The translations under genes were made by a program, and so were the position numbers. The notes beneath the pieces are model-generated. The model was given only the letters and a program-made list of their open reading frames with translations. It made no database searches and had not been told where the DNA came from. Shown piece by piece: positions 1 through 64,000 of a stretch of 64,000 nucleotides of DNA. This stretch comes from Promethearchaeota archaeon (GTDB taxonomy: Archaea > Asgardarchaeota > Lokiarchaeia > Sigyniarchaeales > SOKP01): positions 224,001-288,000 of the forward strand of contig JAEOTA010000004.1 of the NCBI GenBank assembly GCA_016840085.1. Direction: 5' to 3'. The first letter of the stretch is position 1. Each line of letters starts with the position of its first letter.

Positions 1-579
1 TTGATCCTCCCATCCTTTTGCTAATACTTTATCATTTATTTTTTTATATATGGTAATTGCTTCCGCATATGGGGTTTCTTCTATTACTTCTCCTTCTCTC
101 AGAGCCTTTCTCATTGCTATTTCGTGATCCCGCACTAACTTTTCTGCTTTATCAACCATATTCGATATGAATTTTTCAAATTCTTCCTCTTCCTTTTTCC
201 TTTCTATAACTTTTAGGCTTCCTTCATCAATTACTGATTTTCGTTCTACCTTATGCATTTGTTCTACTTGTTTTTCTCTCTCTGCTTTCTGAGCTTCTGC
301 TTCTAGTAATTTTTCATGTTTCTCTAATTTATCTTGATATATTTTAATTTGATTAGAATATACCCTAGCTTGATCCTCCCATCCTCTTTCTATTACTTTA
401 TTATATATTTTTTTATATATAGCAATTACTTCCGTATACGGGGTTTCTTCTATTACTTCTCCTTCTCTCAGAGCCTTTCTCATTGCTATTTCGTGATCCC
501 GCACTAACTTTTCTGCTTTGTCAACCATATTCGATATGAATTCTTTAAATTCTTCTTCTTCTTTTTTTCTTTCAATAAC
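1..579. repeat. Near-identical intragenic tandem repeat, period 369 bp
   Basis: Positions ~1-210 closely match ~370-579 (e.g. ttcgtgatcccgcactaacttttctgcttt occurs in both). Confidence 0.9.
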
Positions 580-2763
580 TTTTGACTTTTCTTTACTAAT
601 TTTAACTTTTTTACCAACTTTATGCATTTCTTCTATTTCTTTTTGCTTTTCTACTTTTTGTGCTTCAATCTCTCGTAATTTTTGATCTTTTTCTAATCTT
701 TCAGAAAATACAAGAATTTGATTTGTGTAGATTGCAGCTTCCTCATTTCTTCCTTTTGTTAATACCATCTGTTTTGCTCTTTCATAAATCCTAATAATTT
801 CTTCAAATGGAGGATTTTCTGCCAATGTTCCTTCCCTTACTGCCTTTTTCATTGCTAGATCATATTCTCTAGCCATTTTTTCAGCTTTATTAATCATACT
901 ATTGATTAAATCATTAAACTCTTCTTCCTCTTCTTTTATTCTTTTCTGTTCTTCAATTCTTCTTAATTTTTCTTCGTCTAATTGAATTTTCTCTTCTTTT
1001 TTTACTTTTGATATCTCTTCAGGTTCTATTTCTCTTTTTCTTTTCTCAGCTTCAATTTGTCTCAGTTTTTTGTCTTTCTCTAACTTTTCGTTGTATGACT
1101 GAATTTGACTTAATAATATTGCGGCATCTGTCTCCCACCCTCTTTCAAATGCTATCTGTCTTGCGTCTTTGTAAATGTTTATAATTTCTGGATATGGACA
1201 TTTTAATTCAAATCTTCCTTTCCTTAGTGCAACTTCATACTCCCTAGCTACTTTTTCTGCTCGATTAGTCATCTCATCCACATTTTCTTTGATCCTTTTA
1301 ATCTCAATTTCTTTTCTACGTTGTTCTTCCAATGCTCTTATTTTTTCTTCGCTTAAAGTTGGTACTTGTTCCTCTTTTGAAACTTTTAACATTTCTTCAG
1401 CTTCTTTCTGTTTTTTTACTTTATCAGCTTCAATCTTTCTAATTTTTTTATCTTGGTCAAATTTCTGAATGTATATATTAATTGTCTCCTCATAAATTGT
1501 CGCTTCGCTTCTCCACCCTTTATCAATTAATAATTCTTTAATTCTTTTATAAATCTCAATAACTTTTGGATAAATACATTCTTCAATCATTTCTCCCTTT
1601 TTTATTGCCTTCTGCATAGCCAATTCATATTCACGGGCCATACGAGCAGCTTCTGTGACCATATTGTCAATTTGTGCCTTGAAAAACTCATTTTCCATCT
1701 TCTGAAATTCTATTCCTCTTAATCTTTCTATTTTCGCAACCCTTTCTTGTTCCTCTTTTTCCTTTACATCTAACTTGATTTTTTCAACTGGTTGCTTTTG
1801 GGTCTCAATCTCTTTTCTTTTCTCTATTTTTTGTTTTTCACGTTCCTTTAAATAGGTAGCCTTTTGCTGTTCTAATAGAGCTATAGTATCTTCGACTTTT
1901 TTAACTTCATATGTCCAATTTAATTGTTTGAAAAGATTAGCTCCTTCTATATATAATTGTACTGCTTGATCATATTGATAACTTCTCGCAAACTCCGCTG
2001 CTTTTCCCAATAATTCATATGCTTGGGATGAAATTTCTTCCTCCTGTTTTTTAGAAACAAGATATTGCTGTAGTTTTTCTTCCTTTAATTCTTCGTCCCG
2101 TGGTAGAGCTTCTTGCTCTCTTTCAGTCTCCGTTTCAACTTTGGGAGATTCCTTTTTAATACTACGTAAATAATCAGCCTTTTTATTATAACATTCTTCG
2201 ATTAATTTATAAACTCTTTCTACATCATCTGGTTTTTTCATATCTTCATAAATTCCAATTGTTTCATCATATTTATCAAGAGCCTCTTCAAATTCGCCCC
2301 TATCTATTAATTCATTAGCTTTTTCTAATAATATGTTTACCTTATCAGTCAAATCCACTTCAACCTTTTCGTGAACCGGTTCAACTTCAGTTTCAAAAAT
2401 TTTTACTTCTTCTTCGACTCTCTCTTTTTCTAACTCATCAGTTTTTATTTCAGTGGTAATTTCACTTTCTCTAAATACTTGTTCTTTGAGAAGATAAATC
2501 TCAGAAATTTTATTGTTTATAGCTTTAATTTCCTCTTCTCTATTTATCTGAGTGTATATACCAATCGCTTGGCGTAAGACTTCTATTGCATCATCATAAA
2601 ATTGTGTTTCTATTAGCTCCATGGCGTGTTCAGCTAATGCATAAGCTTCAGAAGCAATATCCTCTTCCATTTCCATTAAATCTGAAAAGAAAGCTTCTTT
2701 AGTTGGATCAAATCCATCCTCATCAATTTCTTTCTCAAATTCTCCTTCTTTTTGCTCATCCAT
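1..2763 (-). CDS. Large charged alpha-helical protein: N-terminal TPR-like region plus at least 5 tandem ~120-130 aa repeats (3' end runs off the window)
   Basis: Not in the ORF track. ATG at 2763 (MDEQKEGEFEKEIDEDGFDP...); the frame appears open to position 1. Repeat units such as FKEFISNMVDKAEKLVRDHEIAMRKALREG...PY.EVI.IY...GWEDQ recur. Confidence 0.85.
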   Translation of the reverse strand, partial: MDEQKEGEFEKEIDEDGFDPTKEAFFSDLMEMEEDIASEAYALAEHAMELIETQFYDDAIEVLRQAIGIYTQINREEEIKAINNKISEIYLLKEQVFRESEITTEIKTDELEKERVEEEVKIFETEVEPVHEKVEVDLTDKVNILLEKANELIDRGEFEEALDKYDETIGIYEDMKKPDDVERVYKLIEECYNKKADYLRSIKKESPKVETETEREQEALPRDEELKEEKLQQYLVSKKQEEEISSQAYELLGKAAEFARSYQYDQAVQLYIEGANLFKQLNWTYEVKKVEDTIALLEQQKATYLKEREKQKIEKRKEIETQKQPVEKIKLDVKEKEEQERVAKIERLRGIEFQKMENEFFKAQIDNMVTEAARMAREYELAMQKAIKKGEMIEECIYPKVIEIYKRIKELLIDKGWRSEATIYEETINIYIQKFDQDKKIRKIEADKVKKQKEAEEMLKVSKEEQVPTLSEEKIRALEEQRRKEIEIKRIKENVDEMTNRAEKVAREYEVALRKGRFELKCPYPEIINIYKDARQIAFERGWETDAAILLSQIQSYNEKLEKDKKLRQIEAEKRKREIEPEEISKVKKEEKIQLDEEKLRRIEEQKRIKEEEEEFNDLINSMINKAEKMAREYDLAMKKAVREGTLAENPPFEEIIRIYERAKQMVLTKGRNEEAAIYTNQILVFSERLEKDQKLREIEAQKVEKQKEIEEMHKVGKKVKISKEKSKVIERKKEEEEFKEFISNMVDKAEKLVRDHEIAMRKALREGEVIEETPYTEVIAIYKKIYNKVIERGWEDQARVYSNQIKIYQDKLEKHEKLLEAEAQKAEREKQVEQMHKVERKSVIDEGSLKVIERKKEEEEFEKFISNMVDKAEKLVRDHEIAMRKALREGEVIEETPYAEAITIYKKINDKVLAKGWEDQ

Positions 2764-2902
2764 AAGATTCATCTATTTTTAAAAAAAATTAAGAATAAAA
2801 TTATCCAATAATAATTATAGTCTAAGATAAATGCATTTTTTTACCATAACTAGAATTCATTAATCAATAATAAAAATTTATTTGATTATAGTTCTAACTT
2901 TC

Positions 2903-3283
2903 CTAAACTAACCGATTAAGAAAATCATCGCAAATTTTTCCTCCCTCACTCGTTAGAGTCCACCCATTAGTTTCCCGTTTTACTAGATTTAAATTTTCGA
3001 CACTCTTCAATATTTCATGAACTTCAGAATCTTCTTTACGAATATTAAAATCGACTCTTAAACTAAATACAATCTCATCAATTGGCACAGGTCCGCCAAG
3101 TTCATCTTCCATAACACCTAATGCTGCAATAATTTGGTTCTGTTCCACCATCCCAGCATCCATAGTGTTTGACATTTCATCAAGTAGCCATGGATTTTTT
3201 TTTAGCATTTTTTTAATTGCTTTCTCATCGCCTATCTTGAAAATTGCTTGAAATTCCTCTCTAATCTTCTTCTTTTTAGCCAT
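2903..3283 (-). CDS. Hypothetical protein, probable C-terminal winged-helix
   Basis: 126-aa ORF; the C-terminus LNLVKRETNGWTLTSEG resembles a wHTH wing. Confidence 0.6.
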   Translation of the reverse strand: MAKKKKIREEFQAIFKIGDEKAIKKMLKKNPWLLDEMSNTMDAGMVEQNQIIAALGVMEDELGGPVPIDEIVFSLRVDFNIRKEDSEVHEILKSVENLNLVKRETNGWTLTSEGGKICDDFLNRLV

Positions 3284-3390
3284 TTTTAATCTCCATGCGG
3301 ATTAAAAAAAAAATTTGTGATAAAATATTACTATCTAGATATAAATTCAGATAATAAAATCTTTTAGCAAATAAAAAATCTAAAAAAAGT

Positions 3391-4110
3391 CTATGTTAAT
3401 AAATTTAAATATTTCTCTACATCATCTTTTGAGCACATATAAAACTTTTTATCTTCACCTTTCACCCATGCGAGACGAATATTATCTCTAGTTGCGTCTT
3501 CATCAATCGACTCTTTGAGCGCATTTAAGGTTAATTTAACTAACTCTTCAAAAGTTAAATTTTCTTTATAATTATCAGTGAGGTATTCTCTAGCGGTTGC
3601 TTCTCCGCTACCCAAAGCATATGCTTTAAATGAGCGGTAAATGCCACTAGGGGATGTTGTATAAATTTGTGGGCTGATAGCATCAATTCCTATGAAAAAA
3701 AGAGCACAACCCCATGGACGAACGCCCCCAAACTGAGTATATTGCTGTTTTAGATCTGCTATCGCTTTTGTCAACATATTAAGGCGAACAGGTTCATCAT
3801 ATGTTAATCTAAATGATTGTGCTTGTACTCTAGCATAATTAATTAATGCTCGTGAGTCTGCATGTAATCCTGAAATAGCCACTCCTATATGATCATCTAT
3901 TTGAAAAATCTTATCTATTGAATCAGGATCCATCAACACAGAGGCTATTTTAATCTGAGCAGCTAAACATACATCTTCATTTGATTTAACCGCTATCGCA
4001 AGTGTTCCTCGCCTTACGGCTTCTAACGCATACTCAACCTGAAATAGGCGTCCCTCCGGACTAAACACAGTAAGTGCGCGATCATACGCTCTACCTGCAC
4101 CACCAAACAT
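3391..4110 (-). CDS. psmA: Proteasome alpha subunit
   Basis: YDRALTVFSPEGRLFQVEYALEAV alpha-subunit signature; SGLHADSR; GGVRPWG. Confidence 0.97.
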   Translation of the reverse strand: MFGGAGRAYDRALTVFSPEGRLFQVEYALEAVRRGTLAIAVKSNEDVCLAAQIKIASVLMDPDSIDKIFQIDDHIGVAISGLHADSRALINYARVQAQSFRLTYDEPVRLNMLTKAIADLKQQYTQFGGVRPWGCALFFIGIDAISPQIYTTSPSGIYRSFKAYALGSGEATAREYLTDNYKENLTFEELVKLTLNALKESIDEDATRDNIRLAWVKGEDKKFYMCSKDDVEKYLNLLT

Positions 4111-4237
4111 ACAAATTCTTACCTTCTTTATTCTTTAATTGATAATAGATTGAATTTAGTATTTTAAAATAATTTAAAGAATTTTAACTTATTGTTTATA
4201 GCAAATAAAAAATCAAAAATTTATAGCAAATTAAAAT

Positions 4238-4786
4238 TTAAATCTTTTGAGTGTTCTTGAGAATTGCTAAAGTAATGTCTTTAAATACAGGATTAACCAG
4301 AAGATCTTCTTTCGCACTCGTTTCATAATATCCAAACGCCTTTATTTCATCCTTTAACGCTTCCCCATCTCCTTCTCCAACTTCTCGATTTCCTTGCTCT
4401 GCTAAATCAATTTTATTTCCAACCAAAACACTCGGCTTACCATTACCAATTACTTTTTCTACTTCTAGTTTCCATTCTAATATGTTTTGAAATGAACTCC
4501 TTCTGGTTAGATCGAAGACATATACGATTCCAGTCGCTCCCCGATAAAAAGGGGGCCGCACAAAGCTGAAGTGCTTCTGTCCTGCGAGATCCCATAATTG
4601 AAGCTTAACGAGAAAGTTCGGATACTCTTCAAGCTCTACTTGTTTTGTTGAAAAATTTGATCCAATAGTCATAATATAGTTTTCTTTAAAACTATTTTCG
4701 CAATATTGTAGAACTATTGAAGTTTTTCCTACTCCTCCGTCACCAACAACTACAACCTTATAGATGAAACTCCTTGTAGCAGCCAT
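4238..4786 (-). CDS. Rab-like small GTPase (Ras superfamily)
   Basis: G1 GDGGVGKT, G2 TIG, G3 WDLAGQ, G4 NKID, G5 ETSAK, FYRGA; no C-terminal prenylation cysteine. Confidence 0.95.
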   Translation of the reverse strand: MAATRSFIYKVVVVGDGGVGKTSIVLQYCENSFKENYIMTIGSNFSTKQVELEEYPNFLVKLQLWDLAGQKHFSFVRPPFYRGATGIVYVFDLTRRSSFQNILEWKLEVEKVIGNGKPSVLVGNKIDLAEQGNREVGEGDGEALKDEIKAFGYYETSAKEDLLVNPVFKDITLAILKNTQKI

Positions 4787-4978
4787 TTACTTTTACACCA
4801 TTCTCAATACAGAGAATATTGGAATTTAATTTACGGAAGTTAATATTAATACACTAATTAAAACGACAATCTTTCTTAATTATCGTTATTTTAATGTATA
4901 ATATTATATTATATTCAATAAATAAAAATAATCCCTATTAATATTTTGTCTGATTTACATTTTTGGAGTATTATATAA

Positions 4979-5746
4979 ATGAGTGAGATAGAGGAAAAAA
5001 TCGAAAGACTTGCGAGGTTAATCCTTGAATCAAAAAATATCGTAGTATTAACAGGCGCAGGGATGTCCACTGAAAGTGGTATTGCTGATTTTAGGAGTCC
5101 CAGTACAGGTTTATGGGAAAAAGTCGATCCCTATGAATTTGCATCAATTGACTCATATCGTGCGCATCCAGCTAAAAATTTGGAAGTTATGTTAGAAACA
5201 GGGAGAGCAATTTTTAGTGCACGACCAAATAAAGGTCATAAAGCTTTAACCAGACTTCAAAAACTCGGTAAATTGAAAGGGATTCTTACTCAAAATATTG
5301 ACAGATTACATCATAAAGCTAAAACACAGAATATTGTTGAATTTCATGGTAATGTCATGGAAGCCAAATGCTTACAATGTCGAAGAATTTTTCCAATAAC
5401 AGATATGGTTAATCAAGCCTTGCAGGGAAAAGTTCCTATTTGTGAAGTATGTAATGGAATGTTGAAACCAAATGCTATTTTTTTTGGAGAACCTTTAGAA
5501 TTGGACAAGTTAGCTGCAGCTGATGATATGCTTGTTGATTGTGATTTATTAGTCGTTCTTGGCTCTTCACTTGTGGTTTACCCTGTGGCATGGTATCCTC
5601 AAAAAGCATTATCAATGGGTGCAAAACTAGCTATTATAAACATCCAAGAAACAGATATGGACTCTTTAGCAGAAGTAGTAATTCATGAGAAAATTGGAAA
5701 TGTCTTTCCAAAGGTAGTTTCTATTGTGGAAGAAAAAATCAATTAG
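4979..5746 (+). CDS. cobB: Sir2-family NAD-dependent protein deacylase
   Basis: GAGMSTESGIADFRS, TQNID, HG, two CxxC, GSSLVVYP. Confidence 0.95.
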   Translation: MSEIEEKIERLARLILESKNIVVLTGAGMSTESGIADFRSPSTGLWEKVDPYEFASIDSYRAHPAKNLEVMLETGRAIFSARPNKGHKALTRLQKLGKLKGILTQNIDRLHHKAKTQNIVEFHGNVMEAKCLQCRRIFPITDMVNQALQGKVPICEVCNGMLKPNAIFFGEPLELDKLAAADDMLVDCDLLVVLGSSLVVYPVAWYPQKALSMGAKLAIINIQETDMDSLAEVVIHEKIGNVFPKVVSIVEEKIN

Positions 5747-5801
5747 AATTTATAATATATTTACAATTAATATCTATTTAGAAGGGTTATAGAGATAAGG
5801 A

Positions 5802-6278
5802 ATGAATAAATCTAATCATCGAAGAATTTCAAAAGATAATTATTTTATGAAGATGGCTGAAGTAGCTTCCTTACGTTCAACTTGCATAAAAAGAAAAGTT
5901 GGAGCGGTTCTGGTTAAAGATGATCATATCTTATCAACAGGATATAATGGTGCACCTTCGGGATTGCCACATTGTACACCAGACATCTGCGTTCGAAAGC
6001 ATCTTAAACCCGGCGAAAAACCAGAGTTATGCAGGGGTGTGCATGCTGAAATTAATTGTATAATTCAAGCAGCACTCCATGGAACTGCAATAGAGGGTAA
6101 TACTTCTCTCTATACAACAACATTTCCGTGTATGAGCTGTCTAAAATTAATAATTAATGCAAAAATTAAGCGATTAATTTACAAGGAAGGATATAATATG
6201 GAAAATATGGTAAAAGCTGATCTATTAAAAAATTCTAATATACAAATTGTTAAATTAATGATAAAACAAGATTTCTAA
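5802..6278 (+). CDS. dCMP deaminase family protein
   Basis: RSTC..RKVGAV, TGYNGAP, HAE, PCxxC zinc motifs. Confidence 0.92.
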   Translation: MNKSNHRRISKDNYFMKMAEVASLRSTCIKRKVGAVLVKDDHILSTGYNGAPSGLPHCTPDICVRKHLKPGEKPELCRGVHAEINCIIQAALHGTAIEGNTSLYTTTFPCMSCLKLIINAKIKRLIYKEGYNMENMVKADLLKNSNIQIVKLMIKQDF

Positions 6279-6592
6279 AAGCAAAATTAAATTTTTAAAT
6301 CAGATTGACTTTAAACCTTTCATAGACTATGATAGAGTTAATCAAGTTTTTTACCATAACCTTTATTTTGAAGAGAATAAATTCTTCCTAAAACTCCCAA
6401 TGGTTCGTTTGGTTGGAAAAGAATCATTTAAAAGTAATGATAAGCTCACAATAATAGAGAATAAAAATAAAAGTTAAGCGGATTTAAGATGGGAAAAGTT
6501 TAACTTAACAAAATCAGTCTATCTATTGAGTTATAACGATTGAAAAAAAAATTATAAAGATATTATTAAAAATTCATTTTTTTTAGCTTTTC

Positions 6593-7003
6593 TTAAAAAC
6601 TTACTAACATCAAGCCATTTACGACCTGTAGAGTGAGCAATATGAGTAAAATATAACCTAAATATAAATGACTTTTTCTAAGTTTCTTTCGATCTTTTAT
6701 TAGGAGGCTTAGTGAAACTTGGATTATAACTATGATTAAAGCAAAAACTGCTATCCAACCATGTATTCCTAATATTATAGATTCTCCTGAAAAAAAAGGG
6801 GGTAAAATCATAAAAATAAAAGTAAAAACTACAAAAATCCCCGTTATAATCCCCGAATATTTATGAAATTTATAGAGTTCCTTATGGCCCCTTGAATCTC
6901 CTATTCTACCAATAAACATTGCTCCCAATAAAACCGTAATTACACATAAAAGCAGTGCAGTCGTTCCAAATATAATATGATACAAAAAAGCGGGAAATGC
7001 CAT
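6593..7003 (-). CDS. Four-TM membrane protein, possibly cytochrome b561-like
   Basis: Four hydrophobic segments, each starting near a His (YHIIFG, FHKYSG, IHGWIA, SHLYLG). Confidence 0.6.
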   Translation of the reverse strand: MAFPAFLYHIIFGTTALLLCVITVLLGAMFIGRIGDSRGHKELYKFHKYSGIITGIFVVFTFIFMILPPFFSGESIILGIHGWIAVFALIIVIIQVSLSLLIKDRKKLRKSHLYLGYILLILLTLQVVNGLMLVSF

Positions 7004-7350
7004 TAACTAAATCACATATGATTATTGACTATTTTAAATAAATTATTTGATTATTTTATGTATACTCTCCAATTTAAGATTTTATATCATAAAAAATGTG
7101 TATCTTATAAAAATCGCATATTAAACATTTGTAAAAACAACCTATTAGTATAATTTAAAGGAAGTCGTGTCTTTTAGCAGAAATAGGAAATTGAGCCGTA
7201 AACAAGATGATTGGGTTATTTCTTTGATATTAATTTTATGAATTCACTTCACCTTATTAAATTATTATACATTATAAAGGAAATGGAAACTTATCTAGGA
7301 ATAATAGTTAAAGTTAAAATCAGTCGTGCTTTGTTCGTAAATGCTTGAAA

Positions 7351-7439
7351 ATGTATGCAGGATACAATATGGAAAATATGGTAAAATTTGAATTATTAAA
7401 AAATTCTAATATTGAAATTATTAGATTATAATAAAACAA
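7351..7439 (+). pseudogene. Diverged duplicate of the 3' end of the dCMP deaminase gene
   Basis: 7359-7439 aligns with 6188-6269; translates GYNMENMVKFELLKNSNIEIIRL versus GYNMENMVKADLLKNSNIQIVKL. Confidence 0.8.
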
Positions 7440-7666
7440 CAATTGATTTGACTTAAACAAAAAACTTTTTGACTAGAACGGCCAATTTTTTGCCCATTTA
7501 CTCATAAAAATCAAAGAGAGAATTTTAAAATAAAACCTATAAATATTAAATTATCAAAATTTTTAACTATTAAGTAAAAATTAGTAAAATTATATTCCAA
7601 TTATTAAATTTAAGGATAATAAGTAAAAATAATATCTAAAAACAATAAAGCTAATGAATACTTAAT

Positions 7667-8047
7667 ATGGATGAAACAAAAAATATTATTGACGAATTGG
7701 GAATTATTGCGCTAGAGACTAACATAAAAATTGCTGGAGTAGCAGTTGTGTCTGATTCGGGAAAAATAGTTTACCAGACAGATAATTGGGATCTGACCAC
7801 TCAAACGAACATTATATTGAATGTTATTAAAGGAGACCGCTCATTTGTTTTAAATGATGTAGAATTTTCGGTTGTTGAAACTACTACTGAAGGAATTATT
7901 GGAACCAATGATAATGGAATGGGGCATGTAATATTCGTTCCTTTTCAAGGAGGCGTGCTTGTATCATATGCCATGCCTCGAGCAGATCCACCTAAAACAT
8001 TAGCATTTCTCAAAACTTTTGCGATGAGATTGAGTGAGAAGGTGTAA
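7667..8047 (+). CDS. Asgard (Loki-type) profilin
   Basis: 126 aa; IIDEL...IAGVAVVSDSGKIVYQTDNWDL...GIIGTNDNGMGHV...GGVLVSYA pattern as recalled for Lokiarchaeal profilins. Confidence 0.8.
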   Translation: MDETKNIIDELGIIALETNIKIAGVAVVSDSGKIVYQTDNWDLTTQTNIILNVIKGDRSFVLNDVEFSVVETTTEGIIGTNDNGMGHVIFVPFQGGVLVSYAMPRADPPKTLAFLKTFAMRLSEKV

Positions 8048-8135
8048 TTGTTTGAATGTTTAGATGAAGAATTAAGTTAAGAAAATAGATTTTTATTAAA
8101 TCAATAAAAAAAAAAAGAGTTAAAATTAAAAAATG

Positions 8136-9845
8136 TTATTGTTCTCTCAATAACTTTTTATCTACTTTACCTACAGAAGTAACTGGTAATTCATCAGTAA
8201 ATTCAATGAATTTGGGAACTTCATAAGGTGAACAATTTTCTTTGGCGAAAGCAGTTATTTCTTCTGTTAGTTTCTCTTCATTTCCATCAAATTTATAATC
8301 AGGATCTAACTGGATGAAAGCTTTAACAAGTTCAGATCCAGGTCTATCAGGGTTAGGTAATCCAATTACGGCAACCATACCTATTGCAGGATGTTTAGTT
8401 AATGTATCTTCTAGTTTAGTTGAAAATACTTTATATCCTCCTACAATAATCATATCTTTTGTCCGATCTGCGATTCTCAGATAGCCTTCATCATCCATTA
8501 TTCCAATGTCTCCTGTGTGCATAAACCCATCAGAATCAATTGCTTTCTTCGTCTCTTCTGGTTTATTGTGATACCCTTGCATAACCATAGGACCTTTAAC
8601 ACAAATTTCTCCAGGTTCCCCTAGAGGCATTTCTTTACCTGTATCAGGGTCAACTAGTTTTAACTCTACATTAGGGAAAGGTAAGCCAATATGTCCCAAT
8701 TTCTTCTTTCCTCTTGAAGGATTACCAACTGTTAATGGTGATGTTTCACTCATCCCATATAACTCTATAAGTTTTCCTTCACCAATAACACTTTCAAAAA
8801 TTTCTTGTGATTCTTTCGGAAAAGGAGCTGCAGCGGATATTGCGAAATTTATCATATCTCTATCAATTTTTGTGAATTTAGGATTTTTCAATAACATTTG
8901 GTATAATGTAGGCACATTTGCTAATACAGTAGGTCGATATTTTAACATTTCTTTAATGATATGGGTTGTATCTCTGGGATTTGGGATTAATATTTGACTC
9001 CAGCCTAACATTATAGCATTCGCGCAAGTAAATAATCCTGCGATATGGAAATATGGAAATCCTGATAAAACTAATCCTGTTCCAAATTCCCAGCTAAGCC
9101 AATGTTGAAATATTTTCACATCCGCAACAAAATTTCTATGACTTAACAATGCTCCTTTAGGTGGTCCTGTTGTTCCTCCCGTATATTGAATAAAAGCTAT
9201 ATCCTTTGGTCCCAGTGTAATATTTGGCATGGTGCCAGAATACTTACTTTTAACACTTTTATGATACTCAAGAACTATTAATCCTTCTAATGGCTTAACC
9301 TTACCTTTCGGAATTTTTCCTACTAATTTACCCATAGTCCCTAAGAATTTAGGCATAAATCCTGCAACACTCGTAGTAACAACAAGTTTCAATGATGGAA
9401 TCTTTGTATAAATTTTCGTGATATGACCTGCAAAAACAGCGTCTAAAGTGAGCAATGCGACTTGTTTTCCACCAGATCCTAAATCATTTAATTGATATTC
9501 TATTTGGACAGCTGAAAGGAGGGGAGAAACGCCAGAAATGATCAAACCTGCTTTTAATCCTCCCAAAAATGCGATGATATACTCAGGAATATTGACAATA
9601 TTAATTCCTAGCACATCTCCTTTCTTAAATCCATTTTCAATCAACATATTAGCGAATTCATTTGAAAGCTTATCTAATTTTTCAAATGTGACTTCTGTAC
9701 CATAAAAAAAGAAAGCAGCTTTTTCGGGGAGTTCTTCAAACGTTTTTCTTATTGCTCGAGTAAAAGATGTTTCAAATTCTTTAGGATCCAGATCCTTTAT
9801 GTTTGGGTCCCAATTTGACTTCCAGAATCTATCTTTATATGACAT
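8136..9845 (-). CDS. fadD: Long-chain fatty acid--CoA ligase
   Basis: YTGGTTGPPKG AMP-binding motif, YGMSETSP, TGDIG, DRTKDMI, GKVDK. Confidence 0.93.
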   Translation of the reverse strand: MSYKDRFWKSNWDPNIKDLDPKEFETSFTRAIRKTFEELPEKAAFFFYGTEVTFEKLDKLSNEFANMLIENGFKKGDVLGINIVNIPEYIIAFLGGLKAGLIISGVSPLLSAVQIEYQLNDLGSGGKQVALLTLDAVFAGHITKIYTKIPSLKLVVTTSVAGFMPKFLGTMGKLVGKIPKGKVKPLEGLIVLEYHKSVKSKYSGTMPNITLGPKDIAFIQYTGGTTGPPKGALLSHRNFVADVKIFQHWLSWEFGTGLVLSGFPYFHIAGLFTCANAIMLGWSQILIPNPRDTTHIIKEMLKYRPTVLANVPTLYQMLLKNPKFTKIDRDMINFAISAAAPFPKESQEIFESVIGEGKLIELYGMSETSPLTVGNPSRGKKKLGHIGLPFPNVELKLVDPDTGKEMPLGEPGEICVKGPMVMQGYHNKPEETKKAIDSDGFMHTGDIGIMDDEGYLRIADRTKDMIIVGGYKVFSTKLEDTLTKHPAIGMVAVIGLPNPDRPGSELVKAFIQLDPDYKFDGNEEKLTEEITAFAKENCSPYEVPKFIEFTDELPVTSVGKVDKKLLREQ

Positions 9846-10296
9846 TTTAATACTTTAGTTTTTTTAATTTTAAAATTACAGGAATGATAATATATTATTT
9901 AACGTGACTTATTATAAAGTTTAATTCAGCCGAAAAAAAAAGAACAATATTTCTGTTATGAACTTTATAAATTAAGAATGATGCTCTTATTCTATTTATC
10001 GATGCTCTAAAAATTTTAGATTCAATAGATACAATTTTTTTGTAATGTTCTTCTCCTAATTGCATTCTATTGTCTTGAGCTTTTTGTCGGACACCTTTTA
10101 TCAATTTAGAATTAAACACAATTTATTTTTACTTTTACTCTCCCCCCTCTCTATCCCTATGGAACGCTATTACTTTTAAAAGAACATTTTTTCTTAAAAA
10201 AGGAAATAGATTTACTAATCTGTAGACATAATGCACGTATTTCAGAAAATTGTCGGTGTATCTCTGTTTTATTTTGAAGAATTGTTACTTTATATA

Positions 10297-11043
10297 ATGT
10301 CGTTTAATTCAGGATTCAAAGTGTATAAAAGGAACAACCATTTCCGACTCATTTCAAGTGGAGATAAGACTTTAGATGAATTACTTTCTGGAGGCTTTCA
10401 TCGTGATCTAGTGTATTTACTCTATGGAGATAAGAAGGTATCCACTAATATTTTAATAACAACTTCTGTTATTGTTCAAAAATCCTTTAGCAATGGAGGG
10501 CTCGGGGATGGTGTTAGAGTTGCCTTCATTGATGCAAATAATCGATTTAACCCTTATAATATAAGTAAATTTGCAGTTTCACAAAATTTATCGCCCACAA
10601 AAGTATTAGAGAATATTCTAATTGCCCGAGCGTTTACTTGGGATCAAATGGTTGAGCTTTTAGAAAACAAACTTTCCAAACTTGAAGATGTTAAAGTAGT
10701 CTTGATTTCTGGAATTACTACCTTGTTTGAAAGCTACGAAAAACAGACCTTTGAAGACCTGCTAAGAGCAATAGATGGAATAAAAAAAATACTTTGGAAA
10801 ACAAACCCACTAATTATTATAACGGCACCTTTAAACGAGTATTCGCTTTTCAGACCTAAAGGTGGAAAAATTCTTTCCCATTTTGGAAGTGTGTTAGTAA
10901 TGATAAAAGATGACGAACGATATATAGAACATACACTTGTTCAGCATCCTTATTTACCTGAAAAGCGATTGTTGAAGTGGAAACCATGTGAACCAAAGAA
11001 GAAGGTTCCTTTAAGAAATATGACACTCGATTTATGGTTTTAA
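10297..11043 (+). CDS. Inactivated RadA/Rad51-like protein (PolB2-associated iRadA type)
   Basis: ISSGDKTLDELLSGG, VAFIDANNRFNP, LENILIARAFT RecA-fold motifs; Walker A degenerate (YGDKKVST). Start placed at the second ATG; the ORF track gives 10231. Confidence 0.85.
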   Translation: MSFNSGFKVYKRNNHFRLISSGDKTLDELLSGGFHRDLVYLLYGDKKVSTNILITTSVIVQKSFSNGGLGDGVRVAFIDANNRFNPYNISKFAVSQNLSPTKVLENILIARAFTWDQMVELLENKLSKLEDVKVVLISGITTLFESYEKQTFEDLLRAIDGIKKILWKTNPLIIITAPLNEYSLFRPKGGKILSHFGSVLVMIKDDERYIEHTLVQHPYLPEKRLLKWKPCEPKKKVPLRNMTLDLWF

Positions 11044-11048
11044 ATTTA

Positions 11049-11471
11049 TCACCAAAAAGCGTTTTCAAATTTTTTTATAGTATCTTGTAGACTATCTTCA
11101 ATATGCTTTTCAAAATCAGTAAAAATACTTATATCATTATCCCAATTTTCAAAAATCTCTTTTGGGTATAAATTAAAGAATCGATTAGCAATATTTCGCA
11201 TCTCTTCTTTAACTTTTTTCTCCTTAGTCTTTTTTGAAGAATTTACAATGAATGATAATCCATGTTGCTTCATAAAAATGTATTTTTTATCTTTTAACTC
11301 AAAACTAGATAATCCTCCTCTTTCTAGCTCTTCTGCTAATAGATTCAATGCAGATATTAATGCCCCAATTAATTGTTCATCTACGCTTTTTTCAAAAACG
11401 CGGTGATATAAGACAGCGCCTGCATCATTTAGTATCCAAATGTCTTGTATTATTTTTTCCACAGAAATCAC
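11049..11471 (-). CDS. Longin-like domain protein (Asgard type)
   Basis: IWILNDAGAVLYHR...DEQLIGALISAL...LSSFEL...FFNLY...WDNDISIFTDF pattern. Confidence 0.7.
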   Translation of the reverse strand: MISVEKIIQDIWILNDAGAVLYHRVFEKSVDEQLIGALISALNLLAEELERGGLSSFELKDKKYIFMKQHGLSFIVNSSKKTKEKKVKEEMRNIANRFFNLYPKEIFENWDNDISIFTDFEKHIEDSLQDTIKKFENAFW

Positions 11472-11561
11472 GGCTTATTATTTTCCAATTAACTTTAATA
11501 TAAATTAAGAAAAAATAAATATAAAAAATTTAATGTTAAGTTTTTAAAAAATTATTATTTA

Positions 11562-12296
11562 TTATTCACTAGATTTTGGTCTAATATATCCGTAATATGC
11601 TCCAAAAATACCTATTATCGCACAAATCCAGGCTAAAAAATAAAACAATGTAAACCCTGGGCTACCTAAAAAGATTAATACCCGATCAATCGCAAAATTG
11701 AGAAATATCAACATAAAACTAATTGACATAATTGCTAATGATAAAAATGCTTGTTTGTAAGTCTTCTCCTCAACAGTTCGATAAGATTCTATTGCTCTTC
11801 GTAGAAAGGGGGCATAAACCATAACCATATATAAAAATACAATTAAAAAGGCAAAAATATCTAGTAATGTGTTATCTGTCTCATAGATGATCAATACATA
11901 AAAACCTGAGAATATTCCATAGATTATCACAGCATATTTTTGTATGGCGGTGTATCCCTTTTCAAAAACGTTTACTTTTAAGATATAGGATAAAAAAATA
12001 GCGATAGTCACGAAGAATTCACTTAATCTAAAATCTAATATTCTATTATATATCCAAACAACTATGGAACCATCTTGTACGACAGTTGATTGTAAAACTA
12101 CAAAAACTTTTGATATCCAAGAAAAAAGAATAGCAATAAAATAGTTTATGAAGATTAATAGAAGCAATCGTGTGAGTTTATGACGCTTAATTAAATACTT
12201 TTTCAATATAAGTATTAGTAAAACTGCAGCGAATATGATTATAAAAAGTTCAAAGATCATACCGATAAAATTTAGAAGTATATTTAATTCAACCAT
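11562..12296 (-). CDS. Hypothetical ~7-TM membrane protein
   Basis: 244-aa ORF with about seven hydrophobic segments. Confidence 0.75.
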   Translation of the reverse strand: MVELNILLNFIGMIFELFIIIFAAVLLILILKKYLIKRHKLTRLLLLIFINYFIAILFSWISKVFVVLQSTVVQDGSIVVWIYNRILDFRLSEFFVTIAIFLSYILKVNVFEKGYTAIQKYAVIIYGIFSGFYVLIIYETDNTLLDIFAFLIVFLYMVMVYAPFLRRAIESYRTVEEKTYKQAFLSLAIMSISFMLIFLNFAIDRVLIFLGSPGFTLFYFLAWICAIIGIFGAYYGYIRPKSSE

Positions 12297-12474
12297 AATA
12301 ATTAACTATTAAAATATAAACATAAAAAATTATATTTTTACAAAATAAATGTGATTTTAATAATCTTAAGATATTTCAACAACTCTCACTTTTTTTGAAT
12401 AAATTTGTAAAAACCATTATAAACCTCCAGATTGAATTTTATATTAAATAATAGTATAATTCATTTGATAAAAA

Positions 12475-14523
12475 ATGCAGAAATATAGGAGTTTTAGTTC
12501 AATTTGTCTTATTGGAATTACATTTTACCTATTTATAGAAAGTTTTTATAATGTCCTAGTAGATATTAATGCTTACATTTTCTTGAATTTTTCAGAGATC
12601 CTTACTGTATTGCCTGCGCTGATAATTGTGGTATTCCTTATAATCTTTGAATATGTCTTCTTTATGTCAGGAAAGATAGAAAAGAAGTATAAACCATATA
12701 TTTGTCTTTATCTCATTGCTGGAATTCGAATAAGTACTCAGTTTATTCTTACTCCCGGTGTAATTCTTGTACTTAATTTAATAATGCTTTTTACGATCTT
12801 GATTTTCTTCATGGGTTTTGTTTTCTTAATGGAAGTGAGTGATTCTTATATAAGTATTTCACATTTTTTAGGAAGCGTAATAATTGGATTGGGGATTCAA
12901 TTTATCTTTTTAACTATAAATATTTCATCAAGTCTTACATCAGATATTAGCAAAATCATTCCCACAGTTGTTATTGTAGCAATACTAATTGTCCTCAACA
13001 GTTATCTTTTTTACCCTGATAAGTTTAAGAAAGTAATCTATGATATTGATGAAAAAATTAAAAATTCAAATAAAACTAGCATCTCATTATTTCACTTTGT
13101 AATCTTAGGAGTTCTTTTTATCTTTTCAATAATGTGGATCTTTAATCCAATGGCACTTTCAGCATATGATATAATTAATCTGAGCATAAATGACTTAATT
13201 TCAAATTCTTTGAATATTTGGCCTAGTTATGGATTCACCTATTATATTTTATTGATACTTCTTGCTGCAATACTGAGTTATGTAATTATCATTAAATATT
13301 TATTTTCGTTAAGTCAAAAGATACTAAAGAAGATCGTTATCTCTTCTATTGGAATTACTTGTATCTTAACAATATTTGCACTTTTCATAATTGAAAATGA
13401 TTTTACCTTAATTTCTTCGATTTACATTTCATTCATGACGGTAATTGGGGTTTTTTCCATTCTATTATATATATCGTATTTATTCAATTTTTATACTTTT
13501 GATTCTCCTAAAAAACTGTTGATTGGGATTATAATCTTTTTTCTTACAAACATGTTTTTTATCATTCTCCATGTTGAGATTCTATGGTATGAATATATGT
13601 CATTAATAACACATCTAATAATTCAAATAGTTACTGGTATGGTTTTAGTTTTAATTTATGAATTAAAAACTATAAAATTAACATTTTCTCCAAAAGAACG
13701 CACATTAAATTTGAGTAAACCCATTGGAATATTGTTTATATGTGTTGTTATAATCTATGGTATTGCTATTGGCGTTGTAATTCAAGATCGTAAATCTGCA
13801 CCTGTTCAAAATCCAAATCCTAAATTCATGATGTGGAATATTCATACCGCTATCGGAGATGATGACATTTTTCATACTAATCGTCTTATACAAGATATCA
13901 AGGAAAATGATCCCGACATAGTAGGACTAAATGAAGTTGACTTGGGGGCAATGAAAACTTCATTTGTAGATTTACCATCATTTATAGCCCATAAACTTAA
14001 TATGTATTACTTTTTTGGATTTACGTTTTATAAACATTATGGAGATGTTATTTTGAGCAAGTATCCCATATTAGAAGCAGAAATCATTCCTTTACCTCTA
14101 GCTATTCCATCTGAAAGACCAAGATCTTTAATAAGAGCCGAAGTCCAAATAAATTCATCAATTTGGGTCATATTTGTAACTCATTTGTCAACAAACTCAG
14201 AAGACAGATTAGTACAAGTACCTTTTATTGTTAATGAAATTGAAAAAGAAATACCTTGTGAGAGAATAATATGGATGGGTGATTTTAATCATGAACCAGA
14301 TTCTACAGAATATTCATTAATCAACAGTACCTCGACTCTGAACTTTACTGATACTTATAGATTACTAAATTCTGATCCTGGTTATACAGGTGATTTTGAT
14401 GATGCTCATAATCCCCATAAAAGGATTGATTATATAATGTGTTCTCCAGACTTAATACCAAAAATTAGTACTGTCTATTGCTCAATTAGTTCCGATCACT
14501 GTGCTATAATAACACAATTTTAA
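12475..14523 (+). CDS. Multi-TM protein with C-terminal endonuclease/exonuclease/phosphatase (EEP) domain
   Basis: About 12-13 TM segments, then WNIH, PDIVGLNEV, LSKYPI, THL, MGDFN, RIDYI, SDH. Confidence 0.88.
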   Translation: MQKYRSFSSICLIGITFYLFIESFYNVLVDINAYIFLNFSEILTVLPALIIVVFLIIFEYVFFMSGKIEKKYKPYICLYLIAGIRISTQFILTPGVILVLNLIMLFTILIFFMGFVFLMEVSDSYISISHFLGSVIIGLGIQFIFLTINISSSLTSDISKIIPTVVIVAILIVLNSYLFYPDKFKKVIYDIDEKIKNSNKTSISLFHFVILGVLFIFSIMWIFNPMALSAYDIINLSINDLISNSLNIWPSYGFTYYILLILLAAILSYVIIIKYLFSLSQKILKKIVISSIGITCILTIFALFIIENDFTLISSIYISFMTVIGVFSILLYISYLFNFYTFDSPKKLLIGIIIFFLTNMFFIILHVEILWYEYMSLITHLIIQIVTGMVLVLIYELKTIKLTFSPKERTLNLSKPIGILFICVVIIYGIAIGVVIQDRKSAPVQNPNPKFMMWNIHTAIGDDDIFHTNRLIQDIKENDPDIVGLNEVDLGAMKTSFVDLPSFIAHKLNMYYFFGFTFYKHYGDVILSKYPILEAEIIPLPLAIPSERPRSLIRAEVQINSSIWVIFVTHLSTNSEDRLVQVPFIVNEIEKEIPCERIIWMGDFNHEPDSTEYSLINSTSTLNFTDTYRLLNSDPGYTGDFDDAHNPHKRIDYIMCSPDLIPKISTVYCSISSDHCAIITQF

Positions 14524-14548
14524 ATTTGAGTTTTTAAAAATAATACGT

Positions 14549-14965
14549 TTAATCTTTTTCCTTTTTTTTATACATATTCGGATCTTTTTCTTCCAAAGTT
14601 AATTTATCTCCACCATATTGAATTTTGCGACCTTTATAGTAAAGAGTAGTTTTTTCATCACAGATTTTGTTCCATTCCTCTAATCCTAATTTTTGTATCA
14701 TGATTGAATTATACACTTTAGAATTATGTGGGGTAAAAATTTCAAAATTTACAATAGGTTGTAACATTTCACAGGGAAAATCAGCACACTCATAACAAAA
14801 ATCATGCCCCTTGCTAGTGACACATTCATAAGTCTTACATACGGGAAATTTGAGGATCTGTCCTTTCTGTTCACGACACCCTTTACATCCAGAAGCTTTT
14901 ACACCTGGACATCTAGCACAATATATTCCGCATGGTGCATGCATTTTATTTAAATCTTCAGCCAT
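14549..14965 (-). CDS. DUF3795-like Cys-rich protein
   Basis: APCGIYCARC...CKGCR...C...C...FCYECADFPC. Confidence 0.8.
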   Translation of the reverse strand: MAEDLNKMHAPCGIYCARCPGVKASGCKGCREQKGQILKFPVCKTYECVTSKGHDFCYECADFPCEMLQPIVNFEIFTPHNSKVYNSIMIQKLGLEEWNKICDEKTTLYYKGRKIQYGGDKLTLEEKDPNMYKKKEKD

Positions 14966-15195
14966 AATTCTTACATCATCTTTTTATTGTTAGTATTAAA
15001 AAAATTTAGTACTATTTAATTTTTCTTTTAGTGTTGAATAAAGCTCACTCTTCATAATTTGTTTATAAATCTCAAACTTCATAAAAACACTTAAATAGGT
15101 GGAAGACTCTTAGATTATTGGATTCTAGAAATTTCAAACTTCATGAAAAACAAAAAAAATTATTTATCCTGAGTTTAAGAGAGGTGATTTAAAAG

Positions 15196-15351
15196 ATAAC
15201 CTATTTTGTCTATCCAAAAGGAGATGTGAAAATATGTAAGTTATGTAAGGGGAATGGAAGTATTTGGGTTTATAGAAGTGATTTAGAAGATTTTGATGAA
15301 ATATTATGCCCTGAATGTAAAGGTAAGAAAATACAAATGAAAGAGAATTAA
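15196..15351 (+). CDS. Small CxxCxGxG zinc-finger protein (unannotated)
   Basis: ITYFVYPKGDVKICKLCKGNGSIWVYRSDLEDFDEILCPECKGKKIQMKEN*. GAGGTGA at 15181-15187 precedes ATA; alternative GTG start at 15226. Confidence 0.7.
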   Translation: MTYFVYPKGDVKICKLCKGNGSIWVYRSDLEDFDEILCPECKGKKIQMKEN

Positions 15352-15370
15352 AGATGAGAGTCCTAAATTT

Positions 15371-17959
15371 TTATTCTAAAATATCGAATCTGTTAAAAAG
15401 TTTATACACTAACTTTAACCTCCAGAACTTTTTTTTAGCTCTCCTACTAGCAATTGTATTTATGAAAGCTATTCCATCATCTCCTTTTGAATGTAAAGAA
15501 TTTTTAAAATCAGGATAAGATAAACCACCAATAGCTTTTGGAGGTCTGCCAAAACTTTTCACTTCTTTCCAATCTTTATTTAATTCTCTTGTAGCTCTCC
15601 ATGTTTTATCTGTTTTAATTTTTATTTGTTCCTCTGTAGTTAAATTAATTTCACCATAAACATTTATTGGGCAGAAACCACCGATGAAATCTATATTTTC
15701 AATCATTATTAGATTTTCACCTTGTTTTAGATACTCTTTCATATCAAAAATTTTAATATTATTTTCTAGAACAACAAAATTAAGGGAGTGTCGAGTAATA
15801 ATATGGCCTACCTCTGAATCATTTATAAAAATTTTAGCAAAGGTTCCAGCAATAACTTGTAAATATGCTTGTTCTATTTTTCCAACAATATTTATTACTT
15901 TCTTATAAAATGTTGTATGAACTCTGTGTAATCCTTCACTATCTAAATAAATTAGTTCACTAGGGATGTTAGGATTTTCCCATCTAACGTTTCTTTCTAA
16001 TTGGTCAATTTTGTCATTATAAAATTTTATTAACCATAAATAACGTTTTTTTATCGATTCAAAACCTTCTTTTCTAGCACATTTCATCCATAGATATTCA
16101 TATTCATCAATTATATGGTTCAATTCATCTTTTAGTTCTTGGATCTCTTTAATTTTTTGGTTCTTATAATTCTCTTTAATAGGAAAGTAACCAATTAAAG
16201 ATTTTGAATTTATTCTTTTTTTACAATAAAACTTAATATGTTTTGCGACAAAAGCAAGGTTAGAAATGTTTATTTTATTTTTAGGAACAATTTTTTCTAA
16301 CTCATCGCAATTCTTAATTATTTCATTCAATTCTTCTATTAATTTTTTAAATCCGGAAATCTTAATATTTTTTTTATATCTCCGAGATTTTTTTGCATAA
16401 GGATGTGCAAAAAAATGATTGTAATATGCTGTTGGGCTAATATGTAATTTTCGTTCATCTTGGAGTGAGCGAATTGAACTAAAAATTTGTATTAATTTAC
16501 TATCTATTATTCCAAAAAAATGAATAAATAAACATTTCCAAAAATATATGATATTTAATTCTTTTAAAGGATTCCATCCGACTACCGCAGAAAATATAAA
16601 ACCATAAAATCTATTTTCTCTAATTTCTTTGTTTTGATAATCCCCCCAACTTGAGGTTACTTCCCCAATTACTCCCTTCTCATACCCAAACTTGAGTAAT
16701 TTTATAATATTTTTTTCATATTTATCAATCGAAGGAAAAATTCGATTGAAATCCATTATCGAAGGGCTAACTATTACAGGATAATCATAATCTCTTATTT
16801 CATTTAAAATTGGATGACTTGCTTTAGTGTTATATTTCCAATACATTATTATCATATCCTTGGGTAAACCTTCAAGAATCTCTCTATATTTATATAGAAT
16901 ATCATGATAAATAATGACTTTTTTATACCCATATTTTTTAGCAATATCATACACCTTCTTATAATGATTTAGATAAGTTCTTCCAATACCAACATCTTCA
17001 ACATGCTTCTTTGAAGCTACTTTTCCAACATCCCAACTCTCATCAGCACCGATGTGAAAATACTCCGATTTAAAAGCCTTACTTAAATCACCAATCATAT
17101 CATCCAAGAGCTCATAAATTTTTTCATTAGTGATATTTAAACTATTGGAACCAGGAAATTCACCATATTTCCAATAATCAGGACGGTGTAAAATATTATC
17201 CCAATGACCTACAGTTTGAAAAATTGGTATAATTTCAATAAAGAATTTTTTTGCATAGTTTTGCAATTCTATTATATCTTCTTTTGAATAAGCCCCTCTA
17301 TTTTTTCTAATTTCAGGATGATTAGTAAACTTAAACATATCTTGCATATAAACTAGATAATATTGATTTATCTTGTAATGGCTCAGTTCTTTAATAAATT
17401 TCTTTAAGCTTTTAATGGTAGGTGCTTGTCCTCGTGATATATCATCTGAAATACCCCTAATTTCTAAGGCAGGAAAATCTATTACCTTTAATTCGCTTAA
17501 TGATAATTTTTTCTGACTTGAGTTCAGTAATTGGAGTAAAGTTTGAATTCCGTAAAATAAACCTTGAGGAGTAGATGCTTCTATTAAAACACTAGATTCT
17601 TCAGAAACTAAGATATATCCTTGTTCAATAAAATTTTTTTCGTTTTTAATCGAATTATAAAGATCTTCCGGAATTATATGTCTTATCGCTTCTAAATTTG
17701 ATTCAATAGCTGGAAAATCATTAATCTCCTGAACTTTATGAACTTCTAAATTCATTTTCAATCCAAAAAATTCTAATCTTTCTTGAAGCTGTTCAATTAT
17801 AAATAAATGTTCTTCTTCTAAGTTGGTAAATAATTTTGTCTCTTCAGTAATTTTCAATTTTTTCAAATTTTTCAATTTGAAGTAGCGAGGTTCTGGAATT
17901 AAAAATGTTTGTTGTTCCTTATCTTCGGAACTAATTAATTTATCCAAAAAAATGAACAT
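15371..17959 (-). CDS. GH20-type beta-N-acetylhexosaminidase
   Basis: [40 protein letters not shown] catalytic motif. Start uncertain (ORF track gives 18040). Confidence 0.88.
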
Positions 17960-18138
17960 AATATTATTTAAACTAAAGGAAATTAAAAAATTTAGCAAAA
18001 TAGGTATATAATATTCTATATCGCTTACAGACATTAACATGCATTTTTCGAAAACGTGAATTTCAAAACAAAAATCGAAAAATTGTCAATGTATTTTTTT
18101 TTAAATCTCTTAAAAAATTACTTCTTGTGGTTATTATT

Positions 18139-18405
18139 ATGGGTAGGACTGTTCCTTCTTTTAGACCTGCATTGGAACACGAAATCGAAAGTTGGAAAGA
18201 TTTTAAAAGAGCACTTCGCCCTGAAGAACAGAAAGTCTTTGATAGACTGATGAATTTTGCACGAATTCATGCCGATGCTGGGAGTTTGAGCGCTCGCCCT
18301 ATGCTTTCCGAAATTCTTTTTATCTCTTTTGCGATTGAGCAGGAAAAGAAGATTATAATATTGGAGAAAAAAGTAAACGAATTAGAAGAAAAGATTAAAG
18401 GATAA
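18139..18405 (+). CDS. Small helical PolB2-associated protein (arCOG07300-like)
   Basis: MGRTVPSFR....E...W..FKRALRPEEQ..FD.L motif, immediately upstream of PolB2. Confidence 0.85.
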   Translation: MGRTVPSFRPALEHEIESWKDFKRALRPEEQKVFDRLMNFARIHADAGSLSARPMLSEILFISFAIEQEKKIIILEKKVNELEEKIKG

Positions 18406-18412
18406 GATTAAA

Positions 18413-20818
18413 TTGGATTGTCAGGAGCAATTTGATGGTTGGCTTTTAGATGTTTCTACTTGTAGTAGCGGAGTTATTCTTTGGGTGAAAACAATAAAAG
18501 AGCAAAAAGTTATAAACATCTTTCACGAATTTGCTCCCGAATTCTTTGCAACACCACGAAAACATACTGGCAAGGACTTTAAGAGATTTAAGCAAATTCT
18601 CAAGTCCCATCAAAATGTAAAAGATGTGAGAATATGTGAAAAGTATGTAAAGCTCGAGGATCATAACAAAACAAAAATATTTGGGGTTTCTGTTGTAAAA
18701 CCTTCTGTATTTAAAAAAACAATTAAACAAATTGATGAAATTGGGCTCTTTACATTGTATAACACAGATCTTCCAATCTCTCAGATGTATTTCTATGTAA
18801 ATGACTTATTTCCAATGTCTTCTTGTAGTTTCAAGGTAAAAACTGAGAAAAGGAAGAATAGTAATGAAGAATTGATGCGATTAATCTCTTTGGAATTAAA
18901 AGATGACAATGAAGAATTATTCTACGACTTACCTCCTTTAAAGGCTGTGTGGTTAGATATCAAAATACGACAGCAGGGAATACGTCCTTATTTTAATGAT
19001 ACTCTTGAATATGCCGAAGTTAGTATCATCGAAAATGATGAAAATAATGTGCCACGAGCTGATGGATACAAAAAGCAAAAAATCCTAATTGACGAGGCAG
19101 ATGAAGCAGAAACTTTGAGAAAAATTAGTAAGGTTATTGAACGGCTTGACCCCGATATTATACTTACTCATAATGGAGATGAGTTTTTATTTCCATATCT
19201 GGCTGCCCGAGCCTCTGTGAATCGTGTTTCAAAGGATCTTTTTTTTTCAAGGAATAGAACATCACTTAGAAACTGCATTTTTAACCTTTCGGGAAGTTCT
19301 GACCATTATATGTCATATGGGATAATCTTCCGACGCTCAAAAACTCAGGTTTACTTTACTGGACGATTCCATCTAGACACTGCAACTTATGCAAGTTTAC
19401 ACTTCAGTGACGGGAATATCCCTGGTGTGATCGAAGTTGCCCGTATTTCGCGGATACCAATGCAAAGATTATGTAGAGTTACAATCGGGGGTGCTTTACA
19501 ATCCATTCAGTTTTACAATGCTTACAAACTTGATCACCTCGTTCCTCCTTTCAAAAAAAGTCCTGAAGGATTTAGAAACGGTATGGAGTTAATAAGAGGC
19601 GATCGAGGAGGGCATATCTTTGAGCCAATAATTGGGGTATTTGATCAAGTAGTAGAGCTTGACTTTTCTTCAATGTATCCTTCACTGATGGCGAAATTCA
19701 ATATCTCTTCTGAAACAATTAACTGTAAATGCTGTAAAGATGATGGAACTGGAATTAAGGTACCTGGGCTTAATTTCCATATTTGCAGCAAGAGACAAGG
19801 CATTATTTCAAAATCGATTAGTCTGCCCTTAGAAAAACGATTAGAGTATAAAGAATACAACAAAACTCATGATGATCTTCGGTACAAGTTCACAGATATC
19901 GCACTAAAATGGGTACTCGTTGTGAGTTTTGGATATTTAGGATTTAAAAACGCCCGTTTTGGAAAGATAGAAGCACATCAAACGGTCTGTGCGTTTGCTC
20001 GAGAATTCCTGATGCGTGCTGCAGAAATTGCCGAACAGCATGAGTGTCAAATAATTCATGGAATTGTGGATTCAATATGGCTCAAGGACACGAAAAATCG
20101 AGCTCCAAAAGAGTTCGACGAAATAACAAAAAAAATTGCGAGCGAAATCACTGAACATACCAGTATTCCCATGAACTGGGAAGGAAGATACAATGTAATC
20201 GTCTTTCTTCCCTCTAGGGCTGAACCAGATGTTCCTGCTCTCAGTCACTATTGGGGTATCAAAAGTAATGGGGAAATAAAAGTAAGAGGGATTGAAGTCC
20301 GGCGCAGAGATATGCCAAAAATTGTAAAAGATGCTCAGTATGCCTTTATTGACATATTTCAAGGAGCAGAAACTGTTGAAGAGTTCATGGAAAGAGTACC
20401 AGACGCTAAGAAAAAGCTCTATGAATATGTAGAAAGAGTCTATTCCGGAAAGGTATCAAGAGAGGAACTTACAATTCGTCAAAGAATATCTCGCAGACCA
20501 AATCAATATAAAGTTAATAGTTACCAGGCAGTCGCTGCTAGACAATTAGAACGGTCAGGGGTAGTAGCTTCGGCCGGAAAGAATGTGAGGTATATTATTC
20601 TTAACGCTGATGCCAATCCTGACTTTCCTGAAAAGAAGGTTATTCTTTCAGATTTATTTGATGCTAAGAAACATGAATATGACAGAAGAAAATATGTTGA
20701 ACTGCTAAAAAGAGCTTTTGAAAATATTTTCCCTTTTGAGTTCCCTGAACTTGAGGAATTATTGACTTCAGATTATAATAAAAAATCTATTCAAAAAGAT
20801 TTGTCATGCTTTATTTGA
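18413..20818 (+). CDS. polB2: DNA polymerase PolB2 (divergent B family)
   Basis: Motif A DFSSMYPS, motif B KWVLVVSFGYLG, motif C HGIVDS, VRGIEVRRRD; exonuclease motifs degenerate; C-terminal QKDLSCFI. Confidence 0.92.
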   Translation: MDCQEQFDGWLLDVSTCSSGVILWVKTIKEQKVINIFHEFAPEFFATPRKHTGKDFKRFKQILKSHQNVKDVRICEKYVKLEDHNKTKIFGVSVVKPSVFKKTIKQIDEIGLFTLYNTDLPISQMYFYVNDLFPMSSCSFKVKTEKRKNSNEELMRLISLELKDDNEELFYDLPPLKAVWLDIKIRQQGIRPYFNDTLEYAEVSIIENDENNVPRADGYKKQKILIDEADEAETLRKISKVIERLDPDIILTHNGDEFLFPYLAARASVNRVSKDLFFSRNRTSLRNCIFNLSGSSDHYMSYGIIFRRSKTQVYFTGRFHLDTATYASLHFSDGNIPGVIEVARISRIPMQRLCRVTIGGALQSIQFYNAYKLDHLVPPFKKSPEGFRNGMELIRGDRGGHIFEPIIGVFDQVVELDFSSMYPSLMAKFNISSETINCKCCKDDGTGIKVPGLNFHICSKRQGIISKSISLPLEKRLEYKEYNKTHDDLRYKFTDIALKWVLVVSFGYLGFKNARFGKIEAHQTVCAFAREFLMRAAEIAEQHECQIIHGIVDSIWLKDTKNRAPKEFDEITKKIASEITEHTSIPMNWEGRYNVIVFLPSRAEPDVPALSHYWGIKSNGEIKVRGIEVRRRDMPKIVKDAQYAFIDIFQGAETVEEFMERVPDAKKKLYEYVERVYSGKVSREELTIRQRISRRPNQYKVNSYQAVAARQLERSGVVASAGKNVRYIILNADANPDFPEKKVILSDLFDAKKHEYDRRKYVELLKRAFENIFPFEFPELEELLTSDYNKKSIQKDLSCFI

Positions 20819-20974
20819 TTTAAACAAAAAAAATGTTTAAGGAATTGTAAAAATCTCAAAAAAGTCAAATATAATTATCTATACTGTGAGAAAGATTATA
20901 TGATTTGGTTTATTCAAATTATTTATAGAAAATTTAGCAAATTGGTATTGAATCTACAAGTAAATTGATGAAAA

Positions 20975-22184
20975 ATGAAAAGAATTGTGATTGATCACGA
21001 AACTCTCAGTGAAAAAGATATTGAGTTTAAAAAAGAAATTGTGAACTGATTGCTTCAGAAGTTGCCCTTAAAACGCAAGATATGGAAGATGGTAAAATAA
21101 ATGTTTGGGATGTTTTGGAACCTTTAGGAAAAAAGGGTTTACTTGGATTAACGTATCCTAAAGAATTGGGAGGTAGGGGTGGTTCTTATTTCCAAGATAT
21201 GTTGCTATCAGAGGCATTATCATATGAGAGTTTGGTTTATGATATGGTGCGGGGTTCATCCGTTTATCCCGCAGGTTTGATAAGATTCTTTAGAAAAGAA
21301 GAAACTCTCGGGAAATACATTAAACCTATAGTAACTGGCAAAAAAAAGGATGTTTTTGTTTTACCGAACCCGATGCAGGATCCGATCTTTCAAGGATGAA
21401 AACCCTTTATAGAAAGGACGAAGATGGTGATTTTATGCTTAACGGAGAAAAAAGATTTATAACTAACGGTAGTGTAGCCGATATAATGGTTGTTTACGGA
21501 CGAAACGGAGCATTTATTGTTGAATCCGATTTTACGGGGTTTGAAATGCTTGAAGAATACAAATTAATGGGACTTCATGGTCTAAACCTGGGGCATTTGA
21601 AGTTTACAGACGTCAATGTTCCCAAAGAAAACATCCTATTTTACAGGGAATTAAAACCTACAACCGAAGGATCTCAGAAAAAGAGAACGTCTGCAATTTC
21701 AAGTATGCAACAATTCCTTGGTCCAGAAAGGGTGGCTATGTCATTACAAGCCCTGGCAGTAGCTAAACGAGCAATCGAAATTGCAATAAAATATTCTCAG
21801 GAAAGGGTTCAGTTTAAAAAACCCATAAGTGAATTTGAAGGAATAAGTTTTAAAATTGCTGAAATGGTTGCCAACTACGAAGCAGGAAAGGCTTTATACC
21901 TTAGAGCATATAGAAAATCACAAAACTCCGCACTTGCTGCTACGTGCAAACTGTTTGTTGTCACAAATACACACAAGATTTGTGATGAAGCATTACAAAT
22001 TATGGGTGATATTGGTTACACAAACAAATATCCCGTAGAACGGTTACTGAGGGATATAAGGCTCCACCGAATAGGTGGTGGTACTGATGAGATTATGAAA
22101 TATATAATTCAAAAGGATATATATAAAGGATTTAATAGGCAATTTAGAGAGGATATAGAAGGAAAAGTGGATTTTTGGTTCTAG
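20975..22184 (+). pseudogene. Acyl-CoA dehydrogenase, doubly frameshifted
   Basis: Frameshift near 21045 and in the A8 run 21340-21347, which splits GCFCFTEPDAGSD from the upstream frame; LNGEKRFITNG, ERVQFKKPI, ERLLRD, GGTDEI. Confidence 0.85.
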
Positions 22185-22338
22185 TATTTTTTTTTTTAAT
22201 AGTTGATAAAAATTGTCCCAAATCCCTATTAATCTAATTTTAAACTACCAATTCTTTCTTATTTTTTTGAAAAAGATAATTTTTAAATCCAAAGAAAGAA
22301 TTTTTTAATATTAAACGAATTAAGGGTGATATTAATCA

Positions 22339-22737
22339 ATGTTCGGTGAGATCCATCATATTGGATTTGTAAATGAAAATGTTGAAGAAGCAGTTAAAAA
22401 ATTCAAGAGTCTTTTTGGTATAGAAAAGTTTATTTGGGTTGAAATGGGTGTAGTAAAAGTAGCAAGATCCATGATTGGAAAGCTACAGATAGATTTGATT
22501 GAGCCTCAAGATAGTGAGTCAATATTTCATACATTTTTAGAGAAAGAAAATGTTGGTCTTCATCATATAGGATATCTAGTTGAAAATATTGATGAGAAAA
22601 TTAAAGAATGGGATTCAAAAGGTTTGAAACAAGTTCTAGGAGGTATAATTTCTACGGCAAAATTTGTTTACTTTGATACTACGGACATCCTCGGTCATAT
22701 TATAGAGTTTTTGCATCTAAACTATAAGGAACCATAA
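22339..22737 (+). CDS. VOC-family protein (methylmalonyl-CoA epimerase/glyoxalase-like)
   Basis: IHHIGFV, LIEP, GLHHIGYLVENID, YFDT....G..IE. Confidence 0.85.
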   Translation: MFGEIHHIGFVNENVEEAVKKFKSLFGIEKFIWVEMGVVKVARSMIGKLQIDLIEPQDSESIFHTFLEKENVGLHHIGYLVENIDEKIKEWDSKGLKQVLGGIISTAKFVYFDTTDILGHIIEFLHLNYKEP

Positions 22738-23456
22738 GATAAACCATCTTGTCATGACAGAAGTATTTAAAGGAAAAGAGAACATATTTCCGTTTCCTTC
22801 TTGAATTGCTGCCTTTTAAAATAAGAAAAACTACTAATAAAAAGGAAATTTTTTTAGTTACTAATTCAATTAGAATCGAAGGCGTTATATTTTAACAATA
22901 AAAACGAATATTACCGAAATGTTTGGAATTAAAAAGATCATTTGTCGGCTTTATAAAATCCATAAGTTGTATTATATTTTTATCATTGTTTTTATTATAT
23001 TTCTTCAATTTTTAAAATTTAAGATAATTTGAGATAGAGGCTATTTGAGAAAGTATTAATATAAATCTTAAATAAAACAATTTTGTCGGACACTTCGCTA
23101 CTGTAAGATATATGAAAGTTTACCCTAAAAAACCTTTATAAATTTAACCAGTATGGTCTTTCGGTACGTATTATAGATTATAAAACATAAATCTAAATAT
23201 ACAAATTTGTATTATTTTTCCAGCTATTAGAAAACCTATACTCTGTAGTAATTTATTTGTATAAAATTAGGTATAAGAATTATGTCAAAAGCAGTTTCAT
23301 ATTACGATTGGGAATTATCATTTAAATCAAAAAATAAACCCAAATTAAATGAGACTAAGGAAGAAATAAATTCACTTGGTATTTCTGATTTTAAATTTAA
23401 GAACTTCTTAAAAAAATGGAAAAATAAAAATATGGAATAAAAAATCTTTTTTTAAT

Positions 23457-25142
23457 TTATACTTCTTCTCCACGTCTTCTGGCTTCTATCTCCTTCAAAT
23501 CTTTACGAAGAACTTTTCCTACTAATGTTTCAGGTAATTCTTTTCTAAATTCAATAAATTTAGGTACTTTATATGGCGCTACATTTTTTCTACAGAATTC
23601 CTTGATTTCAGCTTTCATTTCTTCTGTTTCTTTATAGCCATCTTTCAATACAACATAGGCTTTAACTTTTTCACTTCCTGGAAGTTCAGGATCAGGGATA
23701 CCAATGATAGCTACATTTTCAATAACTTCATTTTCAAATAATACATCCTCCACTTCTCTAGGATACACTTTAAATCCGCTAACATTTATCATGTCTTTCT
23801 TTCTGTCTACGATGTAAAAGTATCCATCCTCATCCATTTTTCCGATATCTCCAGTTAATAACCATCCATCTTTTAATTGATAAGCACTAGCATCTGGCTT
23901 ATTCCAATATCCTTTCATAACCTGAGGACCTTGTATTATAATTTCTCCTTCTTTTCCGAGAGGTAGAATTTTAGTATAGTCATCAATATCTACAATTCTA
24001 ACTATTGTATCAGGAATTGGCATTCCAACAGAACCGATTTTTCTTTGACCGTTAAATGGATTGCTATTTGTTACTGGTGAGGTTTCTGTCAACCCATATC
24101 CTTCGAGTATTTTACCCCCAGTTCTTTCTTCAAAATCTTTCTGAACTTCTGGTGGCATTGGAGCAGCTCCTGTGTTACAAATTCTAATAGATCTTAAATC
24201 TTTAGCATAATCTTCAAGGTCATCTCTTTCTAATAAGCGCATATACATTGTTGGTACTCCTGGAAACATTGTAGGATGAGTAGCCTTTATTACTTCAAAT
24301 AGAGATTTTTGATCTCGAGGATCAGGGTTTAAAGCTAGTGTTGATCCCATATAAATATGTATATTCATACATACAGTTTGACCATAAATATGAAATAATG
24401 GTAGATTTGTAAGGATCGTTTCTTTTCCTCTCCTAAATTCTTGACCCGCCCATGTTACTACAGCCACGCAATTTGACACAATATTATGGTGAGTAAGCAT
24501 TGCTCCTTTAGGTAATCCCGTAGTACCTCCAGTATATTGAAGGCAAACTATATCTTCTTTTGGATTCGTTTCAAATGTAGGTGGATTAGGCTTTGTATTA
24601 TTAATTAAATTTAGAAATTGCATAGTTCCCGAGATTTCTGGTGGGTTTCTTGGAGCCATAGGTGAATAATCTAACACATTTGTAATAATTACATGTCTAA
24701 GGCGTGTTCTTTCTTTTATTTTATTTATTTTTTCTACTTGATTATCCGATGCTATAATAATTTCAGCTCCAGCATCATTTAACTGGTAAGCGAGCTCATG
24801 TTCGGTGTGTAGAACAGAACAAGCAGTAACGATTCCCCCTGCTTTCAAGATCCCATAATAGGCCATTGCAAATTGAGGAAAATTTGGTATCATGATTGCT
24901 ACAACATCTCCTCTTTTTAAACCTAAATTGACCAAAGCTGTAGCTAATCTGTCAGCTATATCTTTTAACTTCTTATAAGATATTTTATTTTTCAAAAACC
25001 AAATAGCAGTTCGACCACCAAAATCTTTTGCTGAATTATCAAGAAATTCATATACATTTATTTCAGGATAATCAATAGTGGCAGGGACGCCCTCATCATA
25101 ATTTTTTACCCATGGTTTATCTGAATAAGGGTCTTCACTCAT
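23457..25142 (-). CDS. fadD: Long-chain fatty acid--CoA ligase
   Basis: QYTGGTTGLPKG, EGYGLTETSP, TGDIG, DRKKDMI, GKVLR. Confidence 0.95.
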   Translation of the reverse strand: MSEDPYSDKPWVKNYDEGVPATIDYPEINVYEFLDNSAKDFGGRTAIWFLKNKISYKKLKDIADRLATALVNLGLKRGDVVAIMIPNFPQFAMAYYGILKAGGIVTACSVLHTEHELAYQLNDAGAEIIIASDNQVEKINKIKERTRLRHVIITNVLDYSPMAPRNPPEISGTMQFLNLINNTKPNPPTFETNPKEDIVCLQYTGGTTGLPKGAMLTHHNIVSNCVAVVTWAGQEFRRGKETILTNLPLFHIYGQTVCMNIHIYMGSTLALNPDPRDQKSLFEVIKATHPTMFPGVPTMYMRLLERDDLEDYAKDLRSIRICNTGAAPMPPEVQKDFEERTGGKILEGYGLTETSPVTNSNPFNGQRKIGSVGMPIPDTIVRIVDIDDYTKILPLGKEGEIIIQGPQVMKGYWNKPDASAYQLKDGWLLTGDIGKMDEDGYFYIVDRKKDMINVSGFKVYPREVEDVLFENEVIENVAIIGIPDPELPGSEKVKAYVVLKDGYKETEEMKAEIKEFCRKNVAPYKVPKFIEFRKELPETLVGKVLRKDLKEIEARRRGEEV

Positions 25143-25488
25143 TTTAATATCACATTTCTTCTAATTTTTTCTTTTTTTTTATTTTTTGAAAATGTTTGAT
25201 CTAATAATGTTGACTTAATATTATATTTAAAGAAAGTTAATTACTATTAAAACTATTCCTACATAAGAGACTAAAATTTAATAATAATTACATAATTAAT
25301 GGTGTAAAAACATTCAAAATTGCTGAAATTAGAAAATTCCCTTCACTATTCACAATTATTAAGGCAATCCTCTATTAAAATTATAACAATCTGATTAAAA
25401 ATCAAAATGAAAAAAAGTGTGAGTTAATAAAATGGTTGATATTGAACGATTGTTAAAACAAGCGGGATTTGATGATGTGTTAATAATA

Positions 25489-26925
25489 TTAATGGTTTTC
25501 CTCAGTAAGAGAATCTAACGCATTAATAGCAGATTCACATACATAATCACACTTATCATGAATTAGATCATTTAAACCGGAAATAACTTCCTCCGTATTA
25601 ACGCCTAATAACCCTAATGCTTCAGATGATCTCCATCTAACATCAGGATTTTCATCTTTTAAGGCAGTTATTAATGATGGAATAGCTATCTTTGCTGTTG
25701 ATCCTAATTTACCTAAAGAAAGTGCTGCTTCATGTCGAACAACATTTTTTGGATCATTTAAAGCTTTCCTAAGAGCATAAACAGCATCTTCAGAATTAAT
25801 TCCAATTTTTCCTAATGCTCTTGCTGTTTCTACTCTAACAGAACTTTTTCTTGATAATGGATCCTTAAAAAATGTTAAAAGTGATCTTTTAATCTTATTA
25901 ATAAATGTAGGGATATATTCTACTTCTTGTTCGTGTATTCTTAAAATTTCAATTAAGACAGGTATGGCTTCTATAGCATCAACCCCAATACCTCCTAAGG
26001 CAGAAATTATAATGTTCTTCATTTTTACACCAGATGTTTCAAATGAATTAATTAACGTAGGAACTGCTTCTTTTCCAATACTTCTTAATGCATCAGCAGC
26101 TTTTCCGCGAACAGCTTCTTTTTTATCATTTAGCAAATATCCAATTTTTTCAATAATTTTAGGATCACTTATTTTCATTTCACCTAAAGTATCAAGAGCT
26201 CCCTTTCTCACTATCTCATTTTTATGATTTAATACATTTAAAAGACTTGGGACTGATTCTTCTCCTACGTCTGCTAATGTATTAATAACTCTATTACGAA
26301 CTCTCCAATCACTATCCTCAAGAGCATTAATTAAACTAGGTAGTGCTTTTATCGAACCTCTTCCAATATTACTGATTGATCGGGCTGATGCAGTTCTTAC
26401 AGTCCAACTAACATCCTTAAGGCTGATCATTAACTTAGGAATCGCTTCATACGCATCAGTTCCCAATTCTCCAAGCGCTATAGCAACCTTAGTTCGAACA
26501 TTTTCACTTTTATCTTGTAATGCTTTAATCAAATTGTTAATTGAATCTTGAGTAGGGATTCCTATTTTTCCGAGAGCAATTGCAGCTTCTTCTCGAATTG
26601 AATCCTCATTATCTTCTAATGACTTGGATAATTGAGGTATAGACTCCTTCGCTATTTCTCCTATTTTTCCCAATGCACGAGCAGCTTCACGACGAATACT
26701 CCAATCATTATCTTCTAAACAATTTATTAATTTTGAGATAGAATTTACGGACTTTTTACCCAATTCGCCTAAAACGTGGATAGAATTGAACTTAACAGAC
26801 CTAATATCACTATTTATATGCCCTATTATTTGATCAATAATTGATAGATCTTTTTCTACCCGTGATAACACTAAATCTATTCTTGCATCTCTCAACAATT
26901 TTTCTAAGGAAGCAGACAAATCCAA
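25489..26925 (-). CDS. HEAT-repeat (PBS lyase-like) protein
   Basis: Many ~33-aa repeats of type L.D....VR..AA.ALG.IG. Confidence 0.9.
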   Translation of the reverse strand: MDLSASLEKLLRDARIDLVLSRVEKDLSIIDQIIGHINSDIRSVKFNSIHVLGELGKKSVNSISKLINCLEDNDWSIRREAARALGKIGEIAKESIPQLSKSLEDNEDSIREEAAIALGKIGIPTQDSINNLIKALQDKSENVRTKVAIALGELGTDAYEAIPKLMISLKDVSWTVRTASARSISNIGRGSIKALPSLINALEDSDWRVRNRVINTLADVGEESVPSLLNVLNHKNEIVRKGALDTLGEMKISDPKIIEKIGYLLNDKKEAVRGKAADALRSIGKEAVPTLINSFETSGVKMKNIIISALGGIGVDAIEAIPVLIEILRIHEQEVEYIPTFINKIKRSLLTFFKDPLSRKSSVRVETARALGKIGINSEDAVYALRKALNDPKNVVRHEAALSLGKLGSTAKIAIPSLITALKDENPDVRWRSSEALGLLGVNTEEVISGLNDLIHDKCDYVCESAINALDSLTEENH

Positions 26926-26930
26926 TCACC

Positions 26931-27644
26931 TTATATACCTAAATATACCTCTTTTATTCGAGGTTCTCTCTTTAATTCTTCTTTTGATCCTCTCATTTCA
27001 ATTTTTCCCTCTTCAAGAACATGAATATACTCAGCAACCTCCATTGCTAAAATCGCATCCTGTTCAACTAACAAAGTAGTTGTACCTTCTTGCTTTATTT
27101 TTTCAATTGCTTTAAAAATATCTTTCTTGACTTTAGGAGCCAAACCTAACGAGGGTTCATCCATTAAAAGTAGTTTTGGATTGGACATTAATGAACGTGC
27201 TATTGCTAGCATTTGTTGCTCTCCACCGCTTAAAGTTCCAGCTCGTTGTTTTTCTCGTTCTTTAAGACGAGGGAATATTTCAAAAATAAAATCTAATAAT
27301 TCATGGAATTTTTTCTTATCTTTTAATGTGTATGCTCCCAATCTAAGATTCTCCATAACTGTCATATCATAAAACAACTTACGACGTTCTGGACAATGAG
27401 AAATTCCTTTTTTTGCAATTCTATGAGGTTTTAACTCATCAATCCTTTCCCCTAGAAACTCGATTTTTCCTCTATCAGGTTCTTCTAAACCTGATATTAC
27501 TCTGAGAAGCGTAGATTTTCCAGCTCCATTAGGACCAATAACAGCATCTAAAGCTTTTTCTTCGATTTTTAAATTAATTTCTTCAAGAGCTTTAGCTTTC
27601 CCATAATAATGGTATACTTTTTTTATTTCAAGCAAATTCGTCAC
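26931..27644 (-). CDS. livF: Branched-chain amino acid-type ABC ATPase
   Basis: GPNGAGKST, AGTLSGGEQQMLAIAR, DEPSLGLAP, LLVEQ. Confidence 0.93.
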   Translation of the reverse strand: MTNLLEIKKVYHYYGKAKALEEINLKIEEKALDAVIGPNGAGKSTLLRVISGLEEPDRGKIEFLGERIDELKPHRIAKKGISHCPERRKLFYDMTVMENLRLGAYTLKDKKKFHELLDFIFEIFPRLKEREKQRAGTLSGGEQQMLAIARSLMSNPKLLLMDEPSLGLAPKVKKDIFKAIEKIKQEGTTTLLVEQDAILAMEVAEYIHVLEEGKIEMRGSKEELKREPRIKEVYLGI

Positions 27645-28368
27645 CTCTACCTAAATATGCTTCAAGCACAATTTTATTATTAGCAACTTCACGAGGAGGG
27701 CCATCGGCAATTAATTTCCCTTGATGCATTGCAAGCACACGCGGTACTAGATTCATTAATTCACGTAATACATGACCAGTAATAAAAATTGTTACGCCAT
27801 CCTCATATAATTCTATTATTAAATCATTAATGACCTTTTGTTCTTCATGAGAAAGTCCACTAAATGGCTCATCAAGCAAAAGTAATTGTGGGTTACTAGC
27901 GATTGCTTTACCAATTTGTAACTTTCTCAGATCGCCATGAGGTAGAATAACCGGAGGAATTCTCGCTTTATCTACAAGTCCAACTGATGCTAGAATTGAA
28001 CTAGCATACTCATCAGTTCCAATCTCTTTCGAACTCTTTCTACCTCTTTTTGAAAGGCTTGGAACAATAATATTATCAAGTAAATTTAAAAATTTAAATG
28101 ATCTAACTAATTGAAATGTTCGAGCAATCCCTAGATTCACTATTTTATAAGGGCGCATTCTAGTAATATCAATTCCGTCAAAATAAATTGTACCTGAATT
28201 AGTTTTCTCGAATCCTGATATTAAATTAAATACAGTAGTTTTACCTGCTCCATTTGGTCCAATCAAGCCAATAAACTCTCCTCGCTTGATTTCAAAACTG
28301 AAATCATTTACAGCTGTTAAACCACCAAATTTTTTTGTTAAATTTTTAACCTCTAGAATAATTCCCAT
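27628..28368 (-). CDS. livG: Branched-chain amino acid-type ABC ATPase
   Basis: FGGLTAV, GPNGAGKTT, GIARTFQ, LPHG, DEP, EAYLG. Confidence 0.93.
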   Translation of the reverse strand: MGIILEVKNLTKKFGGLTAVNDFSFEIKRGEFIGLIGPNGAGKTTVFNLISGFEKTNSGTIYFDGIDITRMRPYKIVNLGIARTFQLVRSFKFLNLLDNIIVPSLSKRGRKSSKEIGTDEYASSILASVGLVDKARIPPVILPHGDLRKLQIGKAIASNPQLLLLDEPFSGLSHEEQKVINDLIIELYEDGVTIFITGHVLRELMNLVPRVLAMHQGKLIADGPPREVANNKIVLEAYLGRGDEFA

Positions 28369-28409
28369 TATTAATCACATTTAAATTTTTATTCCATTTA
28401 ACCTATATC

Positions 28410-29462
28410 TTATCTACCCATTAAGACATCCCAGAAATCTTTCAGATGTTCTAAAATAGGTCTTAAAATCCCATGTTCAGCAAATCTAACAACAGTAATT
28501 AAAATTATGGCGAATATTGCAAATTTCCATAAGCCAACATCAAATGCAAAGGCGCCAATCTCAACCACACCAATCTCTATTAGAATATATTCAAAAAAAA
28601 TGAAGAAGAATGATCCTAATGCAGCCCCAATAATAGTAGTTAATCCTCCTAAAGATGCCATAAGAATAGCAAAAAATGAAATGACAAGTCCAAAATTTCC
28701 TGAGGGGTTTACTGAAGTAGTAGATAGGGCATAATAAGCTCCTGCTAATCCAGCAATTAACGCACTTATCATAAAAGCATAAATTTTATATCGTGTTGTA
28801 TTGATTCCTGAAGCATCTGCTCCCGTTTCATCATCACGAATAGATTTAAAAATGGTTCCTAATTTAGATTTACTAATTTGAATTAAAACTATAAAAATAA
28901 CTATTGCTGATATGAATACAATTAGATATTCTACTATAGGATTTTCAGATAAGGATGGTAAACCCGAAATTCCTTCAGAACCAAAAAATATATGTGAAAG
29001 CGATCCTAATAAAAAGAGTTTTAATAAAATTAAGCTGAATACGAGAGTTCCTAGTGCTAGATATGGACCTTTTAATCTTAAGCATGGAATCCCAATTAGT
29101 AATCCAAAAAATACTGCTCCTAAAGAACCAAGAATAATTGATAACCAAATAGGAAAATTTTGATAATCAATTAGGTAAGCGCAAAGATAACCAGATATTC
29201 CAAAGAAAATTGCATGTCCAAAACTAATTTGTCCTGAAATCCCTGTAAGTAAATCCCAACTTGCTGCGAAAATTGCAAATATCAATGCTAATGTAAAATG
29301 GGGTAAGAAGAAATTTATGAAACTCTGATCAGTAGATAGGAATGGTAGAACAGTAAGAATAGCTAAACAAACTACAGTTAATCCTCCAGAAAAAGTCGTT
29401 ACCCAAGATTTTAAATAACCTGGTAAATCACGCATCTTTTCTTTTATTTTATACCTTGTCAT
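28410..29462 (-). CDS. livM: Branched-chain amino acid-type ABC permease
   Basis: GQISFGHAIFFG, LRLKGPYLALGTL, IRDDE..A...GIN. Confidence 0.9.
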   Translation of the reverse strand: MTRYKIKEKMRDLPGYLKSWVTTFSGGLTVVCLAILTVLPFLSTDQSFINFFLPHFTLALIFAIFAASWDLLTGISGQISFGHAIFFGISGYLCAYLIDYQNFPIWLSIILGSLGAVFFGLLIGIPCLRLKGPYLALGTLVFSLILLKLFLLGSLSHIFFGSEGISGLPSLSENPIVEYLIVFISAIVIFIVLIQISKSKLGTIFKSIRDDETGADASGINTTRYKIYAFMISALIAGLAGAYYALSTTSVNPSGNFGLVISFFAILMASLGGLTTIIGAALGSFFFIFFEYILIEIGVVEIGAFAFDVGLWKFAIFAIILITVVRFAEHGILRPILEHLKDFWDVLMGR

Positions 29463-29502
29463 TTTTCTATTATCTCCTCATAAGGTTTTAATTTATTAAT
29501 TA

Positions 29503-30384
29503 TCACCTAAGTTCTTTCTTTCCAAATAATCCTTGAGGTCTAATTACCAACATGATAATAATAACTATAATGGGGATTAAATGAGCCCAAGAAGGGCCAT
29601 TAGGAATGTAAATACTTGTGAAGCTAGTTACAAATCCTACTATATAGGCTCCAATAACGCTTCCAACTAGACTTCCCATCCCTCCTAAAATCACTACTGC
29701 AAATGAATTTGTTAAAAATTCCCAACCCATTGTAGGGCCATTAATAGCAGCCGCAGGTATATATAAAACTGCAGCTATACTTGCAAGGAATGCGGAGATT
29801 ATAACAGTATAAAGTAGAATTCTATTGGCATTAATACCCATAAGTGTTGCAGCTTCTCTATCTTGGGAAACTGCTCTAATTGATTTACCTATTTTTGACT
29901 TATTAATGAATAGAGCAAATAATGATACAATAATTAATGACATGATAATGACGAATAGGAATTGATTAATCATTGAGTATCCAAATATTTCTGAAGTTCC
30001 AGAAATTAGAATATAATCATTAACTGCATAAGATTCAGTACCTGAAATTATCAAAGCCAACTGCTCAAGGAAGAAGGCTAATCCAAAAGTGATTAAAACA
30101 ACACCAACATGAGTATCTTGTAAGGGTTTGATTAATATTAAATAAGTAAGACCTCCAAGTATAGTGACAATAATTAAAGCAATAATTACATTAAATAATA
30201 AATAATCAGGCCAAAAATCAAGAAACCATAAAAGCAAATATCCAGTTAACATGAAATAAGCCCCATGAGACAAATTCATAATTTTTCCTACCCCATACAC
30301 TAAGGAATAACCAAGAGCTATCAACGAAAAAACAGCTCCATTTAAAGTGCCATTGAATAAAAAATTAAGAATATCTCCATTCAT
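29503..30384 (-). CDS. livH: Branched-chain amino acid-type ABC permease
   Basis: LIALGYSLVYG..IMNLSHG, GKSIRAVSQDREAA.LMGIN, VILGGMGS, RPQGLFG. Confidence 0.92.
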   Translation of the reverse strand: MNGDILNFLFNGTLNGAVFSLIALGYSLVYGVGKIMNLSHGAYFMLTGYLLLWFLDFWPDYLLFNVIIALIIVTILGGLTYLILIKPLQDTHVGVVLITFGLAFFLEQLALIISGTESYAVNDYILISGTSEIFGYSMINQFLFVIIMSLIIVSLFALFINKSKIGKSIRAVSQDREAATLMGINANRILLYTVIISAFLASIAAVLYIPAAAINGPTMGWEFLTNSFAVVILGGMGSLVGSVIGAYIVGFVTSFTSIYIPNGPSWAHLIPIIVIIIMLVIRPQGLFGKKELR

Positions 30385-30525
30385 AAATATCTTCTCATTC
30401 TAAATCATTTAATATTATTATTAATATTTTATCTCATATCTTATAAAGCTGATCTTTTTACATTTTTATAAAAAGAAAATACGAGTATAAATTGAGCTTA
30501 TCTTCATTTTTATCTTTTATATAAT

Positions 30526-30541
30526 AAAAAAAAAAAAAAAA
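30526..30541 (-). terminator. U-tract terminator downstream of the substrate-binding gene
   Basis: 16-nt A run (T run on the minus strand) about 30 nt after the stop at 30570. Confidence 0.5.
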
Positions 30542-30569
30542 TTATAAATTGAATTTATTAAACTGCCTT

Positions 30570-31961
30570 TTAAGACCATGCCTCATCGACCCATGGTGCA
30601 ACAAGATAATCAGCTGTGTGCAACCAAGGCGCGTATGGTGTATAAATAGCAGCTGGAACTACCTTCTTAGATCCATCAGGTTGCCATTGACACCATAATG
30701 TAAATCCATAAGGATAACCCGCGACAAGATCGTGAGAATTTGGCCACCATGCTGATTCTCCAGACACACCAATAGGACGTTCAGTATTATCTGTTGTCCA
30801 AGTCTCCATCTCAGCAATAATATCATCTGTGTCTAATGAATCAATTGCTTCAATAGCATTAGCAAGCGCATTTACAGCATCATAAGCCCCACATGCAATA
30901 TAAAGCGGTTCATGTTTAAATTGTGCGATAAACGCATCCCAAAATGCAATAGATTTCTCAGTTTTATTAGTTTTATGTAATGTTTGCATGATTGTCTCAT
31001 AAGCGCATGATTCTCCACTAGACTTCCAAAAAGTATCTAATTGGGACTGAACGTCAATACCAAAGATAAGGTAATCATATTCGTTAGCAGCATATTGTTG
31101 CATCATCAAAACTCCACCTTGAGCGGAAATGACTGGAATTAAAATATCACATCCATCCTCTTGAAATGAAGCTAAATGGGTATTCATGTCCGCAGCACTA
31201 AGAGTAATATCATATCTGATTGGGTCTAGAACTTTTGCTTTCATACCTGTAAAAACAGGTAAGTAATCTGCACAAGCAGCCACTAAAGTATCTACCCAGG
31301 TTAAATCTTCTGCTAGAATGCCAAATGTACTGATATCTTCATTAGGATAGGTAGCATTCATTGTTAAGATAAAACCTGCTAATGTTTGCAATATTTGCAT
31401 CCCTAGTGAACTTGAATTAATAGGCATAAATCTCCAGAAATATTTGTATGTATCATAATCGGTCATAACATTTGTACAGAAAATATCAGTAGCAGCACCA
31501 GTATCAATAAAGATAATTTCTTCATCCATGAACTCTTCCACATATGCTAATAATGCTTCCGATCTGAAACCACCTACTGCGAAATCAACTTCTTTATCGA
31601 ATATAAGTCTTCTTGCAGCATCAACTCCCCTAGAGGTTACAAGATTAGGATTAGATTCGTCTGTATCTTCTTTGGTAACACCAATGTAGTATTTTACTCC
31701 TCCAACATCAACACCACCAGCTTCATTTATGTGTTTTGCAGCAAACCATGCTCCTTCGTAATTAGCATCACCTTGAATTTCTCCTGTATCACCAGCACAT
31801 CCTATTATAATTGTATTTTCTTTATCAAAACCGCTTGGAGCTCCAGGGTATTTGAATGGTGCTTCAGGGACTGCAAGGAAATACCAAGCTCCCAAGCCGA
31901 TACCAACACCAATAACGGCGATAAGTACAATAGCTATAATTCTTTTTGTTAATTTTTCCAT
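30570..31961 (-). CDS. livK: ABC substrate-binding protein, LivK/type I PBP family
   Basis: N-terminal TM anchor; INEAGGV, GGFRSE, YDAV; heads the livHMGF genes. Confidence 0.85.
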   Translation of the reverse strand: MEKLTKRIIAIVLIAVIGVGIGLGAWYFLAVPEAPFKYPGAPSGFDKENTIIIGCAGDTGEIQGDANYEGAWFAAKHINEAGGVDVGGVKYYIGVTKEDTDESNPNLVTSRGVDAARRLIFDKEVDFAVGGFRSEALLAYVEEFMDEEIIFIDTGAATDIFCTNVMTDYDTYKYFWRFMPINSSSLGMQILQTLAGFILTMNATYPNEDISTFGILAEDLTWVDTLVAACADYLPVFTGMKAKVLDPIRYDITLSAADMNTHLASFQEDGCDILIPVISAQGGVLMMQQYAANEYDYLIFGIDVQSQLDTFWKSSGESCAYETIMQTLHKTNKTEKSIAFWDAFIAQFKHEPLYIACGAYDAVNALANAIEAIDSLDTDDIIAEMETWTTDNTERPIGVSGESAWWPNSHDLVAGYPYGFTLWCQWQPDGSKKVVPAAIYTPYAPWLHTADYLVAPWVDEAWS

Positions 31962-32191
31962 TTTTTAGATCACTTTTTTATTTTTTTTTTAGTTTTTAGG
32001 ATTAAATTTAAATTGATCACTTACTAGTTCATTTTAGCATATATTTAAAGTTTTCAACTTTCTTTATTTATAAAATGCATATTGAAGTAAAATTATTTAA
32101 AAAATTATTAAGAATAAAAAAAAATCTTAACAGGAAAATCAAAATCCAGTAAATTTCTAAAAATCAATTAAAAATAACAAATCTTCTTAGG

Positions 32192-35100
32192 CTAAAAACT
32201 AAAAATAAGTTGTAAAACAAACAAAACTCCAAAGCTAATAAATGCGATAAAAAGAGTGATAAGAGTGTAAAATCTCCATTTAATAGAAAGTTTTTCTCTT
32301 TCTTCTTTTCTTCCCATATATACTAAAGTAATTGTACCAATTACGGCGATTGATATAAAAACAGTGAAAATATACCAAACAGGTGTGATATATATAAATA
32401 AAAATGCTATAACACTACCCCAACCATACGATAACCTTAATACTCTTCTTTTAAATATAACATCTGGATCAGTTGATTTAGCATAAGGAACAACTAGAAT
32501 TAAAAATGCAAAAATCGCAATCGTCAATAAAGTCGGATGAATCGGACCTAATAAAATACTTAGAAATAGTTCAGATAACAGAATACCAAGAAATACCGCC
32601 ACAAAAGCGCTAAATGTTATCCATATAGATTTGAAATGAGTCTTTAAAAAACCAAAAACTATTTTAAACACATCATTTATCAATTGCTTGATTTTTCTGA
32701 AGAATTTAATAAGAATTTCAACAAAATTATTGAAAAGTTCACGTAATTCTTCTAATAGAAATACAAAAGGATATATAAGCATTGTTATGAAAAGAATTGC
32801 TCCACTAAGTTCATAAGATAATGATACGTGATATAGTATTGAACTTAATAATGAGAAAAACGCTAGCCAAAAAGCAAAAGCCTTAAAAGAATGTTCTTTA
32901 AACGGTTTAACTATTATACCTAAAAACACTACAAATAATGATAGAGCTACGCTTATATTTAAGAAGAAATTGGTGTTTGGGACAAATCCTAAGAGTATGT
33001 GAACATCGACTGAAAGAAAAACTCCAATTGTCAAAAAGGAAATCTTTCTAAGACTTGATAATGATTTGTCTTCAAAAACACCTACATATTTATCAATACA
33101 AGTTAAAATGAAAAAGATTATACACGATAGTATTATTAGATTTAGAGCACGCAATGGATCTAAAGTAAGATAAAATAGTGGCCATATACCAAAGTCCAAG
33201 TATAAGATCATTAATAGAAAAAACCTAATTTTCTTTTTATTTGAGATTATATACTTTGAAAAATCTAATAGATTAAAAAGATAGGCTGTCTCAATTATTA
33301 AGATAAAAATTATAAGGGGTATAGATGTAAATAACAATTGAATGAATAAAGCAACATAGAACCAAATTAAGTAAGTTGTGGTAAAGATCATTATGAATAT
33401 CCACGATATAAATCTAAAGTAATTTGCTAATTTTCCTAAAAGTTTCACTAAGAATATATCAAGTATCATTAGAACATGAACCATCAAGCTTAAACTTAAA
33501 AATACTAATTGGGGATCAATTTCTAATAAAATCAGACCTTGGAGCAAAAGGAAAAATAGATTGAAATAAAAACATATTCCTAATACATGAGTTATATACG
33601 CTCTGTATTTAATGAGAGCTTCAGTTTTATCTGGATAAAGATGATTCAAAGCTTTAAACAAGGAATAATTTGTGTAAACTTGCATAATTATAAAAATCAT
33701 GAATTCTAAACTAAGCAATACGGGATAATGTAAAATATACTGATTAATACTTAGAAGTGTAAATAATGAGATTGCAAAATAACTTATTGTATGTATGAAA
33801 TTTCCATAACTTTTTTCAATCTTCTTTAGGATATGTATATCTAAAAACGTTAAAATGAACAATATTAGTTGTGAAATGATTATACTTTCAAAAACACCTA
33901 TTATTTCAGTTAATAACCCAAATATCATTAAACTAATTTCTATATACAATATCAAAATCAATAAAGAATAGAATTTCGTTCTGAATTCTGGAAACTTTTC
34001 TTTAGTGAAAATAAAATCAATATAATTAATTGTTATAAACGAAATACATGTTTCAATTAAAACTAACGAAAAGATGAAGAAAAAGTCTAATACATTATAT
34101 ATAATTAAAATTAATATCCAATTAATGGCGAGAAATCCTTGAAAACACAAAATTAGGATCAATTCAATTCGTTTTTTTACTCTTTCTTCCACTTTAATGA
34201 AAAAGTAGCTTAAAATAAATAATAAAAGAGAAGCATTTTGGGCAAATAATGAATAATATGCTAATTGTTCTAAATTTTGAAACAATAATAATAAGCCATC
34301 AGATATTAAGGAAGCTAAGTAAAAAGATCCCCAAATAAATGTATTATAATAGAGTATTAAACGATAAATAGAAATTTGTTGACGTGAGATATCTAAATAA
34401 GATAAAAAGTATATAGAAATAAGATTCAACACTGAAATTGTTAAAAATAATAGAAATAAATTTAAATGAGAATGATATAAGAAAACGGATAGAGTATTAC
34501 AAAATATGAACCATGATAAAACTATGAATTTGTTTCGTGTTGAATTGAATAAATAATAGAAACTATGTCTATCGATGATGAATGTTTCGAAAAATAAACC
34601 TCCACTTAAAATTAAAACAAATAGATAAATTGATATGACACGATTTAAATCTATAAAAATTAAATAAAGTAAAAAGTTAAGACTTAAACCAATGGGAATA
34701 ATTAGATATAGTATTAAGGAAATCTTATTAACATAGAGAAGTGGGTCTTGTACTTTAAATTCGATTTCAGATTTGATTATAAATCTTAAACATAATAAGA
34801 AGAGAATAGACCAAATTATAAGAAAATCCGTAATTTGATAAATTACTAATATTTGGGTGAATAAAAATTGCCTTAAAATAATTGGTAAGATAATCCCAAT
34901 GAATAAAGAGAGGAGTAAAGAATTAAGGATATAGCATGTAAAATTAAGCCATTTTATCTGATTTTTATCTTCATATAATTTCATAATACTATTTTTAATT
35001 TCGGCTTGCTCCTCTTTCACTAAATTTTTAAAAAGATTAGTCAAAATTTGGAAACATGTTAAATACAAAAGAGCCCATGTTAGATACCAATAAGGTCTAA

Positions 35101-38100
35101 TTACTTCAAGAATTAAAAGTAGTTCTAAAATAGGTAATGTAATAGGAATTGGAATTAAGAACCAGAGAACATATCGATATTCCGTTATTAAGAAATAGAT
35201 AAAGAAAATGAAGACAATTGAGAAAATTGTAATAAAAATTCCAATTGAAACTTTAAAAAGAGTTAAGAAGAGTAATGATATTGAAGATGAGGCTCCAATG
35301 GTAACAATTAAATAAGGAATTACTTTATTAATTGGAATGTTCATCTTGAAATGATTAAAAACAAAAAAGGAAGTACCAAAGACGGTTAATGCAAGAAAAA
35401 AGGAAAATAATAAAAATCCCTGAAATAAACTGAATGTGTTGAAGGTTAACCAAGAAAAACCTAATATTAATAACCAAGAAAGACATAAATCTATAAGTCT
35501 TTTATGTAATTTTAAATATTTATTAGAAAAGAGACTTAAACCTACAACAATTAAGCTAATATTAATTGAAAATATTGGATTTAATATTATAGAATATAAT
35601 ACAAAATATACTGTTAAAAATATACCCGTTAAAATTGTGAAATAAGCTATAATTAATATAAAACCTATTGACCTTATGTTCGGAAAAAAAGAATAAACAA
35701 TTAAGCACAATCCAATTATTAATATATCTATTGAACTCGCAATTTCTAATGAAATCTTTATTGACATCAAGTAAAACTGCCAAAAAGAAGCATTTATTAA
35801 TATTAATATTAACCATATTATTGAAGCAATTTTCCAATATTTAAAAATAGCGAATACAGGGAATAATAAAACTACAGAAAATAGAATAAAAGACATATTT
35901 CTGAGTAAATGATTAGCAATAAATAGATTTTGGCTAATCCAATACAATAAAAATAGACTTTCAGCCCATATAACAAATATAATATGAAAAAAATATTTCT
36001 TTATTTTAGTATATAATACAGGTAAGAACATTAGAGAGCATATTATTATACTGATAATTAAAGAACCATTAAAATCATAAATTCCGAATAAATTTAACGA
36101 ATTTGTAGCTATATCTATACCTGTTAGCCCTTTATATATTATGTAAAAATTTGCAAAGGGTATAATTATCCAAGCGTACCAACCTGATTTCCAAATCATC
36201 CAAGAAATCTTCCACTGATATATTCCTATAGAGATATAAAAAAGAAGAACACTTAGGTTAATAGCGATAATGATTGGAATAGGTTCTCCAATTGGAATCG
36301 ATAAAGAAGAGATAATTAAGAAATATATGAATATTGGAAAAGAAAGGATAGGTGATATTAAATTAATAGTAAATGAGATCTTTCTGAATCTTTCAGATGA
36401 TTTTTTGAAAAGAAGGACAAATCCAAATCCGGTTACACTCAGAGTTAAAGTAAAAGTAAGTATAGGATAGAAATCCAAATAAGGGGGATGATTGAAAAGT
36501 AATGAATATGATATAAAACTGATAAAATCGAATATAAACAGTAAAATGCTGGGTTTTATAAACCATTTATAATTTTCATCATTTTCACGATAAAAATGAA
36601 TACCAACCAAAAGTAAAAAGATAAAAACTGAAATCGTTATGGTATAAAGAATCAAAATATTCGTATATGAAATAAGATATACAAATGATAATACCGAGAA
36701 CGATGTATATAATGAGAATTTTTCGAGAAAATTATTTTTCTTAAAATGTAATAAAATTGAGAACAATAAAACTGAAATATAAGTTAGTAAGTATATGTTA
36801 ATAGAAAAACCAATAAAGATAAGATTAAATTCAAAAATAATGTCATAAATATCAAGAAGAGCAATGATTTTTATTAATGTGATAAAACTTAGTAAATGAT
36901 AAGATAAAAATCTAAATATTGGAAATAGACTTCTTTCTGAAAGAATAAGTGTATAAGATAGAATAAAAAGAAAAAGTGAAAGTATAGAGTTGAAGTAAAG
37001 CAAGCTTAAGAATAATAGTATATACAATAGATAAAATCTAAAAATTTTATACTCTGATTCAACATCTATTGCCTTATTAAATTTTAACCAAAGATAACTC
37101 AAAAATAAAACAAGATTAACGATAATCATTGAAATTTGAATTCCGGGATTATTATTAAAGAAGGAGACTGTATTAGATAAAATATAGAATGTTTCGACAT
37201 AAAAGCTTAATAATGAAACAGAAAATAAAATTACGGTTACTTTTTTCATTATTGATTGATTAACTTCGGAAAAAAGATTCAATTTTTTGAAATAAGAGAA
37301 AGTAATGGGGGTTAAAAATGTAAAAGCTAGTATATACAAAACGATTTTTGTGAAAATGGTATAGGAGAATATAAATATGAGAAAAAGACATACTATAATT
37401 TTAGTAAAAAGCCATGAGATAAATTCTAATCCATCTCTAAGCTTCTTAAATTCTACTTTTATAATATATGTAAATGATTTAAGCAAGATTAAAACAAATA
37501 GAAAAAATAGTCCAAGATACCAGACTATATTATACTGTTTCAAAATAGAAGGAAATAAATTCAGAATAGCGCTCTCATGAATTAAGAATATAATTACAAA
37601 TGATAAAGAGAATATAATACCATGTAAAAGACTATCGCGTAAATATTTATGAACTTTTAATTCTTTGGAATAATTAAATAGCAGGATCAAAGTATAAATA
37701 TTTATAACAAAAAATATCAAGAATGAACTGCTAATGATAAAAGGGCTAAAATAATGAAAAGAGAAAATTATAGGTAACTCTAAGATAATAAAGATTGAAA
37801 TTGTTAACCAAGTAAATGTTTGAACTAATTTTAGAAAATTTATACTTCTTTCTTTTAATAAAAACTTGTTAGACAAAAAGATTAAGAATTTTAGAGTTGC
37901 AAAAAATAAAAAAAGAGATATAGTAATAATATGGACGATATGGGCGCTTAAGCCTAATCTTTCTAATTCTAATCCAACAAAACTTGGAATTGAAATAATT
38001 AATCCTGATAGTATTAGGCTATTACCTAATATGACTTTCATAAGGAAATTCTCATTAAATAATCGTTTTTTATAAGAATATACACTTGGTAAATAAAAGA

Positions 38101-40708
38101 AAATTGATGCCGCAATGAAAGGTAAAAGAAACCCATAAAGAGTCCCATATAATAGGAGATAAATATAATAGAAAACAGTCGTTCCAGCTAAGACTACTTC
38201 AATAAAAGCTTGAGTTTTTAGAATCCTCATAGTGTATTTATCTTTCATTTGATAGTGTTTTATTAAATAGTAAGTAAAGGTTAGAATACCAAATACGATA
38301 TATAGTGAATAATTCACTACTGATATGGTATCAATAGGCAATCCTAAACGAAAAAAACGGTCTAAGCCGACAATAGTAGGGATTAATGTTATACACGCTG
38401 CTATTAAAACACAATCTATCAATAAAAGTTTACGTGAAATATTCTCATAAATTTTCTTTTTTAATAAGTAATATATTGGAAAAAATAAAATAGAGAAAAA
38501 ACACATGAAAGGAATTAAAAAAACATACAAAGTGTTAAGTGTGAGAAGAAATGAAATATAATAGGCTAATCCAGCGCTAAAACCTAATGTTATTAAATTT
38601 ATTTTAACGGTCACTGATTTTGAAAACAAAATTTCATTCCTAGAGAATAGGTTAACGAAGAAAGTCATAATTAGTAATGAAAAATAAATGGAAAATACTA
38701 ATTTTAGGTACAAAATTAAGCTTACTAACATAATCGAGTAAAAGAAAAAGAAAAACAAAGCAGTAAGCTCTATCGTCATCAAATAAGAATTTATATCTAC
38801 AAATTTTTTGAATATAGATTCTTTTAATCTTTCTATTTTTAATCCAAATTTTAAGTTAATATAACTAAAAATGGATAAAAATAGTAGATCTAATGTTAAA
38901 ACTATAAAATTATTTAATGAATTAATAAATATTGCCAGAAAAATATTTAAAATTAGTACCCAGAACAAATAATAACTATAGATTAAAAAATCGTTATGAG
39001 AAAATAATCCTATAAGATAATTCACAAATATGAAGAGAATGAAAATTATAGGAAATAATATAGAGGAAACTATTAAGACTTGGAAAAAACTAAATATTTC
39101 AACAATAAAAAATGTCCTTAAATTAATTAAAATAAAAATAAGTAATTCAATCAATAAAATATTTGTAAATACACATATTCTGAAGAGTTTTGAGCGTTTT
39201 GCATAAAAGATTCTAGCGTATAAAATATAAAATGAAAACAATAAAATTATTAGAATAATGGTTGAATGAAGTAAAATATTTGAAAATAATATGATTATTG
39301 GGTCTGATGTAAATCTAATATATTCAAAAATTAAAATGGGAAAGAAAGAGTATGTTATTAAGGAAAAACTGATAACCGCAATTATATTTTGAAATATGAT
39401 GATATCTTCTTTATGGAAATAATCAATTTTAACAAAAATTTGTAGAATTAGATATAAAGATAATAAAAAGACAATAAATTGAATATTTATAAGAAAAACA
39501 GTTGAGATTAGAGGAAGAACTCCAAATGAGATAGATATTAAAATCCCAATTGTATTAAATAAAAATACATATTTATTATACTTCTTAGGACAAAATTCTG
39601 TTTTTTGTTCATAATAAAAGGGAATATAAAGGAAGGGAAGTATCAGTAATATTAAAGTGGGATTATTTATTAAAAAACTGAATAAAACGACGAACAGAAT
39701 TAAGATTCCAGATAAAATTGAACTATTTTTCTGATATTTAATATTTTCTACATTATTTTTAGAATCATTAATTCTTTTCGAAGTCTTATATGTGTTTAAT
39801 TTGTTATTATAATGAAAAAGAATGTAAAATCTGGACTTAAAATAAGCAATTATAAATATTATAGTTAAAAAGGAGCTATTAATTAATTCTAATAAAGTAT
39901 ACTGAACACCTGATAGAATAGATGTAATCATTATAATAAATGGCATTTGAATTAATAAAACGAATATTAGACTCACTACTGAAATAACGAATTTTTGCTT
40001 GAAAACAGTTAGATCTTGTAAAAATACTTTTTTATCTTTAATTTTATCTTTTATTTTACTGCGCTGGATTTTTGTATTGAAATATGTGATGAAATAAAAT
40101 ATTAAATTTGTTATGAGACAAAAAAGCCAAGATAGATTTGTAGAAATAGTAAATGCTAGAAATATGATATGGACGATGTAATTAATTAGAATTATAAAAT
40201 TGTAAGGTTGTTTAATCATTAACCTTAGATTGATTGTATGTTTGAATTCATCCTCATTTATGTCATAAAAACCAATTGGTTGGAAACCATAATAGTAATA
40301 CACAATGTTATAAAGAGCGATAAAGCTAATTAAAGGAAGTTGCACAAATGTATACTCCACAGGGGAAATAATAATAAATATAGGAACAACTATAAAAGAT
40401 AGTATAGAAATTAAAAATAAAACATGAATTCTAGCAACCAGATTGTTTTCCTTATTCACGAAAAAGGATTTATTTCTGTATTTATCAAAAGTTTTATAAA
40501 AAAACAATAACGCAAACATAAAAGTTAAAACTGAAAGAGGTAATGCCAGAAAATTTCCTGCAGGAAAGAGTCTATAAATCCAAAACCCAGTAAAGGCAGT
40601 TGCAAACGGGGCTATAATCAAATAAAAAAAAAACCACCAGAGCTTTTGAAGAAATTCTGTAGCTTTCTTAAGCTTCTCTTCAGAATTACTACTTCTGTCA
40701 GATTTCAT
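32192..40708 (-). CDS. Giant polytopic membrane protein of unknown function (2838 aa)
   Basis: Uninterrupted 8.5-kb ORF of consecutive hydrophobic segments separated by short, often Lys-rich loops. Confidence 0.9.
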   Translation of the reverse strand: MKSDRSSNSEEKLKKATEFLQKLWWFFFYLIIAPFATAFTGFWIYRLFPAGNFLALPLSVLTFMFALLFFYKTFDKYRNKSFFVNKENNLVARIHVLFLISILSFIVVPIFIIISPVEYTFVQLPLISFIALYNIVYYYYGFQPIGFYDINEDEFKHTINLRLMIKQPYNFIILINYIVHIIFLAFTISTNLSWLFCLITNLIFYFITYFNTKIQRSKIKDKIKDKKVFLQDLTVFKQKFVISVVSLIFVLLIQMPFIIMITSILSGVQYTLLELINSSFLTIIFIIAYFKSRFYILFHYNNKLNTYKTSKRINDSKNNVENIKYQKNSSILSGILILFVVLFSFLINNPTLILLILPFLYIPFYYEQKTEFCPKKYNKYVFLFNTIGILISISFGVLPLISTVFLINIQFIVFLLSLYLILQIFVKIDYFHKEDIIIFQNIIAVISFSLITYSFFPILIFEYIRFTSDPIIILFSNILLHSTIILIILLFSFYILYARIFYAKRSKLFRICVFTNILLIELLIFILINLRTFFIVEIFSFFQVLIVSSILFPIIFILFIFVNYLIGLFSHNDFLIYSYYLFWVLILNIFLAIFINSLNNFIVLTLDLLFLSIFSYINLKFGLKIERLKESIFKKFVDINSYLMTIELTALFFFFFYSIMLVSLILYLKLVFSIYFSLLIMTFFVNLFSRNEILFSKSVTVKINLITLGFSAGLAYYISFLLTLNTLYVFLIPFMCFFSILFFPIYYLLKKKIYENISRKLLLIDCVLIAACITLIPTIVGLDRFFRLGLPIDTISVVNYSLYIVFGILTFTYYLIKHYQMKDKYTMRILKTQAFIEVVLAGTTVFYYIYLLLYGTLYGFLLPFIAASIFFYLPSVYSYKKRLFNENFLMKVILGNSLILSGLIISIPSFVGLELERLGLSAHIVHIITISLFLFFATLKFLIFLSNKFLLKERSINFLKLVQTFTWLTISIFIILELPIIFSFHYFSPFIISSSFLIFFVINIYTLILLFNYSKELKVHKYLRDSLLHGIIFSLSFVIIFLIHESAILNLFPSILKQYNIVWYLGLFFLFVLILLKSFTYIIKVEFKKLRDGLEFISWLFTKIIVCLFLIFIFSYTIFTKIVLYILAFTFLTPITFSYFKKLNLFSEVNQSIMKKVTVILFSVSLLSFYVETFYILSNTVSFFNNNPGIQISMIIVNLVLFLSYLWLKFNKAIDVESEYKIFRFYLLYILLFLSLLYFNSILSLFLFILSYTLILSERSLFPIFRFLSYHLLSFITLIKIIALLDIYDIIFEFNLIFIGFSINIYLLTYISVLLFSILLHFKKNNFLEKFSLYTSFSVLSFVYLISYTNILILYTITISVFIFLLLVGIHFYRENDENYKWFIKPSILLFIFDFISFISYSLLFNHPPYLDFYPILTFTLTLSVTGFGFVLLFKKSSERFRKISFTINLISPILSFPIFIYFLIISSLSIPIGEPIPIIIAINLSVLLFYISIGIYQWKISWMIWKSGWYAWIIIPFANFYIIYKGLTGIDIATNSLNLFGIYDFNGSLIISIIICSLMFLPVLYTKIKKYFFHIIFVIWAESLFLLYWISQNLFIANHLLRNMSFILFSVVLLFPVFAIFKYWKIASIIWLILILINASFWQFYLMSIKISLEIASSIDILIIGLCLIVYSFFPNIRSIGFILIIAYFTILTGIFLTVYFVLYSIILNPIFSINISLIVVGLSLFSNKYLKLHKRLIDLCLSWLLILGFSWLTFNTFSLFQGFLLFSFFLALTVFGTSFFVFNHFKMNIPINKVIPYLIVTIGASSSISLLFLTLFKVSIGIFITIFSIVFIFFIYFLITEYRYVLWFLIPIPITLPILELLLILEVIRPYWYLTWALLYLTCFQILTNLFKNLVKEEQAEIKNSIMKLYEDKNQIKWLNFTCYILNSLLLSLFIGIILPIILRQFLFTQILVIYQITDFLIIWSILFLLCLRFIIKSEIEFKVQDPLLYVNKISLILYLIIPIGLSLNFLLYLIFIDLNRVISIYLFVLILSGGLFFETFIIDRHSFYYLFNSTRNKFIVLSWFIFCNTLSVFLYHSHLNLFLLFLTISVLNLISIYFLSYLDISRQQISIYRLILYYNTFIWGSFYLASLISDGLLLLFQNLEQLAYYSLFAQNASLLLFILSYFFIKVEERVKKRIELILILCFQGFLAINWILILIIYNVLDFFFIFSLVLIETCISFITINYIDFIFTKEKFPEFRTKFYSLLILILYIEISLMIFGLLTEIIGVFESIIISQLILFILTFLDIHILKKIEKSYGNFIHTISYFAISLFTLLSINQYILHYPVLLSLEFMIFIIMQVYTNYSLFKALNHLYPDKTEALIKYRAYITHVLGICFYFNLFFLLLQGLILLEIDPQLVFLSLSLMVHVLMILDIFLVKLLGKLANYFRFISWIFIMIFTTTYLIWFYVALFIQLLFTSIPLIIFILIIETAYLFNLLDFSKYIISNKKKIRFFLLMILYLDFGIWPLFYLTLDPLRALNLIILSCIIFFILTCIDKYVGVFEDKSLSSLRKISFLTIGVFLSVDVHILLGFVPNTNFFLNISVALSLFVVFLGIIVKPFKEHSFKAFAFWLAFFSLLSSILYHVSLSYELSGAILFITMLIYPFVFLLEELRELFNNFVEILIKFFRKIKQLINDVFKIVFGFLKTHFKSIWITFSAFVAVFLGILLSELFLSILLGPIHPTLLTIAIFAFLILVVPYAKSTDPDVIFKRRVLRLSYGWGSVIAFLFIYITPVWYIFTVFISIAVIGTITLVYMGRKEEREKLSIKWRFYTLITLFIAFISFGVLFVLQLIFSF

Positions 40709-40827
40709 TTTTTAAAATAAATTAAATGGTATTTTGAAAAAAATAGAAACAAAAATTAATAAATTTATCAGAACTAGCATTTCTTCTTTTTCCCAAAAAA
40801 CACAATTAGAATTGAAAAAAGATGAAA

Positions 40828-42150
40828 TCATTTAAATTTAGGAAGATAATCTTTTTGTATTTGACTCATTTCATTGAACATCTCTTCTGCAATTCCAAAG
40901 CTTCCCACATTAGGATCAGTGGCTAAACACGCAATTGCAAGATCTTTAGATTTATTCAACACAGCATCTACGCATAAATCTTGTATTGAAGCTTCAATGC
41001 GGAGTAAAGCAGCAATATTTCTAGGAATCTTTCCTAATTTAACTCCATGAACACCATTTTTGTTAACTGTTGCTGAACACTCTAAGATTAGATCCTGTGG
41101 TAAATTATCTGTAATATTATCATTAGGAATATTAACTGCAAATTCATAGGAATTTTTATCTGTAATTATTGCCTCGATTATTGGTACTGCTCTTTCTCCA
41201 GAAGTTCTCTCGAATAAAATGCCTTTACTTGGATATCTTCCTCTTTTAAGTCTTTTATGATAGTTGAGATATTTGTAATGAACAAATTGACCCTCATTGT
41301 CTATAAAGTTTATCCAATCAATCATATCCTTGGTTTGTGTGAATTCTTCACCGAATTGTAAGTATTCTCCAACGTGGTTATCGCCAGCATAACAAAACCA
41401 TCCAAATTTTTTAAAAACTTCAAATGTTAGAGTTGAAAATTCAAATCGATGTTCATATCCTCTAAAATAATCAAGAGCTTGTTCATTAAAAGTAGGCATT
41501 AAATCTTTGCCTGTTAATAAATCTTCTAAACTTAATAAGAATGCGAAATGATTTAGGCCACCTACTCCCATTTTTAACTCTCTAATTGATTTTTTAAACA
41601 TGTTGGGTAAATATCCAACTAAAAACGCGATTTGATGGCATAAACCAATAAATTTTAACTCTTTGACACTTCTCTTTATCGCTAGACATACTCGAGATAA
41701 TGGATTGGAAAAATTAATCAAAAAGGCATTTGGGCAAAATTTTTCAGCATCTTTAACAATTTCGACAATTGAAGGGATTATTCTCCAGGCATGAAAAGTC
41801 CCTCCAGGACCTCCGCATTCACCTAATATTTGTGTTGCCCCGTATTTTCTCGGTATTTCATAATCTTGACGCCATAATTCCATTCTATTTCCAACTTCAA
41901 TCGAATTAATAATAAAATCAGCATCTTTAAAGGCTTTAGCTCTGTTTGTTGTTCTTTCAAGATGAAGCTTATTCTTTTGTCTTTCATTTTCAATCTCTAA
42001 AAGATCATAAACCATCTCTAATTTTTTTTTATTTACATCATGAAGTACAACGGTAGAACCTTCTAACAAATCACTTAGAAAAATATCGTTAAACATTGGG
42101 GGACCGAATGATGTCGAACCAGCGCCTACTAGCACAATTTTTGGTTGCAT
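40828..42150 (-). CDS. GH4 NAD-dependent glycosidase (alpha-galactosidase/alpha-glucosidase type)
   Basis: KIVLVGAGS, DADFII, GECGGPGG, NFSNP, IGLCH, GLNH. Confidence 0.9.
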   Translation of the reverse strand: MQPKIVLVGAGSTSFGPPMFNDIFLSDLLEGSTVVLHDVNKKKLEMVYDLLEIENERQKNKLHLERTTNRAKAFKDADFIINSIEVGNRMELWRQDYEIPRKYGATQILGECGGPGGTFHAWRIIPSIVEIVKDAEKFCPNAFLINFSNPLSRVCLAIKRSVKELKFIGLCHQIAFLVGYLPNMFKKSIRELKMGVGGLNHFAFLLSLEDLLTGKDLMPTFNEQALDYFRGYEHRFEFSTLTFEVFKKFGWFCYAGDNHVGEYLQFGEEFTQTKDMIDWINFIDNEGQFVHYKYLNYHKRLKRGRYPSKGILFERTSGERAVPIIEAIITDKNSYEFAVNIPNDNITDNLPQDLILECSATVNKNGVHGVKLGKIPRNIAALLRIEASIQDLCVDAVLNKSKDLAIACLATDPNVGSFGIAEEMFNEMSQIQKDYLPKFK

Positions 42151-42485
42151 GGTTTCAAATTATAAGCTTATAGGATTGAATTATTTATAATATATTTAAA
42201 AAATTGATTGATTTAAAGAGTTTTTAAAATCAAGGTTAACAAAATAAGCAAAATTTTATAATTTTTTGAATTATGGGAAAAAATTAATTTCAGAAATAGC
42301 TTATTTCGAACTTTAAATTAGAGATTAAACAATCTATAAAATCTCTTTTTTCTACATTTTTGATTAAGTAAAAAAGATTATCACATTACTTAATTGTAAA
42401 AAATCTAATATTTAGATATAATGGGAAATCAATGGGTAAAATTTAAATAGATCTTTTCACATTTACTTATTAATGAGTTTTTCAC

Positions 42486-42552
42486 ATAATACTATGGATG
42501 TTTGGTGTAAATTACCTTTACCGACATTTAAGGTAATTATCCGTAGTATTAT
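42486..42552. other. Intergenic two-stem hairpin (candidate structured RNA or DNA element)
   Basis: 42486-42499 pairs with 42539-42552 (14 bp, one G-U); 42510-42518 pairs perfectly with 42530-42538. Confidence 0.6.
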
Positions 42553-42708
42553 TAAGAGAGAATAAATCAAATTTCTTGACCTCTTTCTGATAATTTTTAC
42601 TGATTTGTTCTCTTTTAACACTACATATCAATAATAATTATTCGAAATTGGTCAAAATTAGCATTTAGGACCTCTAGTGAAAAATTTAATTAAAAAAGGA
42701 GGTGAAAA

Positions 42709-42891
42709 ATGCTGGAAAAAGAATCAGATAAAATGGATCTGATATTGGATTATTATAAAGATTGGGATTCTTATAAAACTCCAGTTATGATGATGCTTGA
42801 TAACTCAAAAGAATTTAATGAAAATATAGAAAATGTTGATGAGAGAAGACAGGGATATCTTTGGAGTAAATATAGGAAATTTTCCAAATAA
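42709..42891 (+). CDS. Small hypothetical protein
   Basis: 60-aa ORF preceded by a strong AAGGAGGTGA ribosome-binding sequence. Confidence 0.6.
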   Translation: MLEKESDKMDLILDYYKDWDSYKTPVMMMLDNSKEFNENIENVDERRQGYLWSKYRKFSK

Positions 42892-42953
42892 TAGGAAACT
42901 GTTCCAATCTTTTAAATTTTATTAAAATTTTTTTTAAATTAATTTATTTTCCT

Positions 42954-44135
42954 TTAATCAAGAATCAACTTTATCCTTTCTAAAGCTTCTTTAATTTTTT
43001 CTTCAGGTTGAGTTAAAGCAAATCTCACATAACCTTCTCCATATTGACCAAAACCGGTCCCAGGTGTAACAACTACTCCTACTTCTATCAATTTTTTTAC
43101 GAAATTCATGCTACTCTTTTCAGAAAACTTTTTAGGAATTTGTGTCCATACATAAAAGGTTGCCTGTGGTTTTTCTGTTTTCCATCCCATATCATTTAAT
43201 CTTTTTATTAAAATATCCATCCTTTTTTCATACACTCTCACCGTTTTTTTTACTATTTCAGGTTTCTCCTCAGATTTATATTCACTTAAACCTTTCATTA
43301 CTGCTTTCTGTATGAATTTTGGACTTCCAGAGTCAATTTGAGACTTAACTTTCCTTACTCCTTGTATTATTTCTTTATTACCTGCTATCCACCCACATCG
43401 AAAACCAGTCATATTAAACATTTTAGAGGCACTATTAATTTCTACATGATTTTGATCTACTTGTAATATTGTCGGCGCAATATACTCATCAAACGTAAAT
43501 TCTGAATATGGATTATCATAAACAATAAAAAAGTTATAGTCTTCAGCATAATCAGCTACCTTTTTTAAAAATTCCTTTGGGGCGATCGCGCCAGTAGGAT
43601 TATTAGGATAATTTAGATACATCATTTTTGCTTTTTTAAGAATTTTAGTGTTAATTGCTTCTAAGTCTGGAAGAAATTTATTTTCTTTTATTAAAGGCAT
43701 CGGATAGGGTTCAGCATCGCATAGTTTTGTTGCCCCATTTTCATACACAGGATATCCCGGATTAGGACAAAGAACTATATCTCCTGGATTTATAAAAGCT
43801 CTCGCAATATTAGCTACGCCTTCTTTTCCACCAATTACGTTTGTAATCTCATCTTTAAGGTCCAATTCTACATTAAATCTTACCTTATACCATTTTGCAA
43901 CAACCTCTCTAAATTCTTCTTCACCCATACTTGCAGGATAATTATGGTTTTCTGGGATTCTAACTTCTTCAACTAATGCATTAATAATCAAGTCTGGAGT
44001 TGCTAAATCAGGATCTCCTATTCCTAGTGAAATAAAATCCATGCCTTTTTTCTTCTTTTCTGCTATTAGCTGTTCAATCTCTACAAAAATATATTTTGGA
44101 ATTCTTTTTACCCTCTCAGCGTAATCTACTTTAAT
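42954..44135 (-). CDS. dapL: LL-diaminopimelate aminotransferase-like class I PLP enzyme
   Basis: ISLGIGDPD, GGKEG, PGYPVY, NYPNNPTG, SASKMFNMTGFRCG, TPGTGFG. The frame extends to ATT at 44135 (IKVDYAERVKRIPKYIF). Confidence 0.85.
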   Translation of the reverse strand: MKVDYAERVKRIPKYIFVEIEQLIAEKKKKGMDFISLGIGDPDLATPDLIINALVEEVRIPENHNYPASMGEEEFREVVAKWYKVRFNVELDLKDEITNVIGGKEGVANIARAFINPGDIVLCPNPGYPVYENGATKLCDAEPYPMPLIKENKFLPDLEAINTKILKKAKMMYLNYPNNPTGAIAPKEFLKKVADYAEDYNFFIVYDNPYSEFTFDEYIAPTILQVDQNHVEINSASKMFNMTGFRCGWIAGNKEIIQGVRKVKSQIDSGSPKFIQKAVMKGLSEYKSEEKPEIVKKTVRVYEKRMDILIKRLNDMGWKTEKPQATFYVWTQIPKKFSEKSSMNFVKKLIEVGVVVTPGTGFGQYGEGYVRFALTQPEEKIKEALERIKLILD

Positions 44136-44292
44136 TTAAAACACCTATTTTTAAGAATTAGAGTGAAAGTACGTGTAGTCTATCATCTATATAATGATAA
44201 AAATTTTTCGAAATAGAATCTATTTTAATAAGAATTTATTAGAAAAATTGTACTAGAAAAAAAGCTAGAATATTTATTTTTTAAGATAATTA

Positions 44293-45600
44293 CTACTTTT
44301 TTTCTATTGGATTTATTTCATATTCATTCGGATCCATTGTTAGAAATGGTATGAAATCGATATTTATTAGTATTGCCATGAATAAGAAAATTATAGCATA
44401 AATTGCAAATGTGGGTAATCCAACTAAGCTTGCGAATAGTATACTCGTTAGTTCTAATCCAATTGTGGCTCCTAAATTAGTAAATGAGTTACACGTCGCA
44501 TAATAAGTTGCATCATAATCCGGATATAATTGAGATTCCTGAGCAATTACAGCAGAAAAGGCAGAATTTTTCCAACCCGCAGCCCCCCCTAAAAGAAATG
44601 CAAAAAACATTAATATTGACCAAATCACTGGTATTAAAAATAGTAAGAAGGAGATCGTTGTTATTAACAATGAGATATAAACACTACGCTTCCTTGACTG
44701 TAAATCAGCCATTCTCCCTCCAAGTAAAGCTCCAGTAATAACTCCTAATCCAATAATGAAAGCAGATAATGCATTAGGTGCATATAAATCTTCTCTTGTT
44801 GGATCACCAATTAAATCAATACTAGCGCCAGTAGAGCCAACCAAACCCCATTGAATAAGAATAAAAAGAGGGATAAATAAAAATATTACTCCATCCACTA
44901 TTGAATTAAATAAAGAGAATATATATACTTTCCAATTCTTAGCTTTACCAAAAATTACTATAAGATTATCAATTATATTTATTTCTACTGATTTCTTAAG
45001 CTCTTTAACGATAATTATTAAAAACGAGAATATAATCATCGCTATCCCTAAACCTATAAAAGCATATTCTATAATTCCTCCCGCTAATAAAATAAAAACA
45101 ACTAATAAAGGACCACCTGCAATTATACCCACAGATCTAAATCCCCAACATACGCCTTGCACACGGCCTAGCCTTTCTTTTGGATATAAATCTAAAATTA
45201 GCCCATCTATAGCGGTATCTGCCATAGCTACTCCTATAACAATAAACACGCCTAGTACCAATACCATTGTCATAGCATTTGATGGTGTTAAAATAAATGG
45301 AAAAAATACCCATAGTAGCCCTGATATAATACTAGGACCTATAATCCAAGGCTTTCTCCTTCCTATATTTTTAAAACCAAACTTGTCCGATAACATACCA
45401 TAAATGAACTTTACTCCAAACGGCAGAAGAACCAATGACATTATAGAGGCAATCTCTCCCGCATCTACAGTTCCAATTAATTGTAGTAAATAGATAGGAA
45501 TAATTGTTGTAAAATTACTCTGCACAATTCCTTGAGTAAAATAATTTAAAGAGAATACCCCAATGTATCTTTTTTTCAATTCGAGTTTTTCTTGTTCCAT
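44293..45600 (-). CDS. MFS transporter
   Basis: About 12 TM; GMLSDKFG...GRRKPWI, DTAIDG, GGRMAD. Confidence 0.9.
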   Translation of the reverse strand: MEQEKLELKKRYIGVFSLNYFTQGIVQSNFTTIIPIYLLQLIGTVDAGEIASIMSLVLLPFGVKFIYGMLSDKFGFKNIGRRKPWIIGPSIISGLLWVFFPFILTPSNAMTMVLVLGVFIVIGVAMADTAIDGLILDLYPKERLGRVQGVCWGFRSVGIIAGGPLLVVFILLAGGIIEYAFIGLGIAMIIFSFLIIIVKELKKSVEINIIDNLIVIFGKAKNWKVYIFSLFNSIVDGVIFLFIPLFILIQWGLVGSTGASIDLIGDPTREDLYAPNALSAFIIGLGVITGALLGGRMADLQSRKRSVYISLLITTISFLLFLIPVIWSILMFFAFLLGGAAGWKNSAFSAVIAQESQLYPDYDATYYATCNSFTNLGATIGLELTSILFASLVGLPTFAIYAIIFLFMAILINIDFIPFLTMDPNEYEINPIEKK

Positions 45601-45754
45601 TAGATTAAACTAAATCTTTTTGATTTACTATCTAATTTACTGTATAAAAGCTAATATTATTTTAAGGTTTCAGAACAAAATTCTGTACTAAAATCTAAAA
45701 AACACGTTTTAACTTAATTAATATTTTTAAGTAAAAAAAGTGATTTGAAAATTT

Positions 45755-45943
45755 TTAAGATGGAAAATCTTTACGTATTTTAATTTCACGTTTATAGGCA
45801 TTAATGCGATTTTGGATATGATTAAGGGGAAAAGATTGATTTAGGTGGTCTAAATTTTTTAGAATCGCTTCCAAAACCAATATAGAATTCTCTAAAATAT
45901 TAATTCTCTCTTGGGCCTTTCTCATCATATACTTATACCTCAA
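45755..45943 (-). CDS. Small hypothetical helical protein
   Basis: 62-aa ORF in an intergenic gap; no motif. Confidence 0.35.
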   Translation of the reverse strand: MRYKYMMRKAQERINILENSILVLEAILKNLDHLNQSFPLNHIQNRINAYKREIKIRKDFPS

Positions 45944-46096
45944 TCCCTTATTTTTTTTAATAATTTTAAGATAAGTTTAACTTTAAAATTATGAGAGTCA
46001 ATAGGTTTTGTGGATATAAAGTGCAAATTTAATTAAATCATGTATTTTTTTATTATTTAATTAAAAATACAGATCTTCATTATTTAGGTTATAAAA

Positions 46097-47194
46097 TTGA
46101 CTGATAAATTTTGGTATAAAGTAGCAAGAACTATTGTTAAAGCAGGTGTATTTCCTTTTCCTGTTAGTGAAGCTTTAATAGAATTGCTCCAAAATCTAAT
46201 ATCCGAAGATCAAGCGAAATTCTTGCTGATATTCAAAAAGCCTTCATTGACACTTGAACAGATTAAAGAAAGAACAGAGATGGATGAGGACTCAATCCTT
46301 AAAATTCTTGATATATTAATGTATAATGGTATCATAATTGGCGCGAAAAGTAGGAGTATGGGTGTAATGGTTTACAGATTGATGGGACCATTTCCAGGAA
46401 TATTCGAGTATACCAACTTGAGGGGGGAAACAGATGAAAAACATATAAAATTAGCAAAATTGTTTGAAAAGCTTTTTTCAGAAAGAACTAAGTTAAATCA
46501 AGCCAACTATGAAACTATGATTAATACTTTTAAAAATTTACCCCCAACAGATAGAACTCTCCCTGTAGAGAAAGAAGTGGAAGTGGGGACTGAAACTGTG
46601 ATGCCCTTCGAAGATATTAAAAAATATGTTGAAGAATATGATGATATTGCTGTTGCACATTGTTATTGCCGTCATCATAAAGATCTTGTGAATGATCCAT
46701 GTAAATTGGGAGCTCCAAAAAATAATTGTTTTCTTTTTGATAAAAGCGCTCAATTTGCTATAGAGAAAGAATTTGGACATCGAGTTTCTAGAGAGGAGGC
46801 TATAAAAATCTTTAGAGAAGCAGAAGATTATGGGCTTGTTCATAAAGTGTTTCACGTTCATTCTGATCCAAATAGAGGGATTGAAGCGATTTGTAATTGC
46901 TGTAAATGCTGTTGTGGAATTATTGGAATGTATCGTGGCGGTATTATGCCACTGCATACTATTTCTTCATATATTGCAGAAGTGAATGAAGAATCTTGTG
47001 TTGGATGCGGAACATGTGTTCAAATGTGTCCAATGGAAACGATAGAATTGGATGATACAATAGCGGTCATTAACGAAGAGAAATGCATTGGATGTGGTGT
47101 ATGCGCTCATCATTGCCCCGAGGAAGCTATACATCTAAGGAGAACAGGTCCACGAGAAGTTTTTATCCCCCCTGCAATAATAAAATCAAACTAA
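46097..47194 (+). CDS. 4Fe-4S dicluster domain protein
   Basis: CYCR, ICNCCKCCC and two C-terminal CxxCxxCxxxCP motifs. Confidence 0.9.
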   Translation: MTDKFWYKVARTIVKAGVFPFPVSEALIELLQNLISEDQAKFLLIFKKPSLTLEQIKERTEMDEDSILKILDILMYNGIIIGAKSRSMGVMVYRLMGPFPGIFEYTNLRGETDEKHIKLAKLFEKLFSERTKLNQANYETMINTFKNLPPTDRTLPVEKEVEVGTETVMPFEDIKKYVEEYDDIAVAHCYCRHHKDLVNDPCKLGAPKNNCFLFDKSAQFAIEKEFGHRVSREEAIKIFREAEDYGLVHKVFHVHSDPNRGIEAICNCCKCCCGIIGMYRGGIMPLHTISSYIAEVNEESCVGCGTCVQMCPMETIELDDTIAVINEEKCIGCGVCAHHCPEEAIHLRRTGPREVFIPPAIIKSN

Positions 47195-47319
47195 TGATTT
47201 CTCTTCTAAACATTAAATTTATGCTCTTTTTGAAATACTGAATAATATTTTTATTTCAATTTACTTTAATTCCTTTTATTATTCAATGCAAATTAAATTA
47301 TATTTAGGAGTGAATAAAA

Positions 47320-48147
47320 ATTAGCGAAAAAGATGTTGTTTTAATAGAAGAAAATGAAGAACAAACAATTACCACAATTAAATTGAATCGTTTAGAAAAA
47401 AAAAACGCTATAAATTGGGAAGTATTGTATGGTTTAGAAAAAGCGATTGAGGAAGTAGAACAATCAAAAACTAGGGTTATTATTTTAACCGGTGCATCTG
47501 ATTTTTTTAGTTCTGGGATTGACTTAAATATATTAGCTGGTCAAGATCCTACTTCAAAAGAAAGGGGTCCAGACTTATCATCACCGCCCCATTTTAGGTA
47601 TTACTTAAATACTAAACTTCACCCCGTTTTAATAAAGATTGCGAAAATTGAAAAACCATTTATAGCTAGAATCGAGGGATTTTGTTTTGGTTTAGGTTTT
47701 GAACTAGCGCTTGCTTGTGACTTTCGATTTGCTTTAGAAAATGCTAAATTTAGCATGCCTGAGGTAAAGGTAGGAATCATTCCTGACTGTTCTGGTACCA
47801 CTCGACTCGCTCGAATCTGCGGAATCGCAAATGCAAAAGATATTGCACTAACAGGAAGGATTTTTGATGGCTTTGAAGCATATAGAATGGGGGTGGTAAA
47901 TGGTATAGCAAAAAATAGAGAAGATTTGGATTTACTAGTTAAAAAATATACAGATGAATTAATAGATAGTGCTCCATTAGCAGTTGGTTTAGGTAAAAAA
48001 TTAATAGATGACGTCTATGGACAAAATTTTGAATTTGGATTAGAAATGGAAGGACTTGTAAATTCTCAATTATTACAATCAAAAGATTTTATGACAGGAG
48101 CTATGGCTAGATTACAAAAGCAAAAACCAAAATGGAAAGGCAAATAA
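47320..48147 (+). CDS. Enoyl-CoA hydratase/isomerase family protein
   Basis: LNR.EKKNAI, FSSGIDL, GLGFELALACDFR, MPEVKVGIIP. Probable ATT start at 47320 (ORF track gives 47383). Confidence 0.9.
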   Translation: MSEKDVVLIEENEEQTITTIKLNRLEKKNAINWEVLYGLEKAIEEVEQSKTRVIILTGASDFFSSGIDLNILAGQDPTSKERGPDLSSPPHFRYYLNTKLHPVLIKIAKIEKPFIARIEGFCFGLGFELALACDFRFALENAKFSMPEVKVGIIPDCSGTTRLARICGIANAKDIALTGRIFDGFEAYRMGVVNGIAKNREDLDLLVKKYTDELIDSAPLAVGLGKKLIDDVYGQNFEFGLEMEGLVNSQLLQSKDFMTGAMARLQKQKPKWKGK

Positions 48148-48194
48148 AAATTATCTAGATCGTATTTTCAAAATTTAATAGGAGACCCTGATTT

Positions 48195-49076
48195 TTGGTA
48201 GTTAAAATAGATTATCATTCTAACAGTGAAATCATAGAATGGCAGTGGGCATCAGATAACAAATTAATGCTTTATCCATATTGGACTTCTTGTTATTTAG
48301 TTGATGGTCTTCTAATTGATTCTGGGGCTCCTGGCGGAGAAAAAGATTTAAGAGAATTCGTACGATCACTTCCTCCAAATAAAATGATTGATACGTGTTT
48401 TATTACCCATACACATGAAGATCATGCGGGAGGTGCTCATTTATTGAATACAGAATTTGGAATTCCTATATATGCTGGTGAGAAAGCTATAGAAATTTTA
48501 AAAAGAGGAAGAACATATCCTGATTATCGTCAAATGGCATGGGGGACTAAGCTATTACCTGTTAATGCAAAAATAACTAAGGGACCGCTAATTACAAAAT
48601 CCAAAAAATATACCTTTGATTTATTTCCAATGGCCGGTCACGCTCCAGAGTTAATTACTTTAATTGAAAAACAACAACAATGGGCTTTTGTAGCAGATGC
48701 AGTACAGCCAAAATATAAAATGATATTCGGTGGAAAGAGTGATATACCAGAGGATATCTCATTAATTTATCAATCGCTCCAATCTCTTTACAACTTCACA
48801 GAGGGGATGGATCAACTTTTAATTTTTTCAGCTGGAAATGGTGTTCTACATGGAAGAGATTTCTTAATTAAAAAGATGAATGAAATTCAAGAATTACATA
48901 GTAAGGTCCATGAAAAATACAAAGAACTTCGTCGTAGTGGATACTCTGAAAAGCAAATTGTTAGAAAAATACTAAAAAGAGTGTTTAGAAAGGAAAGCTT
49001 TATAGGACAAATGACCAGAGGAGCTTTATCAAAAACAAATTTAATAATTTCTCTTATTAATTGGCAAATTGATTAG
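48195..49076 (+). CDS. Metallo-beta-lactamase fold hydrolase
   Basis: LIDSG, THTHEDHAGG, GHA, AD. Confidence 0.9.
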   Translation: MVVKIDYHSNSEIIEWQWASDNKLMLYPYWTSCYLVDGLLIDSGAPGGEKDLREFVRSLPPNKMIDTCFITHTHEDHAGGAHLLNTEFGIPIYAGEKAIEILKRGRTYPDYRQMAWGTKLLPVNAKITKGPLITKSKKYTFDLFPMAGHAPELITLIEKQQQWAFVADAVQPKYKMIFGGKSDIPEDISLIYQSLQSLYNFTEGMDQLLIFSAGNGVLHGRDFLIKKMNEIQELHSKVHEKYKELRRSGYSEKQIVRKILKRVFRKESFIGQMTRGALSKTNLIISLINWQID

Positions 49077-49226
49077 AGTTTAATTCTGTTTATACTTTTA
49101 GGTCTTCGTTTAATTATTTGAAGACTAATAATTGAATCATAAAACTATATTTAAGATAGTATTTATATTGAAATATATTGTAATATATAGAGAACCGAAT
49201 AAATTAGGTATAAATTATTATTATAG

Positions 49227-49898
49227 TTGATTAAAATGGAAGAGCTTAGTGAAAAAGAAATTAGTAAGCTAAGTATAGATGAGTTAACTCATCTTTTCAT
49301 GGATGTAATAAATGAACAAAATTTAAAGTTAATACAAGGAATTGAATTTCTTGTAGAGGAAAATTTTGAAAATTTTGAGAAAAATTTGCATTATGTGATA
49401 GATACTAATACAGAAGTCAAGATTAAGAAGAGATTTGAATCTAAAATATTCAAGTCAAAATTAATGTTTTCAAAAGCAGATAGATTAAAATTATTTAATA
49501 AAATAAATGATATTAAAAATATTGGGGAATTTTTAGCCAATAAAATGCTTCTTTATAGAGTTGTATTCCCCGATGAAGAATTTAAACTACAAATTTTAAA
49601 TATTCTTCAATCTTTAAAGATAATCTCCAATGATTTAGCTGATGCCGTCAAATTAATAGGTTCTGATTTAAGTAAAGCTCATGACATTTGTGAAAAAATC
49701 AAAGATGAAAGAAGAAAAATGAGAAAAGAAGAATGGCAGCTATTAAACCGATTATATAACTACGATATGGATTATTTATCCCGAACTTTCATCTATCTTA
49801 AAGAATTAATAGAAGATGTAATGATGTTAGCCGATCATATCAAAAACTTTTCAGAAAACATCCAATTCTTAGCAACTAAATATTTAATTTTCGATTAA
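49227..49898 (+). CDS. DUF47/PhoU-like helical protein (divergent)
   Basis: DRLKLFNKINDI, IEDVMMLADHIKNFSE bundle pattern; directly upstream of PiT. Confidence 0.7.
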   Translation: MIKMEELSEKEISKLSIDELTHLFMDVINEQNLKLIQGIEFLVEENFENFEKNLHYVIDTNTEVKIKKRFESKIFKSKLMFSKADRLKLFNKINDIKNIGEFLANKMLLYRVVFPDEEFKLQILNILQSLKIISNDLADAVKLIGSDLSKAHDICEKIKDERRKMRKEEWQLLNRLYNYDMDYLSRTFIYLKELIEDVMMLADHIKNFSENIQFLATKYLIFD

Positions 49899-49920
49899 AA
49901 ATAAATTATTTTGATTTGAT

Positions 49921-50958
49921 ATGGCTACTGATATCAATTTAGCTCTAATTTTAGTTTTAATAGTTATGGCTGTTGGTCTAGCCTTTTCAATAGGGGCTAA
50001 TGATGAGACTCTTTCAGCATTAATAGGTGCTGGTGTATTAAAATTTAAAATAGCTTTGATATTAGGAGGAGTAGCTATAGGCGCAGGCATGATTCTTTTT
50101 AGCCAAGGTTTCGTACCAGAAACTGTTGGTAAAAGTCTTTTAGGTGAAGGTCTAGAAGAAAAATATACTAATTATATGCTTTTAACTGTCTTGGTTAGTA
50201 GTATATTATGGTTAGTTATTGGTAGTTTTGCTGGGATTCCCCTAAGTAGCACTCATTCTTTAATTGGAAGTATTGTTGGAGTAATTGTCGTTTATTCTCT
50301 TTTTCAAGGAGGAATTGATCTCAATACCGCATTTAATTATGATAAATTAAGAGATGTTATTTTAAGTTGGTTCATTTCTCCATTATTAGGATTATTAATA
50401 ACCTATATATTCTTTAAAATTAGCGCTAAATTATTTTTTTCTCGTTTAAGAGGTCTTAATCAGATTGAAAAATCTGAAAAATCTTTTAAATGGTTATTAC
50501 TGTTCGCTGTTTTATTTGCTGAGATTTGGGTTGGGGCTAATTCAGGGGAGGCTTTAGGAATTCTTTTGAGTCTAAGAGAAAATAATTCTATAAGCAATGG
50601 TGAATATATCAGCTTTGTTATTTTATGCGGGATTTTCGCTTTTCTTGGTATTTATTTTGCTGCAAGATATGTTATCAGAAATTTGGCTTCTCATATGATA
50701 GCTACACGCCCTAGTGAGGGATTCATTATTCAAATGAGTTCAGCGTTTATTTTAATGATTGCTACTTTATTTGGACTTCCAATTTCACATAGCCATGTGA
50801 TTGTATTTTGTATTATTGGGTTAAATCTTGCTCAAAAAAAAGAAATAGATTCTAAAGGGCTAGCTAAGATGGGAGCCTTCTGGGTTCTTACATTTCCAGT
50901 TGCTGCCATTTTTGCGGGTTTTTTATATTATGGGCTAAGTATTTTTGGATTTTCGTGA
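49921..50958 (+). CDS. pit: PiT-family inorganic phosphate transporter
   Basis: GANDE, GIPLSSTHSLIGS, GANSG, GLPISHSH. Confidence 0.9.
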   Translation: MATDINLALILVLIVMAVGLAFSIGANDETLSALIGAGVLKFKIALILGGVAIGAGMILFSQGFVPETVGKSLLGEGLEEKYTNYMLLTVLVSSILWLVIGSFAGIPLSSTHSLIGSIVGVIVVYSLFQGGIDLNTAFNYDKLRDVILSWFISPLLGLLITYIFFKISAKLFFSRLRGLNQIEKSEKSFKWLLLFAVLFAEIWVGANSGEALGILLSLRENNSISNGEYISFVILCGIFAFLGIYFAARYVIRNLASHMIATRPSEGFIIQMSSAFILMIATLFGLPISHSHVIVFCIIGLNLAQKKEIDSKGLAKMGAFWVLTFPVAAIFAGFLYYGLSIFGFS

Positions 50959-51032
50959 CATATTATAAAAAATATATATATTATATATAACTATATAGAA
51001 CTTATAAATAGAGGAAAAAATAGGTGTTATAG

Positions 51033-51707
51033 ATGGGATCTTTAATTGAGTATTTAAAAAGAGAGACAGCTGTTAATGTGTTAGAAAAATCTATTAAACA
51101 TGCACAAATAGTTCAAGAATGTGTAAAGATGCTAGATGAGGGTTTGCAGATTTTATTAAAAGAGAAGGATCTTGAGAAATCTCATGATATTTTTCATAAA
51201 GTTGATATTTTAGAAAGAGATGCAGATAAACTAAGAAGAAAAATCCAAAGAGATGTTACAAGAGGCGAGTTAGATCCTACTGTCCGACAAAACTTATCCC
51301 ATTTAATTAAAAGAATGGATGATGTTGCAAATTGCAGTACAGGAGTTGCTCGTAGAATTAATACGATCCCCTTAAAATTTTGGGAACAGAGTAGCATTGA
51401 AACCATTGAGATAATCTTAGAAATGATGAAAAATACAGTTGAATGTGTTCAATTTTTAGATAAAATAGTAATTGATTTACTTGAAGAAAGAAAACATTTA
51501 AAGGATTACGCAAAGAAAATTAATCAACTTGAGCATGAAGTAGATTTACTTAATATTAAATTAAGAAAAAACCTTCAAGACACTGATTACGATGTTAACT
51601 ATTTTACTGTATTCACAGCAGGTAATGTTTTCGATATCATTGAAGCTATATCCGATGCAATTGAAGCTGTTGCAGATTATATCATGGTATTATTAATTGG
51701 CACTTAA
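51033..51707 (+). CDS. DUF47 phosphate transport regulator
   Basis: LERDAD.LRR.I, MDDVAN, LEHEVD, IEAISDAIEAVAD. Confidence 0.88.
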   Translation: MGSLIEYLKRETAVNVLEKSIKHAQIVQECVKMLDEGLQILLKEKDLEKSHDIFHKVDILERDADKLRRKIQRDVTRGELDPTVRQNLSHLIKRMDDVANCSTGVARRINTIPLKFWEQSSIETIEIILEMMKNTVECVQFLDKIVIDLLEERKHLKDYAKKINQLEHEVDLLNIKLRKNLQDTDYDVNYFTVFTAGNVFDIIEAISDAIEAVADYIMVLLIGT

Positions 51708-51794
51708 AAATATAAACTGTTATTTAAAGATCTGCTTAATTGTTAATTAATTCTCTTCTTAAGAATTAATTTTTATTGAATCCTATAATAACAA

Positions 51795-52799
51795 TTAAAC
51801 TAAATTGTTTATTATTATCTCAGAGATGTCTCCTGCATACTCGCCTGTGCGGCGTATTGATTCTAAGATGTAGCCAATAGCAATCGATAACTCTGTGCTA
51901 TTTGATGTATTTAAATTAATTTTTTCAGTAATGGATATTAATTTCTTTATAGCTTCTATATTGTCATTTGCAATTATTATACTTTTTTGGAGCCATGCAT
52001 CAAGGCTTTTACCTAATAACTCTAATGATAATTTACTTGCCTTTAAAATATCATTAATTAACTCTTTATCGATCTTTTTAAAATTTATTAATAATACGTT
52101 CTTAGCGATTTTAACAGCATGATCACCTATTCTCTCTAAGAAACGACTTATTTGGTGGAAATGACTTGCATCTTCTAATGTTATCCCCATTTTTTGACAC
52201 AGAACAATATCTCTAAGAACAATATGCGACTGACGGCCAATAAGCCAATGCAATCTATCTACATCATTATCTCGCTTAATTACTTCATCTGCTAAATTCT
52301 TGTCTCCTGTTTCAAGAGCTTTAATTGCATCTTCATGCATGCCTTGGACCAAAATATACATTCTTCTTATAGTTTTCTCAAAAGGCATTTCCTTTGGATT
52401 AAGCAAATCTTTTATAATTATAATGTTATTAGATTCCTCTACTATTTCAGGTCCTATTGCGATTTTGGTAAAATTTACAACACTATCTCTTAAAAATGGT
52501 TCAAACTTTTTACTAGACTTAACTGTAATAACACTATATCCCATAATATATGCTCCTATTAAAAGGCGAAAAAAATAATGTGATTCAGTTATATCATCTA
52601 CGTCAAAAACCTTGCTTTTTATATAATCTTCAGAATTAATTTTTGGTGTAATGAGTAAATTCCCATCAGGTTGACTGAGAATTCCAATTGTATCTTTTGG
52701 TTCTATTTTATGTTTTTGAATCCATGCTTTTGGTAAACTAATTATAAAAGACGATCCACCCGTTTGTTGAACTTTTCTTGTTTCTATATTAAACGTCAT
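51795..52799 (-). CDS. phoU: Archaeal phosphate uptake regulator, AbrB-like N-terminus plus PhoU domains
   Basis: ETRKVQQTGGSSFIISLPKAW; RDNDVDRL; LERIGDHA. Confidence 0.93.
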   Translation of the reverse strand: MTFNIETRKVQQTGGSSFIISLPKAWIQKHKIEPKDTIGILSQPDGNLLITPKINSEDYIKSKVFDVDDITESHYFFRLLIGAYIMGYSVITVKSSKKFEPFLRDSVVNFTKIAIGPEIVEESNNIIIIKDLLNPKEMPFEKTIRRMYILVQGMHEDAIKALETGDKNLADEVIKRDNDVDRLHWLIGRQSHIVLRDIVLCQKMGITLEDASHFHQISRFLERIGDHAVKIAKNVLLINFKKIDKELINDILKASKLSLELLGKSLDAWLQKSIIIANDNIEAIKKLISITEKINLNTSNSTELSIAIGYILESIRRTGEYAGDISEIIINNLV

Positions 52800-52871
52800 T
52801 CTAATTCACAATCTCATTGTTTTATGTATATCTATATATAAAAAATATTTTTATATTTTTATATAGGTTTT

Positions 52872-52889
52872 CTATATATTCTATATAGA
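52872..52889. promoter_or_regulatory. Putative phosphate-regulon operator CTATATATTCTATATAGA
   Basis: Identical 18-mer at 59986-60003; lies in the divergent promoter region upstream of phoU. Confidence 0.6.
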
Positions 52890-53150
52890 TATTTCTTATA
52901 TTTGTAAAAATGTATACAAAAAAGTAAAGTAACTTAATAACCTGACTATATAGATGTTAAAAGGTTGCTATAAATCAAAAAATCTAAAGTTATTTTAATC
53001 CTTTAATTTCTAAACTGTATTGAAAGATTAACTCCAATTATTAAAAATTTCTTTATTTTGATTTATCATTTATAGAAATGAATGATTTTATGTCTAATTT
53101 CTATAGTTTATAGAGATATAGTTTATATTTTAACAATTTAATCCAATATT

Positions 53151-53759
53151 ATGGATTTGTATGAAAATTTGCCAGATAAAGAGATTAAGCCTGTAGGAGA
53201 ACTTTCAAAGAAGTTTTTAGAGTTAGGAATTAAAACCTTTAGAGAAGCATGTGATTATGTACACAATATTGAATATGGTTATAATACAAATTATGACGAT
53301 AAAATGGTTTTTTTTAAAGAAAAAAAGGGTACTTGTACATCTAAACATGCTGTTATAGCGGGTCTTGCTGAAGAACTTAACATACCACTTTACAAGCATG
53401 TAGGTGTTTATAAATTTACAGAAGAAATCTCAACTGGTACAAATGAAATTCTGAAAAAATATAATTTACCTTTTGTACCAATGGTGCATTGCTTTTTAGT
53501 GTATAAAAATTTCTATTTTGATCTCACAGAAGGAAATTGTGACGGAAAAAATACAACAATCGATGAATTTATCTATGAAGAAAAAGTAGATCCTTTTATT
53601 AGCAGGAAAGATGAATATTTACTATTTAAAAAAGTGTTAAAAGAATATATCTTACCATCGAAAGAAATGGAAGGCATTATCGAAAGAACAGTATTAAAAG
53701 CAAGAGAACAATCTATTATTCTTTTAAAAGAAAATATAAAAAAACAGAAGAATTTATGA
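53151..53759 (+). CDS. Hypothetical protein, possible transglutaminase-like Cys-His-Asp triad
   Basis: GTCTSKH, VHCFL, FDLT. Confidence 0.6.
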   Translation: MDLYENLPDKEIKPVGELSKKFLELGIKTFREACDYVHNIEYGYNTNYDDKMVFFKEKKGTCTSKHAVIAGLAEELNIPLYKHVGVYKFTEEISTGTNEILKKYNLPFVPMVHCFLVYKNFYFDLTEGNCDGKNTTIDEFIYEEKVDPFISRKDEYLLFKKVLKEYILPSKEMEGIIERTVLKAREQSIILLKENIKKQKNL

Positions 53760-53798
53760 AACTATTAACTTATTTTATTCTTCTATTCTAATTCTTAC

Positions 53799-54482
53799 TT
53801 AAGGTCTCTTTGCTAATGTTAACATAATAATATAATCAGCAACTTCTTCAGCGTTATCACTAATAACTTCTATTAGCGAAATGCTATTATATATTTCAAT
53901 AGCTAAGAAAGGATTAACATTAGGATTATTTGAAATTAACATCCGGTTTATCGCAAAATGTATCTCATCACATTGATGCTCCAAAATATTAACCTCTTCT
54001 CCCAAATCTCGGATTTCTGACTCTTCAGCGGATAATAAGTTATTAACCATTTTATTCAGTTTTTTAACTGCTTCAACTGATATTCGTGTCATTTCTAAAA
54101 TCCTGTTATGGATTTCTTCATCTAGCTTTAGAAATTCTGTATGGTTTATATATATGAGGATCCTCGCACTTGCATTAGCAGCATTTGCTACATCATCAAT
54201 TTTTTGCGTAAGATGTATTAAATTCTCACGAATTGTATCGGAAAGTTCTGCTTTTGAAAGCATATTAAGAATATCCCGTCTCATACCATCAGCTTGATGT
54301 TCTAATTCATTAACTCTAAAAAAAACTTTTAATGCAAGATCAATATTTCTCTCCTCAAGGAGGAATGATATTCCCTTTTCAAATTCGACAACACATTCCA
54401 AAATTTTTTGCATATAAACCAATGTTTTGCTTATTGCGCTTTCTTCATTACGGGATTGAAAATATTTAAATAATGAACTCAT
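53799..54482 (-). CDS. DUF47 phosphate transport regulator
   Basis: LEHQADGMRRDI, IDDVAN, LEHQCD, IEVISDNAEEVAD. Confidence 0.88.
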   Translation of the reverse strand: MSSLFKYFQSRNEESAISKTLVYMQKILECVVEFEKGISFLLEERNIDLALKVFFRVNELEHQADGMRRDILNMLSKAELSDTIRENLIHLTQKIDDVANAANASARILIYINHTEFLKLDEEIHNRILEMTRISVEAVKKLNKMVNNLLSAEESEIRDLGEEVNILEHQCDEIHFAINRMLISNNPNVNPFLAIEIYNSISLIEVISDNAEEVADYIIMLTLAKRP

Positions 54483-54527
54483 AATAAATCCTCCATCTAC
54501 TTTTATCTATAATATTATCTATTATTT

Positions 54528-55751
54528 TTATTCTAATTTTAATACTTCTTTTATTACTTCATCACCAAGATGCTTGAATACTATCCCCAATTCTTTGGGA
54601 AAATATATAGTAACCTCTGAATTCTCTAAAAATGAATTATAAATTTCGTACGTAGCTGGTCTGGTGACTACAATTATTTTTTCTTTCTTATTTACTTTAA
54701 TTAATATCTCAAATCGATAGAATACTCCCATAAATTTACGTCGAACTATCTTTCCTAATAGAGCATTTTTTTTTTCATTTATACGATTACCAAGTCGTAT
54801 TTTCATTTGATTTGCTCGAACAACTAATAATACTTTATCATTTTGCTGAATTTCATTATATAAAGATTCTCTTAAATATCCCGCAAAAATCTCTTTAACA
54901 CCAATATTTATTGGCATTGGAACCATATCTTCTTGAATTTGAGCGAAAAATTTATCTCCCTGCTTCGATTTCGAATATATATCCCATAAAGGTTTTTCAT
55001 TTTTCATACAAATTCCATCAAAATAGTTAATTTCACTCATAAAATTTGCTACAAAAAGATTTTTAGGTTGATAATATATTTCATAAGGAGTTCCAACTTG
55101 GGCGAGTGTTCCCTGATTAATTACCGCTATTCTATCAGCAACCATCATAGCTTCTTGTTCGTCATTAGTAACATGTACCACTGTTAATTCCAATTCTTTA
55201 GATTTTGCCATTAGTTGTAGCTCTTTCCTTAAATTCATTCTAAGTCCCGCATCTAGGGCTTTTAGAGGTTCATCTAATATTAATAATCTAGTTTGTTCTA
55301 GATTTAAAAGAGATCGGCATAAGGCAACTCTTTGTTTCATACCCCCACTCAATTCTTCTGGTAAAGCATCATTTCTTCCTGTAAGTAAAGTCATCATCAA
55401 TACTTGATCTACTAATGTTTGAGTTAGTGTAGAATCTCGTGCATGAACCCTTCCACTATAAGATATATTCTCAACAATATTCATATGAGGAAATAGAGCA
55501 TAATTTTCAAACATGAAACCTATATCACGTTCTCCAGCAGTTTTTTTAGTTACATCTTTACTATCAAACAATATCTTTCCAGAGTCAGGTTTAAGGAGTC
55601 CAGCAATAATTTTAAGCAATGTAGTCTTACCTGCTCCTGTAGGACCAAGAATTATAAAATACTCTTCATCTTTAATCTCAAGAGAAATACTATCAAGAGC
55701 TCTAACATTTCTAAAAGATTTCGAAATTTTTTTCAATTCGAGATGTACCAT
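54528..55751 (-). CDS. ABC importer ATPase (MalK/CysA/PotA-like), degenerate Q- and H-loops
   Basis: GPTGAGKTT, MFENYALF, LSGGMKQR, LDEP, HVTND. Confidence 0.9.
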   Translation of the reverse strand: MVHLELKKISKSFRNVRALDSISLEIKDEEYFIILGPTGAGKTTLLKIIAGLLKPDSGKILFDSKDVTKKTAGERDIGFMFENYALFPHMNIVENISYSGRVHARDSTLTQTLVDQVLMMTLLTGRNDALPEELSGGMKQRVALCRSLLNLEQTRLLILDEPLKALDAGLRMNLRKELQLMAKSKELELTVVHVTNDEQEAMMVADRIAVINQGTLAQVGTPYEIYYQPKNLFVANFMSEINYFDGICMKNEKPLWDIYSKSKQGDKFFAQIQEDMVPMPINIGVKEIFAGYLRESLYNEIQQNDKVLLVVRANQMKIRLGNRINEKKNALLGKIVRRKFMGVFYRFEILIKVNKKEKIIVVTRPATYEIYNSFLENSEVTIYFPKELGIVFKHLGDEVIKEVLKLE

Positions 55752-55773
55752 AATATTTTCACCTTATTTGATT

Positions 55774-56919
55774 CTATGATAAAGATAATTCATATAGAAG
55801 GTTATCTGGAGCTCTAAATACATGAATGTCATCTTGGTGAATTCCGACTATTAAATTTTCTCCTGGAATAAAATTTTCTTCAAAATTTCCTGGCTTAATT
55901 GACATAAATTTATCCCCATTATCTAATGTTAAATAAAATCTCTTCGTAGCACCTATGAATCTTGATGCTTCCAGAATTGCTTCAAAAAATTGCATGTTTG
56001 ACCAATCATATTGACTACTTTCAAAATCATAATCTTGAGGAAATAAATATACATCTTCATAACGAAAAGAAATTACTGTATTATCATCTAAATTAAATTT
56101 CTCACTAAAATTATGAGTAATCAATTGAGGGCCCCCTAAACGAATCCAAATTTCCATTCTTTCATTATCTAATAATTTTAGGACAAATCCTTGAAGAAAA
56201 TTGGTCTCTCCCAAAAAATTTGATACAAAAATGCTTTCTGGATTTTCATATAATTCATAAGGAGCTCCTATTTGGAGAATTCGTCCCGCTCTCATAATGA
56301 TGATTTTATCAGCAATAGCCATTGCTTCTTCTTGATTGTGGGTTACATGTATTGCAGTAAGACCTAAATCTTTAATTAAATTTCGAAGCTCATGACGAAA
56401 TACTTTTGATACTTTTGGATCTAAGGAACCTAAAGGCTCATCCATAATTAGGATTTTTGCGCCTGTAGCCATAGCTCTTGCAATTCCTAATTTTTGTAAG
56501 CCAGGATTACCAAAAATCGAGGGGTATTCATCAGCATATTGTAATAAATCAACTGTTTCCAAAGCTTTTTCAGCTTTATCAATAACATATTCATCACTAT
56601 ATCCACGCATTTCTAAACCAAAAGTTACATTTTCCCATACAGTTAAATGATTGAATATTTCAAAATGTTGAAAAATAAATCCCATATCTCTATCTTCAGG
56701 AGGAATTTCTCCAACATCTTTTCCCTCTATTAAAACTTCCCCTTTGGTAGGTTTTTCCAAACCTGCTATCATTCTGAGTGTTGTTGTCTTTCCACATCCG
56801 GTAGGACCAATCAAAAAGACATAATCACCATCGTCAATTTTTAAGGAAATATCATCAACCGCAAGAACTCTCCCTTCATTGAATGTTTTTGTTACATTAA
56901 TCAATTCTATAGTCGGCAT
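55774..56919 (-). CDS. ABC importer ATPase (MalK/CysA/PotA-like), degenerate signature motif
   Basis: GPTGCGKTT, IFQHF, FGNPGLQK in place of LSGGQ, MDEP, HVTHN. Confidence 0.9.
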   Translation of the reverse strand: MPTIELINVTKTFNEGRVLAVDDISLKIDDGDYVFLIGPTGCGKTTTLRMIAGLEKPTKGEVLIEGKDVGEIPPEDRDMGFIFQHFEIFNHLTVWENVTFGLEMRGYSDEYVIDKAEKALETVDLLQYADEYPSIFGNPGLQKLGIARAMATGAKILIMDEPLGSLDPKVSKVFRHELRNLIKDLGLTAIHVTHNQEEAMAIADKIIIMRAGRILQIGAPYELYENPESIFVSNFLGETNFLQGFVLKLLDNERMEIWIRLGGPQLITHNFSEKFNLDDNTVISFRYEDVYLFPQDYDFESSQYDWSNMQFFEAILEASRFIGATKRFYLTLDNGDKFMSIKPGNFEENFIPGENLIVGIHQDDIHVFRAPDNLLYELSLS

Positions 56920-56921
56920 AT

Positions 56922-58568
56922 TTACATTGCCCTCCTTTTGGTCACTACTCGTAATGCAAAAATTAATATTGCACTAATAATTATGACAACAACACTGGCA
57001 AAAATTGCGGAAGCATAAGCATTACTCTCTACCCAATCTACAATTAATACTGGTACTGTTCTGATATTGCCCATGACTACAATAGTAGCCCCAGTTTCTC
57101 CCAAAGAACGTGTAAATACCATGATACAACCCGCAATTATTCCTTGTTTTATATTTGGAAGGGTTATTCTTCTGAATACTGTTAAATTAGAAGCGCCTAA
57201 AGTACGAGCAGCTTCTTCTACTCCTTTATCTGAAGTTTCTAATACCCCAATAATCGGTCTAACCATATAGGGAAAAGTAAATGCAATATGTACAAATAAA
57301 ATCATATAAAATCCAGATTGAAAAAGTCCTAATCCCGCAGGTCCCCAAAATAAGAATGTAGCAAATCCTAAAGCTGCCGATGGAATAGCAATAGGGATAT
57401 CAAGAATGGTGTCAAGAAACGTGATTACTTTACCCCACTTTCTTTTTGTAATTATGAAAGCAAACGGGATCCCAAAAAGGAGATTAATCACAACGGCTAA
57501 TGCTCCTATTTCTATTGAATATATAATACTTATATATAGATATGCCCATTTATAATCTTGCCCCAGAAATAATTCTGTTATCCAATCTTCGCCTATAATT
57601 TGAGTTAAAATATAAAATGCAGGAAGTAAAATAATACTTAGAAGCATTAATATAGCCAGAATATCTCGTAAATATCTTAGACATTTATGGCTTAAAAAGC
57701 GTTCTATCCTTGGCCAGACAGATTTGATGGGAAATCCTGCTTTTCTAGTAAAAATTTTTATTGAAAATAAGAGTAGAATTGATATGGCAATTAAAATTCC
57801 AGCTAATAATGAGGCTGAGGGGAGTTCTAATTGTCTTCTAAATCCAACTATCATAATTGGTGCAGTTTCTATCAAACCTGAAAGTATAATTGTAGCACCA
57901 GTCTCACCAAGACTTCTTGTAAAAGAGAGTATAGCTCCAGCTATTAATCCCTCTTTCATCAAAGGTAATGTTATAGTTCGAAATACAGTGAATCCAGAAG
58001 CGCCAAGAGTTAGAGCCGCATCTTCATATAATGTAGATGTCTTTTCTAACACAATTTTCATATTTCGTACGATATATGGAAAAGTGAACACAATATGACC
58101 GAATAGAATTAATGAAAATCCCGGTTCGATTCCAAATACTGCCCAAAATAATAGGACTGAAAATCCTAACGCACTTGTGGGGACAGCCATGGGTAAATCT
58201 ACTAATGCATCAAGAAATTTTTTACCTCTAAAGTTGTAGCGAGTTAAAATAATTGAGATAGGGAAAGCTATTATAATATCTATTCCGACAGCGATAGAAG
58301 CAATTGTGAAAGAATATCCAAGGGATTTTAAGATATTAAACCATTGTAAATTACCCAATAATTCGTCATTAAAAACATCATGGTTTATTGCAGGAATATT
58401 CAAAAAAATTGTAGAAAATATGTTAATTATTGGTCCAATAATTACCAAAATAAAAAAAACTATAGTGATAATATCTAAACTCTTTCTGTATACCAGTTTC
58501 GAAAAAAATCTATCTATTTTTAGGCTTAATGATAATTTAATATCCTCTAAGCTTTTATTTTTCCTCAT
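56922..58568 (-). CDS. Fused two-domain ABC permease (CysT/CysW/ModB-like)
   Basis: Two EAA loops (YEDAALTLGAS, VEEAARTLGAS) and two FTRSLGETGAT motifs. Confidence 0.9.
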   Translation of the reverse strand: MRKNKSLEDIKLSLSLKIDRFFSKLVYRKSLDIITIVFFILVIIGPIINIFSTIFLNIPAINHDVFNDELLGNLQWFNILKSLGYSFTIASIAVGIDIIIAFPISIILTRYNFRGKKFLDALVDLPMAVPTSALGFSVLLFWAVFGIEPGFSLILFGHIVFTFPYIVRNMKIVLEKTSTLYEDAALTLGASGFTVFRTITLPLMKEGLIAGAILSFTRSLGETGATIILSGLIETAPIMIVGFRRQLELPSASLLAGILIAISILLLFSIKIFTRKAGFPIKSVWPRIERFLSHKCLRYLRDILAILMLLSIILLPAFYILTQIIGEDWITELFLGQDYKWAYLYISIIYSIEIGALAVVINLLFGIPFAFIITKRKWGKVITFLDTILDIPIAIPSAALGFATFLFWGPAGLGLFQSGFYMILFVHIAFTFPYMVRPIIGVLETSDKGVEEAARTLGASNLTVFRRITLPNIKQGIIAGCIMVFTRSLGETGATIVVMGNIRTVPVLIVDWVESNAYASAIFASVVVIIISAILIFALRVVTKRRAM

Positions 58569-58619
58569 TTTTTGATGTTTTTTAATTACTTCTTTCTTTA
58601 ATTTAATAATAATTCTCTT

Positions 58620-59744
58620 TTATTCCGTTGCTTTACAAAGTAGCCAAAAATCAGGAATTCTCAGTAATACATTTCCATCAATTGGTGGTTCTAATTTAGG
58701 TACATTAAATTCAAGAGCAATTCCATTAGTTTCATAATTGAATACCTCAGGATCTAAAGGAATTAAAGGATTAATGGGCCTAAAACCATATTGGATAGCA
58801 GATTCAACGGTATCAGTTTTATTAAGGAAATTAAGAAAAGCTTCAGCTACAACCCTTTGCTCAGGAGTTATCCATTCAGCATTTAATATACAAAATGGAT
58901 GATCACTATATAAGGTTCCTTCTTCTGGATAAATAGCAATAACTCTTCCCCCTGTTGATGTGCTTGAAATATCCCTTATTAGATTTTCATACAAGAAGAC
59001 TATATTTAAAGCACTAGGTCCTTCATTTTTCATATAACGGGCTAAAAATCCAGTGGATTTTCCATACATCAATGCACTAGATTCAAATTCCCTAAACCAT
59101 TGCTGATTATCCGTGTTGATAAGTTCTGTCATTGATAAATTTATAGAAGAAATCCCCGATGCAGCAGATAATGCCATTATGACGCTCATAAACCCCGAAT
59201 TTGATAACCTAGGATCTGTATGAGCCATTCTAATTTCAACATTTGGATCTACACTTAAATCATGAATGTCTAAAAATCCTTTAATATTATAAGATTCATT
59301 AAAAGATTCCCATGTAGCAATTACTACTGGTGAATAAATTATCTTTACAGCTTCACTAATATTTACTATTGGCTCCTGAATTTTCGTTAAATCTCTCCAT
59401 TTAGTAATTAAGATTGGCAACCAAATGGAACTTGCAGGGCTCCAAATTGTTGGATAAATTTCATTGTTTAAGATACTGATTATCGAGTCTGAAGAACCAT
59501 ATGGATGCATATCAATGGTTATTTTTTCATCTGGATGGTTATTATGCCACTCTTTCATAAAATCTGAATATGCTACAGTCATCCAACTTGCCTTTTCAGA
59601 ACTATAAATAATACTAATATGTGTTTTTTCCTCTTCCCCTCTAATTATAATACCCGCGGAAATATTTCCAATAATGAATCCTAAGATAAATATAATTAAT
59701 AGATTGATTTTATTACGCTTTTTAATTTTACGTAATTTATTCAT
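58620..59744 (-). CDS. Membrane-anchored substrate-binding protein (type II PBP)
   Basis: N-terminal TM; SSEK, WSPASS, HTDPRLSNSG, STGFL, YPEEGTLYSDHPF, YGFRP. Confidence 0.85.
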   Translation of the reverse strand: MNKLRKIKKRNKINLLIIFILGFIIGNISAGIIIRGEEEKTHISIIYSSEKASWMTVAYSDFMKEWHNNHPDEKITIDMHPYGSSDSIISILNNEIYPTIWSPASSIWLPILITKWRDLTKIQEPIVNISEAVKIIYSPVVIATWESFNESYNIKGFLDIHDLSVDPNVEIRMAHTDPRLSNSGFMSVIMALSAASGISSINLSMTELINTDNQQWFREFESSALMYGKSTGFLARYMKNEGPSALNIVFLYENLIRDISSTSTGGRVIAIYPEEGTLYSDHPFCILNAEWITPEQRVVAEAFLNFLNKTDTVESAIQYGFRPINPLIPLDPEVFNYETNGIALEFNVPKLEPPIDGNVLLRIPDFWLLCKATE

Positions 59745-59772
59745 AATTTACAAAAATTTATTAGATTTTCAT

Positions 59773-59871
59773 TTAAATAAAAGACCTAATATAGTTATCC
59801 ATAAATGTGAATATAATCCCTGATAATAAACCTAAAATTAAAGCAATTATAAATAAGGTTTGTCTCTTCAT
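59773..59871 (-). CDS. Putative 32-aa single-TM protein (unannotated)
   Basis: MKRQTLFIIALILGLLSGIIFTFMDNYIRSFI*, co-oriented and ending 28 nt upstream of the SBP start. Confidence 0.55.
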   Translation of the reverse strand: MKRQTLFIIALILGLLSGIIFTFMDNYIRSFI

Positions 59872-59967
59872 ATGACTTACTTACTGATTATTCTATATAT
59901 TTTTCAATCCTTTCAAAATCAAGGTATTTTTTTTTAAAAGTAGTTATGACTTCCTTGAATAGTTTTA

Positions 59968-60003
59968 CTATATATCATATATATCCTATATATTCTATAT
60001 AGA
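59968..60003. promoter_or_regulatory. Four tandem 9-bp repeats, putative operator array
   Basis: CTATATATC ATATATATC CTATATATT CTATATAGA between the ABC operon and ppa. Confidence 0.6.
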
Positions 60004-60123
60004 AAGATTCTCTTGGTAGATCATTAAAATAAGAGATATTATTAATATTTAAAGAAATCATCTTTTGTATGTTTAAATTATTAAGAAGTAAAATTTAAGA
60101 AATATAGGCAAATTTAGATAATT

Positions 60124-60657
60124 ATGAATCTATGGAGAGATATCCCCCCTGGAGATAATCCTCCCGTTCTTTTAAACACTGTTATAGAAGTAATTAGTGG
60201 CTCGAGAGATAAGTACGAGTATAAACCTGAATGGGAGGCTTTTGTATTAGATCGAATTATCCCTTCATCTGTTGTTTTTCCCATAGAGTATGGTTTTATC
60301 CCCCAAACATGGTCAGACGATAATGATCCTCTGGATATAATGGTTTTAAGTTATGAACCACTAGAAGTGGGGTGTATTGTAAAGGTTCGAGTTATTGGAG
60401 CTTTAGTTATTGAAGATGAACATGGTGATGACCCAAAAATTCTCTCTGTTTTAGTTAATGATGCTAGATTCAGTGGATATAATGATATTCATGATGTGCA
60501 TAAACACAAACTAAAGGAAATTCAGGAGTTTTATGAGACATATAAAAGATTAGAACCACATAAATGGGTTAAATTTAAAGAATGGAAAAATGCTGAAGGT
60601 GCAAAAGTAATTGTAGATTATTCAATTAACCTGTTTAAAAACAAGAAGCTAACTTAA
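60124..60657 (+). CDS. ppa: Family I inorganic pyrophosphatase
   Basis: KYEY, LDR, YGFIPQT, DNDPLD, DEHGDDPK, YKRLE. Confidence 0.96.
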   Translation: MNLWRDIPPGDNPPVLLNTVIEVISGSRDKYEYKPEWEAFVLDRIIPSSVVFPIEYGFIPQTWSDDNDPLDIMVLSYEPLEVGCIVKVRVIGALVIEDEHGDDPKILSVLVNDARFSGYNDIHDVHKHKLKEIQEFYETYKRLEPHKWVKFKEWKNAEGAKVIVDYSINLFKNKKLT

Positions 60658-60698
60658 ATTAAGTTTTAATTATTTTAAGAATACGAATTTCTATAAAA

Positions 60699-62273
60699 CT
60701 ATATTAAACTTACTCCTATAACACTTTTATGTGGGGTTTTTCCTATAAGTTTCAATAAAGTTGGAACAATATCAGTAGTTTTACAAAAGGGAATATGTTT
60801 GTAGGGAATTTCTAATGATCCTCCAATTATTAGTGGAACGACCATACATTTTGTAAGACCAAGATCATGGTCATATATATTCTTATTTTTTTGTTTTCCA
60901 TGATGAATGTTAAACACAACCGTGCCATCATTACTCAAAATTAAGTCACTACTTCTAGGATTCTTGAAATGACGCGGTATCAAGTCAGGGAAAATAGGAA
61001 AATCAAGATGATGAGTTGCTTCTAGCCATTCATTAATAGAATGATATTTATTATCCATTAATCGGCTTGCTATATCATCATTTAAATACCCAAAGATATC
61101 ATTATCAATATCGTCAGATATATAACGAGTTTTATATTCTTTGCCTCCTCCTTGATATTCAATTACTCCAGATAAAATTTTGTCATTATCATTGATTTTT
61201 CTTTTTAAATGAATAACTCCCTTATTATGTGTATTCTCATCATCTCTATAATACATCATATGACTTCCTTCTATTCTAAATAATTGCTCTACTAAATTTA
61301 TTCTTCTTGGCCCATAATTTTTAAGCTCCTTAAGAGTAGGACGAGTCCATTTATATTTATATTCTGGATCGGTTAAACCCTTAAAATTGAAAAACCCTAC
61401 ACCCGCATACTCAGAAATATTCATATTTCCCTTTAAATTTTTGCGAGGATGATAATGAGTAAGCTCATTTTGTTTAAAAAAATCAGATAAATTACCCACT
61501 TTATTTGCTTTATAGTTTCCATGATCAGAAGTGATTGCGATAGCTGTATCTTCTAGATACCCTATTTTTTTTAGATTATCAAGTAATATACCAATGACTT
61601 TATCAATATGTAATAAATTAAGTTTATAAATGAATGAATCGAATCCATAAGCATGCATTAGTAGATCTGAGGATATAAACCATAATAAAGAGCAAATAGG
61701 AGGCTCTGAGCTATCAAAAAACCTTTTTGGTGTATTGAAAACTTCAATCAATTTTTGTACTATTCCTGAATTAGCCCTGATGAGCCTTCGCTTTACATTT
61801 GGGAAATACTTCAAAATGAGATAATACATAGCAAGTTTTGTTTTTCTTTCAGGAAAAAAATAATTTGATCCTCTGCTGATAAATTGGGTTATACTTGCAG
61901 TATTTCCATCATTTATCATTTCAAGAATGGTCTTACAATTATTACCAATTTCTTTGTTAAGTTTATAGATTTGCATGTCTCTAGCAGCGTAACTTCTTAG
62001 AATTGGTGGAGAATAATCACGACCCATCCAATTTATTAAGGGAATACCGTGACATAATTCTTTTTTATAATTTCCTGTGTAAGTCCCTGTTAAAAGAGAT
62101 ACTTGGGAAGGATACGTGATGGGAGGAAAATCCGTTATACAATTCTCAGAATAAATCCCATTTTCCATTAATTTCTTCATATTAGGGAGGAATCCTTTAC
62201 GTATAAAACTAAAAAAATGCTCTGCTCTAACGTCATCAATAACACAAAGAATAACTCTGTTTACCTTATTCAT
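60699..62273 (-). CDS. Alkaline phosphatase superfamily protein (nucleotide pyrophosphatase/phosphodiesterase-like)
   Basis: IDDVR, FPPITYP (Thr nucleophile), DLLMHAYG, TSDHG, DH, DIVPT. Confidence 0.85.
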   Translation of the reverse strand: MNKVNRVILCVIDDVRAEHFFSFIRKGFLPNMKKLMENGIYSENCITDFPPITYPSQVSLLTGTYTGNYKKELCHGIPLINWMGRDYSPPILRSYAARDMQIYKLNKEIGNNCKTILEMINDGNTASITQFISRGSNYFFPERKTKLAMYYLILKYFPNVKRRLIRANSGIVQKLIEVFNTPKRFFDSSEPPICSLLWFISSDLLMHAYGFDSFIYKLNLLHIDKVIGILLDNLKKIGYLEDTAIAITSDHGNYKANKVGNLSDFFKQNELTHYHPRKNLKGNMNISEYAGVGFFNFKGLTDPEYKYKWTRPTLKELKNYGPRRINLVEQLFRIEGSHMMYYRDDENTHNKGVIHLKRKINDNDKILSGVIEYQGGGKEYKTRYISDDIDNDIFGYLNDDIASRLMDNKYHSINEWLEATHHLDFPIFPDLIPRHFKNPRSSDLILSNDGTVVFNIHHGKQKNKNIYDHDLGLTKCMVVPLIIGGSLEIPYKHIPFCKTTDIVPTLLKLIGKTPHKSVIGVSLI

Positions 62274-62336
62274 TAAGCCTCAAATTAATGAATTATAGAA
62301 AATATAAAAATTAATATTATCAAAGATGGTTTTCTA

Positions 62337-62643
62337 TTAAGTACTACTTTTAAGTATTAATTTTGCATACTCACCAAAAATTAAAATCCACAATTTTTTT
62401 CTTCCATACTTCTCAGTTCCAAATTTATCATAAAATAATCCAATTAAAAACTTCAATGCCCAAGGAATAAAAGTAATTGAAAAGATGCCTAAGATCACTG
62501 CTAAATCGAATGTCATCATATTTGTTAGCCAAAATGGAATGATAATATATTGTATCCCATTATATAAACCTTGAGTTGAATAAAAAAAAAGAGAAAATAT
62601 ATGGATATGATTTCTTGAATTCTAAATTATCTTGATTTTCCAT
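62337..62643 (-). pseudogene. Truncated, frameshifted MFS transporter fragment
   Basis: ATG at 62643; frameshift in the T9 run (62582-62590); PWALKFLIGLFYDKFG...GRKKLWI resembles the N-terminus of the MFS at 44293-45600; ends after about 2 TM. Confidence 0.8.
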
Positions 62644-62744
62644 ATAATTACTTAGACTTACGAATTAATAAAGAAGATCAATCTAATAAGAAAAGTCATT
62701 CAATTACGCTTTTTGAGAGATTTCAGTTAAAAATAAAAAGTATA

Positions 62745-62846
62745 AGCCCCCGGGGGGATTTGAACCCCCGACCTTCCGATTACAAATCGGATGCTATACC
62801 GCTTTGCCAAATAATGCGCTCATCAATATTTTTAAGCTACGGAGGC
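62745..62846 (-). tRNA. tRNA-Thr(UGU) with a ~30-nt intron in the D-loop
   Basis: Acceptor GCCTCCG/CGGGGGC, anticodon arm TCCGA-TT-TGT-AA-TCGGA, T arm GGGGG-TTCAAAT-CCCCC; extra 30 nt (62803-62832) after A14. Confidence 0.92.
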
Positions 62847-63002
62847 TAAATAAATTTTTACTATATTTTACATGAAACTGCTATAAATTTTTAATTTTGT
62901 GGTTTTAGAACGTAAAAAAAATCAACACAAAAAATTAAATGTTAACATATCTTTTCGTTAATCAAATACCTTATTATTAATTTAATTATAGTAAATTAGG
63001 AG

Positions 63003-63353
63003 TTGGTTAAAAAAATGTTCACAAAAGAGGATGTGGAGGTATTAGCGTTTCAAAGGTATAAATCTGATGAAAATTATGAAAAGAGTGTTTGGTATCTAGC
63101 TGAATTATGCTGTACAATAAACAAAAATGTCAAAAATGGATATGATATCAAACCCCTTGAGACTGATAATTTGGTGTTATTAATTAGAGAAGATGTTAAT
63201 GGTGTAGTTATTGAACCAACGGAAGAAGAAATTAAAGAAATTGCTGAGACTATTTATCAAGAACATCCAGAAAAATCAAAATTACACTGGTTTATTGCTG
63301 AAAAGCAACTCCTTTCAGAAGAGATAAAAAAAGTTATAGAGAATAATAGGTAG
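63003..63353 (+). CDS. Hypothetical protein with two DUF2934-like repeats
   Basis: EDVEVLAFQRY...WYLAE and EEIKEIAETIY...WFIAE. Confidence 0.65.
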   Translation: MVKKMFTKEDVEVLAFQRYKSDENYEKSVWYLAELCCTINKNVKNGYDIKPLETDNLVLLIREDVNGVVIEPTEEEIKEIAETIYQEHPEKSKLHWFIAEKQLLSEEIKKVIENNR

Positions 63354-63516
63354 AAATACTTCTAATTCATAGAAATTAGCTAATTCTATTTATTTACAAA
63401 AATTCTTGACTTTAGAGTAGTACATAAGATATTAAAGAAGGAATAGTGAGTATTATAATAAATATTATAATAATTATTTATAATAGACATTAAGATATTA
63501 TTTTTTATTGGTATTT

Positions 63517-64000
63517 ATGCCACCTCCAAAAAAGAAAAAACTTGACGATAAGGAACAAACTTCACTTTTTTCCTTTGTTGATGAAAAAAAACAGAAGAAA
63601 GATAAATCCCTAGAAAGATCTAAAAAAGAAGAAGTTAAAAAAGATAAAGAAGAAAAACTAAAAATTAAGCCTATAGTTATAAAAGAAGAGAAAATTACAA
63701 ATGCACCATTAACAGAAAAATCAGAAATCCCTCAAGTTTCTTTCTTTAAAGAAAAGGATGAACCTTTTGGGTTAAAAGAAGGAAATGTAACATTAGAGAA
63801 AGTACTCAGAGAAGGAGTAACTTCAAAATATATCCGTTATTTAATCGAAAAGGGAGAAGTAGTTAAAGACTTAAACAGAGGCTTATTACTTGATGTAGAT
63901 TACGATGGTGGACAAAACAAGGCATATTGTAAATTCTACGATTTGGATACTGATGATATAAAGATGTGGATTGACAATACTGATCATGAACCTTATTGTC
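63517..64000 (+). CDS. polB1: DNA polymerase PolB1, N-terminal part (runs off the window)
   Basis: Not in the ORF track. MPPPKKKKLDDKEQTSLFSF...LLLDVDYDGGQNKAYCKFYD...WIDNTDHEPYC resembles the crenarchaeal PolB1 N-terminal domain. Confidence 0.85.
   Translation, partial: MPPPKKKKLDDKEQTSLFSFVDEKKQKKDKSLERSKKEEVKKDKEEKLKIKPIVIKEEKITNAPLTEKSEIPQVSFFKEKDEPFGLKEGNVTLEKVLREGVTSKYIRYLIEKGEVVKDLNRGLLLDVDYDGGQNKAYCKFYDLDTDDIKMWIDNTDHEPYC

Follow-up and report, generated by a model that had tools for sequence, protein, structure and literature searches.

Two described systems come closest to the protein analysed here. Piezo1 and Piezo2 contain 38 helices per chain, with nine four-helix units per blade. 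In Arc3A of P. aeruginosa (PA5114; DUF2339, PF10101), 35 helices are predicted and catalytic residues are lacking; the helix number varies among its relatives, and the protein prevents the build-up of lysophospholipids when a phospholipase toxin attacks (PMC8926400). Asgard proteins longer than 3000 aa have been listed in a publication in which the present family is not described (PMC8813620, Extended Data Fig. 7), and the giants in a preprint on Omnitrophota giant genes are mostly extramembrane. The protein compared with these systems comprises 2838 aa and is encoded in a 64,000-nt window (contig JAEOTA010000004.1, positions 224,001 to 288,000) of a Lokiarchaeial genome (GCA_016840085.1). Integral to the membrane, it consists of about 80 helices and hardly extends beyond the bilayer; it is laid out as a conserved core of ~600 aa flanked by two arms that derive from one ancestral four-helix unit (Table 1).

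The likeness to Piezo lies in the tandem four-helix transmembrane units (residues 672-1157 and 1914-2612, the N-arm being helical also in its AlphaFold2 (AF2) model), which form long arms on a conserved central module, and in the very large membrane footprint. This is a resemblance of design and not homology. A hmmscan with all 24,736 Pfam-A models, those of Piezo included, returned no family at E<=1 and Piezo is absent among the fold matches listed by Foldseek and VIA-align for the core and N-arm models. Piezo has one N-terminal blade and a pore module at the C-terminus with a large extracellular cap, whereas the giant protein, which is archaeal, carries an arm on either side of its core, lacks a cap or any domain longer than 38 aa, and has about twice the number of helices. 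On this comparison, the resemblance would appear to be limited to building logic only. An initial reading made from the letters of the DNA (the sequence-only reading) had suggested a repeat-built mechanosensor or membrane-shaping scaffold; the repeats were recovered, while the role gained no backing from a Piezo match in sequence or fold, or from a cap.

Table 1. Features of the giant gene and its product (positions are those of the window)
Feature	Residues	Position	Strand	Description
Whole gene		32192..40708	minus	2838 codons + stop, ATG start
N-module	1-330	39719..40708	minus	8 helices, ends in the longest hydrophilic loop (294-331)
Segment between N-module and N-arm	331-671	38696..39718	minus	helical hairpins, weak repeat signal
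N-arm	672-1157	37238..38695	minus	~3.7 four-helix units of ~130 aa
Strong tandem unit pair	717-845 + 846-975	37784..38560	minus	130-aa unit
Conserved core	~1300-1890	35039..36811	minus	~20 helices
Trp-rich transmembrane helix	1497-1529	36122..36220	minus	Trp-rich stretch itself at 1497-1513
Predicted beta-hairpin	1537-1547	36068..36100	minus	longest Lys/Arg-poor loop of the core
C-arm	1914-2612	32873..34969	minus	~5.6 units of ~122-127 aa
Basic loop	2650-2694	32627..32761	minus	carries the strongest amphipathic helix
C-terminal helices	2695-2838	32192..32626	minus	conserved end motif

The gene is preceded by an A+T-rich spacer of 119 nt containing a TATA-like element (aaatttatta) and followed by T-runs, and only one other ORF of at least 80 aa, itself of 91 aa, lies within its bounds. 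A chance ORF arising from T-rich DNA, or a gene in decay, might be suspected from its G+C content (23-25%, compared to 29-34% in the flanks) and from the fact that a shuffled sequence of equal composition already yields about 60 hydrophobic segments. Against this stand a stop-free 8.5 kb despite the A+T-rich DNA, over 115 full-length homologues with identities of 28-88%, the ordered charge pattern and confident AF2 models described below, a dN/dS of 0.21 over the whole gene and 0.17 in the core (relative to a 79%-identical orthologue), and transcription of the orthologue DSAG12_00898 in Promethearchaeum syntrophicum MK-D1 (RPKM 152 versus 203-317 for its neighbours; PMC7015854, Supplementary Table 3). 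The gene is under purifying selection. The intact frame in DNA of such composition, the dN/dS values and the transcribed orthologue together identify it as a real gene, and the artefact reading, its probability next to nil, is effectively refuted.

The sequence-only reading had described the ORF as nearly all transmembrane, with 70-85 helices by eye, and both statements hold. Leucine, isoleucine and phenylalanine make up 46.6% of the residues, and Kyte-Doolittle hydropathy in 19-residue windows gives 63-78 segments for the protein and 76-83 when averaged over 94 homologues. Such counting is weak by itself, since the shuffled sequence gives 60 +/- 4 segments. AF2 models of residues 580-1240 and 1240-1920 contain about 44 long helices per 1,341 residues, which extrapolates to about 80-88 across the whole protein, and the number of membrane helices is estimated at 76-88, or ~80. 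The main support for the membrane topology comes from the segregation of charge, with the AF2 helices in addition: 181 of the 202 Lys and Arg residues are located in 43 loops with a mean length of 23 aa, 7 in 34 short loops with a mean length of 7 aa, and the remaining 14 within hydrophobic segments. This alternation of Lys/Arg-rich and Lys/Arg-poor loops persists over the entire length, as predicted by the positive-inside rule. Hydrophilic stretches reach at most 38 aa, and the Lys/Arg-poor loops do not exceed 21 aa. The helices are arranged as hairpins and four-helix blocks.

Both arms are, by profile comparison, built from a single ancestral four-helix unit of ~125-130 aa. The N-arm repeats with a period of 128-131 (hhalign probability 97-98.8%) and matches the C-arm at an offset of 1087-1099, the maximum in a null from the reversed alignment being 29.2, and the C-arm matches itself at offsets 122, 244-257, 372-380 and 493-502 (probability <=95.6%). 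The two members of the strong tandem pair are 34% identical (BLASTP E 4e-13) and score 128 and 127 bits with the unit HMM (reversed null 7). These repeats were found by fragment BLAST and profile self-comparison; whole-protein self-BLAST gave the identity match only, with no internal repeats, and with the HMMER repeat model no more than the strong tandem pair is recovered here, older copies requiring profile-profile comparison. Orthologues carry 1-4 strong copies and differ in length by steps of ~130 aa as a result, so that the number of units differs between species. Elsewhere in the source genome the repeat unit was not found. A free-standing small homologue was likewise not encountered, the single match coming from a 620-bp contig and being fragmentary. 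At the N-terminus, the first eight helices may also form a separate polypeptide: the N-module, which has an occupancy of 0.63 in the 94-sequence alignment, is 50% identical to free-standing ORFs (L009:5070-6011 and L007:6061-7014), and is in some lineages its own upstream ORF, overlapping the main gene.

Conservation is highest in the core, where the mean top-residue frequency is 0.58-0.64, compared to 0.33-0.55 elsewhere, and 15 columns of the 94-sequence alignment are invariant. Its AF2 model (pLDDT 81, pTM 0.69) shows two helices broken at the invariant prolines P1617 and P1853. Among its conserved residues W, Y, F, P, G, S and N predominate, and charged ones are scarce. The Trp-rich stretch noticed mid-protein in the sequence-only reading falls within this most conserved part; W1506, G1509, W1513, P1517 and N1520 are present in 99-100% of the alignment rows, and the signature is retained in a divergent member with 26% identity. 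The loop with the predicted beta-hairpin (DSSP strands at model positions 298-301 and 305-308) presumably faces outward.

As a tentative proposal, the likeliest of those considered although the odds are still somewhat against it, the giant protein may be a membrane-mechanics device, Piezo-like by analogy and independently evolved, which would sense or buffer tension, curvature or lipid packing. The core would be its working part, as suggested by the peak in conservation, the invariant columns, the helices broken near P1617 and P1853 and the signature kept at 26% identity; features that could serve here are the discontinuous helices at invariant prolines, the conserved hairpin on the presumed outer face and, within the Trp-rich helix, the invariant N1520. 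The arms would be adjustable in-plane extensions through which the core is coupled to a wide area of bilayer. A role as enzyme or ordinary solute pump seems less likely, and the protein would seem to be neither an enzyme nor a known transporter, judged by the lack of Pfam and NCBIfam hits in all members and by the rarity of charge among the conserved core residues. Speaking against the mechanics reading, no Piezo or mechanosensitive-channel match was obtained in sequence or fold (Pfam, Foldseek, VIA-align), and the conserved neighbourhood order of aminotransferase, GH4 and giant gene gives no mechanical hint. A more far-reaching version, in which Lokiarchaeia hold an independent counterpart of Piezo, a chain of 80-130 helices forming an in-membrane ribbon tens of nanometres long whose arms read or set tension and curvature and whose core turns these into a signal or flux, is improbable; such arms could act in the thin protrusions of the wall-less cells.

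The broken helices and the buried Asn are equally compatible with a channel or transporter for a solute or lipid, in which the core would be the path and the arms accessory. E647, Q2190 and E2257, which are conserved inside hydrophobic segments, would agree with this, as would the carbohydrate enzymes (GH4, UxaC/UxaE, GH13, DUF2961) that occur nearby in several genomes. This reading is nevertheless a doubtful one, as no transporter family or fold was matched, conserved charged residues are very few in the core, and the adjacency to GH4, part of a wider stretch of synteny seen in a single family (DUF134, MFS, aminotransferase, GH4, giant gene, GyrI-like, PolB), does not occur in MK-D1-type genomes. 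At the present locus the giant gene is neighboured by a GH4 hydrolase and a LivK-type binding protein; a functional link to the GH4 and sugar genes was set aside because the adjacency belongs to that wider block.

Near the C-terminus, where an amphipathic helix had been noticed in the sequence-only reading, residues 2668-2685 show the highest hydrophobic moment of the protein (0.77), within a basic loop that carries on family average 8.1 Lys/Arg and is probably cytoplasmic. Such a helix, together with the 43 basic loops of ~23 aa, could offer contacts in a protein that has no soluble domain, and brings in the alternative of a docking platform or passive scaffold, an in-membrane array which would organise other components, for example cytoskeleton, surface proteins or membrane microdomains, without an activity of its own, through the basic loops on the presumed cytoplasmic side and the conserved hairpin on the presumed outer face. 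The tolerated variation in unit number and the usual single match per genome across the order are consistent with this, and in MK-D1 the gene upstream encodes a flotillin/SPFH protein (a single case). However, the invariant Pro, Asn and Trp and the broken core helices are not obviously needed in a passive protein, and no conserved partner gene across families was seen at this locus or nine other loci. A scaffold is considered unlikely.

Searches for known families and folds gave no relative, fold or function for the giant protein family, in agreement with the initial impression that recognisable soluble domains and transporter motifs are absent. NCBIfam matches (E<=1) were lacking in the 2838-aa protein, as were Pfam families in the N-arm of 47 homologues and in homologues of 4296 and 4908 aa, and a PDB sequence profile search returned none at E<=10. 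Homologues are not lacking, and they do not resolve into fused known transporters, outcomes that would have spoken against the initial reading. When 1.84 billion representative proteins were searched exhaustively with a profile, 54 were retrieved, each of them either a giant of this family or a short piece that aligns with part of the core, and no relative outside the family; the two short ones that were checked, P0143 and P0152, are truncated at the ends of their contigs and do not represent minimal forms. Foldseek reached E-values of 0.73 at best for the core and 0.08 for the N-arm, to generic helical proteins, and in VIA-align the top Z-scores were 8.7 and 9.4, to generic helix bundles aligned over 78-96 residues, while the Atlas fold search gave a TM of at most 0.23 by model. 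The N-arm may be viewed as an elongated array: local confidence is high and global confidence lower (pLDDT 87, pTM 0.61), and its weak fold matches are alpha-solenoids and strings of four-helix bundles.

The Atlas feature search with the core placed unnamed clusters at 0.88-0.90 and DUF2339, the nearest named one, at 0.83, a level graded by the tool as ‘often chance’; these scores are uninformative. Arc3A likewise is massive and polytopic, with densely packed helices of variable number and no soluble or catalytic domain. The giant protein could by this likeness be a buffer of lipid damage, its helices binding or sequestering harmful lipids (e.g. lysolipids) or blocking lipases and so protecting a wall-less cell. 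Such a role is judged rather unlikely. PF10101 finds nothing in the protein or in a six-frame search of its genome, though it scores in 2 of 14 control genomes, and none of 201 Asgard genomes is above the cut-off. Arc3A is furthermore bacterial, with 35 helices, and has the partner Arc3B, whereas no Arc3B-type gene adjoins the giant gene. The role of Arc3A concerns the breakdown products of ester phospholipids; the membrane lipids of archaea are ether-linked, and products of phospholipase A would accordingly have a different relevance.

That the protein belongs to an uncharacterised Asgard family, as first supposed, is borne out by the full-length homologues, every one of which is annotated ‘hypothetical’. 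Within a single class, Lokiarchaeia, the family is seen in two orders, mostly in single copy. Members in cultured or closed Lokiarchaeia are DSAG12_00898 (QEE15075.1, 3940 aa) of MK-D1, NEF87_002906 (UYP46621.1, 3146 aa) and the 4908-aa paralogue of Ca. Lokiarchaeum ossiferum, and MCF2139232.1 (4296 aa) of Ca. Harpocratesius repetitus; no paper was found that names DSAG12_00898, NEF87_002906 or their accessions. These members resemble the 2838-aa protein in the core profile (E 1e-58 to 1e-69), in the Trp-rich signature and in the lack of a Pfam domain, and share the C-terminal motif (E2802, S2808, K2810-W-R-F-Y2814), as is visible in the 4296-aa and 4908-aa homologues. They differ in their greater length and in having more repeats, some hydrophilic linkers, other gene neighbourhoods and, counted in the same way, 103-115 hydrophobic segments. 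If the helix count is right, chains of this family cross the membrane two to three times as often as the 38 crossings of Piezo, which raises the questions of how a chain of this kind enters the membrane and folds, and of what can be done by a protein residing nearly all in the bilayer. The family is conserved in an archaeal group that includes cultured relatives of the eukaryotic ancestor. Such cells have no rigid wall and extend long membrane protrusions, so that a large in-membrane device specific to them is a direct candidate for their unusual membrane biology. The orthologues in MK-D1 and L. ossiferum, the former transcribed, make these proposals testable now.

The open reading frame that the sequence-only reading had placed at 32192..40708 lies on the minus strand and is uninterrupted, running for 2838 codons from an ATG start, and the sole further ORF of at least 80 aa inside it encodes 91 aa. 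The G+C content of this giant gene is 23-25% versus 29-34% in its flanks and its coding strand is T-rich, both consistent with a protein that is 46.6% Leu, Ile and Phe. The source genome (4.68 Mb, 98.8% complete) carries one copy. Searches turned up over 115 homologues (1570-3754 aa) of the giant protein, the nearest being 88% and 79% identical over their full length, and dN/dS is 0.21 against the 79% orthologue (0.17 in the core) and 0.19 against a 54% orthologue. An exact look-up identified the orthologue in the cultured Promethearchaeum syntrophicum MK-D1 as DSAG12_00898, which has an RPKM of 152, its neighbours having 203-317 (Imachi et al. 2020, Supplementary Table 3; PMC7015854). The homologues, the dN/dS values and this transcript level together exclude an artefact. 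The spacers towards the upstream GH4 gene (119 nt, A+T-rich) and the downstream LivK-type gene (230 nt, with T-runs) suggest that the giant gene probably carries its own promoter and terminator.

Features of the giant protein, its flanking genes and family members from other genomes
Feature	Position or accession	Strand	Description
N-module	residues 1-330		eight helices
N-arm	residues 672-1157		profile self-matches with period 128-131
Core	residues ~1300-1890		highest conservation in the family, 15 invariant columns
C-arm	residues 1914-2612		profile self-matches at offsets 122, 244-257, 372-380 and 493-502
Downstream genes	window 27628-31961	-	complete LivK/H/M/G-type branched-chain amino-acid ABC importer
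Upstream genes	window 40828-45600	-	GH4, class I/II aminotransferase, MFS transporter
P. syntrophicum MK-D1 member	DSAG12_00898		3940 aa
Ca. L. ossiferum member	NEF87_002906		3146 aa
Ca. L. ossiferum paralogue	L003:3279-18002		4908 aa
Ca. Harpocratesius repetitus member	MCF2139232.1		4296 aa

Kyte-Doolittle hydropathy in 19-residue windows gives 63 (>=1.9) to 78 (>=1.6) segments, and a hydropathy profile averaged over 94 aligned homologues gives 76-83; since a shuffled sequence of the same composition gives 60 +/- 4, this count alone is little proof of helix number. AF2 models of residues 580-1240 (pLDDT 87.4) and 1240-1920 (pLDDT 81.2) cover 1,341 residues and contain ~44 long helices. Over the entire protein, Lys/Arg-rich loops alternate with short loops nearly free of these residues: of the 202 Lys and Arg, 181 fall within 43 loops averaging 23 aa and only 7 within 34 others averaging 7 aa, the remaining 14 being inside hydrophobic segments. 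Where parity appears to break, AF2 puts two helices within a single long hydrophobic segment. Taken together, hydropathy, charge pattern and AF2 give about 76-88 helices, which agrees with the ~70-85 transmembrane helices first estimated. The positive-inside rule would place the N-terminus and every long loop in the cytoplasm. Hydrophilic stretches reach at most 38 aa and Lys/Arg-poor loops at most 21 aa.

The idea that the protein is built of repeats is borne out by BLASTP, hhalign and HMM comparisons, in which the arms are copies of a four-helix unit of ~125-130 aa. Its clearest form, the strong unit, is a tandem duplication of residues 717-845 and 846-975 (BLASTP E 4e-13, hhalign probability 98.8%), scored by a unit HMM at 128 and 127 bits versus 7 for a reversed-sequence null. 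In profile self-comparison, judged by a reversed-alignment null (maximum score 29.2), each arm matches itself and the N-arm matches the C-arm at offset 1087-1099. It follows from these matches within and between arms that ~1,180 residues descend from one ancestral unit. Among 94 orthologues the strong unit is present once in 11, twice in 40, three times in 30 and four times in 13, and this variation accounts for the ortholog length steps of 2838, ~2980 and ~3110. Recent expansion by large blocks occurs too, as seen in the longer of the two Ca. L. ossiferum paralogues (4908 and 3146 aa), where three near-identical C-arm blocks were noted by eye a few hundred residues apart, each opening with a hydrophilic linker bearing 'KYGHPDQ'-like motifs. 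The N-module occurs in only 63% of aligned homologues, and at least two lineages encode it as an ORF of its own (313-317 aa), 50% identical to residues 1-305 and overlapping the main-gene start by 11-14 nt; the split point is the longest hydrophilic loop.

The mid-protein Trp-rich stretch reported earlier is a helix of the core with invariant W1506, G1509, P1517 and N1520, further invariant core positions including P1563, W1581, P1617, W1625, W1632, P1676, Y1689 and P1853. In the AF2 model, helices are broken around P1617 and P1853, and the core's largest Lys/Arg-poor loop contains a small beta-hairpin (residues 1537-1547). An amphipathic helix near the C-terminus was likewise recovered (2668-2685, the strongest in the protein) within a basic loop that we infer to be cytoplasmic; after it come the last helices and, around K2810-Y2814, a conserved motif. 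With its strong conservation, helices broken at prolines and an invariant Asn within the Trp-rich helix, the core would be a working site, not filler, and the arms may be adjustable in-plane extensions, their unit number changing in steps of entire four-helix blocks with topology kept. This combination of core and arms resembles the logic of Piezo, and it is on this likeness that a role in membrane mechanics is tentatively ranked first. A docking scaffold, ranked second, is rather unlikely.

Pfam and NCBIfam contain no family for the giant protein, the N-arm of 47 homologues or the long homologues, with the exception of a weak, sub-threshold zinc ribbon in an N-terminal loop of one member, P0111 (residues 159-190, E 3e-4), the family's only hint of a soluble element. 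No relative was found among PDB sequences. The core model reaches a best Foldseek E of 0.73, a VIA-align Z of 8.7 over 78 residues and Atlas TM <=0.23, and the N-arm model a Foldseek E of 0.08 to TPR/HEAT-type solenoids and a Z of 9.4 over 96 residues to generic four-helix bundles, all in the range that these tools return for unrelated helical proteins; Piezo is absent among the Foldseek and VIA-align matches listed for both models. In general look the nearest characterised protein is Arc3A, which lacks catalytic residues, has 35 helices (a number that varies among its relatives) and protects from a phospholipase toxin (PMC8926400). The giant protein gives no match to DUF2339, the model by which Arc3A is defined, and an Arc3A-like lipid buffer would be less probable than a docking scaffold, as would a solute channel or transporter; both are doubtful. 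A 975-aa ORF in a same-family genome (L013, G158:C198:3161-7741) gives a sub-threshold DUF2339 match (E 5.5e-7, 28 bits versus a cut-off of 33.6) and may be a different large polytopic Lokiarchaeia protein.

Of 400 sampled genomes of the phylum, 118 matched the core profile, mostly once per genome; except for one marginal match (E 7.8e-5), all belong to the same order as the window (families f1 to f4: 101/134, 1/1, 12/14 and 2/4). A divergent fragment with 26% core identity retains the core signature and, used as query, matched a member of 2615 aa from another order within that class and nothing in other classes; the two phylum-wide searches thus found the family only in these two orders. Source labels such as Hodarchaeota, Thorarchaeota and one 'Nanopelagicaceae' are at odds with this distribution, and we regard them as loose labelling of MAGs; the 1892-aa P0108, labelled 'Candidatus Nanopelagicaceae bacterium', is probably a mis-binned Asgard contig. 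When the core profile was run exhaustively with HMMER against 1.84 billion representatives, only 54 proteins came back, each either a giant member of the family or a short piece that matches part of the core; P0143 and P0152, the two checked, are cut by contig ends. Members from closed or cultured genomes have 103-115 segments by the same hydropathy count.

In the window's family, gene order is kept down to ~31% giant-protein identity (DUF134, MFS, aminotransferase, small ORFs, GH4, giant gene, with GyrI-like and PolB further on), UxaE-UxaC replacing GH4 in one genome. The neighbours in the MK-D1-type family are unrelated, namely flotillin and amidohydrolase, HisG-HisD, an alpha-amylase-family and a PhoU-like gene, or acyltransferase and DUF2961. 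We read the neighbourhood as inherited synteny, not an operon. In MK-D1, and in this genome only, a flotillin/SPFH (Band_7) membrane-microdomain protein is encoded directly upstream of the orthologue (L008:2207-3442). The aminotransferase-GH4 spacer (window 42151-42953) has counterparts in five other genomes that share the synteny (L006, L007, L011, L012 and L022), with one or two opposite-strand ORFs of 43-69 aa.
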